NCBI GenBank assembly: GCA_964577785.1
Contig: CAZOAK010000003.1
Location: 1 to 48,952 of the forward strand
Source of the DNA: an uncultured Candidatus Saccharibacteria bacterium
GTDB taxonomy: Bacteria; Patescibacteriota; Minisyncoccia; Phycocordibacterales; CAIRYW01
Length of the DNA: 48,952 bases
Direction: 5' to 3'
Shown: in pieces, positions 1-48,952 of the stretch
Layout of the letters: each line of letters opens with the position of its first letter
Numbering within the stretch: the first letter of the stretch is position 1
The notes under the pieces: model-generated
What the model was told of the DNA's origin: nothing
The model's database searches: none
The model's input: the letters and a program-made list of their open reading frames with translations, nothing else
Position numbers and translations under genes: made by a program

Positions 1-1
1 A

Positions 2-442
2 ACTATGCTTATTGATCAACAAAAAAAACAGGGCGAGGAACCGTTGATAAGTCTTGAAGAATCAGAAAAGCTTAAAAAACTTTCACTACTTAAGATAAAT
101 AGACTGGCAGCTAACAATAAATTACAGCAGGAACCTAAACTTATTTTTGCACTGTACCGCTGGAAAGAATGGGAAGGAGAAGAAAAAGTAAAAATTTATA
201 TTAAGAAATTGATCTCGACTAGACAGGGACTTCTCACGCTTCTTAGGGGTTTTGTTAATAAGGTCCTATCTTCTGATGGTAACTATAATAGGTTGGATAA
301 AAAAAGCATTGATCCTCTTTATCCGATTAGTGATATTGAGATTTTAGTGGGAAAAATTACCGATAAGGAAATAACGCTTATGGATGAAAAGGATAAGGAA
401 GCCATAAACCTTTTTAAAAATCCACCCAAACACGATTGGTAA
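2..442 (+). CDS. hypothetical protein, C-terminal part (ORF open to the left window edge)
   Basis: Reading frame is open from base 2. Lys/Glu-rich, with no motif I recognise. Confidence 0.5.
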   Translation, partial: TMLIDQQKKQGEEPLISLEESEKLKKLSLLKINRLAANNKLQQEPKLIFALYRWKEWEGEEKVKIYIKKLISTRQGLLTLLRGFVNKVLSSDGNYNRLDKKSIDPLYPISDIEILVGKITDKEITLMDEKDKEAINLFKNPPKHDW

Positions 443-681
443 GGTAAATGGAACAAGTATAAATACTACATTAAAGATTAAATTTACTTAATTCTCTTGC
501 AAGATGGCTTCTCGAACATCATCCCAAGTTCGGAGCCCTTAAAACACCTTTATTTTATAAGGGTGTTTTTTTGATACCTCAGTAGGGTTCAGAACTTTCA
601 GTATAGATTTTAAATAAACTAGTTCTGAAGTGAAGGTGGGAGAAATAGTTCTAAAATACCACTAAACTGTAAATCACTTTT

Positions 682-728
682 GATACCAGTCCAATTTAGA
701 GTTCTAAACGTATCCAACAGAGGGAGCA
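682..728 (+). repeat. 47-nt conserved intergenic motif, copy A
   Basis: 38/47 identical to 1985-2031 by hand alignment. Core is AGTTCTAAACnTATCCAACAG. Confidence 0.6.
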
Positions 729-730
729 TT

Positions 731-770
731 GAAAAGTAATAACCGCCTATGAAGGCGGTTATTACTTTTC
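731..770. terminator. perfect 17-bp hairpin, probable bidirectional terminator
   Basis: GAAAAGTAATAACCGCC / loop TATGAA / GGCGGTTATTACTTTTC. Lies downstream of the minus-strand gene ending at 814. Confidence 0.7.
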
Positions 771-813
771 TATAATTTGAACAAGATTCAACCCTGCTAA
801 TTTTAGAATATCT

Positions 814-1170
814 TTAAACACGAGTCTCTGTAAAAAATATTTTTTTTGCTCTATAGTATCTATAAAATGTCCAACCTAGAATCACATAAACTATTAATGA
901 ATTTCCATTAAAATCAGGAAAAACTAAATAATAAAAAAATCCAGCATAAATTATTGAAACGAGAGAGATTACCCAAGATAATTTGTTTCCAATATTCTGT
1001 ACCTTTAAAAACGTAATTGGAATAATTATTAAGCAAATCAAATACAAAAATATATTTCCACCCATCGGCACTGCAATGAAAAGCAGCATAACACCGAATA
1101 AAATAAGCAAAATGTTAATTCCACCACTGGTTATCTCCTTTCTAACACTCTCTAGATTTTGAGTAAACAT
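814..1170 (-). CDS. small multi-pass membrane protein, unknown function
   Basis: 118-aa ORF with several long hydrophobic segments. No recognisable family motif. Confidence 0.6.
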   Translation of the reverse strand: MFTQNLESVRKEITSGGINILLILFGVMLLFIAVPMGGNIFLYLICLIIIPITFLKVQNIGNKLSWVISLVSIIYAGFFYYLVFPDFNGNSLIVYVILGWTFYRYYRAKKIFFTETRV

Positions 1171-1296
1171 ATTTTTATTTATTTTAAACTTAATCTAACG
1201 ATTATATTATAACATTTGAATTATCTTGTGTCATAAAGCTTTATATAAACCGTGTTACCTATTTTACTTATTAGCAATATTTGATAGTATTTGGTT

Positions 1297-1986
1297 ATGA
1301 AAAATATTTTTAAATTGCTATTTCAGTGGATACTATCTTGTATTGGAGTTTTTATTTTACTAATGATTATTGGCAAGTTCAGTGACGAAACCTCTGGTTT
1401 AATACTAGTTTTATTTATAATATTTAGTTTTATTTTCCAGGTAGCAAGGTTGGCTAAAATGAATAATATTGACTTAATTGGTAAATTTCGTGCAAATTTA
1501 AATTCAGCATCAACAAAACCTGTGGTGAATATTTCTGATGTACCACAAAAAAAATATTTAGGATATACAAAATTAAGCACTTTTACTAAACTTTTTCTTG
1601 GAATAAACTTATTTAACTTTATTCTGTTTAGCCTCCAATATCTAGGTTTTATGTTTTTTGGAGTAGGAGGATTTATATTCACAATATTGGCAAGATTTTT
1701 TAATCCTATAAATTCATATCTTGCTCTAATACTTTTTATCACAACACTGATATTTTGGAAAAAAAGTAGTAGTCATATTTTACAGTTATTACCTTTTCTT
1801 TTTTATGTATTTGCAGGTATTTCTCAATTTATATTTAATTACTACGCGAATGAGCATGGTTCATACACATTTGCATATTACGGAGAAATACTTGTACAAA
1901 TACTAGGCGTATTGGTTGCATTTATTGCTTATTTTAAATACAAAAAGATTCCAATCGACGCCCAAATTCCTCAACCTCTTTCCTAA
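1297..1986 (+). CDS. multi-pass membrane protein, unknown function
   Basis: Hydrophobic ORF. ATG at 1297 is preferred over the TTG at 1291 used by the ORF track. Confidence 0.6.
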   Translation: MKNIFKLLFQWILSCIGVFILLMIIGKFSDETSGLILVLFIIFSFIFQVARLAKMNNIDLIGKFRANLNSASTKPVVNISDVPQKKYLGYTKLSTFTKLFLGINLFNFILFSLQYLGFMFFGVGGFIFTILARFFNPINSYLALILFITTLIFWKKSSSHILQLLPFLFYVFAGISQFIFNYYANEHGSYTFAYYGEILVQILGVLVAFIAYFKYKKIPIDAQIPQPLS

Positions 1987-2031
1987 TACCTACCCAATTC
2001 AAAGTTCTAAACATATCCAACAGTGGTAGCA
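1985..2031 (+). repeat. 47-nt conserved intergenic motif, copy B
   Basis: See copy A. Begins inside the stop codon of the 1297-1986 gene. Confidence 0.6.
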
Positions 2032-2036
2032 CAAAA

Positions 2037-2070
2037 AGAAAAACTACTAGAATATTCTAGTAGTTTTTCT
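2037..2070 (+). terminator. intrinsic terminator (34-nt perfect palindrome followed by TTTTGTG)
   Basis: AGAAAAACTACTAGAAT / ATTCTAGTAGTTTTTCT. Confidence 0.75.
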
Positions 2071-2109
2071 TTTTGTGCTCCCCCGAGAAAAGTCTAAACG
2101 ACTTTTCGT

Positions 2110-2218
2110 GTAGGGATCGAACAGATTCACGGGTACGCTCGCAGTAGCGAGTGTCGTAAATCTGCGTTTTGAATTCTGATGAGAGACGACGAGTCAGAAT
2201 TCGAAAAGATCACCCTAC
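2110..2218. ncRNA. candidate structured RNA: three-helix junction, class unknown
   Basis: Helix A 2110-2118/2208-2218. Helix B 2122-2131/2155-2164 plus 2135-2142/2147-2154. Helix C 2171-2179/2194-2202. No credible ORF, and G+C is higher than the surroundings. Confidence 0.35.
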
Positions 2219-2230
2219 CCAGGATCGGAA

Positions 2231-2300
2231 ACCTTTTGAGCTGATTTTGTGAGGTAACGAAACAAAATCACCAAAAGGTATACTGCTCCTGTAAGGCGAG
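2231..2300 (+). ncRNA. conserved RNA-like motif, copy 1 (ACCTTTTGAG..CCAAAAGGT-N8-CCTGTAAGG)
   Basis: Shares the basal 8-bp stem, 8-nt spacer and 9-mer with 11455-11505. The distal stem differs but still pairs (GATTTTGT/ACAAAATC). Confidence 0.45.
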
Positions 2301-2406
2301 ATTCCCTACCGGTGATCGAAAACTTTTTAAGTAGATTTTTGAGTTTGATAAAACAAAGAAAATCTCCAATAGACGAGACGACAAACAACATGATAAAATA
2401 CAGCAT

Positions 2407-2796
2407 ATGAAAAAAACAATAAATGTAATATTAAAAGTTGTATTATCACTCATCTTAATAATGCCAGTACTTGGAACGCTTGGTATATTCCCAGAACCAA
2501 CTCCTGAAATGTATCAAACAAAAGAAGCGTATGAATTCATAATTACACTCATGAACACTGGATATACCATGTGGCTTATGACTATTGTATTTGCTATTTG
2601 TTTTGTTCTCACAATTAAAAATAAAATGGCTCTTGTTGCCATTTTACTACTCCCTATCACAATAAACATTATTGGTTTCCACATGTTCCTTGATGGAGGA
2701 TCGTTTACTGCAGGAGCAATTATGGGAAATGTATTTTTTCTAATAAATATTTATTTCCTCTGGCAAAATCGAAACCAATATAAAGTATTAATATAA
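2407..2796 (+). CDS. small 4-TM membrane protein, unknown function
   Basis: 129-aa ORF with about four hydrophobic helices, immediately downstream of the structured region. Confidence 0.65.
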   Translation: MKKTINVILKVVLSLILIMPVLGTLGIFPEPTPEMYQTKEAYEFIITLMNTGYTMWLMTIVFAICFVLTIKNKMALVAILLLPITINIIGFHMFLDGGSFTAGAIMGNVFFLINIYFLWQNRNQYKVLI

Positions 2797-2811
2797 TTCA
2801 ATGGTTGGGTT

Positions 2812-3771
2812 TTATTTTTTATGTTCATTCATATACCCCTCATACCACCCAGAATCACTCCCAAAAAGTTTAGCCGATAAATCAATTGCCAAATTAGCAG
2901 TTCTCTTGTCCGTATCTCCAGCCGATGACATCTCCACTATATCCACCCCTATCACATTGGCAGCTCTCCCAATGAAACGGGCAAGATTTAAAATTTCTCT
3001 TGGTGTAAAACCTTCGTCCGTCGCCATGGGTGATGATGGAACATATCTTTTTTGAATACTGTCCATATCCATACTAACCCAAATATTTTTATTCCTTTTT
3101 GAAAATTTATCTACAATGTTTAAAACTTCATTCATTCCCTGGTTTTGAACATCAAACATTGTGACGACATTAATCCTTTCCTTTTTTAAATAGTCTATTT
3201 CATAATCATCCATATCTTTAAGTCCAATATATAAAACATTTTTCTTTTTTATTTTTGCCCCGTCTTCCAAAATATTTACAAGACCCTTATCTCCAACCCC
3301 AAGCAAAGATGATACCAGCATACCGTGAACATTTTTGGTCAGACTTTTCTCCCATGTAGAAATATCTGGATGCGCGTCAATCCAAATCACCCCAATATCC
3401 TTATCTTTTGCAATTGAAGCTCCGCTAATAGTACCGAGACTTATACTATGATCTCCACCAAAAACTAATACTCGCCTACCCAAACTAATTTCAGTCTCAA
3501 CTTTTTTTGAAACAACTCCCGCCATTTCTATTGCTAGTTGTTTAAGGACTTTTTTGTCTTTACTTTTCGATTGTTTAACGAAAACATCACCATTATCTAC
3601 GACCTCAATCCCAGATTGAATCAATTGTTTAACAATTCCACATTTTCTTAAATATTTTGGATTAGTAGCAAGACCTGTCGCACCAGAACCCTCCTCAAAA
3701 GGAACACCTATTATTGAAACAGTTTCCTTGACCGGTTGTTTTTTATATAAATTAAGAGAGTTCTTTTTCAC
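2812..3771 (-). CDS. arginase-family ureohydrolase (arginase-like)
   Basis: Motifs GGDHSIS, WIDAHPD, NVHGM and SMDMDS, matching the Mn-binding arginase/agmatinase signature. Confidence 0.75.
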   Translation of the reverse strand: MKKNSLNLYKKQPVKETVSIIGVPFEEGSGATGLATNPKYLRKCGIVKQLIQSGIEVVDNGDVFVKQSKSKDKKVLKQLAIEMAGVVSKKVETEISLGRRVLVFGGDHSISLGTISGASIAKDKDIGVIWIDAHPDISTWEKSLTKNVHGMLVSSLLGVGDKGLVNILEDGAKIKKKNVLYIGLKDMDDYEIDYLKKERINVVTMFDVQNQGMNEVLNIVDKFSKRNKNIWVSMDMDSIQKRYVPSSPMATDEGFTPREILNLARFIGRAANVIGVDIVEMSSAGDTDKRTANLAIDLSAKLFGSDSGWYEGYMNEHKK

Positions 3772-3849
3772 AGGTTAATTCTAACGTTTATGTCCGTTAG
3801 TTACAAACTATTTTTTAATGAATTTAATTTGTATTTATGTAGTGAGTAT

Positions 3850-3878
3850 TTGACATTTTTATGTTGTAGTGTTATTGT
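3850..3878 (+). promoter_or_regulatory. candidate sigma-70 promoter (TTGACA-17 nt-TATTGT)
   Basis: Hexamers at 3850-3855 and 3873-3878, about 70 nt upstream of the ATG at 3945. Confidence 0.35.
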
Positions 3879-3944
3879 GATTTTTGTAAATGTCAGAAAA
3901 GTTTAACCTTTTCCCTTCACAATCAACTCAAACTCTTCCCCTTC

Positions 3945-4673
3945 ATGAAAATACCGTTAATTATCATTCTACTTCTCGGAGCTGTAGCGACTGGTGTATT
4001 CCTAGGCTCTAAATACAAATCTGGAGTGGATAAAAAAATCCCACCAACGATTGAACAGCCGATCCATAAATTGCACACAGAAACTGAAATGAAAGAGTTT
4101 TGGTCCCGTCACTTAAAAAAGGTGTTCGAGGATGAACTCATTAATTCCAAATACTCTGTGACAGAAATCAATGAGAGATACAAACTCCTCACTGAAAAAA
4201 TTAGGTTGCGCCATAAGCAAAACCTCCAAGTTAGTCTCGTGACCAACTTTAGCAAGGATAGTGAATCAGCACTCGCTGGTCCATGGATAAAAAATGGCAA
4301 ACCCACTGTGGATTTAATAATTCCGTCGCTAATGCGTGTCCACGAATCTCTCATCAAAAAGCATGGTATTATGCTCGGAGAAAAAATCTTTGAGCTGACA
4401 GCAGTGACAGCGTTCATTCATGAACTTGATCATCTTGCATTTGGCTATATGAATGAGCAGGATATCAGTCTGAAAACCCTGGTTGAAAACGAATGCTTGG
4501 CTTGGGCGCAAACATGTGAATACACAATAAGACCCTTGGTTGAGAAATGCCGCTTCAAATTGAGTGAGAGTGAGCAGACCTACTATTCAAATTGGATTAA
4601 TTCTGATAGAAATGCAGATAATCCTCTATGGAAGGAGTTCATACACAAGACTTATGCTCATACAAGAAAATGA
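3945..4673 (+). CDS. membrane-anchored protein with an HExxH motif (possible zinc metallopeptidase)
   Basis: N-terminal hydrophobic anchor and HELDH at FIHELDHLAF. Otherwise unrecognised. Confidence 0.5.
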   Translation: MKIPLIIILLLGAVATGVFLGSKYKSGVDKKIPPTIEQPIHKLHTETEMKEFWSRHLKKVFEDELINSKYSVTEINERYKLLTEKIRLRHKQNLQVSLVTNFSKDSESALAGPWIKNGKPTVDLIIPSLMRVHESLIKKHGIMLGEKIFELTAVTAFIHELDHLAFGYMNEQDISLKTLVENECLAWAQTCEYTIRPLVEKCRFKLSESEQTYYSNWINSDRNADNPLWKEFIHKTYAHTRK

Positions 4674-4745
4674 GTTTGCATTGCATTTGTACGATACACG
4701 CCTAAAAAACGTGTATTTTTTTTATTTAAATCAATAATTTAATTA

Positions 4746-5946
4746 CTAATTAGCAATCGTCCAAGTCGTACCACGTATAGGAAAAGCACCACTAACAGTT
4801 GCATTTGTATCAACAGATTGAACATCTACCATCAATTGTTGATTCACATAATCAGCCACATCAGAAGACATAACTACTTTGATTGTAAATAACTTCATTT
4901 CACCTGGAGCAAGTATTGCATTAGTGACTGGTGCAAATGCTATACCATTTTTAAACGGAGTAGAACCTTCTGCGCCACCAACAGAACCCCTCGAACCATT
5001 CTTATCATCAACAGTTGTTAGTCCAATAATAGCATCAACTGACGCAGAACCATTTTGTTTTATATAAAAACCCTTTATTAACGCATATCCCTTACCAACA
5101 TTTGAAACCTGAAGAGATAGGTACCGATCCACCAGTATGAACTGTACCTCCAACCAAAAGTGGTACAAGTGATACTACTACGGTAGTTGTTGCATTCGGA
5201 TCAATCACAATTGGAGTAGGTGTTGGAACAGGAACAGGGATTGGTGCAGGTTTAGGTATTATAACCGGGGGTTTAGTGCTGATTACTGGCGGATTAGTAC
5301 TAGTCACTACTGGAGCTTTATTGATAATTAATATTCCATTTGCCACATTATCAATAACAACATCTCCAACACTAGAAACAGATACATCATATAATCCTAC
5401 TGAAAGATTACTTAGTATTTCAACTTTCCATTTTTGATCTTCTACAATAACCAAACCACTCTTATAAACAACCTCATTGGTTCCCTTCCTGTTTATTTTT
5501 ACTTCGATAGCACCCGTACCAGATGCTGTACCAAAAATAGTTGGTTTCAACAAAGAAGAAGTGAGCGATGCTTCATCAATACTTGCTTTTACAACATTAA
5601 CATTGGCAATACAAGTCACCTTTTTATTTCCCCTATTAAACTGGTAAGAATAAGAAACTGTATCCTTTGGAAAATCTGTCAGGGTGCCCGAGAGCAAAAC
5701 ACTCTCACCATTTGAGTCATTTGCAGTTTTAGCATTATTACTATTCCAGACAACATAAACTTCTTCACCCTCTCTAATAAATAAATCACCATTATTGTTT
5801 GCCTTTTTGTCCTTACTAGTTGCAATAATAGAGCAAGTTGGTTCTATATTTGAAATGGAGATAAATTGTTGCACACCAAACACTACAATTATTATTCCAA
5901 TAAGAGTAAAAAATAAAATTCTTCTAGCAAAAAAATCTGGTATCAT
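4746..5946 (-). pseudogene. anchored Pro-rich surface protein split by an apparent +1 frameshift near 5112-5115
   Basis: ORFs 5092-5946 and 4746-5168 overlap. The upstream frame reads naturally to ..GGSVPIS and the downstream frame only from LQVSNVGKGY. The second ORF has no signal peptide of its own. Confidence 0.5.
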
Positions 5947-6112
5947 TACTACAATTATACATGTACTATTGACAAAATGATAGTTAAATAGTTTTATACC
6001 ACAACAATTGTCCTAATCATAATGAAATTATAAATAGTAATAATATTTAAAATTTTGAATAATTCAACAATTAGGATATACTTGATTCGTAATCATTAAC
6101 ACATTAAATTAT

Positions 6113-6253
6113 ATGGCAAAAAGAACAGGATCAATAAGTAAACTAACAACACATAGTCTTAAAGGACCACACAAGACTAAAAAGAGGCTGGCTATAAAAA
6201 AGGCAAAAATCGCAGCAAAAACTGCAAACAAGAGATACAACAAAGGTAAATAA
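6113..6253 (+). CDS. small basic protein (46 aa), unannotated in the ORF track
   Basis: MAKRTGSISKLTTHSLKGPHKTKKRLAIKKAKIAAKTANKRYNKGK. Ends 2 nt before the cupin gene start. Confidence 0.35.
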   Translation: MAKRTGSISKLTTHSLKGPHKTKKRLAIKKAKIAAKTANKRYNKGK

Positions 6254-6255
6254 AT

Positions 6256-6654
6256 ATGAAGGGATTTCATTCAAATATTGAAAAAGATACTTTGGAGAAT
6301 ACTAATTTTAGGAAAGTGCTTTATACAGGAAAGCACAGCCAATTAGTATTAATGAATCTCAAACCAAAAGAAGAAATTGGCATGGAAGTCCACGAAAACA
6401 ATGATCAATTCTTCCGATTCGAACAAGGTAGCGGTAAATGTGTTATCGATGATAATGAGTATGAGATAAGTAACGGAACTGCGATAGTTATCCCAGCTGG
6501 AGCTAAACACAATATAATCAACACATCAGACACCACAGAACTTAAACTCTACACAATATATTCACCCGCACACCACAAAGATGGTATTATTCGAGAAACA
6601 AAAGAAGATGCCGTATCTAATGAAGCAGAGTTTGATGGAGTGACGACTGAGTAA
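6256..6654 (+). CDS. cupin-domain protein
   Basis: GMEVHENNDQFFRF..G.....IPAGAKHNIIN matches the two-motif cupin pattern. Confidence 0.7.
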   Translation: MKGFHSNIEKDTLENTNFRKVLYTGKHSQLVLMNLKPKEEIGMEVHENNDQFFRFEQGSGKCVIDDNEYEISNGTAIVIPAGAKHNIINTSDTTELKLYTIYSPAHHKDGIIRETKEDAVSNEAEFDGVTTE

Positions 6655-6718
6655 AAGCGTACTAAGCAAGGTAAGTAATTTATTGAGAAATAATTATTAT
6701 AAGTATAATAAATAATCT

Positions 6719-7027
6719 ATGACTGAAGAAGGAATTAAAGATGGCATATGGACAGGAGATTGGGTTTTAGGACAAAGACCTGATGGGTATGAGAGTACAA
6801 CAGAAATTATAAATGAACTGAAAGAAAAATTTGGTGAAGAAAAAACTCTACAATTGATAAATAAAGAGATGATAGGGGAAAAATTAGGTCATGAATTCTC
6901 AGATGAGTATGACACTATTTTAAAGGATGCCAAGGATAATAATCTCCCAACTCAAATGATTCCAATTCTTTTGGAATATAACAAAAGATATTGCGACTTT
7001 CTTAGAGAACAGTTGAAACAATCATAA
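6719..7027 (+). CDS. hypothetical acidic protein
   Basis: 102-aa ORF followed directly by a terminator. Confidence 0.5.
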   Translation: MTEEGIKDGIWTGDWVLGQRPDGYESTTEIINELKEKFGEEKTLQLINKEMIGEKLGHEFSDEYDTILKDAKDNNLPTQMIPILLEYNKRYCDFLREQLKQS

Positions 7028-7063
7028 AAAACAAAATCCCCTCTTACGAGGGGATTTTGTTTT
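7028..7063. terminator. bidirectional intrinsic terminator
   Basis: AAAACAAAATCCCCTC / TTAC / GAGGGGATTTTGTTTT, a 16-bp perfect stem with A/T runs on both sides. Confidence 0.8.
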
Positions 7064-7076
7064 GAGATATAATATC

Positions 7077-7229
7077 TTATTTTGCCTTCCCAAGAATACA
7101 ATACATTCCTGTTCCACAAACTGGGCATTTGCCTTTAGACGCTTTTCTTCCATTCTTCATAGTTACTTCCTTCTCGTCCACCATAACCTTTTTTGCCTTA
7201 CATTTTACACAATATGCTGTTGTTGCCAT
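7077..7229 (-). CDS. 50-aa zinc-ribbon protein (DUF5679-like)
   Basis: MATTAYCVKCKAKKVMVDEKEVTMKNGRKASKGKCPVCGTGMYCILGKAK with two CxxC pairs. Replaces the implausible plus-strand ORF 7062-7286. Confidence 0.6.
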   Translation of the reverse strand: MATTAYCVKCKAKKVMVDEKEVTMKNGRKASKGKCPVCGTGMYCILGKAK

Positions 7230-7469
7230 AAATTATATTTAACGAAATTATGTCGCAACCGTACTAAAAGCGCGACCCCTTTCTAATATAAACATAGTAC
7301 CATACAATACATTATCCGTCACCTTAGTTAGTCACAGGTGCAAAAAATGACAATATTACGTTGTGAAAATTACCCCCCCCCTTGTAAGATTTACTTGACT
7401 ATCACGTCTTAAATAGTGGTAGAATTAATTCTGTAAATTATTATTAATTTTAATAACATTTATAAATAT

Positions 7470-7601
7470 ATGAATGATCAAATAAAAAGAAGTATTGGAG
7501 AAAACAATCCTCCCAAACCAACACCTGATGAGCCTCAACCTGAAGAAAAAAGTACTCCAGGGGGTCCAACAAGTCCTTGGGGTAAACAAGTAATTAGATA
7601 G
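7470..7601 (+). CDS. possible 43-aa Pro-rich peptide
   Basis: MNDQIKRSIGENNPPKPTPDEPQPEEKSTPGGPTSPWGKQVIR. A TTGACT / TGgTAGAAT promoter-like pair lies at 7395-7425. Confidence 0.2.
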   Translation: MNDQIKRSIGENNPPKPTPDEPQPEEKSTPGGPTSPWGKQVIR

Positions 7602-7740
7602 GTAATAATAGATTTACCCGAACCAGAACCATACATCATAGTAAGGTTCTGGTTTTAATTATTTAAGTAATTTAACAATCATACCTTCCCTATCCCTATT
7701 TAACTTATACCCCATATAACAATATGTTATAATCCCATAC

Positions 7741-8634
7741 ATGCTACAAAACAGATTTTTGAAACTGGAAATCAGAAAGCCAATCCTCTATGCGTTATTA
7801 TTTATAACTCTTTCTTATGGAGCATTCGAATATACCTCCATCAGAATTGAAGCTTTGGTCAAAGAAAGTGAGATGGAGATAAAAATCCATAATTTGGAAA
7901 ATGAGATATTAAAAAATCTAAATGAAAAAGAGAAACTTGCTTTAACAATACAGAATAAAGAAAGCGAGATTATGAATAAAGAAAGTGAAAACGAGTCACT
8001 AGGAAATGAGATTCAAGAAAAAGAAGAGACTATTGAAAAATTAAAAGAAATTGACAAACAGTTGCTACAGAAATATTCAAAAATTTTCTTTCTGAACGAG
8101 CACTACACTCCTAGAGATACTTCGGAGATACCTTCTATATATCTAACACCAAATTCAAAATCGCTTGAAATAAATTCTGAAGTCCTACCATTCCTTAAGA
8201 GAATGATTAAAGCGTCAGTGAATGCTAATAATCCAATTCAGATCGTTTCTGCATACAGATCATATGGTACGCAAGCAAACCTAAAGACAGCATACAAATC
8301 CGTCTTCGGTTCTGGTGCCAATACATTCTCTGCCGATCAGGGATATTCAGAACATCAACTAGGAACAACTGTGGATCTCACAACCCCAATACTCCAAAGC
8401 ACTTTTGTTTCTTTTGAGGATACACCTGCTTTCAAATGGCTTGAGGACAATGCACATGAATATGGCTTTACACTCTCATATCCAAAGAATAATAAATATT
8501 ATGTTTATGAACCATGGCATTGGAGATTTGTTGGTGTTAAGCTCGCAACAAAGTTATATGATGATGGTAAATATTTCTATGATTTAGACCAGAGAGAAAT
8601 AGATGAGTACCTACTAGAAATATTTGAATCCTAA
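7741..8634 (+). CDS. M15B (VanY-type) D-Ala-D-Ala carboxypeptidase-family peptidase with N-terminal anchor and coiled coil
   Basis: SAYRSY, SEHQLGTTVD and EPWHWRF motifs. Confidence 0.8.
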   Translation: MLQNRFLKLEIRKPILYALLFITLSYGAFEYTSIRIEALVKESEMEIKIHNLENEILKNLNEKEKLALTIQNKESEIMNKESENESLGNEIQEKEETIEKLKEIDKQLLQKYSKIFFLNEHYTPRDTSEIPSIYLTPNSKSLEINSEVLPFLKRMIKASVNANNPIQIVSAYRSYGTQANLKTAYKSVFGSGANTFSADQGYSEHQLGTTVDLTTPILQSTFVSFEDTPAFKWLEDNAHEYGFTLSYPKNNKYYVYEPWHWRFVGVKLATKLYDDGKYFYDLDQREIDEYLLEIFES

Positions 8635-8636
8635 TT

Positions 8637-8667
8637 AAAATCCTCGAACCAAAGGTTCGAGGATTTT
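8637..8667. terminator. bidirectional intrinsic terminator
   Basis: AAAATCCTCGAACC / AAA / GGTTCGAGGATTTT. Confidence 0.8.
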
Positions 8668-8684
8668 AAATTTAGAATTATTGT

Positions 8685-9077
8685 TTACTTATACCAAGAC
8701 ATTAACCAATCCTTCATCATTGCAATCTCTTTCTCCTGTGCGACAATAATCGCATTCGATAAATCCTTTATTTCTTGATGTTTAGCATCCTCAAGTGCTT
8801 GTTTTGACATTAAAACAGCACCCTCATGGTGTACAATCATCAATTTTAGAAAAGCACGATCAAATTCATCCCCAACCTTATCTGAAAGACCTACCATCAT
8901 ACCACCCATACTTGAATTCATATCCATATCAGCCATATTTTTCATCATGCTTCCATCACTCATAATATGAGTATCTTTTTCACCGAGTCTGTCCTTATCC
9001 ATAAACACCGGACCTAATCCGACACCAATTAAAACACCCAAGATAAAAACTAGTGATACTAAATATTTCTTTTCCAT
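8685..9077 (-). CDS. DUF305-family protein with N-terminal anchor
   Basis: FLKLMIVHHEGAVLM and AQEKEIAMMKDWL, the DUF305 hallmark. Last gene of the ZIP-Fur operon. Confidence 0.7.
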   Translation of the reverse strand: MEKKYLVSLVFILGVLIGVGLGPVFMDKDRLGEKDTHIMSDGSMMKNMADMDMNSSMGGMMVGLSDKVGDEFDRAFLKLMIVHHEGAVLMSKQALEDAKHQEIKDLSNAIIVAQEKEIAMMKDWLMSWYK

Positions 9078-9119
9078 AAGTTAAATATATTATTAATAAT
9101 CCAATTCTCTAGATTATAA

Positions 9120-9554
9120 TTAAACACTGCTCGTACATGATTTGCAAACACCAAACAACTCAAAAGAATGGTCATTAATAATTTTAAATTTTTTTGATTT
9201 TGCTAAAATATTTTTAGAAACTTGCTTTATTTTGCATGACTCAAAATCTTCTAACGTACCACAATTTGTACACACAATATGGTGGTGATGTCTGTCCAAT
9301 AATTCATAATGAACTGAATCCCCTCTCAAATCCACCCTGCCAATTATTTTCAATTCAACCAGTAATTCAATAGTTCTATATACAGTCACACGATCAATAG
9401 AATTATCCTTTATGCCACACAAAATCATATCTGCAGTAAGAGGAGTGTTTGATTTGGAAAGTAATTCAAAAATCTTAATTCTTGCTGGTGTGATTTTTAA
9501 ATTATTTTTACTTAATATACTACAATATTCAGTATTGATTTTATTTTTTTTCAT
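9120..9554 (-). CDS. Fur-family metalloregulator (Zur-like by context)
   Basis: Winged-helix N-terminus, HHHHIVCTNCG and a C-terminal CKSC. Confidence 0.85.
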   Translation of the reverse strand: MKKNKINTEYCSILSKNNLKITPARIKIFELLSKSNTPLTADMILCGIKDNSIDRVTVYRTIELLVELKIIGRVDLRGDSVHYELLDRHHHHIVCTNCGTLEDFESCKIKQVSKNILAKSKKFKIINDHSFELFGVCKSCTSSV

Positions 9555-9563
9555 ATAACAGAA

Positions 9564-10310
9564 CTATTCCAAAAACAATAATAAGTACATTGCGAATATA
9601 CCAATAATCACAAACACGAATTCAATGATGCTATTTTTGGTTATTTTTTGAGTTTTCAATTCCGGCACCAAATCACTTCCAGCTATGTAGATAAATGACC
9701 CAGCAGCAAATGCTGAAGCCAGTGTCAAAAAACTTTCTGATACAGATAAATAAAAAGCGGCAACAAATCCGATAATTGCAAAGACTGATGATATAAAATT
9801 ATAAAACAAAGCCTTGCCTTTTGAATAGCCTGCATGAATTAACAAACCAAAATCGCCTATTTCTTGAGGCAACTCATGCAAAATAACAGCGATAGTAGTA
9901 GCAATACCTACTGGCACACTAACGGCGTACGATACTGCTATAACCACACCATCTATAAAATTATGTAGTGCATCCGAAAATAAAATCATCTTACCAATCG
10001 GTAGTTCCTTATCATGTGCATCATCCTCAACACCATGATGGTGATGCCAGGACAAAAATCTCTCTAGTATAAAAAAACTAATTACTCCAAATAAAATAAA
10101 AATTGGTGAAATATTAGATAGTTCTTCATTTTCCAATACTTCTGGAATGAGATGGAGAAAAGCATCACCAAACAAAGCTCCTACCGCCAATCCAACCAAA
10201 GGCATAATATATTTCTTTAACTTATCGGTACTAATGAATAAAAAAATACCGCCAATTAGAGATATTAGACTAATTATCACAACACTTAAAAATCCATATA
10301 ACATGGCCAT
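9564..10310 (-). CDS. ZIP-family divalent metal (zinc) transporter
   Basis: HNFIDG and HELPQEIGDF motifs plus a His-rich loop. Start is moved to MAMLYGF because the track start lies inside a palindrome. Confidence 0.85.
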   Translation of the reverse strand: MAMLYGFLSVVIISLISLIGGIFLFISTDKLKKYIMPLVGLAVGALFGDAFLHLIPEVLENEELSNISPIFILFGVISFFILERFLSWHHHHGVEDDAHDKELPIGKMILFSDALHNFIDGVVIAVSYAVSVPVGIATTIAVILHELPQEIGDFGLLIHAGYSKGKALFYNFISSVFAIIGFVAAFYLSVSESFLTLASAFAAGSFIYIAGSDLVPELKTQKITKNSIIEFVFVIIGIFAMYLLLFLE

Positions 10311-10336
10311 AACAAAAATATAGCACATTAAAAAGC

Positions 10337-10357
10337 AAATGCAAGTGACTTGCATTT
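10337..10357. promoter_or_regulatory. 21-bp perfect palindrome, candidate Fur/Zur operator in a divergent promoter region
   Basis: AAATGCAAGT-G-ACTTGCATTT (10-1-10), between the ZIP operon and the M10 protease gene. Confidence 0.5.
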
Positions 10358-10401
10358 ATTATCTACCAAATCAAATTAAAATGTATTGTATACTAGTAAT
10401 C

Positions 10402-11346
10402 ATGAGTTTGTTCAAAAAAATAATAGAAACCATACTAGTGACAACCATACTATCCATGATTGGCTACTATTTTGTCCCTCAGTTCAAGATAGCGGTTGAC
10501 CAAAAAATTGAATGGTTATTTCCCTGCAATAGCAAAATAACATATTCTATAGGTAATTTTGATACAGAATTCGGAATTACTAGGGATGAATTTTTAAATA
10601 TTATTGAATCGAGTAAGAATGTCTGGGAAAAGGCATCTGATAAAGATTTATTTGAATACGTAGAAAATGATGGAAAAGTGATGATGAATTTAATTTATGA
10701 TAAGAGACAATCTTCCACTGACACTTTAAAAGAATTAGGTTATGTGATAAATAACGATAAAGCGACATATGATGATTTGAAGTTAAAGTACGATTCATTA
10801 AAAAAGGAATTTGAGCAAAGTAAAATCGAATTAAATAATAGTATTGAAAATCTAAAACGAGATCAAGAGTCATTTGAAAAAGAAGTAAAATACTGGAATG
10901 ATCGTGGCGGGGCACCAGAAAAAGAATATGCCAGACTAGAGAAATGGAGGGATAATTTAAATGAAATGGTTAAAAGTATAAACTCAAAACAAAATAAATT
11001 AAACCAATCAGTTAATACCATAAACTCCCTCTCCACAGTATTGAATAAACTTGGCGATGAATTAAGTTTAGATGTAGAAAAGTACAATGACAACCAAGAA
11101 GCTTTGGGAGAAGAGTTTGATCAAGGAGAATATGTATTGAGCCGAGACGGTAGATCTATAAATATTTATCAGTTTGATGATAATGATAAATTAAGAAGAG
11201 TCTTAGCCCATGAATTAGGGCACGCATTAGGCCTTACACATAATGACGACCCTAAATCAATTATGTACAAACTAAATAGTGCAACAGGACTTACACTATC
11301 AGAGAGTGATTTAAATTCACTCAAATTAATGTGTAATATTAAATAA
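10402..11346 (+). CDS. M10 (matrixin-like) zinc metalloprotease with a long coiled-coil insert
   Basis: AHELGHALGLTHNDDPKSIMY (HExxHxxGxxH plus Met-turn) and an N-terminal anchor. The start could also be 10381. Confidence 0.8.
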   Translation: MSLFKKIIETILVTTILSMIGYYFVPQFKIAVDQKIEWLFPCNSKITYSIGNFDTEFGITRDEFLNIIESSKNVWEKASDKDLFEYVENDGKVMMNLIYDKRQSSTDTLKELGYVINNDKATYDDLKLKYDSLKKEFEQSKIELNNSIENLKRDQESFEKEVKYWNDRGGAPEKEYARLEKWRDNLNEMVKSINSKQNKLNQSVNTINSLSTVLNKLGDELSLDVEKYNDNQEALGEEFDQGEYVLSRDGRSINIYQFDDNDKLRRVLAHELGHALGLTHNDDPKSIMYKLNSATGLTLSESDLNSLKLMCNIK

Positions 11347-11454
11347 TTAAAATGATATAATAAGAATCAAGAACAAAAATAATGAACAATACAAAAGCCA
11401 AAATTTTGAAGGAAAAAACAAAGGTGAGTTTGGGATTAGGGACCCAAGCGCAAG

Positions 11455-11505
11455 ACCTTTTGAGATTGTATTCAATCCAAAAGGTGAACAGATCCTGTAA
11501 GGATG
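11455..11505 (+). ncRNA. conserved RNA-like motif, copy 2
   Basis: ACCTTTTGAG..CCAAAAGGT-N8-CCTGTAAGG, the same layout as 2231-2300. The distal stem is GATTG/CAATC. Confidence 0.45.
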
Positions 11506-11643
11506 AGGAGGAAGACCTAGCTATGCTAAGTCGACTGACGAAACTTGGTTTTTTACCAAAATTTTGACTTTTGGATGTTCAAGCTTTCTTTTCTTCAAGA
11601 ATTTATTATAAGCGGTTATTTTTGTGATGGATTCTAAAAGCAT

Positions 11644-11808
11644 ATGGAAACAAAATCAATTATATGGATAGGAATGCTAGTGGGAGGGACAGTAGGAGGG
11701 TTCATTCCGATGCTGTGGGGAGATAGCGGATTTTCCATGCCTGGAATAATATTTAATGCTATTGGAGCTATTTTTGGAATTTATTTTGCCTATAAACTCA
11801 CAAATTAA
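11644..11808 (+). CDS. 54-aa Gly-rich two-helix membrane protein
   Basis: METKSIIWIGMLVGGTVGGFIPMLWGDSGFSMPGIIFNAIGAIFGIYFAYKLTN. Not in the ORF track (under 60 aa). Confidence 0.45.
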   Translation: METKSIIWIGMLVGGTVGGFIPMLWGDSGFSMPGIIFNAIGAIFGIYFAYKLTN

Positions 11809-11826
11809 TCCTAAAAAATTTTATCT

Positions 11827-12192
11827 ATGATTAAAAAATTCTTTTTTAGCTTAAAATGTGCAGGTAATGGTCTCATCACCGTTTACAAAGAGGAACAAAA
11901 TTTTAAAATAGAATTTATTCTTGGAATTATTGCAGTAATTTTAGGGATTTTTCTTGAGATAACGAAGACAGAGATGATTTTTATTATAATTTGTATCATT
12001 CTAGTAATGACCGCAGAAATAGTAAACACTGCCATGGAGGATCTGTGTGACAAGGTGGAGCCAAATCAAAATGAAAAAATTGGTAAAATAAAAGATATAA
12101 TGGCTGGATTTGTACTCATTACATCACTAGGGAGTTTGATTGTAGCCTGCATGATTTTTCTACCAAAATTCTATTCGTCTCTAAATAATTAA
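11827..12192 (+). CDS. dgkA: DgkA-family lipid kinase (diacylglycerol/undecaprenol kinase)
   Basis: 121 aa, three TM segments, and AEIVNTAMEDLCD matching the DgkA signature. Confidence 0.8.
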   Translation: MIKKFFFSLKCAGNGLITVYKEEQNFKIEFILGIIAVILGIFLEITKTEMIFIIICIILVMTAEIVNTAMEDLCDKVEPNQNEKIGKIKDIMAGFVLITSLGSLIVACMIFLPKFYSSLNN

Positions 12193-12712
12193 TTATAAAT
12201 TCAAACTTTATCCAAAGAGGCGCTAGGTTAGCTTCTCTTTCTCTAACCATATTCCTGAAATCACTTAATTCCACAAACTTAACTTCTGATACCTCATCCA
12301 AATCTAAATGTAAATCATTAATATTTAGGTCCTTTATAAGTAAATATACATCAACAAATTCATTATTTATCCTGGTTGAGAATGAATCGTTATTGTAATC
12401 CTTGAATGATTTAATCAAGATAAGATCAGTAGGATTTAATTCAATTCCTATTTCCTCTTTTGCCTCACGCATAATTGCATCTAGACTATCCTCCCCACTA
12501 TCAACATGCCCAGATGAAGAGATATGCCATAAATTTGGTTTGTTTATAATCTTTGCAGATCTTTTTTGCAAAAGAATTTGATTTTTACAATTAACAATCC
12601 AGAGGTGTGATGACTTATGCCATAATCCTTTATTATGAATCTCATTAATATCTGCCAACTTACCTGTTTTGGAGCCGTCCTCATTTAAAATGTCGATTAA
12701 TAATTCTGACAT
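12119..12712 (-). CDS. Nudix hydrolase (IDI-like layout but lacking the catalytic Cys)
   Basis: Nudix box GHVDSGEDSLDAIMREAKEEIGI. Has ISSSGH where type-1 IPP isomerases carry Cys. Confidence 0.75.
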   Translation of the reverse strand: MSELLIDILNEDGSKTGKLADINEIHNKGLWHKSSHLWIVNCKNQILLQKRSAKIINKPNLWHISSSGHVDSGEDSLDAIMREAKEEIGIELNPTDLILIKSFKDYNNDSFSTRINNEFVDVYLLIKDLNINDLHLDLDEVSEVKFVELSDFRNMVREREANLAPLWIKFEFIINYLETNRILVEKSCRLQSNSLVM

Positions 12713-12716
12713 AGAT

Positions 12717-13493
12717 TTATATTACAAAAATAAAGAAAAGTGTTGCAATAATTATCCTATAAACACCAAAAGATATAAAATCCCTTTTTTTAATAAATGA
12801 TAAAAATCCCTTAATTGCGAGAATCGCAACAGCGTATGATACCAAAAATCCAACCACAAGAGCCTGAATATTTTCCGTATTTAATAATATTTCCTTATTC
12901 TTTAGGATATCCAGAGTAGTTGCAGAAGCCATAGTAGGTACAGCGAGCAAAAATGAGTATTCAGCAATAGTCGATCGATTAATCCCGAGCATCATTCCCC
13001 CTATTATAGTGGATGCCGAACGAGAAACCCCTGGAATAAATGCAAAGCATTGGCAAAATCCAACAACAATACATTGCTTTATTGTCATTGCACCTGTACC
13101 TATTTGTCCAATCTTATTTTGACTTATTTTACGTTGATATAGCTCAAAAATTATAAGGAGTATTCCTCCAATAAACAGCGCCCATAGAACGATAGAAATA
13201 TCACCTAAGTAATCCTTAATTCTCTTGTAGACCAGCAATCCAATTATTGCAGTTGGTAAAAATCCAATAATCACCTTTTTCAAAATATCTAAATTAAAAA
13301 ATGATTTAAAGTATAAAGTGACAACAGCAAGTATTGCTCCCAGCTGGATTATTATCTCAAAACTCTTAACAAAATCAGTTTGTGCAATGTTCAAAACCTT
13401 AGCCCCGAGAATTAGATGGGCAGTAGAAGAAATAGGTAAAAACTCAGTTAATCCCTCTATAATTCCCAAAATTGTCGCATCGAATAGATTCAT
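12717..13493 (-). CDS. uppP: undecaprenyl-diphosphate phosphatase UppP/BacA
   Basis: EGLTEFLPISSTAHL and a polytopic profile. Start trimmed to MNLFDAT. Confidence 0.9.
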   Translation of the reverse strand: MNLFDATILGIIEGLTEFLPISSTAHLILGAKVLNIAQTDFVKSFEIIIQLGAILAVVTLYFKSFFNLDILKKVIIGFLPTAIIGLLVYKRIKDYLGDISIVLWALFIGGILLIIFELYQRKISQNKIGQIGTGAMTIKQCIVVGFCQCFAFIPGVSRSASTIIGGMMLGINRSTIAEYSFLLAVPTMASATTLDILKNKEILLNTENIQALVVGFLVSYAVAILAIKGFLSFIKKRDFISFGVYRIIIATLFFIFVI

Positions 13494-13608
13494 GGAATAA
13501 GTATAGAGTAGAAAGTGAAAAGTAGAAAGATGCAACAAATCCACCTAATAAAGAGTAAAGTAAGTATTTTATACTACATACCAAATACTATATACTAAGG
13601 GGATATGG

Positions 13609-13715
13609 ATCCCGTTAGAAAAACCTGAGCAGTTTTTACAAAAGAAGTATATAATATTGCGATGAAGCAGGCATTGCACAATTACAAGTACTTACTTAAC
13701 TTTTTCTAACGGGAT
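13609..13715 (+). promoter_or_regulatory. 15-bp perfect long-range inverted repeat enclosing 77 nt, with its 3' arm running into the downstream ATG
   Basis: ATCCCGTTAGAAAAA (13609-13623) and TTTTTCTAACGGGAT (13701-13715). The ATG is at 13714. Confidence 0.4.
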
Positions 13716-14988
13716 GGAGCATTTTTTCTTAGATTTATTTCAGACTCATTTTGAAACGTTCAAAAATTTTGGATATTATATTATATTTTTAGTTACCTTT
13801 TTTGAATCTATTCCCCTTTTAGGAATGCTCATTCCAGGACAATCTGTAATCATCCTTGCGGGATTTCTAGTGAAACTCCATATGTTTGGATTCTGGTTTG
13901 CAGTAATTGTAGTGACCATAGGAGCAGTGCTCGGAGATTTTGTCGGATTTTTAATGGGGAGGAAATATGGTAAACACTTTACCATTACTGAAAAGAGGTT
14001 TTACATAAAAAGAGAACAATTTATAAAAACAAAAAATCTAGTAGCGTCCCATCCTTTCAAAACCATTTTCTTTGGCAGACTACATTCGCTAACGCGCACA
14101 TTAACCCCTTTTGCCGGTGGTGCAAGTGAGATCGGTATAAAAAAGTTTTTAGCTATTGATATTGTTGCATCGTTTGTTTGGGCATTAACATCAGTATCAA
14201 TCGGATTTATATTCGGCAAAAGTTTTGAAAAAGCATCTACATTTATAGGTAGTTTTATTATGGTAGCCACAGTTGTAACAATTTTGATAATCCTTATTGT
14301 AAATTATGCCAAGAAAAAAAGGGTTCCTATTTCTAATAATGATGTATTTATTTTGATTTCATCTGCGGTTTCAATATATCTATTTTCTCTAATTGCCCAA
14401 AACCTGCATAGCGGTCAATTATTCTCGATATTTGATAACAGAATATATGCGTTAACAGACTTGATCATTACTCCAGCACTTACATTTATCATGATGTCAT
14501 TTACCACTTTGGGTGATTGGTTATCCATGACCGCCATATCAGTTATGTTTATAATCTACCTTTTTGTAAAAAGACAAAAAGCCTACGCCTTACTCTCTGC
14601 CATAATACTTGGTACAGGCTATTTATTTGTTCATTTATTGAAAGCATATTTCTTAAGGATACGCCCGGAAGGAATACTAGCTGAAAGCGGTTCAAGCTTT
14701 CCGTCCGGACATGCTACCGTATCAATGATATTTATAATCTTACTTACATATATTATATTGAGGCATTTCAAAAACAATAAGGTCAGAAATGTTTTGATCG
14801 GCACAGGATATCTAACTTCTATACTAATAGGCCTGTCTAGAGTGTATTTAGGTGTGCATTGGGCTAGTGATGTTCTGGCAGGGTTCCTATTTGGGATTTT
14901 TTATGCAACTTTTGGTATAGTGGTATTTAAGGCAGGTAAGTTCATTATTAGAGTAGCAAAGCAGAAGCATGAAATACCAATGCCGTAG
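13714..14988 (+). CDS. DedA-family membrane protein fused to a PAP2 (BcrC-type) phosphatase
   Basis: N-terminal half has LIPGQSVIILAG, GDFVGFLMGRKYG and FFGRLHSLTRT (DedA). C-terminal half has KAYFLRIRP, SFPSGHA and SRVYLGVHWASD, all three PAP2 motifs. Confidence 0.85.
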   Translation: MEHFFLDLFQTHFETFKNFGYYIIFLVTFFESIPLLGMLIPGQSVIILAGFLVKLHMFGFWFAVIVVTIGAVLGDFVGFLMGRKYGKHFTITEKRFYIKREQFIKTKNLVASHPFKTIFFGRLHSLTRTLTPFAGGASEIGIKKFLAIDIVASFVWALTSVSIGFIFGKSFEKASTFIGSFIMVATVVTILIILIVNYAKKKRVPISNNDVFILISSAVSIYLFSLIAQNLHSGQLFSIFDNRIYALTDLIITPALTFIMMSFTTLGDWLSMTAISVMFIIYLFVKRQKAYALLSAIILGTGYLFVHLLKAYFLRIRPEGILAESGSSFPSGHATVSMIFIILLTYIILRHFKNNKVRNVLIGTGYLTSILIGLSRVYLGVHWASDVLAGFLFGIFYATFGIVVFKAGKFIIRVAKQKHEIPMP

Positions 14989-15046
14989 GCAAAAGTAGCA
15001 ATTATTCAATTAACCAAGTTTCAATAGATAAACTTCAAAGATTAAA

Positions 15047-16288
15047 ATGAAAGATTATATACCAAGTAAGAAAATATTAGAAAATTATGCAAAGGTTTTA
15101 GTCAATTTTGCACTGGGTTCAGGTAAAGGTGTTCAAAAAGGAGAAACAATATACCTCACTGTAAATGAATATGCCAAGCCAATGTATGTAGAGCTGTACA
15201 AGGCAATAATCAAGCGAGGAGCTAATGTTATTACCAACTACATTCCAGATGATAAGGAGACTTATGACAAGGCCAACTCCAATGTCTCTCGCCTATTCTA
15301 TGAGTTAGCAAGTGATACACAGATTAATTATTTTCCATCGAAATATTTAAAAGGATTAATTGATGAAATAGATCACTCTATTTATATTATCTCTGATACT
15401 GATAAACACGTTTTAAAAGGTATCAATCCAAAGAAAATCATGGCTCGAGGCAAAGCGTTCAAGCCATACATGGACTGGCGTAATCATAAGGAGAATCAAG
15501 GTAAATTCACTTGGACTTTAGCACTGTATGGAACGCCAGCGATGGCTAAAGAAGCCAAAATGAGTCTTAAAGAATATTGGGGTCAAATAATAAAAGCATG
15601 TTTCTTAGACAAAAAGGATCCTATAGCGGAATGGAAAAAAGTCTTTAAAATGGTTGGGAAAGCTGAAGATACGTTAAACAAAATGCCGATAGAAAAACTT
15701 CATGTCAAAGGACCTGATGCCGATCTGTGGGTAAAGCTTGGTGAAAAGAAAAAATGGATGGGAGGAAGCGGAAGAAATATCCCCTCCTTTGAAATATTCA
15801 CTTCTCCGGATTGGAGAGGAACTAATGGCTGGATTAGATTCTCTGAGCCACTATATCGCTATGGTAATTTAATTACTGGAATAGAGTTGTGGTTCAAGGA
15901 TGGTAAAGTGATAAAAAGCAAAGCAGATCAAAATGAAAAAGTCTTGAAACAAATGATTGCAACAGAAAATGCAGATAAAATTGGAGAATACTCATTGACT
16001 GATAAAAGATTTTCTAGAATCACTAAATTTATGGCAGAAACTTTGTTTGATGAAAATGTTGGTGGCAAATATGGCAATACCCACCTTGCACTCGGTAATG
16101 CTTACCACGACTGCTATAATGGTGACCCTTCACAAATGACAGAATCTGACTGGGAAGAGCTGGGCTTTAACTCATCATCAGTTCACACAGATATCGTCTC
16201 TACTACACCTCGAACAGTAACTGCGTATATGAAAGATGGTACAGAGCAAATTATCTACAAAGACGGATTGTTTACTTTTCTGAAATAA
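15047..16288 (+). CDS. M29-family aminopeptidase (AmpS/PepS type)
   Basis: Family-typical N-terminus ILENYAKVLVNFALG plus PSFEIFTSP, NTHLALG and VHTDIV. Confidence 0.8.
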   Translation: MKDYIPSKKILENYAKVLVNFALGSGKGVQKGETIYLTVNEYAKPMYVELYKAIIKRGANVITNYIPDDKETYDKANSNVSRLFYELASDTQINYFPSKYLKGLIDEIDHSIYIISDTDKHVLKGINPKKIMARGKAFKPYMDWRNHKENQGKFTWTLALYGTPAMAKEAKMSLKEYWGQIIKACFLDKKDPIAEWKKVFKMVGKAEDTLNKMPIEKLHVKGPDADLWVKLGEKKKWMGGSGRNIPSFEIFTSPDWRGTNGWIRFSEPLYRYGNLITGIELWFKDGKVIKSKADQNEKVLKQMIATENADKIGEYSLTDKRFSRITKFMAETLFDENVGGKYGNTHLALGNAYHDCYNGDPSQMTESDWEELGFNSSSVHTDIVSTTPRTVTAYMKDGTEQIIYKDGLFTFLK

Positions 16289-16290
16289 AA

Positions 16291-16310
16291 AAGCTCTCCT
16301 AGGAGAGCTT
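16291..16310. terminator. 20-nt perfect palindrome between convergent genes
   Basis: AAGCTCTCCTAGGAGAGCTT. Overlaps the stop codon of the minus-strand gene. Confidence 0.55.
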
Positions 16311-16700
16311 GAGTTTGCTTTCAATTTCTGATGAAAGACGAGTGGGTCCTTTTGAAGTGAGAAAAAGCATCATAAACTTGGCTGCACACGCCATCTTTCC
16401 TGCTTTGTGTAGCGTCATATGAAAATGTATGTAGAATCTTTTTTCTACTCTCAAATCTATGATTGATCCTTCGACTTCATCTCCACTATAAAGATGGATA
16501 CCGTAGTCAACATCCTTGATATTTTTTACGTCGAACCCCATTCCCATCGGCTCTAGGGTAACAATGTCGAGACCCAAAGTAGCAAGAAATTTCTGTTGTG
16601 CTACTGTGAATGCCGCAAGTATTTGATAAAAATTTAGATGCCTACGGAGCTTATCGTTGGCGAATTCTGGTCCCGAAAGACTAAAGGTTGTGGTGAACAT
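16299..16700 (-). CDS. hypothetical protein (133 aa)
   Basis: Start trimmed to MFTTTFSL. The longer track ORF would overlap the divergent M24 gene. Confidence 0.5.
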   Translation of the reverse strand: MFTTTFSLSGPEFANDKLRRHLNFYQILAAFTVAQQKFLATLGLDIVTLEPMGMGFDVKNIKDVDYGIHLYSGDEVEGSIIDLRVEKRFYIHFHMTLHKAGKMACAAKFMMLFLTSKGPTRLSSEIESKLKLS

Positions 16701-16724
16701 AATCCCTGCTATAATACCCGAATA

Positions 16725-17531
16725 ATGCCTGAAATCAAGACTTGGACACAAAAACAAATTAAACAGCATGAGATTGCTGGACAGAAGCTTGAACTTATTA
16801 AGAGTGAATTTCATTCCTATATTCTCAAGAATATTGGAATATCAAAAACAATAACTGAGAGTGACTGTGTTAAGTTTATTAAAAATTCCTACAAAAAACA
16901 TGGTTTAGTAAATGACCATAAGAAAGAATTCGCGATTGTAGCGTTTGGATCTAACACTAAAGAAGTCCACTATTTCCCAAAGGGTGGTGGATTAGTATTA
17001 AAACCTGAAAGCTTAATCCTCTTAGACATTTGGGCCCGCCTGCCATCGCCTGCAGGCTTAGCCAATGGCGGGCATGCCCGTCTTGATGAGAAAGGGGCGC
17101 CGTACGCAGACACAACATTTATGTTTTATGCTGGTAAAAAAATTCCCAAAGAAATCCAAAAGACTTGGAAAGTTTTAGTTAGGTCTCGCGATAATGCAAT
17201 TAATTATATAAAGAAAGAAATTAAGAAATGCAAATTCCCTCGTGGATTAGATATAGACAGAATCGCTCATGATCACGTTGGAAATAATGGCCTGGGGCAT
17301 GCAATTAAACACACAATCGGGCATTCGCTTGGATTTGATTCACCACACGGCAAACTCCCGGGAATTAATTGGAGAGAGTATTCCCCAATTCTCCAAAATG
17401 TTGGATATACGATTGAGCCTGGTATCTATTTAAAAAACTTCGGCATGCGCACAGAAATAGATTTTTATATCAACAATAAAAATGAAATTATAATTACTAC
17501 ACATATACAAAATAATATTGAGTTAGTATAA
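16725..17531 (+). CDS. M24-family metallopeptidase carrying a GC-rich in-frame insert
   Basis: DIW..YADTT, HSLGF and GYTIEPGIY..RTEIDF match the M24 pita-bread metal ligand pattern. ATG at 16725. Confidence 0.8.
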   Translation: MPEIKTWTQKQIKQHEIAGQKLELIKSEFHSYILKNIGISKTITESDCVKFIKNSYKKHGLVNDHKKEFAIVAFGSNTKEVHYFPKGGGLVLKPESLILLDIWARLPSPAGLANGGHARLDEKGAPYADTTFMFYAGKKIPKEIQKTWKVLVRSRDNAINYIKKEIKKCKFPRGLDIDRIAHDHVGNNGLGHAIKHTIGHSLGFDSPHGKLPGINWREYSPILQNVGYTIEPGIYLKNFGMRTEIDFYINNKNEIIITTHIQNNIELV

Positions 17532-17540
17532 TTAATAAAA

Positions 17541-18197
17541 ATGAAATCACCAGAAATAAATGATTCAGATGGCATAGAAAATAGAAAGAAAAAACTTGCT
17601 TCGCTATTTGAGTCAGGTCTTGATTCTGAAGATTGTATTGGATACCACGGAACTAGTCTCGAGGCCTTAGAATATATGATAGAACACGGTTATCTACCAG
17701 GAAACTCTGATCAAGATAAAATAAATGCGATTCATTTTTATCCATTACGCTCTGCTTTCAAAGATGTTCATAGTAATACACCGCTTGAGGAAAACGTAGT
17801 TAAGGAAGCCGCGGGCTATGCCTCTGATATTTCAGGTGAGCATTACTTTCTTAAAAAACTAAACATTCCATTTGATAATGAGGAGACAAGATTAAAATCT
17901 AGATATCTAGTAATAGGGTGTCCTAATGACCCGAGTGACCCTAACGCAGAATATAATTATTTTCTTAAAATGGGAGTGGACAAACGAGCTCTTGATGAAG
18001 CACTTTTTGAAGCAAGAAAAAGAAAGGGTGTCGTACTCTCGTTCAATAATGAAATTGTTAAATCATTTAAAATAATGCCCGGCGATCCTGGCGATCTGAA
18101 AATAATTACTCCAAATGGCCTAAGCCTTGACTACATATCAGGAATAGAACCAATGGGGCAAAAAGAGTGGGACTATTTGGAAAAATTGCAAAAATAG
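17541..18197 (+). CDS. hypothetical protein
   Basis: 218-aa ORF with no recognised motif. Confidence 0.5.
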   Translation: MKSPEINDSDGIENRKKKLASLFESGLDSEDCIGYHGTSLEALEYMIEHGYLPGNSDQDKINAIHFYPLRSAFKDVHSNTPLEENVVKEAAGYASDISGEHYFLKKLNIPFDNEETRLKSRYLVIGCPNDPSDPNAEYNYFLKMGVDKRALDEALFEARKRKGVVLSFNNEIVKSFKIMPGDPGDLKIITPNGLSLDYISGIEPMGQKEWDYLEKLQK

Positions 18198-18203
18198 TAA
18201 TAT

Positions 18204-18248
18204 AAAATAAAATTAGCAGAGCAGTTCTGGCTCCACTAATTTTATTTT
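18204..18248. terminator. AT-rich 13-bp inverted repeat between convergent genes
   Basis: AAAATAAAATTAG / 19-nt loop / CTAATTTTATTTT. Confidence 0.45.
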
Positions 18249-18277
18249 CCTCACCACCCATTACCCACAACTCATCA

Positions 18278-19261
18278 CTACCTATCCCAAGTAAACCCAT
18301 TCCCGAAATGTCCATACTTAGCAGTCTCACGGAATTGAGGTTCTTTAAGTTTTAAGAATTCAATAATTGCTTTAGGTTTTAGATCATACCCTTTTATTTC
18401 TTCTTGTGCCCCATCAATATCTACTACTGCCATAAGTGGTTCTGCTACTCCAATAGCATATGCAATGTGTACATAGACTTCTTTAGCGTTACGAGCTTTC
18501 AAATAATCACAAGCAATTCTTCTCGCCATATATGCAGCACTCCTGTCCACCTTTGTGGCATCTTTACCAGAAAAACATCCTCCTCCAACAGGAATATTTG
18601 GACCGTAATTATCTACTGCAAGTTTCCGTCCAGTAAGTCCTGTGTCTGCTGTAAATCCTCCAATTGTCCATTCTCCGTTTGGGTTTTGCATCCAAGCTTT
18701 TTGTAATTCTTCCCATGAACCATTGAAATGTGGGAGAACTTCTTCTTTCATGCATTTTTCTAATGTAACATCTGACAAATCACCACTTGTGCAAAGTGAA
18801 GTCAAAACTTTCACCACTTTACCATCATTTACTGTCACCTGACTTTTACCATCGTGGCGCCCCATAGCTTTTGCAAGCTTACGAGACAATACAACTTCAA
18901 GCGGAAGCATTTCTGGTGTTTCGTTACAAGCGTAGCCAACCATAATCCCTTGATCCCCAGCACCTTCACGATCTACACCGTGACCAATCTCTGGACTTTG
19001 TTCTACTACATTTACATTCACCCCTATCTGATCATTGTTACCACAATCTCTGTAAACATCTTGTGCAATTTGTCTCATGTTTACATAGGTCTTTGTTGTG
19101 AGCTCACCTGTAATAGATATAATTCCATGACCACCCATAGTCTCTATTGCCACACGACTGTGTGGATCATCTTTTAGACACGCGTCTAATATAGCGTCTG
19201 ATATTTGGTCACAGATTTTATCTGGATGACCTACTGCAACTGACTCTGCTGTTCTTAACAT
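18278..19261 (-). CDS. metK: S-adenosylmethionine synthetase (short form, 327 aa)
   Basis: GHPDKICDQISDAILD, GAGDQGIMVGYA and GGGCFSGKDATKVDRSAAY. Confidence 0.9.
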   Translation of the reverse strand: MLRTAESVAVGHPDKICDQISDAILDACLKDDPHSRVAIETMGGHGIISITGELTTKTYVNMRQIAQDVYRDCGNNDQIGVNVNVVEQSPEIGHGVDREGAGDQGIMVGYACNETPEMLPLEVVLSRKLAKAMGRHDGKSQVTVNDGKVVKVLTSLCTSGDLSDVTLEKCMKEEVLPHFNGSWEELQKAWMQNPNGEWTIGGFTADTGLTGRKLAVDNYGPNIPVGGGCFSGKDATKVDRSAAYMARRIACDYLKARNAKEVYVHIAYAIGVAEPLMAVVDIDGAQEEIKGYDLKPKAIIEFLKLKEPQFRETAKYGHFGNGFTWDR

Positions 19262-19300
19262 AGTTTTTAATTACTTAACTTATAAACAAATATCAAAAGT

Positions 19301-19332
19301 AAAAATCTTTCCCTTTAGGGAAAGATTTTTTT
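19301..19332 (-). terminator. riboswitch expression-platform terminator
   Basis: The minus-strand RNA forms AAAUCUUUCCCU/AGGGAAAGAUUU followed by UUUUACUUUUG. The upstream AAGGGAAGAU could form an antiterminator. Confidence 0.7.
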
Positions 19333-19337
19333 GAGTA

Positions 19338-19467
19338 AATATCTTCCCTTGTCCTAGGTGAGATTTATAAAATCACAACTAAAACATTTTGGGTTGGATG
19401 GGGCACCTTGCGTTGCAGGTTGCCGGACGGATCATAAAGCCAATACTTTCCCCGTCCTCTTGATACT
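19338..19467 (-). promoter_or_regulatory. SAM riboswitch, SAM-I clan (S-box), leader of metK
   Basis: The minus strand reads AGUAUCAAGAGGACGG..GGCUUUAUGAUCCGUCCGGCAACC..GCAAGGUGCCCC..GAUAUU. This gives P1 AGUAUC/GAUAUU, a k-turn-like AUGA, and the GGCAACC and GGUGCC boxes. Confidence 0.75.
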
Positions 19468-19566
19468 ATGAAATTGTGGTAATATTATAGCACAACAATA
19501 AAATTGACCAAATGCAAAAATGACCAAGTTGGGTTATAATATAGAAATAAAACATAACCAATACAA

Positions 19567-19818
19567 ATGATGGAACAACAACAAAATCCTAACGAAACTT
19601 TAATTGAGAGAGTAAGCAAACTCAGTGATGCTGATAAGGGAAAGTTGGAAGGAATATTAAATAATATAGGTTTAGGTATGGGTAATATAGAAAATGCAGA
19701 TGAATCATCCGCAGAAAAAACATTCCTAATAATTGAGGAAGCTCTAAGATCTGATGACAAGATTGATATGAAATCAGAATTAGGAAAGAGATTATACACA
19801 TCCATAGTTGGTGCATAA
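19567..19818 (+). CDS. small acidic hypothetical protein
   Basis: 83-aa ORF whose stop lies 2 nt before the next ATG. Confidence 0.45.
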   Translation: MMEQQQNPNETLIERVSKLSDADKGKLEGILNNIGLGMGNIENADESSAEKTFLIIEEALRSDDKIDMKSELGKRLYTSIVGA

Positions 19819-19819
19819 A

Positions 19820-20653
19820 ATGCTTCGAAAAAATAAAGTTTTGGTATTTGGTACTTTTGACGGTATCCATCCTGGGCATAAGTTTTTCTTAAATGAAGCC
19901 AAAAAAATTGGTGACCTGCATATTTCTGTAGCGTCAGACCAAAGCATAGAAAAGAGAAAACAGAAAAAGCCTATTAAAAATGAGGTTATGAGACTGAAAG
20001 AAATAAAATCATTGAGGATGGCAAAGTCAGCATCTATTGGTGATAGAGTTCTTGGACAATGGTCAGAGATCAAAAAAGTAAAGCCAGACATCATAGCTAT
20101 TGGCTATGACCAGAAAGAATTAGAAAAAAAGCTACTTGAGATAAAGAGTAAATTTAATTTCAAAATAATTAAAATAAAAAGTTTTGAACCTAAAAAATTT
20201 CATTCTAGTATTCTAAAAAAGAAATGTGTGTATTGCACCATCCCTGAAATCAAGGCGAGAAAAATAGTAGAAAATAAATATGCATGGGCATTCCCTACTA
20301 ATATTCCAATTGTCCCAGGACATCTACTCATAGCTCCTAAAAGATGTGTGGCAAAATTTGAAGATATGAAAAAAATAGAAATAGAAGCTGTTTTTAGTTT
20401 GCTCCGCAAACTAAAAACATCCTTAAGTAAAACATTTAACACAGAAGGTTTTAATATTGCATGGAACGAAGGCGAGCTTGCTGGACAATCGGTTCCCCAC
20501 TTTCATCTTCACGTCTTACCACGGAAAAGTGGTGATACAGGAATTACAAAATACGAACCACGTAAATTCCTTTACCGCCCAGGAAGTCGTGAAGCTACGG
20601 CAGAAGAAGAATTACAAGCTGTAGCAAAATTAATAAGAAATAATTTAGAATAA
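19820..20653 (+). CDS. cytidylyl/adenylyltransferase-like domain fused to a HIT-family domain
   Basis: N-terminal VLVFGTFDGIHPGHKFF (HxGH nucleotidyltransferase) and C-terminal GHLLIAPKR..VPHFHLHVLPR (histidine triad). Confidence 0.75.
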   Translation: MLRKNKVLVFGTFDGIHPGHKFFLNEAKKIGDLHISVASDQSIEKRKQKKPIKNEVMRLKEIKSLRMAKSASIGDRVLGQWSEIKKVKPDIIAIGYDQKELEKKLLEIKSKFNFKIIKIKSFEPKKFHSSILKKKCVYCTIPEIKARKIVENKYAWAFPTNIPIVPGHLLIAPKRCVAKFEDMKKIEIEAVFSLLRKLKTSLSKTFNTEGFNIAWNEGELAGQSVPHFHLHVLPRKSGDTGITKYEPRKFLYRPGSREATAEEELQAVAKLIRNNLE

Positions 20654-21249
20654 TGGAATACCTAGATCCAAAATTTATTATTGAGACACTCGGACTAATT
20701 GGAATATTTGCAATAATATTTGCTGAATCAGGTTTATTCTTTGGTTTTTTTCTCCCTGGTGATTCACTGCTTTTTACTGCAGGCCTTTTAGCATCACAAG
20801 GCTTACTATCTCTGTACCCACTTTTAATTGGAAGCATTATTTGTGCAATACTGGGTGATAGCGTGGGTTATGCCTTTGGTAGAAAGATAGGACCAAAAAT
20901 ATTTACTAGAGAAAACTCATTAATTTGGAATAAAAATCATATAGAAAAATCTCACAAATTCTTTGAGAAATATGGTAAGAAATCCATAATACTTGCTCGT
21001 TTTATGCCAATAGTACGAACATTCACCCCAATACTAGCAGGAGTGGGTACTATGGAATATAAAACATTCCTACGATACAATATTATCGGAGGATTATTAT
21101 GGGTTTTGGGACTCACATTGCTCGGGTTTTTCTTTGGCAAAATAATTCCTGACCCAGACAAATATCTCCTCCCTGTGATTATTTTGATAATAATTATCTC
21201 AATTCTCCCAGCAGTAAAAGAATTAATTAATAGTAGAAAAAAACAATAA
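20653..21249 (+). CDS. DedA-family membrane protein (stand-alone paralogue)
   Basis: FLPGDSLLFTAG, GDSVGYAFGRKIG and ARFMPIVRTF. The start overlaps the previous stop (TAATG). Confidence 0.85.
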   Translation: MEYLDPKFIIETLGLIGIFAIIFAESGLFFGFFLPGDSLLFTAGLLASQGLLSLYPLLIGSIICAILGDSVGYAFGRKIGPKIFTRENSLIWNKNHIEKSHKFFEKYGKKSIILARFMPIVRTFTPILAGVGTMEYKTFLRYNIIGGLLWVLGLTLLGFFFGKIIPDPDKYLLPVIILIIIISILPAVKELINSRKKQ

Positions 21250-21254
21250 TAAAC

Positions 21255-21569
21255 ATGAAAAATTTCATTGAAGAATTCAAAGCATTTGCCATAAAAGGTA
21301 ATGCGATCGAGCTAGCTGTCGGTATTGTAATCGGTACTGCATTTAATAACATAGTTAACTCTCTTGTTAATGATGTAATAATGCAAATTATAGCAATGAT
21401 ATTTGGTCAGCCAGATTTTAGCATGATTATGCTCGGTTCTATTAGAATAGGTAGTTTTATTAATGCAATAATAAACTTCATAATAATTGCCCTATCAGTA
21501 TTTGTAGCTATTAAGGCAGTAAATAAATTGGTGAGGAAGCCAAAAGAAGGTGGCGAGGTAGTTAGGTAG
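21255..21569 (+). CDS. mscL: large-conductance mechanosensitive channel
   Basis: FKAFAIKGNAIELAVGIVIGTAF, in a 104-aa protein with two TM segments. Confidence 0.9.
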   Translation: MKNFIEEFKAFAIKGNAIELAVGIVIGTAFNNIVNSLVNDVIMQIIAMIFGQPDFSMIMLGSIRIGSFINAIINFIIIALSVFVAIKAVNKLVRKPKEGGEVVR

Positions 21570-21582
21570 TAAGTTGGTCAGG

Positions 21583-21629
21583 AAATATAAAATAAGACGA
21601 CACAAAAAGTGTCGTCTTATTTTATATTT
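21583..21629. terminator. bidirectional terminator with a 21-bp perfect stem
   Basis: AAATATAAAATAAGACGACAC / AAAAA / GTGTCGTCTTATTTTATATTT. Confidence 0.8.
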
Positions 21630-21671
21630 AATTCCCTTACAACCTTACCAGCTAACAAACTTACAACCTTT

Positions 21672-22331
21672 TTACACAATTCTCCCATCATCCAAATTCA
21701 CAATCCTATCTGCAACTTTTGCATAATCATCCTCATGAGTCACCATAACAATAGTTTGTCCCTCCTTATTTAATTCTTTAAACAAATTAATCACAACTTC
21801 AGATGACGCGTTGTCTAGGTTCGCAGTTGGTTCATCAGCAAAAAGTATTTTTGGTTTATGTGCGATAGCACGAGCAACAGATACTCTTTGTTGTTCTCCA
21901 CCAGATAATTGGCTTGGCAAATTATTTACTCTATGTCCAAGATTAAATCTCTTGAGACTTTCCTCACCCATTCTGTATGCTTCCGCCTTATTCATACCTT
22001 GCATAAGAAGTGGTAACGCAATATTTTCAAGTGCAGTTAAATCTGGCAATAATGCATAATCCTGAAAAACATACCCTAAATTTTTTAATCTAAAAAAGGT
22101 TTTTTGGTCTGGCGTTAAATTATGAGTATCTATTCCATCTATTATTATCTCTCCACTCGTAGGTTCATCAAGAAGTGACATCTGATAAAGAAACGTACTT
22201 TTACCTGCACCACTACGTCCCATGATAGCAATAAATTCACCATCCTCAGCATGAAAATCAATACCCTTCAGAACTGCGGTCTGCTTATCACCATCAATGT
22301 ATGTTTTTACTAAATTTTTTACCCTTATCAT
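21672..22331 (-). CDS. ABC transporter ATP-binding protein (MacB/LolD-type)
   Basis: Walker A GRSGAGKST, signature LSGGEQQRV and Walker B ILFADEP. Confidence 0.9.
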   Translation of the reverse strand: MIRVKNLVKTYIDGDKQTAVLKGIDFHAEDGEFIAIMGRSGAGKSTFLYQMSLLDEPTSGEIIIDGIDTHNLTPDQKTFFRLKNLGYVFQDYALLPDLTALENIALPLLMQGMNKAEAYRMGEESLKRFNLGHRVNNLPSQLSGGEQQRVSVARAIAHKPKILFADEPTANLDNASSEVVINLFKELNKEGQTIVMVTHEDDYAKVADRIVNLDDGRIV

Positions 22332-22383
22332 TGTGTTTTAATTAATTGAATACTTGAAAATTGAAACTTGAATAATTTGAAAG

Positions 22384-23628
22384 CTATCTTCCTAAAATAG
22401 CATCTAATGTATTTTTTCTAACTATCATTCTAGCTGGAATGTAACCTGCGATTAAGGTTGTAAACATTAAGAGCAATACTCGAAACATCGTCCCAGAAAA
22501 TGGGGCTACAAGAATACCGTCACTAAATGGAAAATTAATTGGGTACGCGTCAAACAGAGGAACTAAAATGGTATAAACAATTACAACTCCGATAATGGAG
22601 CCACACAATGCATAAAATATGGATTGGAATACGTATGATATTTCAATTACCTTTCCATCAATTCCAATACCTTTCATGATCCCTATAAATTTTCTACGAG
22701 TAATAGCATTTATAAAAATCACAATAAATATTGTTATCGACGCAACAGCAAGTCCGATGGAACCAATAGCATTCCCGAGTAGTGCAAATGTTGCTTTAAT
22801 ATCCTTTAGAAACTTTGGCTGTGCATCCTCGAATGTTTGAAGTTTTGCATAAGAACCATATCCCAACTTTTTGAGAATATCTCTGAGAACCATGGGAGAT
22901 ACACCCTCTTTTAAATTTACAGCTATATCATCCACATTTTGGTCATCACGACCAATCATAGTTCGAAACTGTTTATCAACCATAAATATTTTAGCACTAA
23001 CATCATCAACCTTACTCTTCAAAATACCCTTTACAGTCACCTCACGAGTTGTACCATTTACACTTATTCGCATTTTAGATCCAGGATAGACATTGGTTAG
23101 CGCAGTAAATCCCGGAGCCTCAATATCAGTGTATTTTTTTATAAAAAACGAACCAACAAGTACCTTATCATAATCATCTGGCTCTAGATAACTCCCTTCA
23201 ACGATAAATTTAGATATATCTGTTAATTTGTCCTCAGCCACTGGATCAATTCCAGAAAAAGTGACGCCTGTTTTTTCTTCATCAGTTTGTCTAGCTTTTT
23301 GTTTATAATTTACCTCAGCAGTTCCACTCTCAACATATCGTGCAGAGAAACTTTCTACCTCATCCATTCCTTCTAAAACCGCAATAATCTCGTTAGACTT
23401 TTCTATATAATCTTTTTTATCAAGTTTGGTTATTATAAAATCGCTTGTGTAGTATTTCCTTTGAGCTTCAACAGAACCTTCAATGAGTCCAACAAGAATA
23501 CCAGACACAACCACAAGGTTGAGGAAAGTGAGAACCATCACAGAAATAATAAGGATAGTTGTCCATTTATTAGCCCTCCTTACTTGTCTTATCGCAAGAA
23601 ACCAAGCGATTTTGATTCTTTGAATCAT
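22384..23628 (-). CDS. ABC transporter permease, FtsX/MacB-type
   Basis: N-terminal TM segment, a large extracytoplasmic domain and three C-terminal TM segments. Adjacent to the ATPase. Confidence 0.8.
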   Translation of the reverse strand: MIQRIKIAWFLAIRQVRRANKWTTILIISVMVLTFLNLVVVSGILVGLIEGSVEAQRKYYTSDFIITKLDKKDYIEKSNEIIAVLEGMDEVESFSARYVESGTAEVNYKQKARQTDEEKTGVTFSGIDPVAEDKLTDISKFIVEGSYLEPDDYDKVLVGSFFIKKYTDIEAPGFTALTNVYPGSKMRISVNGTTREVTVKGILKSKVDDVSAKIFMVDKQFRTMIGRDDQNVDDIAVNLKEGVSPMVLRDILKKLGYGSYAKLQTFEDAQPKFLKDIKATFALLGNAIGSIGLAVASITIFIVIFINAITRRKFIGIMKGIGIDGKVIEISYVFQSIFYALCGSIIGVVIVYTILVPLFDAYPINFPFSDGILVAPFSGTMFRVLLLMFTTLIAGYIPARMIVRKNTLDAILGR

Positions 23629-23631
23629 AAT

Positions 23632-25086
23632 TTATTTAGCTTCTGGTGTGAGCATTATTTCATCCCCTTCTATAATCCCAGATATTATTTCTATATTTCC
23701 TTTACCATCTTTCTTACCCAAGATTACCTCAACTTTCTCTGTATTGTTATTATTTTTTTTCAAAACATAATTTTTATCAAGCTCAGATAAAACTGATCTT
23801 TCTGGAATTAAAATAACACCTGGTCGTGTTTCAATCACAATACTAACGTCAGCAGTCATACCTGATAATATTCTTTTATCAACCTTATCGAAAGCTAGTT
23901 TGACTTTATAATTCGAAACTCCATCACGAACTGTTTCTGCTGGATCTATTTGAATAATACTTCCAAAAAATACTTCATCACCATATGCATCAAGTTTTAT
24001 TTCTGATTTATTGCCAATCTTAATTCCAGAAATACTTACCTCAGGAATATATGCTTCAACCTGATACCCTTCACTTATAAGTGTTATTTTTGAAACATTC
24101 GAAGCAACAGATTCTCCAACCTTTGCATCTTGAACTGATATAATTCCAGTAAACGGTGCAGTAATCACAGTCTTTGCTACTTGAGCATCCAAACTTCTAA
24201 CATTTGCTTCCTCAGCTTTAACTCTCGCCTCTTGTATAGAAATATCTGAAAGAGACGTACTAAGATTACCTTCGTAAGAAATTAAATTAGAAAGTGCAGT
24301 ATTAATATTTGTTCGCGCTGACGAAACATCAGAACGATAACCATCAATCATACTGTTTGTTAAAGTATATGATTCCTCAAAAGAATTAACCGCAAACGAA
24401 ACTGAATCCAAAAATGATTTTACTTTTTGTACATACGCCTTTGCATCTGTGAGTGACTTTTCACTATAATTATTAACAGTAAGTGAATTAGCCAGCACCC
24501 CAAATTTAACCAATTCCTTTTCCACATTAGCCCTACCATCATTTATCTTATTTTTAGTACTGAAATAATCATAGAAAGTATATCTGATTTCTGGCCCAGA
24601 TGTTCTAGCATTATCAAAAAACTGATCTACCTTACCTCGTATTGCATCATCAGATTTTGTATACGCATCAATAATAGAATTGACAACCTGCTCCTTGTTT
24701 ATAGAAACGTCTGAAGACAATCCATTATTTTGAATTTTTGAAAGCTCCGCTTTTGCTTCTAATAAGTTAGCACTTGCCTTATCCCGAGATGCTCTAATAT
24801 CAGATGAATCCAAAACTGCAATAGTCTGACCTTTATAGACAGCATCTCCGACTTTTTTATAGACTCCAGCTACAATACCCGATGTTTCAAAGGCCAAATC
24901 TACATTTTCTGCTGGAATAACTTTACCGGAAATGCTTACAACCTTCTCGAAATCCCCCCTGACAACCTTAACACTGTTAATCTCTGTAGAACCATTTTTA
25001 AATACAAAAATACTTACCCCAACCACAACTAGTGCCAAAATAACCATACCCCATTTCGTTTTTATAAAAGATTTTATTTTTTGCAT
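23632..25086 (-). CDS. HlyD/MacA-type membrane-fusion (periplasmic adaptor) protein
   Basis: Anchor, biotinyl/lipoyl-like VKKGQ-type motifs (VYKGQTIAVLD), a coiled-coil hairpin and a beta-barrel C-terminus. Start trimmed to MQKIKSF. Confidence 0.75.
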   Translation of the reverse strand: MQKIKSFIKTKWGMVILALVVVGVSIFVFKNGSTEINSVKVVRGDFEKVVSISGKVIPAENVDLAFETSGIVAGVYKKVGDAVYKGQTIAVLDSSDIRASRDKASANLLEAKAELSKIQNNGLSSDVSINKEQVVNSIIDAYTKSDDAIRGKVDQFFDNARTSGPEIRYTFYDYFSTKNKINDGRANVEKELVKFGVLANSLTVNNYSEKSLTDAKAYVQKVKSFLDSVSFAVNSFEESYTLTNSMIDGYRSDVSSARTNINTALSNLISYEGNLSTSLSDISIQEARVKAEEANVRSLDAQVAKTVITAPFTGIISVQDAKVGESVASNVSKITLISEGYQVEAYIPEVSISGIKIGNKSEIKLDAYGDEVFFGSIIQIDPAETVRDGVSNYKVKLAFDKVDKRILSGMTADVSIVIETRPGVILIPERSVLSELDKNYVLKKNNNNTEKVEVILGKKDGKGNIEIISGIIEGDEIMLTPEAK

Positions 25087-25254
25087 AATTTGAATTATTT
25101 TTTGTTTTATTTGATTATTATATACCAAAACCATTATATTGACAAGATTATTATTCTGATACATAATTGACTAGATTTTACTAGCATTTATTGAAAAAAT
25201 ATGCTTTAATGCTAGTTACCGCTTCTGCGGTCTTTTTTTATAATTTAAATCAAA

Positions 25255-27037
25255 ATGAACAACAATAACCCAGAAATAAGAAATATAGCCATAATCGCCC
25301 ACGTGGACCACGGCAAGACCACGCTCACAGATGCCATAATGAAGCAGACTGGTGCCAATGTAGGTGAAGTATCCATGGACTCAAACGCTCTAGAAAAGGA
25401 ACGTGGCATTACTATCTATGCCAAAAACACATCTATTAGATACAAAGATACTAAAATCAACATTGTAGATACCCCGGGTCACGCCGACTTCGGTTCAGAA
25501 GTAGAGCGAGGACTGTGTTCTTTTGGTTGTTGATGCTCAAGAAGGTCCAATGCCTCAAACAAGATTCGTGCTTAAGAAATCTTTAGAACTAGGACTTAAA
25601 CCAATCGTTGTAATAAATAAGATTGATAAACCAGCAGCAAACCCGGCAAAAGCACATGATGAAGTACTAGAACTATTTTTGGATCTTGGTGCTAACGATG
25701 AGCAATGTAACTTCCCTACTGTATATGCTATTGGACGTGAAGGAGTTGCGATGAAAAATCTTACAGATGAGAGAAAAGATTTGAGTCCACTTCTAGATGT
25801 AGTACTTGAGCATGTACCTGTTGCCAATACAAAAGATGACGTGCCACTTCGCGCACAAGCATTCAACCTTGCATATGACAACTTCCTTGGACGTATGGCA
25901 GTATGTCGTATGTATGAAGGAACAATAAAGGACGGTCAAACAGTAACAGTCAAAAAACAATCAGGAGCAGTAGGTACAGGACGACTTACAAAACTCTATA
26001 CATTCGAAGGAATCGTTAAAAAAGAAGTTCCGGTGGCTCACTCTGGAGATATTGTGATGATTGCCGGAATTCCTGATATTTATATTGGAGATACTATTTG
26101 TATAACACCAGACCAAGAATCACTGCCAGCTATTAACGTTGATGAACCAACAATCGCCCTAGACTTCATTGTTAATGACTCGCCATTTGCGGGACGAGAA
26201 GGAAAATTCGTAACAACAAGACAGATTAGAGACAGACTTGAAAAAGAATTAGAAATAAACGTTGGACTCAAAGTTGATTTCGGTGCCAACGATGCATTCA
26301 AAGTTTATGGTCGCGGAGAACTACATATTGGTATCTTACTCGAAAACATGAGACGCGAAGGTTTCGAAATGCAGGTATCACAGCCACAAGTTATTATTCA
26401 TGAAATAGAAGGTAGAAAACAAGAACCTTATGAAGAAGTAACAGTAGATGTTCCTACAGAATTCTCTGGAGCAATTATTGAAAAACTAGGTAAGAGAAAA
26501 GGAATAATGAGCAACATGAAGCAGGATGGTAATCAAACTCGACTTATTTTTGAAATCCCAACTCGAGGATTACTCGGATACAGAAACCAATTCGTTATTG
26601 ATACAAAAGGTGAAGGAATTCTTTGTTCTAGATTTATAGATTTTAGAGACTATGCTGGAGTTATAGAGAAACGAGAGGTAGGATCAATGATTTCTATGGA
26701 AGCTGGTAAAACACTTGCCTTTGCATTGGACAACCTACAACAAAGAGGAACTCTATATCTTGGACCCGGAACAGAAGTATATGTTGGACAGGTTATTGGT
26801 AACACTTCAAAGGGTGATGAAATGGAAGTTAACCCAACAAAAGGTAAACAACTTACAAACATGCGTGCCTCAGGTTCTGATGGAACAACATATCTAACAC
26901 CATTTTATGAAGTGGATATTGAAAGAGGTCTAGAACTTATCCAAGAAGATGAATATCTAGAAATAACACCAAAAAGTGTTCGTATCAGAAAGAAACTTCT
27001 AACAAATACTGATAGAGCGAAATCGAAGAAGAAGTAA
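25255..27037 (+). pseudogene. typA: translational GTPase TypA/BipA, interrupted in switch II
   Basis: [10 protein letters not shown] and [14 protein letters not shown] lead to a stop at 25531. The homologous sequence resumes in the +1 frame as [20 protein letters not shown] from 25511. About 5 conserved residues are missing. Confidence 0.8.
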
Positions 27038-27098
27038 TTCGTTTGGAGTACCAAACTCAAATTAAACAAGTTTCAATTGATCAATTTTCAAGTAAACA

Positions 27099-27121
27099 GC
27101 ACCGAGGCTTTGCCTCGGTGC
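27099..27121. terminator. GC-rich hairpin terminator between typA and truB
   Basis: GCACCGAGGC / TTT / GCCTCGGTGC followed by ATTTATT. Confidence 0.7.
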
Positions 27122-27150
27122 ATTTATTCTTAATACATAATACATAATTC

Positions 27151-27906
27151 TTAATTCAATATGTATTTTCCAACCTTCGTTCTCTTGATCGAATACGCGA
27201 GTGCTGGAACTCCAAGATTTTTACCCAAATTATGTGCGAGTGAACGCATATATGTTCCACTACTACAACTGACTTTTATCTTAACAATTCTGTAGGGGTC
27301 CAACCCCTGCAGATTTTGTTGCCACAGATCCAAAATCTCGCTTTGGCGAAATACTCCTTTCACTCTTCCTATTCTCTCGTTTATTTCTTTCAATAAAATT
27401 TCTGAACTAATTTCTCTTTCTTCTAACATTTCAATATCAAAAATCTCAACTTCTTTAGTCGGCATTGTTTCTGGTAGCTCTCCTTTATTTGCCAATTCAT
27501 GTAATTGAACACCATCTACAGTTTTAGATGAATATGCTGGATACTCCTGAACAAACTTCCCTTTAAATTTTTCTAATTCCCTTTCAATCTCTGAATTTTG
27601 AATTATACTTTTTACTTTTTCCTTTTGACTTTTTACTTTCCCCAAGATGTCGTATGTATCCGACTCAAATCCAGACAGAATTTCCACTTCATATTCTTTA
27701 TCCAATCCTAAATACTTGCCCTTGTTTTTACATTCCTCCCCTACAAGAACCAAAAGTACCCCCTCTGCCATTGGATCAAGTCTTCCAGCATAAGTCATTG
27801 GTATCAAGGGGTCCAACCCCTGGATGACACGAAAGCGCTCCATACATTCAAGCGGTGTTTCGCCTATTTCCTTGTTTAAAATAAATAATGATTGTGTTTC
27901 TGCCAT
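27151..27906 (-). CDS. truB: TruB-family tRNA pseudouridine synthase
   Basis: AGRLDPMAEGVLLVLVGEE (catalytic Asp motif). Start trimmed to MAETQS. Confidence 0.65.
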   Translation of the reverse strand: MAETQSLFILNKEIGETPLECMERFRVIQGLDPLIPMTYAGRLDPMAEGVLLVLVGEECKNKGKYLGLDKEYEVEILSGFESDTYDILGKVKSQKEKVKSIIQNSEIERELEKFKGKFVQEYPAYSSKTVDGVQLHELANKGELPETMPTKEVEIFDIEMLEEREISSEILLKEINERIGRVKGVFRQSEILDLWQQNLQGLDPYRIVKIKVSCSSGTYMRSLAHNLGKNLGVPALAYSIKRTKVGKYILN

Positions 27907-27927
27907 ATATTGATAAAATACACTAAT

Positions 27928-28908
27928 ATGGAAGAAAAACAAAATAAAGTAAGCATTGATAGCTACAAAGGAGTTCGAGATTTCTATCCTGAGGATATGG
28001 CAATCCAGAATTATATTTTTGACACATGGCGCAAAGTTGCTAAAGAATTTGGTTATGTTGAATATGGAGCATCAATTTTAGAATACGCAGACTTATACAA
28101 AGCCAAAGGTGAACGAAACGAAGAGATTGTAAATGAACAAATGTATACATTCACTGATAAAGGTGACCGTGAAGTTGCACTTCGTCCTGAAATGACTCCA
28201 ACACTTGCACGAATGATTGCTGCAAGGCGCAAAGGCCTGAAGCTACCTTTGAGATGGTTCTCAATACCAAACTGTTTTAGATATGAACGAACACAGAGAG
28301 GTCGCAAACGAGAACATTGGCAATTGAATTGTGATCTTATGGGAGTTACTAAAGATTTTTCCGCAACAGGTGCAGATGTTGAAATAATTTCACTTTCATA
28401 CAAAATTATGAAGGAATTTGGAGCAAATGATGAGGATTTTGTTATTAAAATAAATAGCAGAATCCTGTTGCAGGAGCAAATAGGTGACAAACTTTTAAAC
28501 AAAGATCTCTATCCAAAAGCAATGAGACTTCTCGATAAAAAGGACAAAATAGAAAAAGATGAATTTGATAAAGCATGGAAGGAAATTTCTAATGAAAATT
28601 TTGAAATTAATTTTGAAGCAAATAATAAAATTAATACACTAATAAATGCATTAGGAAAAAACGGAGTAAACAATGTTATATACGACCCAGTACTGACAAG
28701 AGGATTTGATTATTATACAGATGTAGTATTTGAAGTCTTTGATACAAATCCAGAAAATTCTCGTTCCCTATTCGGTGGTGGTCGCTATGATAATTTACTT
28801 GAAATGTTTGGTGTTGAACCACTTCCTACCGTTGGATTTGGTATGGGAGATGTGACAATCAGAGATTTCCTTGAAACTCACAAGCTCCCTCCATTCAATT
28901 CAAAATAG
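27928..28908 (+). CDS. hisS: histidyl-tRNA synthetase catalytic core, with no anticodon-binding domain
   Basis: GVRDFYPED, RPEMTPTLARM, FRYERTQRGRKREHWQ, GGGRYDNL and GFGMG. The ORF stops about 15 aa after motif 3. Confidence 0.85.
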   Translation: MEEKQNKVSIDSYKGVRDFYPEDMAIQNYIFDTWRKVAKEFGYVEYGASILEYADLYKAKGERNEEIVNEQMYTFTDKGDREVALRPEMTPTLARMIAARRKGLKLPLRWFSIPNCFRYERTQRGRKREHWQLNCDLMGVTKDFSATGADVEIISLSYKIMKEFGANDEDFVIKINSRILLQEQIGDKLLNKDLYPKAMRLLDKKDKIEKDEFDKAWKEISNENFEINFEANNKINTLINALGKNGVNNVIYDPVLTRGFDYYTDVVFEVFDTNPENSRSLFGGGRYDNLLEMFGVEPLPTVGFGMGDVTIRDFLETHKLPPFNSK

Positions 28909-28972
28909 TTTTTATTATTCTGTATCTGTATTTATTCATAATTCTTAATTCCTAATACTTAATTCCATCTAT

Positions 28973-29548
28973 ATGAAAAAAGTAGTATTCGACATTGAAA
29001 CTCGTAATGTATTTGAAGATGTTGGCAAAGCAGATCCTGCCCTATTAGATATTTCTCTTGTTGGAGTATATGAATACGAGACCGACAAATATTCAAGTTA
29101 TCTAGTAGAAGATCTACCGAAACTCTGGCCAATACTAGAACAAGCAGATGTTTTAATTACTTTTAACGGAGATCATTTTGATATTCCTCTTTTAAATAAA
29201 TATTATCATGGTGATTTGAGCAAAATAAAATCGCTGGACTTGCTTGTAGAATTCCGTGCTGCATTAGGTAGACGTGTAGGACTTGGCAATATCGCAGAAT
29301 CAACACTGAATGTAGGTAAAAGTGCTCACGGATTACAAGCAGTAGAGTGGTGGAAAAAAGGAGACATAGAAAGTATCCGTAAATACTGTCTACAAGATGT
29401 AAAAGTAACCAAGGAAGTATACGAGTACGCACTAAAACACAAAAAACTAAAATATAAAGATGGTGACAATATTAAAAGTGTTATAATAGATACTACAAGT
29501 TGGGAAATTAATAATAATAACGCAATGACATTTTCATTGCCATTTTAA
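28973..29548 (+). CDS. DEDD-type 3'-5' exonuclease (RNase H-like fold)
   Basis: FDIET, NGDHFDIPLL and YCLQDV, corresponding to Exo I-III motifs. Confidence 0.6.
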   Translation: MKKVVFDIETRNVFEDVGKADPALLDISLVGVYEYETDKYSSYLVEDLPKLWPILEQADVLITFNGDHFDIPLLNKYYHGDLSKIKSLDLLVEFRAALGRRVGLGNIAESTLNVGKSAHGLQAVEWWKKGDIESIRKYCLQDVKVTKEVYEYALKHKKLKYKDGDNIKSVIIDTTSWEINNNNAMTFSLPF

Positions 29549-29551
29549 AAA

Positions 29552-30265
29552 ATGGAACATAATCACGAACATCATAATCATGGTCAGAAAAATAATTTAG
29601 CAGTACCTATTTCTATAGTTATTGCTGGAGCACTTATTGCCTTAGCGGTATTTATGTCAAATAAATCCCCTTCAGCCGCTGTAGGTGGAGCGAATGAACA
29701 AGGTGGTGCAACTATCGAATCAGTAGCAAAATCAATAAAAATAAATGCTAAAGCTCTAGCAAAGTGTACTGAGAGTGACAAATATCTAACAAAAGTCACA
29801 GATTCAATAGCTGAAGCACAATCTACTGGAGGAAATGGTACACCATGGAGTATTGTCGTTACTAAATCTGGCAAGAAATATGCTCTCTCAGGTGCTCAAC
29901 CAATAGAAAAAGTTAAAGCACTTATTGATCAAGCTATAAAAGATGAAGTGGCAACAACTGATGCTAAATTGGATAATTTAAAACCAGTTACAGCAACTGA
30001 CCACATACGAGGAGATATAAATGCACCAGTTAAGATTGTTCAATTCTCTGACATTGATTGTCCTTTCTGTAAAAAATTCCACACAACAATGCAAGAGGTC
30101 ATGAAAACTTATGGTAAGGATGGAAAAGTAGCATGGGTCTTCCGAAACTTCCCTTTGACACAATTACACCCAGACGCTGCAAACAAAGCTGAAGCATCAG
30201 AATGTATAGCTGAACTAGGAGGTAATGACAAGTTCTGGAGTTTTGTGGATGGATTGAGTAAGTAA
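29552..30265 (+). CDS. membrane-anchored DsbA-like thiol:disulfide oxidoreductase
   Basis: N-terminal TM segment and CPFC in a thioredoxin-fold context (FSDIDCPFCKKFH). Confidence 0.75.
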   Translation: MEHNHEHHNHGQKNNLAVPISIVIAGALIALAVFMSNKSPSAAVGGANEQGGATIESVAKSIKINAKALAKCTESDKYLTKVTDSIAEAQSTGGNGTPWSIVVTKSGKKYALSGAQPIEKVKALIDQAIKDEVATTDAKLDNLKPVTATDHIRGDINAPVKIVQFSDIDCPFCKKFHTTMQEVMKTYGKDGKVAWVFRNFPLTQLHPDAANKAEASECIAELGGNDKFWSFVDGLSK

Positions 30266-30312
30266 TATCTGAAATACAGGTAGTAAGTTGGTAAGTTTGT
30301 AAGGAAAATTTA

Positions 30313-30348
30313 AAAACTGCACCGCGCCTTAAGGCGCGGTGCAGTTTT
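30313..30348. terminator. 36-nt perfect palindrome, bidirectional terminator
   Basis: AAAACTGCACCGCGCCTT/AAGGCGCGGTGCAGTTTT between convergent genes. Confidence 0.8.
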
Positions 30349-30397
30349 ATATTGAACCATCTAACCACCTTACAACCTAACTAGCTAACAAACTTCC

Positions 30398-33349
30398 CTA
30401 GATATTTATACTTTTTCTCAACTCACAGTACTCACAATCTTTCTCATCACAACCTTTGAGCAAAAATTCACCAGACATTATTTCTTCAAACACATTTTCT
30501 ATTTCTGACTTAAGCTCAGTAACCATTTCACTAGTTAATTCAAATGTATGCGCCACCCTTTTAGCATTATCATCTCTCTTAACGAAATTTATTTGCCCAC
30601 TATTTACATGCACTTTATTATCCATTAGTTCAAGAAACATTTTATAGAATGTTATCTGTCTGAGATAATTTTGGTCTGAATTCTGAGTTTGCCCCATCAC
30701 CTCGTTACGAGACTTGGGTTTGCCGGTTTTAAAATCAATTACAAAATAACTCCCACTCTTTTCGTCCACTCTATCCACGTAACCTTTGATAAAAATATTA
30801 TAATTTTGACCATTATATTCAAATGGATATTCATGCTCTAATTTGTACTCCACTTTGTAAAGCTCATCATCAGATAAACCATTATTAGCTACAAAATCAA
30901 GCAGTTCAGGTTTATATTCCTTGAGCACACTTTTTCTTTCTCTATCTTTTATTGCTTGCTGATTCATAAGTCTCTCAAATATCACATAAAACATCTCTGC
31001 CGTATGTTCTTTTTTGCGAAGTACTAAATTCCAATATTCCTCTAACGCATCATGAGTGACATTACCAACAAACAGACTCAGATTCTGAGCAAACGGAAAT
31101 CGGAGGAGATTATTAAATAAATATTTATTTGAACATTGTAAGAAATTATTTAAAGCACTGACTGAAAATGATTGCGACAAGAATAAATCTCGATAGAAAT
31201 CAATCTTATCTTTTGGTATTATTTCTTCAGTGAATTTTAGTGATGCTTTCTTTTCAATATCTACACGTTCAATTAGGTCCGTCCTTATTTCACCTATAAA
31301 TCCTGACTCCTCATTCTCCCGGCCATCAATTTTAAACTTGGGGAATGTTAGTTCTAAATGTTTCTTGGCACGAGTCATGGATACAAAGAGTAATTTACGT
31401 GCGTCCTCTAGATTACTTTCTGACTTACCCTGACTTAAAAGTGTGTCAATATTAATAAAATTAGATCTATGTTTTGATTCACCCCAATCACTATTTGTCA
31501 CATTAACAATAAATACGTTATCAAACTCAAGCCCTTTGGATTTATGAGCAGTCATCAAATTCACTCTCGATTCACCAACATCTTTTGGTATCGTCACCTT
31601 CATGTCATATTCAATAGCTTTATCCAGAAAGTTTTTGAAAGATTTTATATTTGCATTTTCATCTTTTGTCACAACCTGTTTTGCCATATCCGCAAAAGAC
31701 CGTAATATTCCAAGTTTATGATTTAACACCACTCCATCAGAAGTTTTGAGATAATCAGTCTTTCGCGCAAACTCTTCAACAAGTAGTACCGGACTATTTT
31801 TTAAAGCAAAATCTGATAAATATTTTATTTTTCCTACTACACCCTTTATTTCCTCATCTTCAGATTCTGATAGTACCTCAAAGTACGACTTACTGCTCAA
31901 AGCAAAATCTTTGTTTATTTTATGAACCTTATCGATACTAATATTAAACACGCTACTGCAAAGTATCCGAGCAATGCTTTCATTATCATAAAAATCATTC
32001 AGTAGCTTTATTGTAGTCACAAATTCGATTGCAGATCGATCAGAAAAGAGTTCATTGTCATTATGGGTAGTGTATCTGATATTCAAGAGGTCCAACGCTC
32101 TAGCAATATTATCTTTTTCCTTATTTTGTCTGTATATTATTGCGATGTCTTCTGTATCACTATTTTCTATAATTTCCTTAACTCTCATTCCAATGTATTC
32201 GGACTCACTATCTTTATCATATAGAGAAACAAACTTTATTTTACCCGAACCAACATCTCTACCCTCTGCTTTAAGATTATTTTTATTAATCAACAAATCC
32301 GCTCTTTTTGATATCAAATCAAAAGAATAGTCCAAAATATTTTGGTGTGACCTATAATTTACTTCAAGATTAATTCTTTTGGCACCTTCATATCGTTTTT
32401 CAAACCCAGTAAAGTTCTCAAGTGTTCCTCCCTGGAATCTGAATATTGCCTGCTTCTCATCACCTACCACCATAATATTTGGCTTGTCTATAATATTAAA
32501 CATGTCCAATATTTTATTCTGAGATTCGTTCGCATCTTGATGCTCGTCAGCTAAAATAAATTGATATTCCTCTGCAATTTCAAATTGTAGGTCTTTCTCC
32601 TTTTCTACTTTTTTGACCACTTCATTTATAACATCATCAAAATCATAGTGTCTGAGCTTATTTTTTTTGCTCTCATAAATCTCATAGACTTCTACAATCT
32701 CCCTCATCTTTTCTACCATTTTAAATTTTGGTTTTGCCTCACTTTTTATTTCACCTTTTGTTTTACCTCGAGTTGAAATATTATCTGGATCATTTTTAAT
32801 ATTATCCTCGTATATATCAATAAGCTTTCCCAACTTTTCAGGATCTATGAACTCACGTTTTAATTCCTTGATGTAATTTATGATATTTTTAATCTGGAAA
32901 TATGGACTAAATGTAGATTTAATTCTTTCAAAATCACCATTATCAATTATCTCCTCAAACAATGTTATCGAGTCATCTTCATTTATAAACCTGAAGTTAT
33001 TAAACTCTGCAAAATAATCATTGTATCGTCGCAGGATTTGTTCAGCAAAAGAATGATATGTAAATATATTAACCTTTAAAGCATCGCTTCCGATTATCTC
33101 TCGAAGCTTGTCTTTCATTGCCTTAACCCCAGACTCAGTAAAAGTAAGCGCCAGAATCTGCTCTGGACGAGTATCGGTCTCAATTAGAATATTGGCTATA
33201 CGAAGTGTTAAAAGCGTTGTCTTACCAGTACCTGGCCCTGCCACAACCATCACTGGTCCATATATAGTATCCACCGCCTCCTTCTGGGATTTGTTTAATT
33301 CACTGTATTTATCTTTAAATTTATTTTGAAAAATTTCACTCGTAGCCAT
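30398..33349 (-). CDS. UvrD/PcrA-type SF1 helicase fused to a PD-(D/E)xK nuclease with a Cas4/AddB-like Cys cluster
   Basis: VVAGPGTGKTT, LADEHQD and MTAHKSKGLEF in the helicase part. C-terminal DRVDE..VIDFKTGK, with LQCSNKY plus CDEKDCEYC (C..C-x4-C-x2-C). Confidence 0.85.
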   Translation of the reverse strand: MATSEIFQNKFKDKYSELNKSQKEAVDTIYGPVMVVAGPGTGKTTLLTLRIANILIETDTRPEQILALTFTESGVKAMKDKLREIIGSDALKVNIFTYHSFAEQILRRYNDYFAEFNNFRFINEDDSITLFEEIIDNGDFERIKSTFSPYFQIKNIINYIKELKREFIDPEKLGKLIDIYEDNIKNDPDNISTRGKTKGEIKSEAKPKFKMVEKMREIVEVYEIYESKKNKLRHYDFDDVINEVVKKVEKEKDLQFEIAEEYQFILADEHQDANESQNKILDMFNIIDKPNIMVVGDEKQAIFRFQGGTLENFTGFEKRYEGAKRINLEVNYRSHQNILDYSFDLISKRADLLINKNNLKAEGRDVGSGKIKFVSLYDKDSESEYIGMRVKEIIENSDTEDIAIIYRQNKEKDNIARALDLLNIRYTTHNDNELFSDRSAIEFVTTIKLLNDFYDNESIARILCSSVFNISIDKVHKINKDFALSSKSYFEVLSESEDEEIKGVVGKIKYLSDFALKNSPVLLVEEFARKTDYLKTSDGVVLNHKLGILRSFADMAKQVVTKDENANIKSFKNFLDKAIEYDMKVTIPKDVGESRVNLMTAHKSKGLEFDNVFIVNVTNSDWGESKHRSNFINIDTLLSQGKSESNLEDARKLLFVSMTRAKKHLELTFPKFKIDGRENEESGFIGEIRTDLIERVDIEKKASLKFTEEIIPKDKIDFYRDLFLSQSFSVSALNNFLQCSNKYLFNNLLRFPFAQNLSLFVGNVTHDALEEYWNLVLRKKEHTAEMFYVIFERLMNQQAIKDRERKSVLKEYKPELLDFVANNGLSDDELYKVEYKLEHEYPFEYNGQNYNIFIKGYVDRVDEKSGSYFVIDFKTGKPKSRNEVMGQTQNSDQNYLRQITFYKMFLELMDNKVHVNSGQINFVKRDDNAKRVAHTFELTSEMVTELKSEIENVFEEIMSGEFLLKGCDEKDCEYCELRKSINI

Positions 33350-33355
33350 GTAGGC

Positions 33356-33364
33356 ATTATATCA
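33356..33364 (-). promoter_or_regulatory. extended -10 element (TGaTATAAT) 6 nt upstream of the helicase ATG, giving a possible leaderless transcript
   Basis: The minus strand reads TTTGATATAATGCCTACATG. There is no Shine-Dalgarno sequence. Confidence 0.3.
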
Positions 33365-33373
33365 AATTACTGT

Positions 33374-33399
33374 TTTATCGGACATCCGACGTCCGATTA
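33374..33399. repeat. REP-1 palindromic element, copy 1
   Basis: TTTATCGGACATCCGACGTCCGATTA. The stem is ATCGGAC/GTCCGAT with a 7-nt loop. Its last 3 nt are the RAYT-1 stop codon. Confidence 0.8.
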
Positions 33400-34110
33400 C
33401 TCCATGGTCAAGCGCACAAACTCAGCGTCACCATTTTTCTTTTCCCATTTACCACTAAGAATTACATCTCGAGAAAAAGATTTAAAACTTTTTTCACTAA
33501 AAATCTCTCCCAGAATATCTTTGTCTATTATAGGTGACAAATTTTCTTGATACACACTGTAGTCAGCGAAACTTGAAAATTCATAAGTTTTTGCCCACTC
33601 CCAGGCATCATTAAAATTTTTTTGTGCACCTTTCAGTCCCCCTTTTGGATATAGTTCAAAAGTGTTTTTGACCATAATATAAATTGCGAGATACCGCAGA
33701 TATATATCTTCCTCGATAGTTCTACCTCTATACCCTCCTTGAAAAATACTTCCCTTGCTTTCATATTTTTCATTAAAATGTTTGCTCATGCTACCTCCAA
33801 TTTTTTTCATAAATTTTGCAATTCCGCCTTCCTGTATCTCTTTAAGAATAAAATGAAAATGGTTTGGCATAAGTGTGTAACAAAGTATCTTAACTATAGG
33901 TTTACGCTCTTGCCAATTAGCAGGCCATTCGAATGGATTTAAACCTTCAATATCTTTCTCCCACCAATCATGATTATGCTTATCATTCATGTAATATAAA
34001 AGGTGCAGAAAACGCGATTTGTCAGATTGGTCGCTGGTAATCTCCAAACCTCGTCCACCGCGCTTTATTACATGGATATAATTATTTATTGTAAAAGGTT
34101 CAACTCTCAT
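33397..34110 (-). mobile_element. RAYT-type HUH/Y1 (IS200-like) transposase homologue 1
   Basis: YIHVIKRGGRG, LMPNHFHFILKE (HUH) and YLAIYIMVKN (Tyr motif). The start could also be 34137. Confidence 0.75.
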
Positions 34111-34127
34111 AAGCTTATTATACACCC

Positions 34128-34151
34128 TTTCGGACATCCGACATCCGGTTA
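34128..34151. repeat. REP-1, degenerate copy 3
   Basis: TTTCGGACATCCGACATCCGGTTA. Has two substitutions in the 3' arm relative to the consensus and overlaps the alternative ATG of RAYT-1. Confidence 0.6.
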
Positions 34152-34229
34152 AAATATTAGCGCACAAGTAATCCTTGTAATTAAGAATTTCTTAATTTCT
34201 AAACTTTTTTTGTGCCCGCGGATTTTATC

Positions 34230-34255
34230 TTTATCGGACATCCGACGTCCGATTA
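34230..34255. repeat. REP-1 palindromic element, copy 2
   Basis: 26/26 identical to copy 1. Its last 3 nt are the stop codon of the 1138-aa gene. Confidence 0.8.
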
Positions 34256-37200
34256 GGATGCTAGCTCTGGGGTCGGTTCTGGGGCTTGTTCGGGTTCCGG
34301 TGTAGGATCTGGTGTTAGTTCTGGCAGAGGTTCAGTTTTAGGAGTAGGATCAGGTTCAGATGTTGGTTCTTCTTCAAGTTCCGCTACTTCTGGATCAGGT
34401 TCTGGTTCAGAAGTTGCTTCTGGCTCCGGTATTGGTTCAGGATCTGGAGAAGGGCTAGGAGTAGTAATTGTCTGTCCAGCATTTTGGAGAAGAGAATCAA
34501 GTTGTGATTTTGTGATACATGTCTCTCCACTATCCTCATTACCTACACAGAGAGTTTCTTGATGAGAGGTATTAGCGAAGAAGTGTTGAATTCCATTCTC
34601 AGCACTTGCTAGCCACTCTGTTACATGCCTGTAAACAGAATCAAAGAAACTTTCAGCAAAAGAAATTGATGCAGGAGTACTTAATGCTGTAGATGATGCA
34701 ATAGTATTTAAATTAAGACTAATTGCTTTGATACCAAGAAGTGCGATTCCAGCCGGATCAATTGTTGAAATAGCGGTGTCAGATCCACCAAGTCCAAATG
34801 TAGCAAAAAAATCTTGTGCCATAGGACCTATATGCATAGTGTCCTGTGTTTCGGATTTGTAATTCCACTGTGTTATTGGTAACGTACTTATTTTTTCTAA
34901 AATAGAATTCTCATCTACTTCTTGAAAATTTTCTTTTAGATTTCTATCCGAAGCATTAGTCCAAGTTCCCCCAGTTGTTACGTATGCACCAGAAGCGAGA
35001 CTTAGAGGTCCTAGGTATGGAGTGGTGGTACCGATGCCGACGTTGCCAGCACTCGAAACAACCAAAGTATCTCTCCCAGATCCACTAATAACGCTAAACA
35101 ATGTACGGTCCTTTAAAGGATTTGATACTGTACCACCTCCACTATACACACCATCAACAGTAATTGAATTAGAAGTAATTGCTGTAACATTAAAAATTCT
35201 TCCTTCAAAACCAATAGCAGATCCAGGTTGATAATGCGCTCTTAAATCAGCAGATGTTGTAAAAGTACTTTGACCGTCTACACTTGTGACTGTACCTGCG
35301 CTCACCGTATCAGCAAGACTTCCTTTTACACTTAAAACATTTTTTATTGAAGTTGATGCGACTGACGCATCAATAACGTTTACATAACTATCCCAACCAC
35401 TACCAACACCAATATGAATTCTAACATCTGACCATGTTGATCCAACAGAATCTGCGTAGAGTCTCATACCGGTATGATCCTGAAGATTACCTCCAAAACC
35501 AGTATCCGTACCCAATTGAAGAGAATTTCTAGCTGCATCTGTGGGTCCCATGTACCCAATACCAATACCACCTCCACTTATAGAAAGTTTAGTGGTTGGA
35601 CTAACTGTACCGATACCGACGTTGCCCGTATTAAGAATCGTCATTCTTTCTATGGGTGTATTAGGAGTACTCGCTGTAAACACAGAGACACCGGAAGGTA
35701 CTACCGCAATCGCAGCACCACCTGATGAACCAGATTGATAACTGTTATACAAATTGGAAGTCAAAGCAATTCCTTGCCCAAAGTACCAATCTTGTATTTC
35801 TCCCCAACTGTCAACATTACCGCCTGTCCGAATTTTGTATGCTGTATTTGAATATGATCCCGCACCGCCTCGAATAACACCCAAAACATCCAGAGGATGT
35901 GCTGGGCCTACCGTTCCAATCCCCACATTCCCTCCGTTAGTTACAATAAGTTGAGTTGCAGTTGAAGAGCCGACGACAAAGGATGGTCCTGAAATTCCGT
36001 TTGGATTTACTGAGAGTAGTCCCCACGGAGTTGTGGTGCCAATGCCGACGTTGCCATTAGACCCCACAACCATTCGAACTAATCCAGATTGGCTCTTGAT
36101 TTGCAAGTCATTTGAACCGTTTGGTTTCAATAACAAAGGACCATCTGTCTGAGTCGCTTTACCCAACCATATCCCGGCCTGCATATCCTCAAACCCAGAC
36201 TGCTCCGGAGAAACACGCAGGATTCCTGTTTCGTCATTCTGTCCACCGAGCATGGCGACACCACTAAGCCAATAACTATTATTTGCATAGACTTTGTTTA
36301 TTCTATTGCCACTAAATGAACCAATTTCATAAGTACCAGCTACACTTGGAATAATATTCCCTCCCAAATTAATTTGCCCGTTATCTAGAATTGAAAAATT
36401 TTCTACGTTACTTGAATTTGCAACTACAAGTGCCCTATCTGTACCCGTTCCACTTCCTGTGACCGCGAATTTTGCAGATGGTGTAGTTGTCCCGATGCCA
36501 ACGTAACCGTTTTTATTTATCCTCATCACTTCGTTTAAATACCCTCCATCTGCTGTGCTAAAAACTAAGTCTGTAGGAACAGTTAAATTACTCCCTCCTG
36601 ATTGAATAGCCTTAATGGAAGCACCATTTTGGAAATAGTCGCCACCATTTCTTACACCGTAAAAATTAATCGCTCCCAAAACTTCATTAATAATTGTTGT
36701 ACCCGACAATGATCCATTTGTATTTATAGAATTATTATGAGACTTAGTAAAGGACAAAGATGAAGTATTACTTGAGTCAGATGAGTAACTAGCAATAATA
36801 ACGCTAGAATCTGATGCTGACTTAGTGATATCTAAATTGCCTGTAGGTGCTGTGGTCCCAATCCCCACATTCCCCGTATTGTAATAAATATCAGAACCAG
36901 AACTCGTCCACTGACTTGATATATTACTCGCCCACTCTGTAGTACTAGCTGTTAGAGGAATGACATATCCATCTTCTAGAGTAAGTGCGAGAGTACCAGA
37001 TGTTTCAATAGGTCCACCAGAAACAGAGAGACCTGTAGGTGCGGACATATCAATACTTGTTACAGTTCCTTTGGGTGAATTATCAGAAGTTTTGTAAATA
37101 CTTTCTGATGTTCGATATTCTGATCTGTTAATTAAACTCTTGAGATATTCAACTGTCGAAGCATTCATTGATATTAATTCTGTACGGAGAGAGTCTACGG

Positions 37201-37669
37201 AACTTGGGACATACACTGGGTATGAAGATCTCTCGATAATCCTCTCAGTGATTGTGTTTGTTCCAGGTAGAACCTGTGTACTTGGTTTAGAAACAACAGG
37301 TTGAGTTGAGGTTGCATTTGGACTTGCAATGTTTTTAGAAAATAAAGGAACAAAGTAATCAGAGAGTCTATCAAGAAAGTTTGAGAGGACTCCGCCAGCG
37401 CTAGCTGTTTGGCTAGAAGTATTTTTAGTAGCTACCACTCTGACAATGACATCGCTCCAGAAATCTGCAGTCCGAAGAATTGAATATTCCGCTGATTCTA
37501 AGATTTCATTACCTATATCTGTATAGAAAGTGATAATATCTGAGACAGGATTGTAGGCATTACCTGCATGAACGTTAATGGGTAGAGACGCGAAAAATAG
37601 TAAGGAAATATAAAAAATAATTGTGCGTGAAAAAACTCGCATTTGGAGTAATTTTACCATAGAAAACAA
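34253..37669 (-). CDS. secreted tail-fibre-like repeat protein with a peptidase-S74 intramolecular chaperone domain and a Pro/Glu-rich tail
   Basis: Signal-like MRVFSRTIIFYISLLFFASLPINVHA. Six G(N/Y)VGIGT(T/V)xP repeats. SDRNLKEN..WNYK..HIGPMAQDF..L.LN matches S74. The start may be 37642. Confidence 0.85.
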   Translation of the reverse strand: MFSMVKLLQMRVFSRTIIFYISLLFFASLPINVHAGNAYNPVSDIITFYTDIGNEILESAEYSILRTADFWSDVIVRVVATKNTSSQTASAGGVLSNFLDRLSDYFVPLFSKNIASPNATSTQPVVSKPSTQVLPGTNTITERIIERSSYPVYVPSSVDSLRTELISMNASTVEYLKSLINRSEYRTSESIYKTSDNSPKGTVTSIDMSAPTGLSVSGGPIETSGTLALTLEDGYVIPLTASTTEWASNISSQWTSSGSDIYYNTGNVGIGTTAPTGNLDITKSASDSSVIIASYSSDSSNTSSLSFTKSHNNSINTNGSLSGTTIINEVLGAINFYGVRNGGDYFQNGASIKAIQSGGSNLTVPTDLVFSTADGGYLNEVMRINKNGYVGIGTTTPSAKFAVTGSGTGTDRALVVANSSNVENFSILDNGQINLGGNIIPSVAGTYEIGSFSGNRINKVYANNSYWLSGVAMLGGQNDETGILRVSPEQSGFEDMQAGIWLGKATQTDGPLLLKPNGSNDLQIKSQSGLVRMVVGSNGNVGIGTTTPWGLLSVNPNGISGPSFVVGSSTATQLIVTNGGNVGIGTVGPAHPLDVLGVIRGGAGSYSNTAYKIRTGGNVDSWGEIQDWYFGQGIALTSNLYNSYQSGSSGGAAIAVVPSGVSVFTASTPNTPIERMTILNTGNVGIGTVSPTTKLSISGGGIGIGYMGPTDAARNSLQLGTDTGFGGNLQDHTGMRLYADSVGSTWSDVRIHIGVGSGWDSYVNVIDASVASTSIKNVLSVKGSLADTVSAGTVTSVDGQSTFTTSADLRAHYQPGSAIGFEGRIFNVTAITSNSITVDGVYSGGGTVSNPLKDRTLFSVISGSGRDTLVVSSAGNVGIGTTTPYLGPLSLASGAYVTTGGTWTNASDRNLKENFQEVDENSILEKISTLPITQWNYKSETQDTMHIGPMAQDFFATFGLGGSDTAISTIDPAGIALLGIKAISLNLNTIASSTALSTPASISFAESFFDSVYRHVTEWLASAENGIQHFFANTSHQETLCVGNEDSGETCITKSQLDSLLQNAGQTITTPSPSPDPEPIPEPEATSEPEPDPEVAELEEEPTSEPDPTPKTEPLPELTPDPTPEPEQAPEPTPELAS
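34709..34951 (-). other. peptidase-S74 (endosialidase-type intramolecular chaperone) domain region
   Basis: The Ser of SDRNLK is encoded at 34949-34951, 232 residues from the C-terminus. Confidence 0.7.
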
Positions 37670-37751
37670 TAGTTTTTTAAGATTTTGGGGTGGGGATAAC
37701 TAAATTTGAAGTAAAGGTAAAAAGTGGGTAGTAAAAAATTGATTATAAAAA

Positions 37752-37784
37752 ATAGTTGTAGGTAGTCCGACCTCCTACAACTAT
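37752..37784 (-). terminator. intrinsic terminator downstream of RAYT-2
   Basis: ATAGTTGTAGG / 11-nt loop / CCTACAACTAT. The minus strand follows it with UUUUUAUAAUC. Confidence 0.6.
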
Positions 37785-37812
37785 TCAATAGTCAATCGAG
37801 CAAATTCTTCTG

Positions 37813-37841
37813 AATTTGGCGAGGTTTAACCTCGCCAAATT
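37813..37841. repeat. REP-2 palindromic element, copy A (29-nt perfect palindrome)
   Basis: AATTTGGCGAGGTT-T-AACCTCGCCAAATT. Ends 1 nt before the RAYT-2 stop codon. Confidence 0.8.
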
Positions 37842-38522
37842 TTAAATTCTAAACGATTCCTCGCTATTTTCCATCCAAAAATCCATCATTTTATCAAACT
37901 TTTTAACATTTTCAAAATACTTTGGGAACTCTTCCCTATTTAGTATTTGATTCTCAAGTCTCTCCTCACCTAAATAATCCATGTAGCTTGAGTATTTAAA
38001 TTCTTTAACAAACTTCTTGGCTTTAAATATATTTTCGATTTTTTTATTTTTCCAACCTTTATCAATAATTGCTATTGAGTTTAAATGTATATATGAATAA
38101 GAATATTTGAGATAGATATCAGAGTCAATATGTTTTGCTTTAAAAGTCCCCGCAAAAAGAGCTCCGCTTCTTTTGTATTTTTTATTAAAATACATTGTAT
38201 ATGCTGTTGAAAGTTTTTGCATAAATAATGATATGCCACCTTCAACATTCTCCTTAATCAAAATATGAAAATGATTTGGCATCAGACACCATACCCCAAT
38301 AGACACCAGCCGTTGCCCACGATCCATTTTTATAATCTTTTCAAGAGACCACTCGTCATGAGAATGTTTCGACAATTCAAAATTATTTTGAGAATTAGAA
38401 ATAAACAAAAGACAAACAAATCTTTCATAATCTCGCACATCTGAAAAAATAATTCTTTTATCAACACCTCGATTATAAATGTGATAATATTCATTCTCCG
38501 AAATTTTAATTTTTCTGGACAT
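37842..38522 (-). mobile_element. RAYT-type HUH/Y1 (IS200-like) transposase homologue 2
   Basis: YYHIYNRGVDKR, LMPNHFHILIKE (HUH) and YSYSYIHLN (Tyr motif). Confidence 0.75.
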
Positions 38523-38551
38523 GTTTTAGTTAATTGGGTTAGGAGATTGCT

Positions 38552-38570
38552 GGCGAGGTTTAACCTCCCT
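38552..38570. repeat. REP-2, copy B (one mismatch)
   Basis: GGCGAGGTTTAACCTCCC, about 30 nt upstream of the RAYT-2 ATG. Confidence 0.65.
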
Positions 38571-38598
38571 TAAGTTAATTATTTCACGTAATATCAGG

Positions 38599-38621
38599 AT
38601 CCACAACCTTTTGTTGTGGAT
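38599..38621. repeat. separate 9-bp perfect hairpin
   Basis: ATCCACAAC / CTTTT / GTTGTGGAT. Confidence 0.5.
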
Positions 38622-38630
38622 TAAAGGTTT

Positions 38631-38649
38631 GGTGAGGTTTAACCTCGCC
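38631..38649. repeat. REP-2, copy C (one mismatch)
   Basis: GGTGAGGTTTAACCTCGCC. Confidence 0.65.
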
Positions 38650-38668
38650 AATTTTTTATCATAACAAC

Positions 38669-38701
38669 AAACAGCACCGCGACAAAGTCGCGGTGCTGTT
38701 T
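38669..38701 (-). terminator. rpoD terminator
   Basis: AAACAGCACCGCGAC / AAA / GTCGCGGTGCTGTTT. Confidence 0.7.
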
Positions 38702-38743
38702 AAATCTATCTTTTTACTTCTTACTTTTTCCTTTTTATTTTCT

Positions 38744-40015
38744 TTAGTAATTTCTCAAACGAGAGACTTTTTCGTGGCCTCGGATTTTATCTAGGGCTTT
38801 TGCTTCAATCTGTCGGATACGCTCTCTTGTCACTCCAAAAGTTTTACCTACTTCTTCAAGTGTGTGTTGAATACCGTCCATTAGTCCGTGACGCATTTCA
38901 AGAATTCGGCGTTCCTTTTCTGAAAGATCATTTAAAATTTCTTTAACTTGATCACCTAGAATTTTTTGTGAAGTTTCTTGATCCGGAGAAGGAATCTTTT
39001 CATCTGCAATAAAGTCTCCGAACGTTGTTTTGTCATCCCCATCATCTCCTACCGGAGTATCAAGTGATACTGTCGCTTGATCAATCTTTTCTATTTGGTA
39101 TACCTTATCTACATCAAGACCCATCTCAACCGCAATCTCGTCAGGCATTGGATCACGTCCGAGATCTTGTGAAAGTCTTCGTACAACTTGTTTGTATTTA
39201 GCAATTGTTTCAACCATGTGCACAGGTACTCTAATTGTTCTTGATTGATCAGCAAGCGCACGAGTGATTGATTGTCTAATCCACCAAGTAGCATATGTAG
39301 AGAATTTATAACCTTTAGTCCAATCAAATTTATCCACAGCTTTAAATAGACCAAGATTCCCTTCTTGAATTAGATCGAGTAGAGTTAGATCCGCACTTCG
39401 TCCCACATACTTTTTAGCAATAGATACCACAAGGCGAAGGTTTGCTTTAGCCAAAAGATTTTTTGCCTCTTCATCGCCAAGTTGAATTCTCCGGGCAAGA
39501 TCCTTTTCCTCTCCTGCATGAATTAGAGGATACTGTCCAATCTCTTTTAGGTACATTTGAATAGAATCGTGTCCCTCACCTTTACCTCCTGCATATTTTT
39601 TCAAAAATTCATCTTCGTCAGTATGAACTTCTAAAAGTCCTCCTCCTTCCAAAATATCAACTCCAGATGAACTGAATTTCTCATATAGTTCATCAAGGAA
39701 CATCACATCGTCTTCAATAGTCGGAAACTCCTTCAAAATATCATCGTAAGTCACGAATCCGCGAGCCCGTCCTTTTATCAAAAGATTTTCAAGCTTTTTA
39801 CCTGCATCTTCTTTCTTGGCAGCAACCTTCTTTGTGATTGGCTTTGGTGCTTGTTTAACTGACTTTTTTGCCACCTTATTCTTGGCTGGTTTTGCTTTTT
39901 TAACTACCTGCTTTTTCGCCACCTTTTTTTTGGGCTTACTTTTCAATACTTTCTTGACTACCTTTTTGGCGGGTTTTTTAGATTTGGACACTTTTTTTGT
40001 TATTTTCTTTTTCAT
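38744..40015 (-). CDS. rpoD: primary sigma-70 factor with a Lys-rich N-terminal extension
   Basis: Regions 2-4 are recognisable ([50 protein letters not shown]). Confidence 0.95.
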
Positions 40016-40058
40016 ATTAATAAAATTTTTGATAATTATTTTTAAATTTAATCATCTT

Positions 40059-41744
40059 TTAAGTTGATTTATATTTATCATTGAGTTTTGATAGTTTTAA
40101 AGACACTTCTTGGCAATGCTTTAGCTCATTTTCAATACCAATCATATCATGGATTGATTCAAGTTTTTTGAGTCTTTCCATAGTTTTGGTGAAATCTTCT
40201 TTCAAAACATCTTCTTCAAAATGATGCAAAAGTTCCCGTCCGACCAACGTAACATCTTTTGTATCTCCATACTGTATTTCTATTTCAAATAATAATTTAT
40301 TCCTTTCGTCCTCACCCTGTGGTATTAAAGTTTCAAAATCTGTATCTATTTCACCCAACTTTTTTTTAAATTCATCTCGATAATTATCTGATTTTGATAA
40401 TAAGTATAAATAGAAGCTGACTGCTTTTGGTACCTTGATTTGATTAGTTCTATTTGGGAGTCTAATTTCATTTTCCTTCACATCCTCATCTTTTATCTTG
40501 TTTAATTCTTCGGTCAAAGCATGTTCACTAATGCCAGAAACAAAACTGGCCTTTTGTAAAAATCTAGACCTGTCTATTGCACTCTGAACATATTTAATAA
40601 GAGGCAAAACTTTTTCTTTTAAAATCTTGTCGGCAAGACCCCTATCTTTTTCCGATTCCATGTTCTGAATAAAATAGTCGATTATATTTTGAGCATTCTT
40701 TATTGCATCACTCCAAATATTCTTATCCTTTGCTATAGCATCTGCAGGATCCAATCCTTGTTGCAAAAAAACAACTTTTGTCTCAAAACCTTGTGACAAA
40801 GCGAGCTTCCATGCACGAAGTGTTGCATTCCTCCCAGCATTATCAGCATCATAAGCAATAACAATTGTATCAGTTAACCTCTTAAGAATTTCTAGATGCC
40901 CAGAAGTTAGAGCAGTTCCTGATGATGCTACGGTATTACTAAATCCTGCCTGATGAGACATCAATAAATCCATCTGACCCTCAACCAAAATAACAAATTG
41001 GTTTTGCTTAATAGAAATTTTTGCAACATTATATCCATATAATGTTTTTGATTTATCAAACAAAGGAGTGTCAGGACTGTTTAGATATTTCGCTTCCTCG
41101 TCCTTTGCATGAAGTATTCTCCCGGAAAATGCAATAACTCGTCCAGCCGTATCAAATATTGGAAACATAATTCTGTCTCTGAATCTGTCGTAACTCTCGC
41201 CTTTTTCATTTTCTTTTATAACACCCGCATCAAGCATCTCTTTATCTGCATAACCCTTTGTCTTTAAATACATTTTCAAAGATCTCCAATCATTCTGTGC
41301 ATATCCAAGCCTCCATGCGCGGAGAGTTTCTATACTTAAATTTCTCTTTTGTAGATATGATAAAGCTTCATTATTATCCTTCAAATTATTTTGAAAAAAC
41401 TTTGTAGTTTCTTCTAAAATATCAAAAATTCTATTGTCTGAACCACCATCCTTACCCTCAAATCTCTCTATAACAACACCAGCTCTGTCAGCAAGCATTT
41501 TAAGTGAAGTTAAAAAATCTACTCCCTCAAATTCCTGAACAAAACTAAAAATGTCACCTTTTACTGCACACCCAAAACAATAGTAACTTTGTCTATCTGG
41601 AGAAATATAAAAAGACGCTGTCTTTTCATGGTGAAAAGGACATTTTGCTTTAAAATTCGCTCCACTTTTTTCAATAGTAATATAAGAAGATATGACATCC
41701 ACTATGCCAAGTCGCTCCTTTATTTTTTGGACTGTTGTTGACAT
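40059..41744 (-). CDS. dnaG: DNA primase
   Basis: Zinc ribbon CPFHHEKTASF..CFGC and the Toprim motifs EGQMD and YDADNAG. Confidence 0.93.
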   Translation of the reverse strand: MSTTVQKIKERLGIVDVISSYITIEKSGANFKAKCPFHHEKTASFYISPDRQSYYCFGCAVKGDIFSFVQEFEGVDFLTSLKMLADRAGVVIERFEGKDGGSDNRIFDILEETTKFFQNNLKDNNEALSYLQKRNLSIETLRAWRLGYAQNDWRSLKMYLKTKGYADKEMLDAGVIKENEKGESYDRFRDRIMFPIFDTAGRVIAFSGRILHAKDEEAKYLNSPDTPLFDKSKTLYGYNVAKISIKQNQFVILVEGQMDLLMSHQAGFSNTVASSGTALTSGHLEILKRLTDTIVIAYDADNAGRNATLRAWKLALSQGFETKVVFLQQGLDPADAIAKDKNIWSDAIKNAQNIIDYFIQNMESEKDRGLADKILKEKVLPLIKYVQSAIDRSRFLQKASFVSGISEHALTEELNKIKDEDVKENEIRLPNRTNQIKVPKAVSFYLYLLSKSDNYRDEFKKKLGEIDTDFETLIPQGEDERNKLLFEIEIQYGDTKDVTLVGRELLHHFEEDVLKEDFTKTMERLKKLESIHDMIGIENELKHCQEVSLKLSKLNDKYKST

Positions 41745-41791
41745 TTAGTTGATTACTTCAATTCAATTTACAAATTTGATAATTGAACCTG

Positions 41792-41824
41792 GGGCAGAAA
41801 TTTTCCTGAAGAAAATTTCTGCCC
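41792..41824 (-). terminator. 14-bp perfect hairpin after rpoC with no clear U-tract, possibly an attenuator or processing site
   Basis: GGGCAGAAATTTTC / CTGAA / GAAAATTTCTGCCC. Confidence 0.4.
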
Positions 41825-41839
41825 ATCACCCTCCCCTAA

Positions 41840-44800
41840 CTACTCAACAAAAGCTTCGTCAGTAAATGTAGCCTTTAAGTCATCAATCATTTTAGCTTTC
41901 TCGCTACCTTTGAATCCTGAACCAGCAGGAATAAGTCTTCCAAGAATAACGTTCTCCATAAGTCCTTTGAGTTCGTCTTTTGCACCTTCAACTGATGCTT
42001 GAATAAGTACACGAGTAGTGTGTTGGAATGATGCTGCAGACAAGAAACTCTGTCTTGATAGTGACACATCAGTGATTCCAAGTACGATTGACTCACCTTT
42101 TGCTTCCTCTCCTCCATTTGCTCGTACCTTTTCATTTTCTTCATCAAGCTGAGATGATTCTACAGTTTCCCCCACAACAAGTGCAGTATTACCAATAGAT
42201 TTTATTTTTACTCTTGAGAACATTTGGCGAACAATTATTTCAATATGCTTTCGTGACACAGGCTCTCCTTGAAGTTCATAAAGTTTTTTGATTTCACCAA
42301 TGATGTATTCTTCAGCTTTATTCTTTCCAGCATTTTTAAATAGTTCATCAATATCTGCAGAACCGTCAGTTATGACATCACCTTTCTTAACATTGTCGCC
42401 TATTTTTACAAATGGTACACGAATTCTTGGGACCACATATTCGCCATTTTCTTTTTTAGCGAGTTTTTTACCTGTCTTTTCACCAAGTTCTGCTGTAATT
42501 GTAATAATTTTTTCTTTTCCATTATCTTGAATATCTGTAACGACTCCATCAGCATAAGCAACCACCGCAGGAGTTTTAGGTCGTCTCTTTTCAAACACTT
42601 CTTCCACACGAGGAAGACCTTGAGTAATGTCTCCTCCAACTGACGCAGCACCTCCTCCGTGGAAAGTACGCATAGTCAACTGTGTTCCTGGCTCTCCAAT
42701 AGCCTGAGCTGCAACTGTACCGACAGCCTCACCTAAATCAACTTGTTTATTTCTACCAAGATCCATTCCATAACACATTGAACAGATTCCTTCGTGAGAT
42801 TTACATGTCAAAGGTGATCTTACGAACACTTCCTCCACACCAGACTTTTCAATCATCTCTGAATCAAGTCCTGAAAGTAGATGTCCTTTTTCAAATAATG
42901 TTTTTCCTCCTCCATCCTTAACATCATTTAAAAGTACTCTACCTTTAATACTTTTTGAGATTGGTGATTCGATACCTGATGCAGTTTCTTTACAAAGCTT
43001 TATTCCTTCTTTTGTTCCACAATCCATCTGCGTAATCAAAACATCCTGAGCAGCAACGAATAGTCTTCGAGTTAAATACCCCGCCTTTGCAGTGTTCAAT
43101 GCTGTATCGGCTAGACCCTTACGTGATCCATGAGTGTTAATGAAATATTCAATTGGGTTAAATCCTTCTTTTGTAGAAGATAAAATTGGTAATTCCATAG
43201 TTTCTCCAGATGCGTTTTGAATAAGACCTTTCATACCGGCCATCTGAGTAATCTGCGCCGCACTACCTCGAGCACCAGACTTGAACATTGTATAAACTGA
43301 TCCTTTCTTATCTAGATTTTCTAGAACTACTTTTTCTACCTTACTTTTAACTCCGTGCCAAATTTCAATATTTTTTCTTGTTCTCTCTTCTTCTGAAAGA
43401 AGTCCTTCATTGTACTGTCCTGTCACTTCTTCAGATTTCTTTTTTGCATCGTTAATTATATCCTTCTTAACTTCAGGGACTTTGATATCATCAATACCCC
43501 AAGTAATACCAGACATAGTCACATACTTAAAACCAAACGCTTTAACTTTATCCAATGTTTTTGGTAGATTATCAATTCCATAACGAACCATGAGATCATT
43601 CATTATTGAAGCCATTGTCTTCTTATCAACCTCTTTGTTAACAAAAGGATAATCCACTGGCAAAAGTTCGTTAAATAATATTCTTCCGACAGTTGTCTCA
43701 AAGTGTTTATCTCCAATGTCTTTGAACTTTTCTCGCAGACTCTCTTCTTGGGGAGCAATAACAGTTATTTTTGCACGATAAGAAATTTCACGGAAGTTCA
43801 ATGCACAAATAGCACTTTGGAATGATTCGAAATATTTACCTTCACCTTTTTCTCCTTCTACAATTGAAGTCATCCAATAACATCCAAGCACAATATCAAG
43901 CTTGTCCACTGATGCAATCAAATTACCTGATCCTGGCTTTAGAATGTTTTTGTCGGCTGACATAATATTCTTTGCCTCTAACTGAGCTTCAAGTGAAAGT
44001 GGAACGTGAACCGCCATAGTATCTCCATCGAAGTCAGCGTTAAAAGCTGTACATACGAGTGGGTGTACTCGGATAGCACTACCTTCGATAAGTATTGGTT
44101 TGAAAGCCTGGATACCAAGTCTGTGAAGTGTAGGCGCACGGTTTAGAAGTACATATTTTTCTTTGATCACATCTTCTAGAATTGCCCATACTTCTGGAAT
44201 ACCTTCTTCAATAAGTCGAGATGCTCCGCGAATGTTATAAGCTAATTCTTGTTTCAAGATTTCAGCGATAACGAACGGTCGAAACATTTCAAGTGCCATA
44301 TGTTTTGGAAGACCACATTGATTTAAGTCTAGTTCAGGACCAACAACGATTACAGAACGTCCAGAATAATCCACTCGCTTACCAAGAAGGTTTTGTCGGA
44401 ACAATCCTCTTTTACCCTTTAAGTTATCAGAAAGTGATTTCAACACTCTTCTCTGTGCTGCTCCAGCACCAGCATATGCAGCATTCCCATGTCTCTGTGA
44501 ACTATCAATAAGTGCGTCCACCGCTTCTTGAAGAATTCTTTTTTCATTTCGAAGAATTACCTCTGGCGCATGAATTTCTTTTAGTTTTTTTAGACGATTA
44601 TTTCTGTTTATAACTCTTCGATACAGATCGTTTACATCTGTTGTCGCATGTCGTCCACCATCGAGAGCAACCATCGGTCGTAGTGCCGCAGGAATAACAG
44701 GAAGTGCAGTGATAAACATCCATTCAGGTCGAATTCCCGAAGCAAGCATATTTTTTAGTACAGCCAATCTTTTATTTATTTTTTCTCTTTCCTGTGAATT

Positions 44801-45526
44801 CGCTTTATCAATCGCGATTTCTAATTCATCCACAATCTTTTTAAGATCTAAATTCTTAAAAATATTATATACGGCTTCGGCACCAATAGATGCTTCAAAT
44901 ACTGTTCCATATTTCAAAGCGTATTTGTGGTAATGAACTTCGTCTAGAACTTTACCAACTTTGATACTATCTATTTCAACCTTTGTAGAAAGTAAGAGAT
45001 CTTTGATAACCTCTTTTGTTTTGTCATCAGTAATTGTTTTTATTTTTGCCTTAAATTCAGAATCCAAATCGCGAAGTACTCTCTCTTTTTCCTCCTCATT
45101 AACTTTAGTGATTAGATATCCAGCAAAATATACAACCTTCTCAACTTCTGCAGATGAGATTCCTAATACGAGAGAAATTCTAGATGGAATATTTCGGAGA
45201 AACCATATATGTGCAACAGGTGTCGAGAGTTCAATATGCCCCATTCTCTCACGTCGAACAATTGATCTTGTGATTTCTACTCCACATTTTTCACAAACAA
45301 TTCCTTTATATCTTATACCTTTATATTTACCACAGTAACATTCATAATCTCGATCTGGACCGAATATTTTTTCGTCAAATAATCCAGATTTTTCACTTCT
45401 CTGAGTTCTGTAGTTCATTGTCTCTGGCTTTGTAACTTCACCAAATGACCATTCTCTAATTCTCTCAGGAGATGCGACCTGGAGCGTAATGTAGTCAAAC
45501 TTTTTTGATTCTTTTCTTTTTATCAT
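41840..45526 (-). CDS. rpoC: RNA polymerase beta-prime subunit
   Basis: NADFDGD, zinc-binding CYCGKYK..CEKCG and trigger-loop/bridge-helix regions. Confidence 0.97.
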   Translation of the reverse strand: MIKRKESKKFDYITLQVASPERIREWSFGEVTKPETMNYRTQRSEKSGLFDEKIFGPDRDYECYCGKYKGIRYKGIVCEKCGVEITRSIVRRERMGHIELSTPVAHIWFLRNIPSRISLVLGISSAEVEKVVYFAGYLITKVNEEEKERVLRDLDSEFKAKIKTITDDKTKEVIKDLLLSTKVEIDSIKVGKVLDEVHYHKYALKYGTVFEASIGAEAVYNIFKNLDLKKIVDELEIAIDKANSQEREKINKRLAVLKNMLASGIRPEWMFITALPVIPAALRPMVALDGGRHATTDVNDLYRRVINRNNRLKKLKEIHAPEVILRNEKRILQEAVDALIDSSQRHGNAAYAGAGAAQRRVLKSLSDNLKGKRGLFRQNLLGKRVDYSGRSVIVVGPELDLNQCGLPKHMALEMFRPFVIAEILKQELAYNIRGASRLIEEGIPEVWAILEDVIKEKYVLLNRAPTLHRLGIQAFKPILIEGSAIRVHPLVCTAFNADFDGDTMAVHVPLSLEAQLEAKNIMSADKNILKPGSGNLIASVDKLDIVLGCYWMTSIVEGEKGEGKYFESFQSAICALNFREISYRAKITVIAPQEESLREKFKDIGDKHFETTVGRILFNELLPVDYPFVNKEVDKKTMASIMNDLMVRYGIDNLPKTLDKVKAFGFKYVTMSGITWGIDDIKVPEVKKDIINDAKKKSEEVTGQYNEGLLSEEERTRKNIEIWHGVKSKVEKVVLENLDKKGSVYTMFKSGARGSAAQITQMAGMKGLIQNASGETMELPILSSTKEGFNPIEYFINTHGSRKGLADTALNTAKAGYLTRRLFVAAQDVLITQMDCGTKEGIKLCKETASGIESPISKSIKGRVLLNDVKDGGGKTLFEKGHLLSGLDSEMIEKSGVEEVFVRSPLTCKSHEGICSMCYGMDLGRNKQVDLGEAVGTVAAQAIGEPGTQLTMRTFHGGGAASVGGDITQGLPRVEEVFEKRRPKTPAVVAYADGVVTDIQDNGKEKIITITAELGEKTGKKLAKKENGEYVVPRIRVPFVKIGDNVKKGDVITDGSADIDELFKNAGKNKAEEYIIGEIKKLYELQGEPVSRKHIEIIVRQMFSRVKIKSIGNTALVVGETVESSQLDEENEKVRANGGEEAKGESIVLGITDVSLSRQSFLSAASFQHTTRVLIQASVEGAKDELKGLMENVILGRLIPAGSGFKGSEKAKMIDDLKATFTDEAFVE

Positions 45527-45537
45527 AGTAGTTTTTA

Positions 45538-48500
45538 TTATTTATTATTTGTTACATTATCTCCACCCAAATCATCTGTCTTTTGTAAAGTTACGTCTAA
45601 GAGAAGACCACGAAGATTTGCTAATAATACATTGAATGATGCTGGTGAATTCGACTGTTCTATTCTGTCACCACGTACAATTGCATCGAATGTTGCTGAA
45701 CGTCCAACAATATCATCTGATTTTACAGTTAACATTTCCCGGAGCATATAAGCCACACCGTGACCAAGTAATGCCCACACCTCCATCTCTCCAAATCTCT
45801 GTCCTCCACCTTGAGCTTTACCTCCGAGTGGCTGTTGTGTAATAAGTGAGTACGGACCAATTGAACGCATGTGAATCTTCTCTTCAACCAAGTGATGCAC
45901 TTTAAGAATATCCATATAACCAATAGCGATTTGTTGTTTGAACGCCTCTCCAGTTCGCCCAGCAAATAGAGTTACCTTACCAGCCGCTTGGAATCCAGAT
46001 TTTACTAATTCCTCCTTGATCTCTGTATCTGTTGCTCCGATAAATGGAGGCACGATAGCTTGATAATTTAATGATTTTGCTGCAAGTCCTAAGTGAATTT
46101 CGAGAATCTGTCCCAAGTTCATACGTGATGGAACTCCAAGCGGTGTAAGAACCATGTCCACCGGCACTCCATCTTTGTCATAAGGCATATCTTCTTCTGG
46201 AAGCACGATTGAAATAACACCCTTGTTACCATGTCGTCCAGCGAGCTTATCTCCCACAGAAATATTTCGAAGTTGTGCAACTTCAATATGAATTCTCTTT
46301 ATAATTCCACTTTCTAATTTATCTCCTTTTTCACGAGAAAATACTTTAATATTTATTATTCTTCCTCTCTTTCCATTTTCCATTCTCTTTGAAGAATCTT
46401 TAACATCTCGAGATTTTTCTCCAAAAATAGAACGTAGCAATCTTTCTTCCGGAGTCAACTGTGTCTCACCTTTTGGTGTAATTTTACCCACAAGAATATC
46501 TCCAGGTCGAACTTCTGCACCAATACGCACAATACCTTCTTCGTCCAGGTTTTTAAGTTTATTTTCTCCAACGTTTGGAATATCAGGTGTAGTTACTTCA
46601 GGCCCAAGTTTAGTATCACGCACATTTACAATAAACTCTTCAATATGGATCGATGTAAATTTACTATCTTTAACAAGTCTCTCTGACAAAACAATCGCAT
46701 CTTCATAGTTCTGTCCAGACCATGTCATGAACGCAACTCGAACATTTTGTCCTATTGCCATTTCTCCATCAACAGTAGTAGATGCATCTGCAAGCACGTC
46801 CCCTTTCTTAATTTTATCTCCGAGTCTGATCTGTGGTCTCTGATGAAAAGATGTGAATTGGTTTGTTCTTTCAAATTGAGCTAGCACAAATTCAATTTCC
46901 TTTCCTTTTGTATTTTTTAATTTAATTTTATTTGCATCAACATAACTTATTACACCGTCTTCTGGAGCAATAACTATTCTACCAATGTCACGTGCAGCTT
47001 TTTCTTCAATACCTGTTGCAACAAGCGGAGCTTCAGGGATAACACAAGGAGTTGCCTGCTTCTGCATGTTCGATGCCATAAGTGCTCTGTTAGCTTCGTC
47101 ATGATTTAGAAAAGGAATCATTGAAGTAGCAATAGAGAAAGCTTCGTTAGTAGCAACGTCGATAAGCTGTACTTCTTTTTTGTCTACAAGTGTTGGCTTA
47201 CCTTTGATACGAACTTCAATATCTTCTTCTAAAAGAAGACCATCTTTATCAGTCGCAGTTGCTGCATGAGCAATAACGTACCCTTCTTCTTCAAGTGCAT
47301 TTAAATAAATTATTTCTTTTGTAACCTTACCGTTTTTTACTTTTGCATAAGGAGCTTCGATCATTCCGAATTCATTAACCCGAGCATATGAGGCAAGGTT
47401 AAGCACAAGACCAATGTTCTGACCTTCTGGTGTATGAATAGGACAGATTCTACCGTAATGAGATGGGTGCACGTCTCTAACTTCAAACGATGCTCTCTCA
47501 CGAGTAAGACCTCCAGGGCCAAGAGCTGAAATTCTGCGTAGGTGCTCAAGCTCTGTTAGGACGTTTTCCTGTTGCATGAACTGTGATAGCTGGTTTGTAT
47601 TAAAGAATTCTTTAATACGAGCCTGCAAAGGACGAGGTGAGATAAGTTGAATAGGTAGTGTTGCATCAGTATCAATTGTTGACATTCTGTTTTGAATATT
47701 CTTTTTGATTTGAGCCATACCAACACGAACTTTTTGTTGTAGAAGTTCACCCATAAATCTAACTCGTCTTGATCCTAAGTGGTCAATATCATCAGCATCT
47801 TCAGTAGGATTATTATTTAGGAATGCTAGGTGATTTATGATTGCAACAATGTCATCAAGAGAAATTGTCTTTCGTGTGAGAGACTTTTCGTCCATCGGTC
47901 TTTCAAATCTCTTATTGAATCTGTGTCGTCCAACACGAGAAATATCATATCTATCTTCATTAAATAGACTTGTTACGAATTCACGAGCATTTTCTGCAGT
48001 AGCCATTTCTCCATCACGAAGACGCTTGTGGATTTCCATACAAGCTTCATCTAATGTTTTAGCGTGATCTTTTACAAGAGTTGCATCTATATATTTCTTT
48101 GTGTCCTCATTACCTTTAAAAAGTTTTAGAATATCTTCATCTGTTTTTGCACCAAAAACTCGAAGGAGTGATGATATAGGAAACTTTCTTTTTCTGTCTA
48201 TACGTACAAATATTGCACCATCTGATTCTGTTTCAATCTCAACCCAAACTCCACGAGCAGGGATGATTTTAGCACCAAAATAGTTTTGAGCTTTTGTATC
48301 ACCAAGTGTGAAAAACACTCCAAAAGATCGTGCGAGCTGTGGCACGATGACTCTCTCAATACCATTTATAATAAATGTTCCTCTCTCAGTCATAACAGGA
48401 AAATCAGCCAAGAAAATTTCTTGCTCTTTTTCTCCTCCAAATACTTTATTCTTCAACTTAACAAAAATCTTAAATGGGGCTTCGTAGTTTATTTTGTTCT

Positions 48501-48780
48501 CTTTAGCATGTCTTTCATCATGCTTTGGTGTTCCAAGCTCAAACTTACCAAAAGAAAACTCAAACTTTTTACCAGAATAATCAGCGATGTTCTGGAATTC
48601 ATCAAAAACTTCTTTAAATCCTTTTTCGATGAGCCACTTATATGACTCAACTTGACCTTCAACCAAGTTTGGCAAAGGTGCCAATGGTTCCTTAAAATTT
48701 TTAAAATACTTCTTATTCTTCGTGTTGGCCGATAGACCAAGCACATGCGATACACCACCCTCAATTTGTGTTTTAGACAT
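45538..48780 (-). CDS. rpoB: RNA polymerase beta subunit
   Basis: GRHGNKGV, QRFGEMEVWAL and the rifampicin-cluster region SQFMQQ. Confidence 0.97.
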   Translation of the reverse strand: MSKTQIEGGVSHVLGLSANTKNKKYFKNFKEPLAPLPNLVEGQVESYKWLIEKGFKEVFDEFQNIADYSGKKFEFSFGKFELGTPKHDERHAKENKINYEAPFKIFVKLKNKVFGGEKEQEIFLADFPVMTERGTFIINGIERVIVPQLARSFGVFFTLGDTKAQNYFGAKIIPARGVWVEIETESDGAIFVRIDRKRKFPISSLLRVFGAKTDEDILKLFKGNEDTKKYIDATLVKDHAKTLDEACMEIHKRLRDGEMATAENAREFVTSLFNEDRYDISRVGRHRFNKRFERPMDEKSLTRKTISLDDIVAIINHLAFLNNNPTEDADDIDHLGSRRVRFMGELLQQKVRVGMAQIKKNIQNRMSTIDTDATLPIQLISPRPLQARIKEFFNTNQLSQFMQQENVLTELEHLRRISALGPGGLTRERASFEVRDVHPSHYGRICPIHTPEGQNIGLVLNLASYARVNEFGMIEAPYAKVKNGKVTKEIIYLNALEEEGYVIAHAATATDKDGLLLEEDIEVRIKGKPTLVDKKEVQLIDVATNEAFSIATSMIPFLNHDEANRALMASNMQKQATPCVIPEAPLVATGIEEKAARDIGRIVIAPEDGVISYVDANKIKLKNTKGKEIEFVLAQFERTNQFTSFHQRPQIRLGDKIKKGDVLADASTTVDGEMAIGQNVRVAFMTWSGQNYEDAIVLSERLVKDSKFTSIHIEEFIVNVRDTKLGPEVTTPDIPNVGENKLKNLDEEGIVRIGAEVRPGDILVGKITPKGETQLTPEERLLRSIFGEKSRDVKDSSKRMENGKRGRIINIKVFSREKGDKLESGIIKRIHIEVAQLRNISVGDKLAGRHGNKGVISIVLPEEDMPYDKDGVPVDMVLTPLGVPSRMNLGQILEIHLGLAAKSLNYQAIVPPFIGATDTEIKEELVKSGFQAAGKVTLFAGRTGEAFKQQIAIGYMDILKVHHLVEEKIHMRSIGPYSLITQQPLGGKAQGGGQRFGEMEVWALLGHGVAYMLREMLTVKSDDIVGRSATFDAIVRGDRIEQSNSPASFNVLLANLRGLLLDVTLQKTDDLGGDNVTNNK

Positions 48781-48805
48781 AAATTAGTTTCTCAATATCA
48801 AAACC

Positions 48806-48848
48806 AAAAAAAACAAAACGGTTCCTCCTTCGATAGAGAACTGTTTTG
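48806..48848 (-). terminator. hairpin plus long U-run upstream of rpoB (attenuator-like)
   Basis: The minus strand reads CAAAACAGUUC / 13-nt loop / GAACCGUUUUG, then UUUUUUUUGGUUUUG. The stem has one A-C mismatch. Confidence 0.45.
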
Positions 48849-48952
48849 GCTTCTTAAAGTTTAGTAGATGAGCAAGATGTTTAACTAAACGCTTATAATA
48901 AATATTGACAAGCTCTGAATAACACAATCTTGCTATGTCACGCGTGATTATA

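What the first reader, a model, noticed from the sequence alone, without database searches (positions are those of the whole stretch)
2231..2300. A conserved hairpin-plus-tail RNA motif present at 2231-2300 and again at 11455-11505
Both loci carry ACCTTTTGAG, a variable distal stem, CCAAAAGGT, exactly 8 nt, then CCTGTAAGG followed by GAG 1-2 nt later. The basal 8-bp stem ACCTTTTG/CAAAAGGT is identical. The distal parts differ but still pair (GATTTTGT/ACAAAATC versus GATTG/CAATC), the pattern expected for a structured RNA with a variable-length stem. Copy 1 is followed by a degenerate tandem echo (2294-2375). Each locus lies upstream of a small membrane protein (2407-2796; 11644-11808, then dgkA). 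This could be an unclassified riboswitch or leader. Loose similarity to the 3' half of ydaO-type leaders (..GGUGAA..CAG.U..CCU.GUAAG..) is only an impression.
Basis: partly seen in the sequence, partly recalled or inferred. Interest (0 to 1): 0.65.

Follow-up and report, generated by a model that had tools for sequence, protein, structure and literature searches.

The report
tRNA-linked structured RNA insertion module
The two look-alike hairpin motifs are genuine copies of a widespread folded-RNA module of Patescibacteria that is absent from Rfam 15; it sits mostly just behind tRNA genes and comes and goes between closely related strains, so it behaves like a small insertion element, not a metabolite-sensing riboswitch.

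Summary
Both loci carry the same composite motif, which no shuffle of the window reproduces, and the "echo" is a real decayed tandem copy. Rfam 15 has no match. The organism is a Patescibacteria (Paceibacteria-type) bacterium.

One metagenome pattern scan returned at least 120 further loci. The core is two hairpins: P4 with a bulged A and a distal part of variable length, and P5 with a UGUAA loop. They are joined by RUACWG. 24 of 25 base pairs covary, and G-U pairs outnumber A-C mismatches 102 to 17.

The riboswitch or leader reading is not supported. Downstream genes are unrelated and point either way. The strong association is with a same-strand tRNA gene just upstream (41 against 3 on the opposite strand). 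In many such copies the core is bracketed by an inverted and a direct copy of that tRNA's 3' end, starting in the T-loop. The same tRNA-derived hairpin holds different modules in different genomes. Tandem arrays are common.

In strains about 97-98% identical to the window, the 281 nt that carry copy 2 are missing. The most likely reading is a small, structured, insertion-type (cassette-like) element. Its mobilisation mechanism and RNA function are unknown.

The parts
2033..2074 (.). Perfect 18-bp hairpin flanked by A-runs and T-runs, which looks like a bidirectional terminator. It ends the upstream transcription unit (ORF 1291-1986). This is context, not part of the element.
   Evidence: Read directly from the sequence. 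Located by string search.
2110..2219 (+). 'Unit 0' of the tandem array. GTAGGGATCGAA (2110-2121) can pair with ATCACCCTAC (2209-2218). Between them lie two unrelated hairpins (2122-2164 and 2167-2208). The architecture is the same (closing helix plus two hairpins) but the module is different.
   Evidence: The MFE and centroid folds have z = -5.4. Other modules inside the same kind of scaffold are seen elsewhere. That this unit is homologous to those is inference.
2208..2317 (+). Copy 1, the whole element (type B-like).
- Outer helix P1: GATCACC 2208-2214 with GGTGATC 2311-2317.
- Inner helix P3: GGATC 2222-2226 with GA(T)TCC 2300-2305.
- The core lies between them.
- The 3' flank GAGATTCCCTACCGGTGATC (2298-2317) looks like the T-loop, T-stem and acceptor 3' part of a tRNA.
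   Evidence: Read from the sequence. The reading rests on analogy with tRNA-linked copies. In runs X3 and X5 similarity to the window stops at 2175 and resumes at 2294.
2231..2300 (+). Copy 1 core.
- P4: 2231-2238 with 2272-2279.
- Bulged A at 2239.
- Pair G2240-C2271.
- Distal P4a: 2241-2270, with a tandem G-A motif and a GUAA cap at 2251-2261.
- Junction AUACUG: 2280-2285.
- P5: 2286-2289 with 2295-2298, with one U-C mismatch.
- Loop UGUAA: 2290-2294.
   Evidence: R1 scores it 69.1 bits (E = 2.6e-14) and R2 70.9 bits. Covariation is shown.
2304..2372 (+). Degenerate tandem copy (the 'echo') of 2213-2278. It runs CCCTACC, GGTGATCGAAAAC, then a decayed P4. Junction J4/5 and hairpin P5 are lost.
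   Evidence: The local alignment scores 41; 0 of 500 shuffles reach it. The covariance model gives only 7.6 bits, E = 4.9.
11353..11361 (+). TGATATAAT, a match to the extended -10 promoter consensus, directly before the insertion point of the copy-2 segment.
   Evidence: Read from the sequence. This is a consensus match only. In the 'empty' strains the ATG at 11644 lies 6 nt after it.
11363..11643 (+). A 281-nt segment that carries copy 2. It is absent from closely related strains, where CACCC stands in its place. In this window it forms the 5' UTR of the 54-aa membrane-protein and dgkA genes.
   Evidence: Contigs in DNA runs X3 (depth 10.8) and X7 (depth 5.3) join 11362 to 11644, with more than 255 nt matching on each side.
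11384..11580 (+). Copy 2, the whole element (type A). Its long imperfect closing helix pairs 11384-11419 with 11547-11580. Inside lie GGUGAG (11423-11428), hairpin P2 with a GGGA-type loop (11429-11448), CGCAAG (11449-11454) and the core.
   Evidence: The MFE and centroid folds have z = -5.3. The type A layout is seen in about 67 copies.
11455..11504 (+). Copy 2 core.
- P4: 11455-11462 with 11478-11485.
- Bulged A at 11463.
- Short distal stem P4a: 11464-11477.
- Junction GAACAG: 11486-11491.
- P5: AUCC with GGAU, 11492-11504.
- Loop UGUAA: 11496-11500.
   Evidence: R1 scores it 55.7 bits (E = 3.3e-11) and R2 59.4 bits.

Best explanation
**What it is.** The motif is the conserved core of a family of small structured insertion-type elements, about 110-280 nt long, found in Patescibacteria.

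**The fold.** The + strand folds into two hairpins:
- P4, with a bulged A and a distal part of variable length, often capped by a tandem G-A motif and a GNRA loop.
- P5, a 4-bp stem with an invariant UGUAA loop.

The hairpins are joined by an invariant ..AC.G junction (RUACWG) and preceded by AA. The two flanks close the core with a helix.

**Canonical copies (type B).** These lie just 3' of a tRNA gene.
- The 3' strand of the closing helix is a direct copy of that tRNA's 3' end, from the T-loop to the discriminator.
- The 5' strand is its inverted copy, interrupted by a hairpin.
- The layout is: tRNA, terminator, inverted copy, module, direct copy.

**Behaviour.** The module behaves as an exchangeable cassette. 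The same tRNA-derived hairpin holds other modules in other genomes. Units are repeated in tandem and are gained or lost between close strains.

**In this window.** Copy 1 sits in a three-unit tandem array after a terminator. Copy 2 sits in a 281-nt indel between a promoter-like box and a start codon, so it is a 5' UTR only by accident of position.

**Shown here:** the fold and its covariation, the strand specificity, the tRNA linkage, the direct and inverted repeats, the module exchange, the tandem arrays and the indel polymorphism.

**Inferred:**
- Insertion or recombination happens at T-loop-like (G)TTCGA sites and rebuilds the target gene's 3' end.
- The folded strand is RNA.
- The enzyme or ribozyme that moves the element is unknown.
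For: **Family and fold**
- The pattern scan found at least 120 metagenome stretches, far above chance. 117 of 124 distinct copies also carry the unconstrained 5' strand of P4.
- On 122 copies, 92.1% of cells are paired against 73.3% in shuffles. 24 of 25 pairs change on both sides. The covariation score is 0.392 against 0.098 in shuffles (0 of 500 reach it) and at most 0.079 when the partners are slid (seed alignment).
- In the 20 copies that do not match the search pattern, both stems change sequence. The AA, the A, C and G of the junction, and the loop UGUAA stay 18-20 of 20.
- G-U pairs number 102 against 17 A-C mismatches.

**Context**
- The upstream neighbour is a same-strand tRNA in 41 copies and an opposite-strand tRNA in 3. 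The downstream neighbour shows no strand preference.
- 17 of 24 type B copies follow a tRNA.
- All 3 hits in 247 kb chosen without regard to the motif fit this picture: 2 follow tRNA-Ser and 1 is cut by a contig end.

**Repeats**
- 10-25-nt direct repeats of the tRNA 3' end start at the end of P5. Examples: L199 24 nt, L166 23, L107 22, L176 25, L168 20, L196 21.
- Of 79 tRNAs, 25 have such a repeat downstream and 1 has one upstream.
- The inverted copies are visible.
- Copies after rplK are flanked by a repeat of the last L11 codons.

**Cassette behaviour**
- L038 and L200 have the same P1-P2-P3 scaffold after tRNA-Ser(gga) but hold different modules.
- Tandem arrays occur in L140, L082, L170, L095, L164 and L124.
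- L081 carries two tRNA-Ala 5' parts, each fused to a module.

**Polymorphism**
- A 281-nt indel carries copy 2.
- The copy-1 core is replaced by 113 other letters in runs X3 and X5.
Against: - No recombinase, transposase or reverse transcriptase was found among 36 window ORFs scanned. None is inside any unit.
- The 281-nt indel has no clear target-site duplication, and its polarity (insertion or deletion) is unknown.
- Only about a third of copies show the inverted or direct tRNA repeats by exact matching: inverted >= 7 nt in 40 of 114, direct >= 12 nt in 15 of 114. Most type A copies, including copy 2, do not.
- The core is deeply conserved. It recurs at the same tRNA species in different genomes: tRNA-Met next to tRNA-Asp in L095 and L113, and tRNA-Ser(gct) in L140, L199 and L053. 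This fits a host-useful RNA as well as a selfish element.
- The sample is biased by the search pattern.
- There is no usable transcript evidence.
Confidence: 0.55

Rival explanations
1. It is a host small-RNA gene family. The units are genes for stable structured RNAs, co-transcribed with or placed next to tRNA genes. The helix built from a copy of the tRNA 3' end serves as a stable or processable scaffold. A known parallel is plant tRNA-snoRNA dicistrons processed by RNase Z. The conserved core would bind a protein or perform a trans function.
For: - The junction and loop nucleotides are invariant while the stems covary, as in functional RNAs.
- The element is retained in streamlined genomes at roughly 1 per 25-80 kb.
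- It recurs at the same tRNA species across genomes.
- Units often carry their own terminator (L095, L140, L107, L092).
- In the RNA-labelled run X23, the only contig from the 14-kb stretch that fits over its length lies on 2147-2283.
Against: - Close strains lack the 281 nt with copy 2.
- Decayed copies exist: the echo, and L111 and L124.
- The closing helix pairs the discriminator and position 74 too, so it is not a tRNA-like acceptor end.
- Different modules occupy the same scaffold.
- No partner protein has been identified.
Confidence: 0.25
2. It is a self-cleaving or self-splicing RNA. The three-way junction, with its invariant junction strands and arbitrary closing helices, would be a new small ribozyme that processes the transcripts it is embedded in. 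It could also mediate its own spread, as an intron does.
For: - It has a hammerhead-like topology: a closing helix plus two hairpins, with conserved junction strands AA(A)R and RUACWG and an invariant loop.
- It is multi-copy, occurs in tandem arrays and tolerates many contexts, including the 3' end of rplK and tRNA bodies.
Against: - No Rfam ribozyme matches, even at E <= 10.
- There are no data on RNA ends.
- Insertions come with a duplicated gene end, so splicing is not needed.
- Type A copies lack a closing helix directly next to the core.
Confidence: 0.12
3. It is a folded single-stranded DNA recombination site. The strand-specific fold would act in DNA, as integron attC sites or the CTX phage attP hairpin do. 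The inverted and direct copies of the tRNA end would imitate the duplex target site for a host recombinase.
For: - The order direct copy, inverted copy, spacer, direct copy is what hairpin-mediated integration leaves behind (own knowledge of CTX phage and XerCD; not tested here).
- Arrays are cassette-like and modules are exchanged.
- G-T pairs are also tolerated in DNA hairpins, so the strand asymmetry does not exclude DNA.
Against: - GNRA caps, tandem G-A pairs and a T-loop-like UGUAA loop are typical RNA tertiary motifs.
- No integrase is nearby.
- The central module, not the arms, is the most conserved part. This is the opposite of attC sites.
Confidence: 0.08
4. It is a riboswitch or cis-regulatory 5' leader for small membrane proteins.
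For: - In this window both copies lie upstream of membrane-protein genes.
- Copy 2 lies between a -10-like box and the ATG.
Against: - There is no downstream strand preference.
- The downstream genes are unrelated.
- Most homologues of the 129-aa gene lack the motif.
- Close strains express the same gene context without the segment.
- A promoter-like site for the 129-aa gene lies downstream of copy 1, at 2370-2399.
- Rfam gives no match to ydaO or ykkC.
Confidence: 0.04

Closest known systems
Small structured intergenic repeats and MITE-like elements: REP/BIME, Correia, BOX, ERIC and Rickettsia palindromic elements (own knowledge, plus the Delihas 2011 review, PMC3184786, seen in the listing)
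   Same: They are multi-copy, 100-250 nt long, strongly folded and intergenic or at gene ends. They occur in tandem or nested copies, vary in presence between strains, and can end up in UTRs.
   Different: - Here the interior is the conserved part, and it shows RNA-type covariation.
- The 'terminal repeats' are not a fixed element sequence. They are copies of the 3' end of the neighbouring gene.
- No short fixed target-site duplication was seen, and no cognate transposase was found.
Integrative elements that target tRNA genes, with tyrosine-integrase att sites in the T-loop (own knowledge: Williams 2002, Nucleic Acids Res)
   Same: An intact tRNA is followed by a displaced direct repeat of its 3' end that starts in the T-loop. 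Nested and tandem events occur at one tRNA (L131, L140).
   Different: - The whole unit is only about 150-250 bp.
- It has no integrase or cargo genes.
- It carries an additional inverted copy of the tRNA end and a conserved structured core placed exactly at the T-loop junction.
Integron cassettes with attC sites, and the folded attP of CTX phage (own knowledge)
   Same: The fold is strand-specific and consists of imperfect inverted repeats around a variable centre. Arrays are cassette-like. Different inserts are exchanged within the same framework.
   Different: - No IntI or Xer link was shown.
- The arms are locus-specific, whereas attC arms are not.
- The centre is conserved, whereas the attC centre is not.
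- RNA-type tertiary motifs are present.
Riboswitches, including ydaO (c-di-AMP) and ykkC (guanidine, ppGpp, PRPP)
   Same: It is a conserved structured element with a variable-length stem, and it sometimes lies in a 5' UTR.
   Different: - There is no covariance-model match.
- There is no conserved downstream gene set or orientation.
- It mostly lies 3' of tRNA genes.
- It is multi-copy and occurs in tandem.
- It is polymorphic between strains.
Small RNAs linked to or scaffolded by tRNA: plant tRNA-snoRNA dicistrons (cited in PMC12045711), and mitochondrial t-elements and mascRNA (own knowledge)
   Same: A structured RNA sits directly behind a tRNA gene. A helix built from tRNA acceptor and T-arm sequence could offer processing sites.
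   Different: The helix here pairs the whole tRNA 3' fragment, including the discriminator. It is an inverted copy, not the tRNA's own 5' strands. No processing evidence exists.
Hammerhead-type small self-cleaving ribozymes
   Same: It has a three-way-junction topology with conserved junction strands and arbitrary helices. It is multi-copy and occurs in tandem.
   Different: It has no CUGAUGA...GAAA core and no Rfam hit. Cleavage has not been tested.

Membership tests
Riboswitch / cis-regulatory 5' leader | It lies upstream of, and on the same strand as, a recurrent and functionally related gene set | tested here: not met
   Downstream CDS neighbours are on the same strand in 50 copies and on the opposite strand in 44. 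The downstream families are unrelated. 77 of 80 homologues of the 129-aa gene lack the motif.
Riboswitch / cis-regulatory 5' leader | An expression platform (terminator, or sequestration of the ribosome-binding site) is coupled to the aptamer | tested here: inconclusive
   Terminator-like hairpins lie within 150 nt downstream in 33 of 123 copies, against 28 on the opposite strand as control. No alternative pairing with the core was found.
Riboswitch / cis-regulatory 5' leader | Ligand-dependent structural change | not testable with these tools
   This needs in-line probing or a reporter assay.
ydaO (c-di-AMP) and ykkC-type RNAs, and any other Rfam 15 family | A match to the family covariance model | tested here: not met
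   The window gives no hit at gathering score. At E <= 10 around both copies only noise appears. In 18 related loci only tRNAs and 16S rRNA were found.
Conserved structured RNA family (generic) | Base pairs are kept through compensatory changes across many sequences, beyond the controls | tested here: met
   24 of 25 pairs change on both sides. The covariation score is 0.392, against 0.098 in shuffles and at most 0.079 with slid partners. The alignment was fitted to the model. The seed alignment A3, made by MAFFT without gaps, gives 0.329 against 0.111.
Conserved structured RNA family (generic) | It is transcribed as a discrete RNA | tested here: inconclusive
   There is only one 151-nt contig, on 2147-2283, in an RNA-labelled metagenomic run. 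Runs X21 and X22 were uninformative.
MITE / small mobile repeat | Many dispersed copies, with presence or absence varying between close relatives | tested here: met
   At least 120 loci were found, including tandem and decayed copies. A 281-nt indel separates strains about 97-98% identical.
MITE / small mobile repeat | Fixed terminal inverted repeats, a short target-site duplication and a cognate transposase | tested here: not met
   The closing helices are locus-specific copies of the neighbouring gene's end. No duplication is seen at the 281-nt indel. No transposase was found in the window.
tRNA-targeting integrative element | An intact tRNA gene plus a displaced direct repeat of its 3' end starting in the T-loop or anticodon loop | tested here: met
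   25 of 79 tRNAs have a repeat of at least 11 nt downstream, against 1 upstream. Repeats of 17-25 nt start at the T-loop. The two window copies do not meet this, because the window has no tRNA.
tRNA-targeting integrative element | The element encodes an integrase between the repeats | tested here: not met
   The units are 130-260 nt long and hold no ORF.

The most novel reading that the evidence does not exclude
It is a previously unrecognised kind of mobile RNA-structured cassette. A small folded RNA, possibly catalytic or acting as a guide, homes to T-loop-like (G)TTCGA sites. It rebuilds the 3' end of the interrupted gene and leaves an inverted plus a direct copy of that end as its own closing helix. 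Different modules can swap within the same tRNA-derived hairpin scaffold. In effect this would be an integron-like cassette system for structured RNAs, anchored on the tRNA genes of ultra-small bacteria.
Probability: 0.25. Interest if true: 0.9.

Novelty: new variant of a known kind. Interest (0 to 1): 0.75.

Why it matters
Patescibacteria have tiny, streamlined genomes, and their non-coding RNA content is almost uncharted. This work gives four things:
- A high-confidence, unclassified structured RNA class with many members.
- An unusual and testable architecture, in which the element's closing helix is copied from the 3' end of the adjacent tRNA or protein gene.
- Evidence that different modules are exchanged within one scaffold.
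- Evidence of turnover between strains.

If the element moves by an RNA-based or hairpin-based mechanism, it would be a new route of genome change at tRNA genes. If it is a host RNA, it is one of the most abundant unknown RNAs of this phylum.

There is also a practical use. Annotating it prevents mis-calling such regions as riboswitches, leaders or spurious ORFs. One example is ORF 11382-11567, which overlaps copy 2.

Tried and rejected
- **Rfam.** I searched at gathering score on the window, at E <= 10 around both copies, and on 18 related loci. Nothing turned up but tRNAs and rRNA. The ydaO and ykkC resemblance is therefore dropped.
- **Hammerhead.** A hammerhead-like CUGAUGAG string at 2178-2185 gave only a noise hit to a snoRNA model and is a simple hairpin. 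Rejected.
- **Link to the 129-aa membrane protein.** 100 homologues and 80 genome loci were examined, and only 3 carry the motif. Rejected.
- **Terminator coupling.** There is no excess over the opposite-strand control.
- **Origin from a duplicated tRNA with a T-loop insertion.** In type B copies the 5' strands are exact inverted copies of the 3' fragment in a shifted register. They are not the tRNA's own acceptor or T-stem 5' strands (L107, L166). Rejected.
- **Function as a tRNA-like minihelix.** This is weakened because the helix also pairs the discriminator.
- **Phage origin.** A scan of viral contigs gave one chance hit inside a coding region.
- **RNA evidence.** Runs X21, X22 and X23 gave only fragments.
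- **Empty alleles at a tRNA-linked locus.** I looked at L038 in groundwater runs and found no joints.
- **Mobile-element genes in the window.** None were found among 36 ORFs.
- **Literature.** Six full-text searches found no description of this element. A seventh call failed on syntax.
- **Exact-match repeat statistics.** These show that the tRNA-end architecture is not universal across the family.
Full report
**1. Observation**

CCTGTAAGG occurs exactly twice in the window. ACCTTTTGAG occurs exactly twice. CCAAAAGGT lies 8 nt before CCTGTAAGG in both loci. The composite pattern matches twice and matched in none of 100 shuffles.

The region after copy 1 (2304-2372) is a real, decayed tandem copy of 2213-2278. 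Its local alignment score is 41, against a shuffle mean of 14.7 and maximum of 28. It has lost the junction and the second hairpin, and the covariance model gives it only 7.6 bits. Both intergenic regions fold far better than shuffles, with z about -5.4 and -5.3.

**2. Known families and organism**

Rfam 15 has no match at gathering score in the window. Around either copy at E <= 10 there is only noise. In 18 related loci only tRNAs and a 16S rRNA were found. The impression of a ydaO or ykkC likeness is therefore not supported.

The window is an ordinary chromosomal stretch of a low-GC bacterium. It carries rpoB, rpoC, dnaG, rpoD, metK, hisS, truB and other housekeeping genes. Homologues of its proteins carry source names from Paceibacteria, Parcubacteria and Patescibacteria.

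**3. The family and its fold**

Of 124 distinct copies, 117 also carry the unconstrained 5' strand of the basal stem. The 8-nt spacer is nearly always RUACWG plus two bases that pair across the second hairpin.

I built a gap-free seed of 28 sequences (A3) and imposed this structure:
- P4: 8 bp, a bulged A, one G-C pair and a 9-bp distal stem.
- A 2-bp cap flanked by tandem G-A.
- A 6-nt junction.
- P5.

On the seed, 89% of cells are paired and the covariation score is 0.329 against 0.111.

Model R1 then recovered 122 copies. About 20 of these do not match the search pattern. On that alignment:
- 92.1% of cells pair, against 73.3% in shuffles.
- 24 of 25 pairs change on both sides.
- The covariation score is 0.392, against 0.098 in shuffles (0 of 500 reach it) and at most 0.079 with slid partners.
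- Only the proposed fifth pair of P5 fails.

In the 20 copies free of the pattern, both stems change sequence. P4 appears as CUCAUUG/CAAUGAG and GGUUGCC/GACAACC. P5 appears as UCCA/UGGA, GUCA/UGAC and AAGC/GCUU. Five features stay 18-20 of 20: the two A before P4, the first pair A-U, the A, C and G of the junction, and the loop UGUAA.

G-U pairs outnumber A-C mismatches 102 to 17, so the + strand is the folded strand. UGUAA fits the five-nucleotide T-loop motif pattern, and the distal cap is a GNRA or triloop beside tandem G-A. Both of these readings rest on my own knowledge of RNA motifs and were not tested here.

**4. Context: not a leader**

With ARAGORN tRNA calls and a crude ORF caller, the upstream neighbour is a same-strand tRNA in 41 copies and an opposite-strand tRNA in 3. 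The downstream neighbour shows no preference: CDS 50 same to 44 opposite, tRNA 11 to 6.

Ten sampled neighbours are unrelated. Downstream genes are MiaA, a PilB-like ATPase, GT2 and GT4 glycosyltransferases, LtrA, a trypsin-like protease and BipA. Upstream genes are L11, LepA and Hsp20.

The 129-aa membrane protein after copy 1 has many homologues. In 80 genome loci fetched through that protein (247 kb, chosen without regard to the motif), R1 and R2 find only three copies. Two lie behind tRNA-Ser genes and one is cut by a contig end. That gives a density of about 1 per 80 kb there and 2 per 49 kb in the window.

**5. Architecture around the core**

I sorted copies by the left junction.

Type B has ..UCGAAAAG before P4, and 17 of 24 such copies follow a tRNA. 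In these copies:
- The sequence that begins within the last bases of P5 is a direct repeat of the upstream tRNA's 3' end, from the T-loop (GGTTCGAAT..) through the T-stem and acceptor 3' strands to the discriminator and one base beyond. Examples are L199 24 nt, L166 23, L107 22, L176 25, L196 21, L168 20, L092 18, L085 17 and L140 17.
- The stretch before the core is the inverted copy of that fragment, split by a hairpin (P2, often with a UGGGA loop).
- The RNA would therefore form an outer helix P1, then P2, then an inner helix P3, then the core.
- The inverted copy is complementary in a register that ignores the tRNA's own stems. It includes the palindromic T-loop TTCGAA and the discriminator. 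It is therefore not the 5' half of a duplicated tRNA (L107, L166).
- An intrinsic terminator usually lies between the tRNA and the unit. In tandem arrays it is part of the repeated unit (L140, L095).

16 of the 25 enclose this core. The other nine enclose different structured inserts.

After tRNA-Ser(gga), L038 and L200 share the same P1-P2-P3 scaffold and the same direct repeat. L038 holds this core and L200 holds another module. The core is thus one of several modules found at the tip of a tRNA-derived hairpin.

Type A has GGUGAG, then a hairpin, then CGCAAG before P4. It makes up about 55% of copies and includes copy 2.
- It is more dispersed: 11 of 72 copies follow a tRNA.
- In L081 and L176 it directly follows the 5' part of a tRNA up to the variable loop, and it is followed by T-loop remnants. 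These look like interrupted extra tRNA copies beside an intact one.

About ten copies ('type C') lie right after rplK.
- The stop codon sits in a hairpin formed with the element's 5' strand.
- The last L11 codons are repeated after P5. In L150 these are GTTGAAGTGAAGTAG and GTTGAAGTGAAATAG.

By exact matching, only about a third of all copies show the closing inverted repeat, and 13-26% show the direct repeat. The architecture is well documented for type B and type C but not for most type A copies.

**6. Turnover**

Tandem arrays of two to five units are frequent: L082, L170, L140, L095, L164 and L124. Decayed copies occur, such as the window echo and L111.

Most tellingly, the window itself is polymorphic. 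In DNA metagenome runs X3 and X7, contigs of a strain about 97-98% identical join 11362 directly to 11644, with CACCC between them. These strains therefore lack the 281 nt that contain copy 2.

At copy 1, contigs in X3 and X5 match up to 2175 and again from 2294, with 113 unrelated letters in place of 118. The right breakpoint falls inside UGUAAGG, exactly where the gene-end copy starts in tRNA-linked units.

**7. Anatomy in the window**

Copy 1 (2208-2317) lies after the terminator-like hairpin 2033-2074. It sits inside a three-unit array:
- Unit 0 (2110-2219), which holds different hairpins.
- The motif unit.
- The decayed echo.

Its 3' flank GAGATTCCCTACCGGTGATC resembles a tRNA T-loop, T-stem and acceptor fragment, and it pairs with GATCACC at 2208-2214. 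The window has no tRNA gene. A promoter-like site for the 129-aa gene lies downstream of the motif, at 2370-2399.

Copy 2 (11384-11580) is a type A unit closed by a helix of about 35 nt. It lies in the 281-nt indel, directly after a TGATATAAT box. In the empty strains the ATG follows that box by 6 nt. In this strain the element has therefore become a 5' UTR of about 275 nt.

**8. Interpretation**

*Shown:*
- A real, widespread, strand-specific structured module.
- Preferential location 3' of tRNA genes.
- Closing helices copied, inverted and direct, from the neighbouring gene's 3' end.
- Different modules in the same scaffold.
- Tandem amplification.
- Gain or loss between strains.

*Inferred:*
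- The units are small insertion-type cassettes that recombine or insert at T-loop-like (G)TTCGA sites and keep the target gene intact by supplying or duplicating its 3' end.
- The folded strand acts as RNA.

The mover is unknown. No recombinase, transposase or reverse transcriptase was seen. The phage collection does not hold the element.

The main rival is a host small-RNA gene family. It is not exclusive of this reading, and it is favoured by the invariant junction and loop and by recurrence at the same tRNA species. Ribozyme and folded-ssDNA readings remain open. The riboswitch reading is contradicted by the distribution and by the empty allele.

**9. Comparison with known systems**

- It works most like small structured repeats or MITE-like elements, and like tRNA-targeting integrative elements. 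It fails their defining features of fixed terminal repeats with a transposase, and of an encoded integrase.
- It resembles integron attC and CTX attP hairpins in layout, but its conservation pattern is the reverse of theirs.
- It is not a member of any Rfam 15 family.
- Six full-text searches found no description of it.

**10. Limits**

- The family sample is biased by the exact search pattern.
- The gene calls around copies are crude.
- The types are my own sorting.
- The polarity of the indel is unknown.
- The transcript evidence is a single 151-nt contig in an RNA-labelled run, on 2147-2283.

Noticed in passing
window 25255-27037: The bipA/typA gene is split into two overlapping ORFs: 25255-25533 (92 aa, with the AHVDHGKTT GTPase start) and 25523-27037. 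This implies a frameshift near 25505-25530, which is either a pseudogene or an assembly error.
   Followed up: partly
L020 1274-1450; L200 (minus strand, after tRNA-Ser(gga) 2587-2673); L114; L083; L107 minus strand: Other unrelated GC-rich structured inserts sit between an inverted and a direct copy of a tRNA 3' end. One example begins CGCCGGAGCGAUG and continues to GCGAGGCGGUG. L200 and L038 share the scaffold but hold different inserts. These may be further unclassified RNA modules.
   Followed up: partly
L102, L109, L117, L121, L150, L157, L161, L162, L171, L181 (after rplK): About ten copies lie immediately after the ribosomal protein L11 gene. The stop codon is in a hairpin loop, and the last L11 codons are repeated after the element. 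In the two loci read downstream (L102, L161), rplA does not follow rplK.
   Followed up: partly
L081 12630-13050 (minus strand): Two tandem copies of the 5' two-thirds of tRNA-Ala(CGC) are each fused at the variable loop to a type A unit and followed by a decayed T-arm. An intact tRNA-Ala lies next to them.
   Followed up: partly
L131 (minus strand, downstream of tRNA-Ile): A second partial copy of tRNA-Ile, running from the anticodon-stem 3' strand to the 3' end, lies about 300 nt after the intact gene and before the motif unit. This looks like nested insertion events at one tRNA.
   Followed up: no
window 11353-11361 and 11644: In strains lacking the 281-nt segment, the TGATATAAT box is followed 6 nt later by the ATG of the 54-aa membrane protein. 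This suggests a leaderless or near-leaderless mRNA.
   Followed up: no
window 2167-2208: A long hairpin contains the string CUGAUGAG. Rfam gave only a noise hit to a snoRNA C-box model, and there is no hammerhead match.
   Followed up: yes
window 34253-37669 (minus strand): A 1138-aa ORF carries a C-terminal Peptidase_S74 (endosialidase chaperone) domain. It lies in the only stretch of raised G+C (0.40-0.43 against about 0.33). It may be a tail-fibre-like or surface-fibre gene of foreign origin.
   Followed up: no
window 2147-2283: In the RNA-labelled metagenomic run X23, the only contig from the first 14 kb that fits over its length lies on the copy-1 region. It is 151 nt long, has 1 mismatch and depth 2.
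   Followed up: partly
window 11382-11567: A 61-aa ORF overlaps copy 2. It is probably spurious, because it spans the structured element and lies within the strain-variable segment.
   Followed up: no
L185 and L195 (spacers after tRNA-Arg): The tRNA 3' end together with its trailer can form a long hairpin with a complementary stretch just downstream, for example GGGAGCACAAAA with UUUUGUGCUCCC. This is the inverted copy pairing with the real tRNA end rather than with the downstream copy.
   Followed up: no

Follow-up and report, generated by a model that had tools for sequence, protein, structure and literature searches.

In the explanation that we prefer, a compact Y1 element with hairpins at both ends, widespread among Patescibacteria, is probably present at the locus in two independent copies. 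We observed the anatomy of the element, its recurrence, the covariation of its stems, its boundaries and its varied contexts, both in the window (the whole stretch of DNA analysed, 48,952 nt, which is the entire contig) and in related loci. Both units belong to a very large and apparently undescribed family of small hairpin-bounded RAYT/IS200-like elements in Patescibacteria (Paceibacteria and relatives).

Two Y1 genes on either side of an S74-domain gene

RAYT-1 (33397..34110, minus strand) and RAYT-2 (37842..38522, minus strand) encode Y1 HUH proteins of 237 and 226 aa that belong to the R1 and R2 clades, respectively. Both contain NHFH, and their tyrosine motifs read YIMVKN and YIHLN. Pfam Y1_Tnp was matched above its gathering threshold of 23 by RAYT-1 (32.3 bits, E = 1.2e-7) and RAYT-2 (33.9 bits, E = 3.8e-8), and also by 83/83 aligned relatives. 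The two proteins were 34% identical over 183 aa and had in common the blocks TLMPNHFHFILKE / CLMPNHFHILIKE and a tyrosine motif YI..N, in which one additional residue separates Y from N in RAYT-1. In the 83-sequence alignment H84, H86, Y144 and N148, which correspond to the catalytic H-u-H, Tyr and Asn, were invariant. The AlphaFold2 model of RAYT-2 (pLDDT 92) found its best PDB match in 4ER8_A, the E. coli RAYT-REP complex (Foldseek, E = 9e-6), followed by IS608 and ISDra2 TnpA (E ~1e-3). RAYT-1 and RAYT-2 are RAYT-like Y1 HUH enzymes, probably of class-2 (RAYT-like) TnpA-Y1, with the catalytic HUH, Tyr and Asn intact. The description of the pair in the first-pass annotation, as divergent RAYT-type HUH homologues with common HUH and Tyr motifs, was thus borne out.

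Homologues of RAYT-1 fell into 613 protein clusters, the cluster representative starting at the same 237-aa start, and those of RAYT-2 into more than 7,755. RAYT-1 was 72-74% identical to the Y1 proteins of loci L005, L007 and L089. Protein look-ups returned no other record of the Y1 proteins of the window.

From 30398 to 48780 every gene lies on the minus strand, and Pfam gives the order AddA/UvrD-type helicase-nuclease, module, rpoD, dnaG; rpoC and rpoB were named from translations only. That is, the module does sit between rpoD and a helicase in a co-directional block, as had been annotated. The annotation was also right that a 1138-aa S74 protein lies between the two Y1 genes: the ORF at 34253..37669 (minus strand) encodes a tail-fibre-like surface protein with a Peptidase_S74 domain (PF13884), a C-terminal intramolecular chaperone domain, at aa 907-956 (Pfam, E = 7.8e-12), with matches to PHROG tail-fibre families (E = 5e-21), and with GNVGIGT repeats and a Pro/Glu-rich tail. 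Its true start is likely the ATG at 37642, which would give a signal-peptide-like N-terminus, and a promoter-like site (TTAAAA-18-TAAAAT, TG upstream) is found at 37680-37651.

Each Y1 gene of the window has a private hairpin

Unit 1 ends on the right at REP-1c (33377..33397, minus strand), an intact hairpin at the RAYT-1 stop codon (TAA/TCGGACGTCGGATGTCCGA). REP-1c is an exact copy with a DNA fold of -7 kcal/mol (z = -3.0), and the homology of related units to unit 1 stops there. An extended -10 box, TGTATAAT (34117..34124, minus strand), was read from the sequence 6 nt 5' of the RAYT-1 ATG, and we infer that the RAYT-1 transcript is leaderless. At the -35 position lies REP-1b (34129..34149, minus strand), a degenerate promoter-proximal copy with 3 mismatches and no stable fold (z = +0.26); it aligns with the sole upstream hairpin of L005, L007 and L089, and the part of the unit that relatives conserve has its left end here. 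A further intact copy upstream, REP-1a (34233..34253, minus strand), is situated at the S74 stop codon and is again exact, with a fold of -7 kcal/mol. The three copies share one orientation, and no further copy was found in the window, where shuffles expect 0. The hairpin in the first-pass annotation was confirmed but not its stem as drawn, with 7 bp and a 7-nt loop, because in the best fold 8 bp, one of them a G.T pair, close the loop TCGGA. REP-1 and the hairpin of L007 share a conserved core, and three of the surrounding pairs differ by compensatory changes. A spacer segment between REP-1b and REP-1a (34192..34230, minus strand) resembles the last ~15 codons of rpoD (DKIRGH..; repeat D16, 88% over 25 nt). 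The rpoD 3' end is the best match to this spacer in the window, with a score of 36 that was reached by 2/200 shuffles, and the segment is possibly a relic of a former rpoD / unit 1 junction.

The right end of unit 2 is REP-2c (37813..37841, minus strand), an intact 13-14-bp hairpin directly 3' of the RAYT-2 stop that contains an exact REP-2 copy at 37818-37836 (repeat I24; fold -14.5 kcal/mol, z = -8.3). Upstream of the gene are the degenerate promoter-proximal REP-2b (38552..38570, minus strand; 2 mismatches, -4.5 kcal/mol) and the outer REP-2a (38631..38649, minus strand; 1 mismatch, -6.2 kcal/mol). The three copies again share one orientation, and the window holds no others. In gene orientation the two units are therefore alike, with two copies upstream and one at the stop codon, and in both the promoter-proximal upstream copy is degenerate and the outer copy folds. 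The claim that each Y1 gene has three copies of a private hairpin holds for both families.

Other palindromes lie around unit 2. Between REP-2a and REP-2b is the palindrome ATCCACAAC..GTTGTGGAT (38599..38621, -8.7 kcal/mol), whose arms each differ at one position from the DnaA-box 9-mer TTATCCACA; across loci, this 9-mer is 8-fold enriched beside Y1 units. An orphan 12-bp hairpin with a T-run (37751..37785, minus strand; -10.1 kcal/mol, z = -7.3) differs from the hairpins of L098 / L120 by 4 mismatches in 25 nt and probably serves RAYT-2 as its intrinsic terminator. This orphan hairpin also resembles R1-type hairpins (core GTCGGAC). A canonical intrinsic terminator of rpoD, a 16-bp stem with a T-rich tail, lies at 38668..38702 (minus strand); therefore, rpoD termination does not need the REP-2 copies.

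The unit recurs across Patescibacteria

We examined 155 non-redundant units of the family. Within a unit, the stop region and the flank upstream of the gene had at least 12 nt in common in 141/155 (91%), compared with 2.1% of mismatched flank pairs, extending to the family the claim that each Y1 gene pairs with its own hairpin. A typical unit is ~0.78 kb long (range ~0.75-0.8 kb) and consists of a hairpin at -35, an extended -10 box, a Y1 gene predicted to be leaderless and a second copy of that hairpin, which meets or overlaps the stop codon, with TGnTAtAAT 5-8 nt 5' of the ATG in most aligned units. At stem positions 4-9, 86-100% of pairs were Watson-Crick, with all four pair types represented, against 20-39% in shifted controls, indicating that the aligned stems diverge between loci by compensatory changes. 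The cores of the clades track the protein phylogeny (GTCWGAC in R1; AGG-5 nt-CCT in R2). Two or more upstream copies were present in 24% of units, and local arrays of 3-8 copies at L022, L055 and L085. About 17% of units carry an in-frame cognate copy inside the Y1 gene, at about codon 52-60 and 5' of the HUH motif, which encodes ..QGxTL.. and co-varies with the flank copies; neither window gene has such an internal copy. The end hairpins were direct in 63 units and inverted in 50 (50/141 units).

Beyond the gene borders, the 1.07 Mb that flanks 83 related units yielded only 15 distant copies, of which roughly half were short cores of 13-15 nt. That is, in the window and this 1.07 Mb of flanking sequence the hairpins are almost never dispersed. 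The unit had no match in Rfam, and viral contigs contained no relatives of the Y1 units, so that it corresponds to no known RNA or phage element.

Unit boundaries and relocation

In four contexts the feet of the hairpins delimit the homology among related units on both sides, and a sharp left boundary was seen again between L150 and L152. No homologous neighbour was shared in 11/37 pairs with 80-95% identical Y1 proteins or in 82/113 pairs at 65-80% identity. The ~0.8-kb unit was found alone beside prfA, rpsB, pilins, Wzy_C, gyrA, rpoB, map and many other genes, and it lies on opposite sides of the DUF8128 gene in L173 and L007. Since units that are 80-95% identical often stand in unrelated contexts, relocation seems to involve the entire unit; the loss of synteny at 65-95% identity and the unit-limited homology argue for such movement. 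Meanwhile, no genome showed a near-identical multi-copy set, and within-genome paralogues carry different hairpins (the window; L013/L073; L044/L071), so that recent transposition is undocumented. The differing contexts could instead have arisen from horizontal transfer and recombination. Two Y1 genes within 20 kb of each other also occur in L051, L077, L086 and L109.

Proposed mechanism

For the hairpin-bounded element that we prefer, catalysis, autoregulation and transposition chemistry are proposed from the precedents of E. coli TnpA-REP and IS608 TnpA. A Y1 dimer would bind its own hairpins on single-stranded DNA and then cleave and rejoin beside them. Consequently, hairpin copies at one locus would be kept identical and now and then duplicated locally, and the whole unit would at times move to a new intergenic site, mostly just 3' of a stop codon. 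The enzyme would also repress its own promoter, because the -35 region carries a predicted binding site. The S74 gene is probably a fast-evolving host surface gene; it stands beside unit 1, and beside unit 2 in the source genome only. Two findings stand against parts of this scheme: the 50 units with inverted end hairpins are not predicted by same-strand IS200/IS608 peel-and-paste, and the R1 motif YIMVKN departs from the signature Y---NP of class 2.

Comparison with known systems

We considered it unlikely that these are classical domesticated RAYT/REP systems, i.e., single-copy, vertically inherited genes servicing dispersed REPs or REPINs that a window of this size is too small to show. The resemblance is considerable. 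E. coli (4ER8) and Pseudomonas RAYTs have the same Y1 HUH fold and are flanked by their own hairpins, and the best structural match of RAYT-2 is the REP-bound E. coli protein. PMC6006769 describes one private REP family per tnpA-REP gene. The Patescibacteria units also resemble RAYTs, as reported in PMC6006769 and PMC5581495, in their low copy number and in having strongly divergent paralogues within a genome (34% identity in the window), with separate repeats for each. The 15 distant copies, the local arrays at three loci and the in-frame internal copies, which PMC6006769 reports for subclass 2.4, also suit this explanation. However, a genome with a RAYT/TnpA-REP system contains tens to hundreds of dispersed REPs, whereas the Patescibacteria hairpins are confined to gene borders in the sequence covered: 49 kb held no extra REP-1 or REP-2, and about half of the distant copies are only short cores. 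REPINs are inverted pairs, whereas all window copies are direct. The canonical REP foot 5' GT[AG]G is absent, the window feet being TAA/TCGGAC and AAATTTGGCGAGG, although atypical REPs lacking this foot are described for subclasses 2.6 and 3. The window proteins scored 30.5 and 32.9 bits against NCBIfam REP_Tyr_transpos, missing its cutoff of 80 by ~50 bits. In addition, synteny is already lost at 65-95% protein identity, and inter-locus homology coincides exactly with the hairpin-bounded unit, which appears from the sequences to relocate whole; REPtrons, in contrast, are reported in PMC6006769 to be immobile as units.

Compared by motif alone, the proteins fit TnpA-Y1 subclass 2.1 (Quentin et al. 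2018; Bertels group 1; 'TIRYT'): the subclass signature is NH[YF]H, FQ, Y[IV]HLNP and an SS tail with a median of 238 aa, and the Patescibacteria consensus is NHFH, LFQG, YIHLNP (R2 clade) and YSS with 226-237 aa. Subclass 2.1 is described as having terminal inverted repeats and no REP-like structures nearby, whereas the Patescibacteria genes have REPtron-like hairpins. It also carries a C-terminal HTH (Bac_DnaA_C, HTH_23 or HTH_28); the aligned Patescibacteria relatives gave no Pfam match to a C-terminal HTH or Bac_DnaA_C even at E up to 5, yet DnaA-box 9-mers are enriched beside their genes. Subclass 2.4 (Cyanobacteria/Bacteroidetes RAYTs) likewise has an in-frame cognate hairpin in the Y1 gene, but between the HUH and Tyr motifs and not 5' of HUH as in ~17% of Patescibacteria units. 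Candidate Phyla Radiation genomes are not mentioned in the survey by Quentin et al. 2018.

Elements of the tnpA-only IS200 type (IS200/IS605) are also similar, being ~0.7-0.8 kb long with a Y1 gene between subterminal hairpins and no terminal inverted repeat. Both window units share their same-strand hairpins, and homologous units occur in unrelated contexts in both cases. In IS200, the 5' hairpin limits expression. IS200 TnpA, however, has ~150 aa and Y---Q, compared with 226-237 aa and Y---N(P) here, and the Patescibacteria units differ in showing no near-identical multi-copy sets and in the inverted end hairpins of 50/141 units.

We give little credence to a more far-reaching proposal, in which a large, undescribed class-2 lineage of low-copy units has retained an autonomous, IS200-like way of life, with one private hairpin combining the roles of transposon end, of operator at the -35 position of a leaderless gene and of stop-codon context, and in which units of the RAYT-1 subclade would mark the 3' boundary of hypervariable S74 genes as ssDNA breakpoints for allele exchange. 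If true, host-attachment alleles of episymbionts could be exchanged at unit-marked breakpoints.

The S74 gene is a neighbour of the units

The first-pass annotation had suggested that both RAYT/REP pairs and the S74 gene may form one cassette. This was mostly not upheld: the copies of each hairpin family enclose the cognate Y1 gene and not S74, and the same unit occurs alone elsewhere. The fibre gene is a neighbour and not a demonstrated cargo. It seems quite improbable that the two pairs, or RAYT-1 alone, mobilise, exchange or regulate S74, with the hairpins as allele-swap boundaries, although part of the suggested association with S74 was retained. In the closest relatives of RAYT-1 (L007/L008 and L089/L090), the gene directly upstream encodes an S74 domain and has a hairpin at its stop codon, and S74 is near in 3/4 contexts of relatives at least 70% identical to RAYT-1 (adjacent in L007 and L089; two genes off in L173). 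S74 is also far more divergent than its neighbours, at only 26-32% identity between loci versus 70-84% for the neighbouring Y1 and DUF8128; between L007 and L089, S74 was ~28% identical, the adjacent Y1 84% and DUF8128 77%. In L009, an S74 protein is encoded next after an R2-type Y1 gene. In the window, the R1-type orphan hairpin beyond S74 is oriented like REP-1a, and the rpoD-3'-like relic at the far end of RAYT-2 and S74 is compatible with a 4.5-kb block inserted as one piece.

Against this, S74 is flanked by no shared hairpin, the orphan hairpin having unrelated stems, and the T-run beside it makes a terminator the simpler reading. S74 is rare as a neighbour, filling 3/~168 neighbour slots outside the window and being the immediate neighbour in 0/80 metagenome loci of the RAYT-1 clade, and close RAYT-2 relatives stand in pilin and Wzy_C contexts. 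In L173, S74 is as divergent (31.6% vs 71% for DUF8128) though the Y1 unit is not adjacent, which argues against the unit driving the variation.

It is very improbable that, as ordinary terminators, attenuators, mRNA-stabilising stem-loops or similar transcription signals, the hairpins were duplicated locally and bear no specific relation to Y1: they do lie at gene ends and starts, the orphan and rpoD hairpins look like true terminators, and the near-symmetric palindromes could fold on either strand, but intact copies have no downstream T-run on the gene strand, the upstream copy, at the -35 position of a gene predicted to be leaderless, would not be part of its transcript, and, unlike generic terminators, 91% of units carry a private, unit-specific sequence at both ends, with internal copies that co-vary with the flanks and cores that follow the protein clades.

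Two Y1 genes with private hairpin families

The two Y1 genes, RAYT-1 (33397-34110) and RAYT-2 (37842-38522), are on the minus strand, and the products of both scored above the Pfam Y1_Tnp threshold. The first-pass annotation had described two HUH transposase homologues with a common HUH block and tyrosine motif, each flanked by three copies of its own palindromic repeat, on either side of an S74 protein within a co-directional housekeeping block, and this description held throughout. The NHFH and tyrosine motifs were common to both proteins, which were 34% identical. REP-1 (ATCGGACGTCGGATGTCCGAT) occurred around RAYT-1 as exact copies at 34233-34253 and 33377-33397 and with three mismatches at 34129-34149; REP-2 (TTGGCGAGGTTAAACCTCGCCAA) occurred around RAYT-2 as an exact copy within the hairpin at 37813-37841 and as near-exact copies at 38631-38649 and 38552-38570. 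The middle ORF (S74 gene, 34253-37669, minus strand) carries a Peptidase_S74 domain with phage tail-fibre family matches, and an AddA/UvrD-type helicase, the module, rpoD, dnaG, rpoC and rpoB lie in one run.

All copies within the REP-1 family had the same orientation, as did those within the REP-2 family. In gene orientation, RAYT-1 and RAYT-2 alike had two hairpin copies upstream and one at the stop codon. Neither repeat had a further copy in the 48,952-nt window, and shuffled sequences likewise gave an expectation of none. The best fold of REP-1 was an 8-bp stem with the loop TCGGA; upon folding, the promoter-proximal copy was decayed and the outer copies were intact in both units. The extended -10 box of RAYT-1 (TGTATAAT) was located at 34117-34124.

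The Y1 proteins form a family in Patescibacteria

Homologous protein clusters numbered more than 7,755 for RAYT-2 and 613 for RAYT-1, and the named homologues came almost entirely from metagenome-assembled genomes of Patescibacteria, Paceibacterota or Minisyncoccia. The AlphaFold2 model of RAYT-2 (pLDDT 92) was best matched by 4ER8, the E. coli RAYT with its REP hairpin (E = 9e-6), followed by the IS608 and ISDra2 transposases. H84, H86, Y144 and N148 were invariant in an 83-sequence alignment. Compared by motifs, the family set (NHFH, FQ, YIHLNP and an SS tail) and the length of approximately 230 aa fit the TnpA-Y1 subclass 2.1 of Quentin et al. 2018. In the RAYT-1 clade, the tyrosine motif was YIMVKN, with one additional residue between Tyr and Asn. 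Both proteins fell far below the cutoff of the NCBIfam RAYT equivalog.

Private hairpins recur across the family

We compared 175 related loci (L numbers below), found through protein look-ups and through one scan each of genomes and metagenomes; a Y1 gene with its own bordering hairpins is referred to as a unit, and R1 and R2 denote the clades of RAYT-1 and RAYT-2. In 155 non-redundant units with both flanks, the 120 nt upstream of each gene were searched for an identical stretch of 12 nt or longer in common with the stop region. Such a stretch was shared by the unit's own flanks in 141 of the 155 units, and by 2.1% of mismatched pairs. The hairpin core was AGG-5 nt-CCT in R2, to which REP-2 conforms as TTGGCGAGG-TTAAA-CCTCGCCAA, and GTC(T/A)GAC or GTCGGAT in R1. 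The outer stems changed in sequence from locus to locus and kept their complementarity; stem positions 4-9 were 86-100% Watson-Crick with all four pair types, compared with 20-39% in shifted controls. Three compensatory pair changes distinguished REP-1 from the hairpin of L007, a 72%-identical relative, and the core of the two hairpins was the same. No Rfam family matched the hairpins. The stem covariation was very clean across the 155 units, which makes them, in effect, a mutagenesis table supplied by nature for the specificity between protein and hairpin.

The upstream hairpin was positioned at about -55 to -20 and was followed by an extended -10 box (TGnTAtAAT) ending 5-8 nt before the ATG; therefore, the hairpin occupies the -35 position, and the Y1 mRNA would be leaderless. 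The second hairpin began at the stop codon or contained it, and a copy at the stop was present in 84% of units. At least two upstream copies, the window pattern included, were found in 24%. The two end copies had the same orientation in 63 units and opposite orientations in 50. Approximately 17% of units also held an in-frame internal copy some 155-175 nt into the Y1 gene, encoding ..QGxTL.. and co-varying with the flank copies (L015, L016, L017, L023, L029, L031, L033, L051, L058, L059, L061, L063, L077, L080 and L085); RAYT-1 and RAYT-2 had no such copy. In-frame REPs inside tnpA genes are known from subclass 2.4 (PMC6006769). Separately, three loci (L022, L055 and L085) had 3-8 hairpin copies clustered locally in front of the Y1 gene, a pattern that recalls BIME/REPtron arrays, and four (L051, L077, L086 and L109) carried two divergent Y1 units at most 20 kb apart, each with its own hairpin.

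A discrete and apparently relocating unit

Copies of the hairpins farther than 400 nt from a Y1 gene were rare: the 1.07 Mb of flanking sequence contained 15, roughly half of which were short cores. Homology among the units of the window, L005, L007 and L089 extended from the upstream hairpin to the downstream hairpin and ended at both, in differing contexts (S74 and helicase, prfA and the rpsB region, or S74 and DUF8128). The left boundary was equally sharp between L150 and L152, and the L173 unit was on the opposite side of the DUF8128 gene compared with that of L007. No homologous neighbour was shared by 11 of 37 pairs at 80-95% Y1 protein identity, or by 82 of 113 pairs at 65-80%. Confinement of the hairpins, the boundaries and the differing contexts together indicate a discrete element of approximately 0.78 kb; judged by these comparisons, the unit behaves as one that relocates over evolutionary time. 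The loci collected showed no recent multi-copy burst, and Y1 paralogues within one genome were divergent. A phage origin was rejected, as the viral contigs of IMG/VR contained no relatives.

Immediate neighbours of 91 units were diverse, including prfA, sigma factors, trmD, S1, gyrA, rpoB, pth, pilins, Wzy_C and LTD proteins. Close relatives of RAYT-2 resided in type IV pilin clusters or beside Wzy_C, and in L028 rpoD lay directly upstream of an R2-type gene, matching the window. An association with pilin clusters was rejected as well; N_methyl domains were found in 5/82 and 3/88 immediate neighbours versus 5/108 fourth neighbours, which served as the control.

We favor the explanation that starts from the observed anatomy, recurrence, covariation, boundaries and varied contexts of the units and takes RAYT-1 and RAYT-2 as probably two independent hairpin-bounded Y1 elements. 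The structural match to the E. coli RAYT is also what classical RAYTs would give, with their REPs dispersed outside the sampled sequence; considering how few distant copies were present in 1.07 Mb, we regard this reading as rather unlikely. For the two hairpin-bounded elements, the cleavage-rejoining chemistry is drawn by analogy with TnpA-REP and IS608 TnpA: the Y1 enzyme would bind its own hairpins on single-stranded DNA, cleave and rejoin them. This activity could keep local copies identical, give rise to additional local copies and occasionally move the unit, and through hairpin binding the enzyme would probably repress its own promoter.

Little support for the S74 gene as cargo of a cassette

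In the first-pass annotation, the two RAYT/REP pairs were proposed to mobilise, exchange or regulate the S74 gene. This proposal was largely unsupported; the hairpin families bracket the Y1 genes and not S74, and S74 neighbours were rare. Using Pfam and a four-sequence HMM, since local searches with only the S74 domain (jackhmmer and tblastn) lacked sensitivity, we detected S74-domain neighbours outside the window only at L007/L008, L089/L090 and L009, and as immediate neighbour at 0/80 metagenome R1 loci. S74 enrichment as a family property was rejected on these counts. The cassette does have a narrow RAYT-1 subclade on its side, in which an S74 fibre gene lay upstream (L007 and L089) or two genes off (L173), and we still consider it improbable, more so than dispersed REPs.

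Between these syntenic loci, the S74 fibre proteins were 26-32% identical, compared with 70-84% for the Y1 and DUF8128 ATPase neighbours. The parts compared with window 34253-37669 were L007 1-1800, L089 1-2103 and L173 1-1926, as those three contigs end inside S74. The S74 domain, the motif C..C(I/V)TK.QL and a Pro/Glu-rich tail formed a C-terminal architecture common to the four proteins. S74 had diverged to the same extent in L173, in which the Y1 unit is not next to it; thus, the simpler reading of this divergence is that the fibre gene itself evolves rapidly or is replaced. The linkage in this one subclade could conceivably bear on episymbiont host attachment. For annotation, paired "transposase" genes flanking a surface gene in these organisms should not be taken for a composite transposon.

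A promoter-like site of its own precedes the S74 gene; it includes an extended -10 box (TGGTAAAAT) at 37651-37659, and 8 nt further on is an in-frame ATG (37642). The ORF as listed begins at TTG 37669; starting at the ATG yields MRVFSRTIIFYISLLFFASLPINVHA, a signal-peptide-like N-terminus. The true start is probably ATG 37642, and the spacing suggests that it is leaderless.

The hairpins as plain transcription signals, an idea to which their places at the starts and ends of genes lend something, are very improbable given that 141 of 155 units have a private sequence in common between their own two flanks.

Relation to known Y1 systems

Cognate hairpins accompany the Y1 HUH enzymes of two familiar systems, IS200/IS605 and RAYT/REP. 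The Patescibacteria units have a RAYT-like, subclass 2.1-like Y1 protein and IS200-like unit-bounding hairpins. In the published surveys consulted, the nearest subclass (2.1) was described without REPs (Quentin et al. 2018), and Candidate Phyla Radiation genomes are not mentioned. REPtrons are reported not to move as units (PMC6006769); unlike them, the Patescibacteria Y1 unit appears to relocate. Literature searches on RAYT or IS200 in Patescibacteria, CPR or Parcubacteria returned nothing relevant, and no description of the combination was found in the searchable literature. What appears to be new here is a RAYT-like protein joined with IS200-like unit ends and confined private hairpins, across thousands of Patescibacteria genes. 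In evolutionary terms, these units may stand between insertion sequences and domesticated RAYTs, and the family-level picture merits specialist attention.

DnaA boxes and other features of the locus

The DnaA-box 9-mer TTATCCACA was approximately 8-fold enriched beside Y1 units, with 13 exact copies in 34.9 kb (the 250 nt before and the 150 nt after Y1 genes) versus 53 in 1,152 kb. It was next to the hairpins, often directly abutting them, in L001, L004, L011, L017-L019, L022, L048, L050, L061 and L077, and window 38599-38621 contains a palindromic pair of such boxes, each with one mismatch. A DnaA-like HTH in the Y1 C-terminus was rejected as the explanation, since Pfam gave no signal for it even at E = 5; a profile search for it against PDB sequences returned weak ISDra2 matches only.

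The 83-nt spacer between the REP-1 copies at 34233-34253 and 34129-34149 contains a 39-nt stretch (34192-34230) resembling the last rpoD codons (38746-38792; DKIRGH..), and the rpoD 3' end was its best match within the window. The score was reached by 2 of 200 shuffles; an earlier run of 20 shuffles was marginal. We treat this as a lead rather than an established finding. The spacer may be a relic of a time when the RAYT-1 unit directly followed rpoD, with RAYT-2, S74 and the copy at 34233-34253 arriving later as a 4.5-kb block.

Between RAYT-2 and the S74 gene, a 12-bp hairpin with a T-run (37751-37785) looks like a RAYT-2 terminator; its core (GTCGGAC) and stem differ at 4 positions in 25 nt from the hairpins of L098 and L120, which are of R1 type. 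The helicase and rpoD are each followed by a terminator-like hairpin (30313-30348 and 38669-38701) with the common core (C/T)GCACCGCG, and 27099-27121 (GCACCGAGGC..) is similar to them; the likeness may point to a third small repeat family or be fortuitous. In the typA/bipA-like ORF (25523-27037), the GTP_EFTU profile match begins only at position 98, and the N-terminus appears to be missing. At 338 aa, the hisS-like ORF (27892-28908) is short, and it overlaps an ORF on the minus strand. Both anomalies may be frameshifts or assembly errors.
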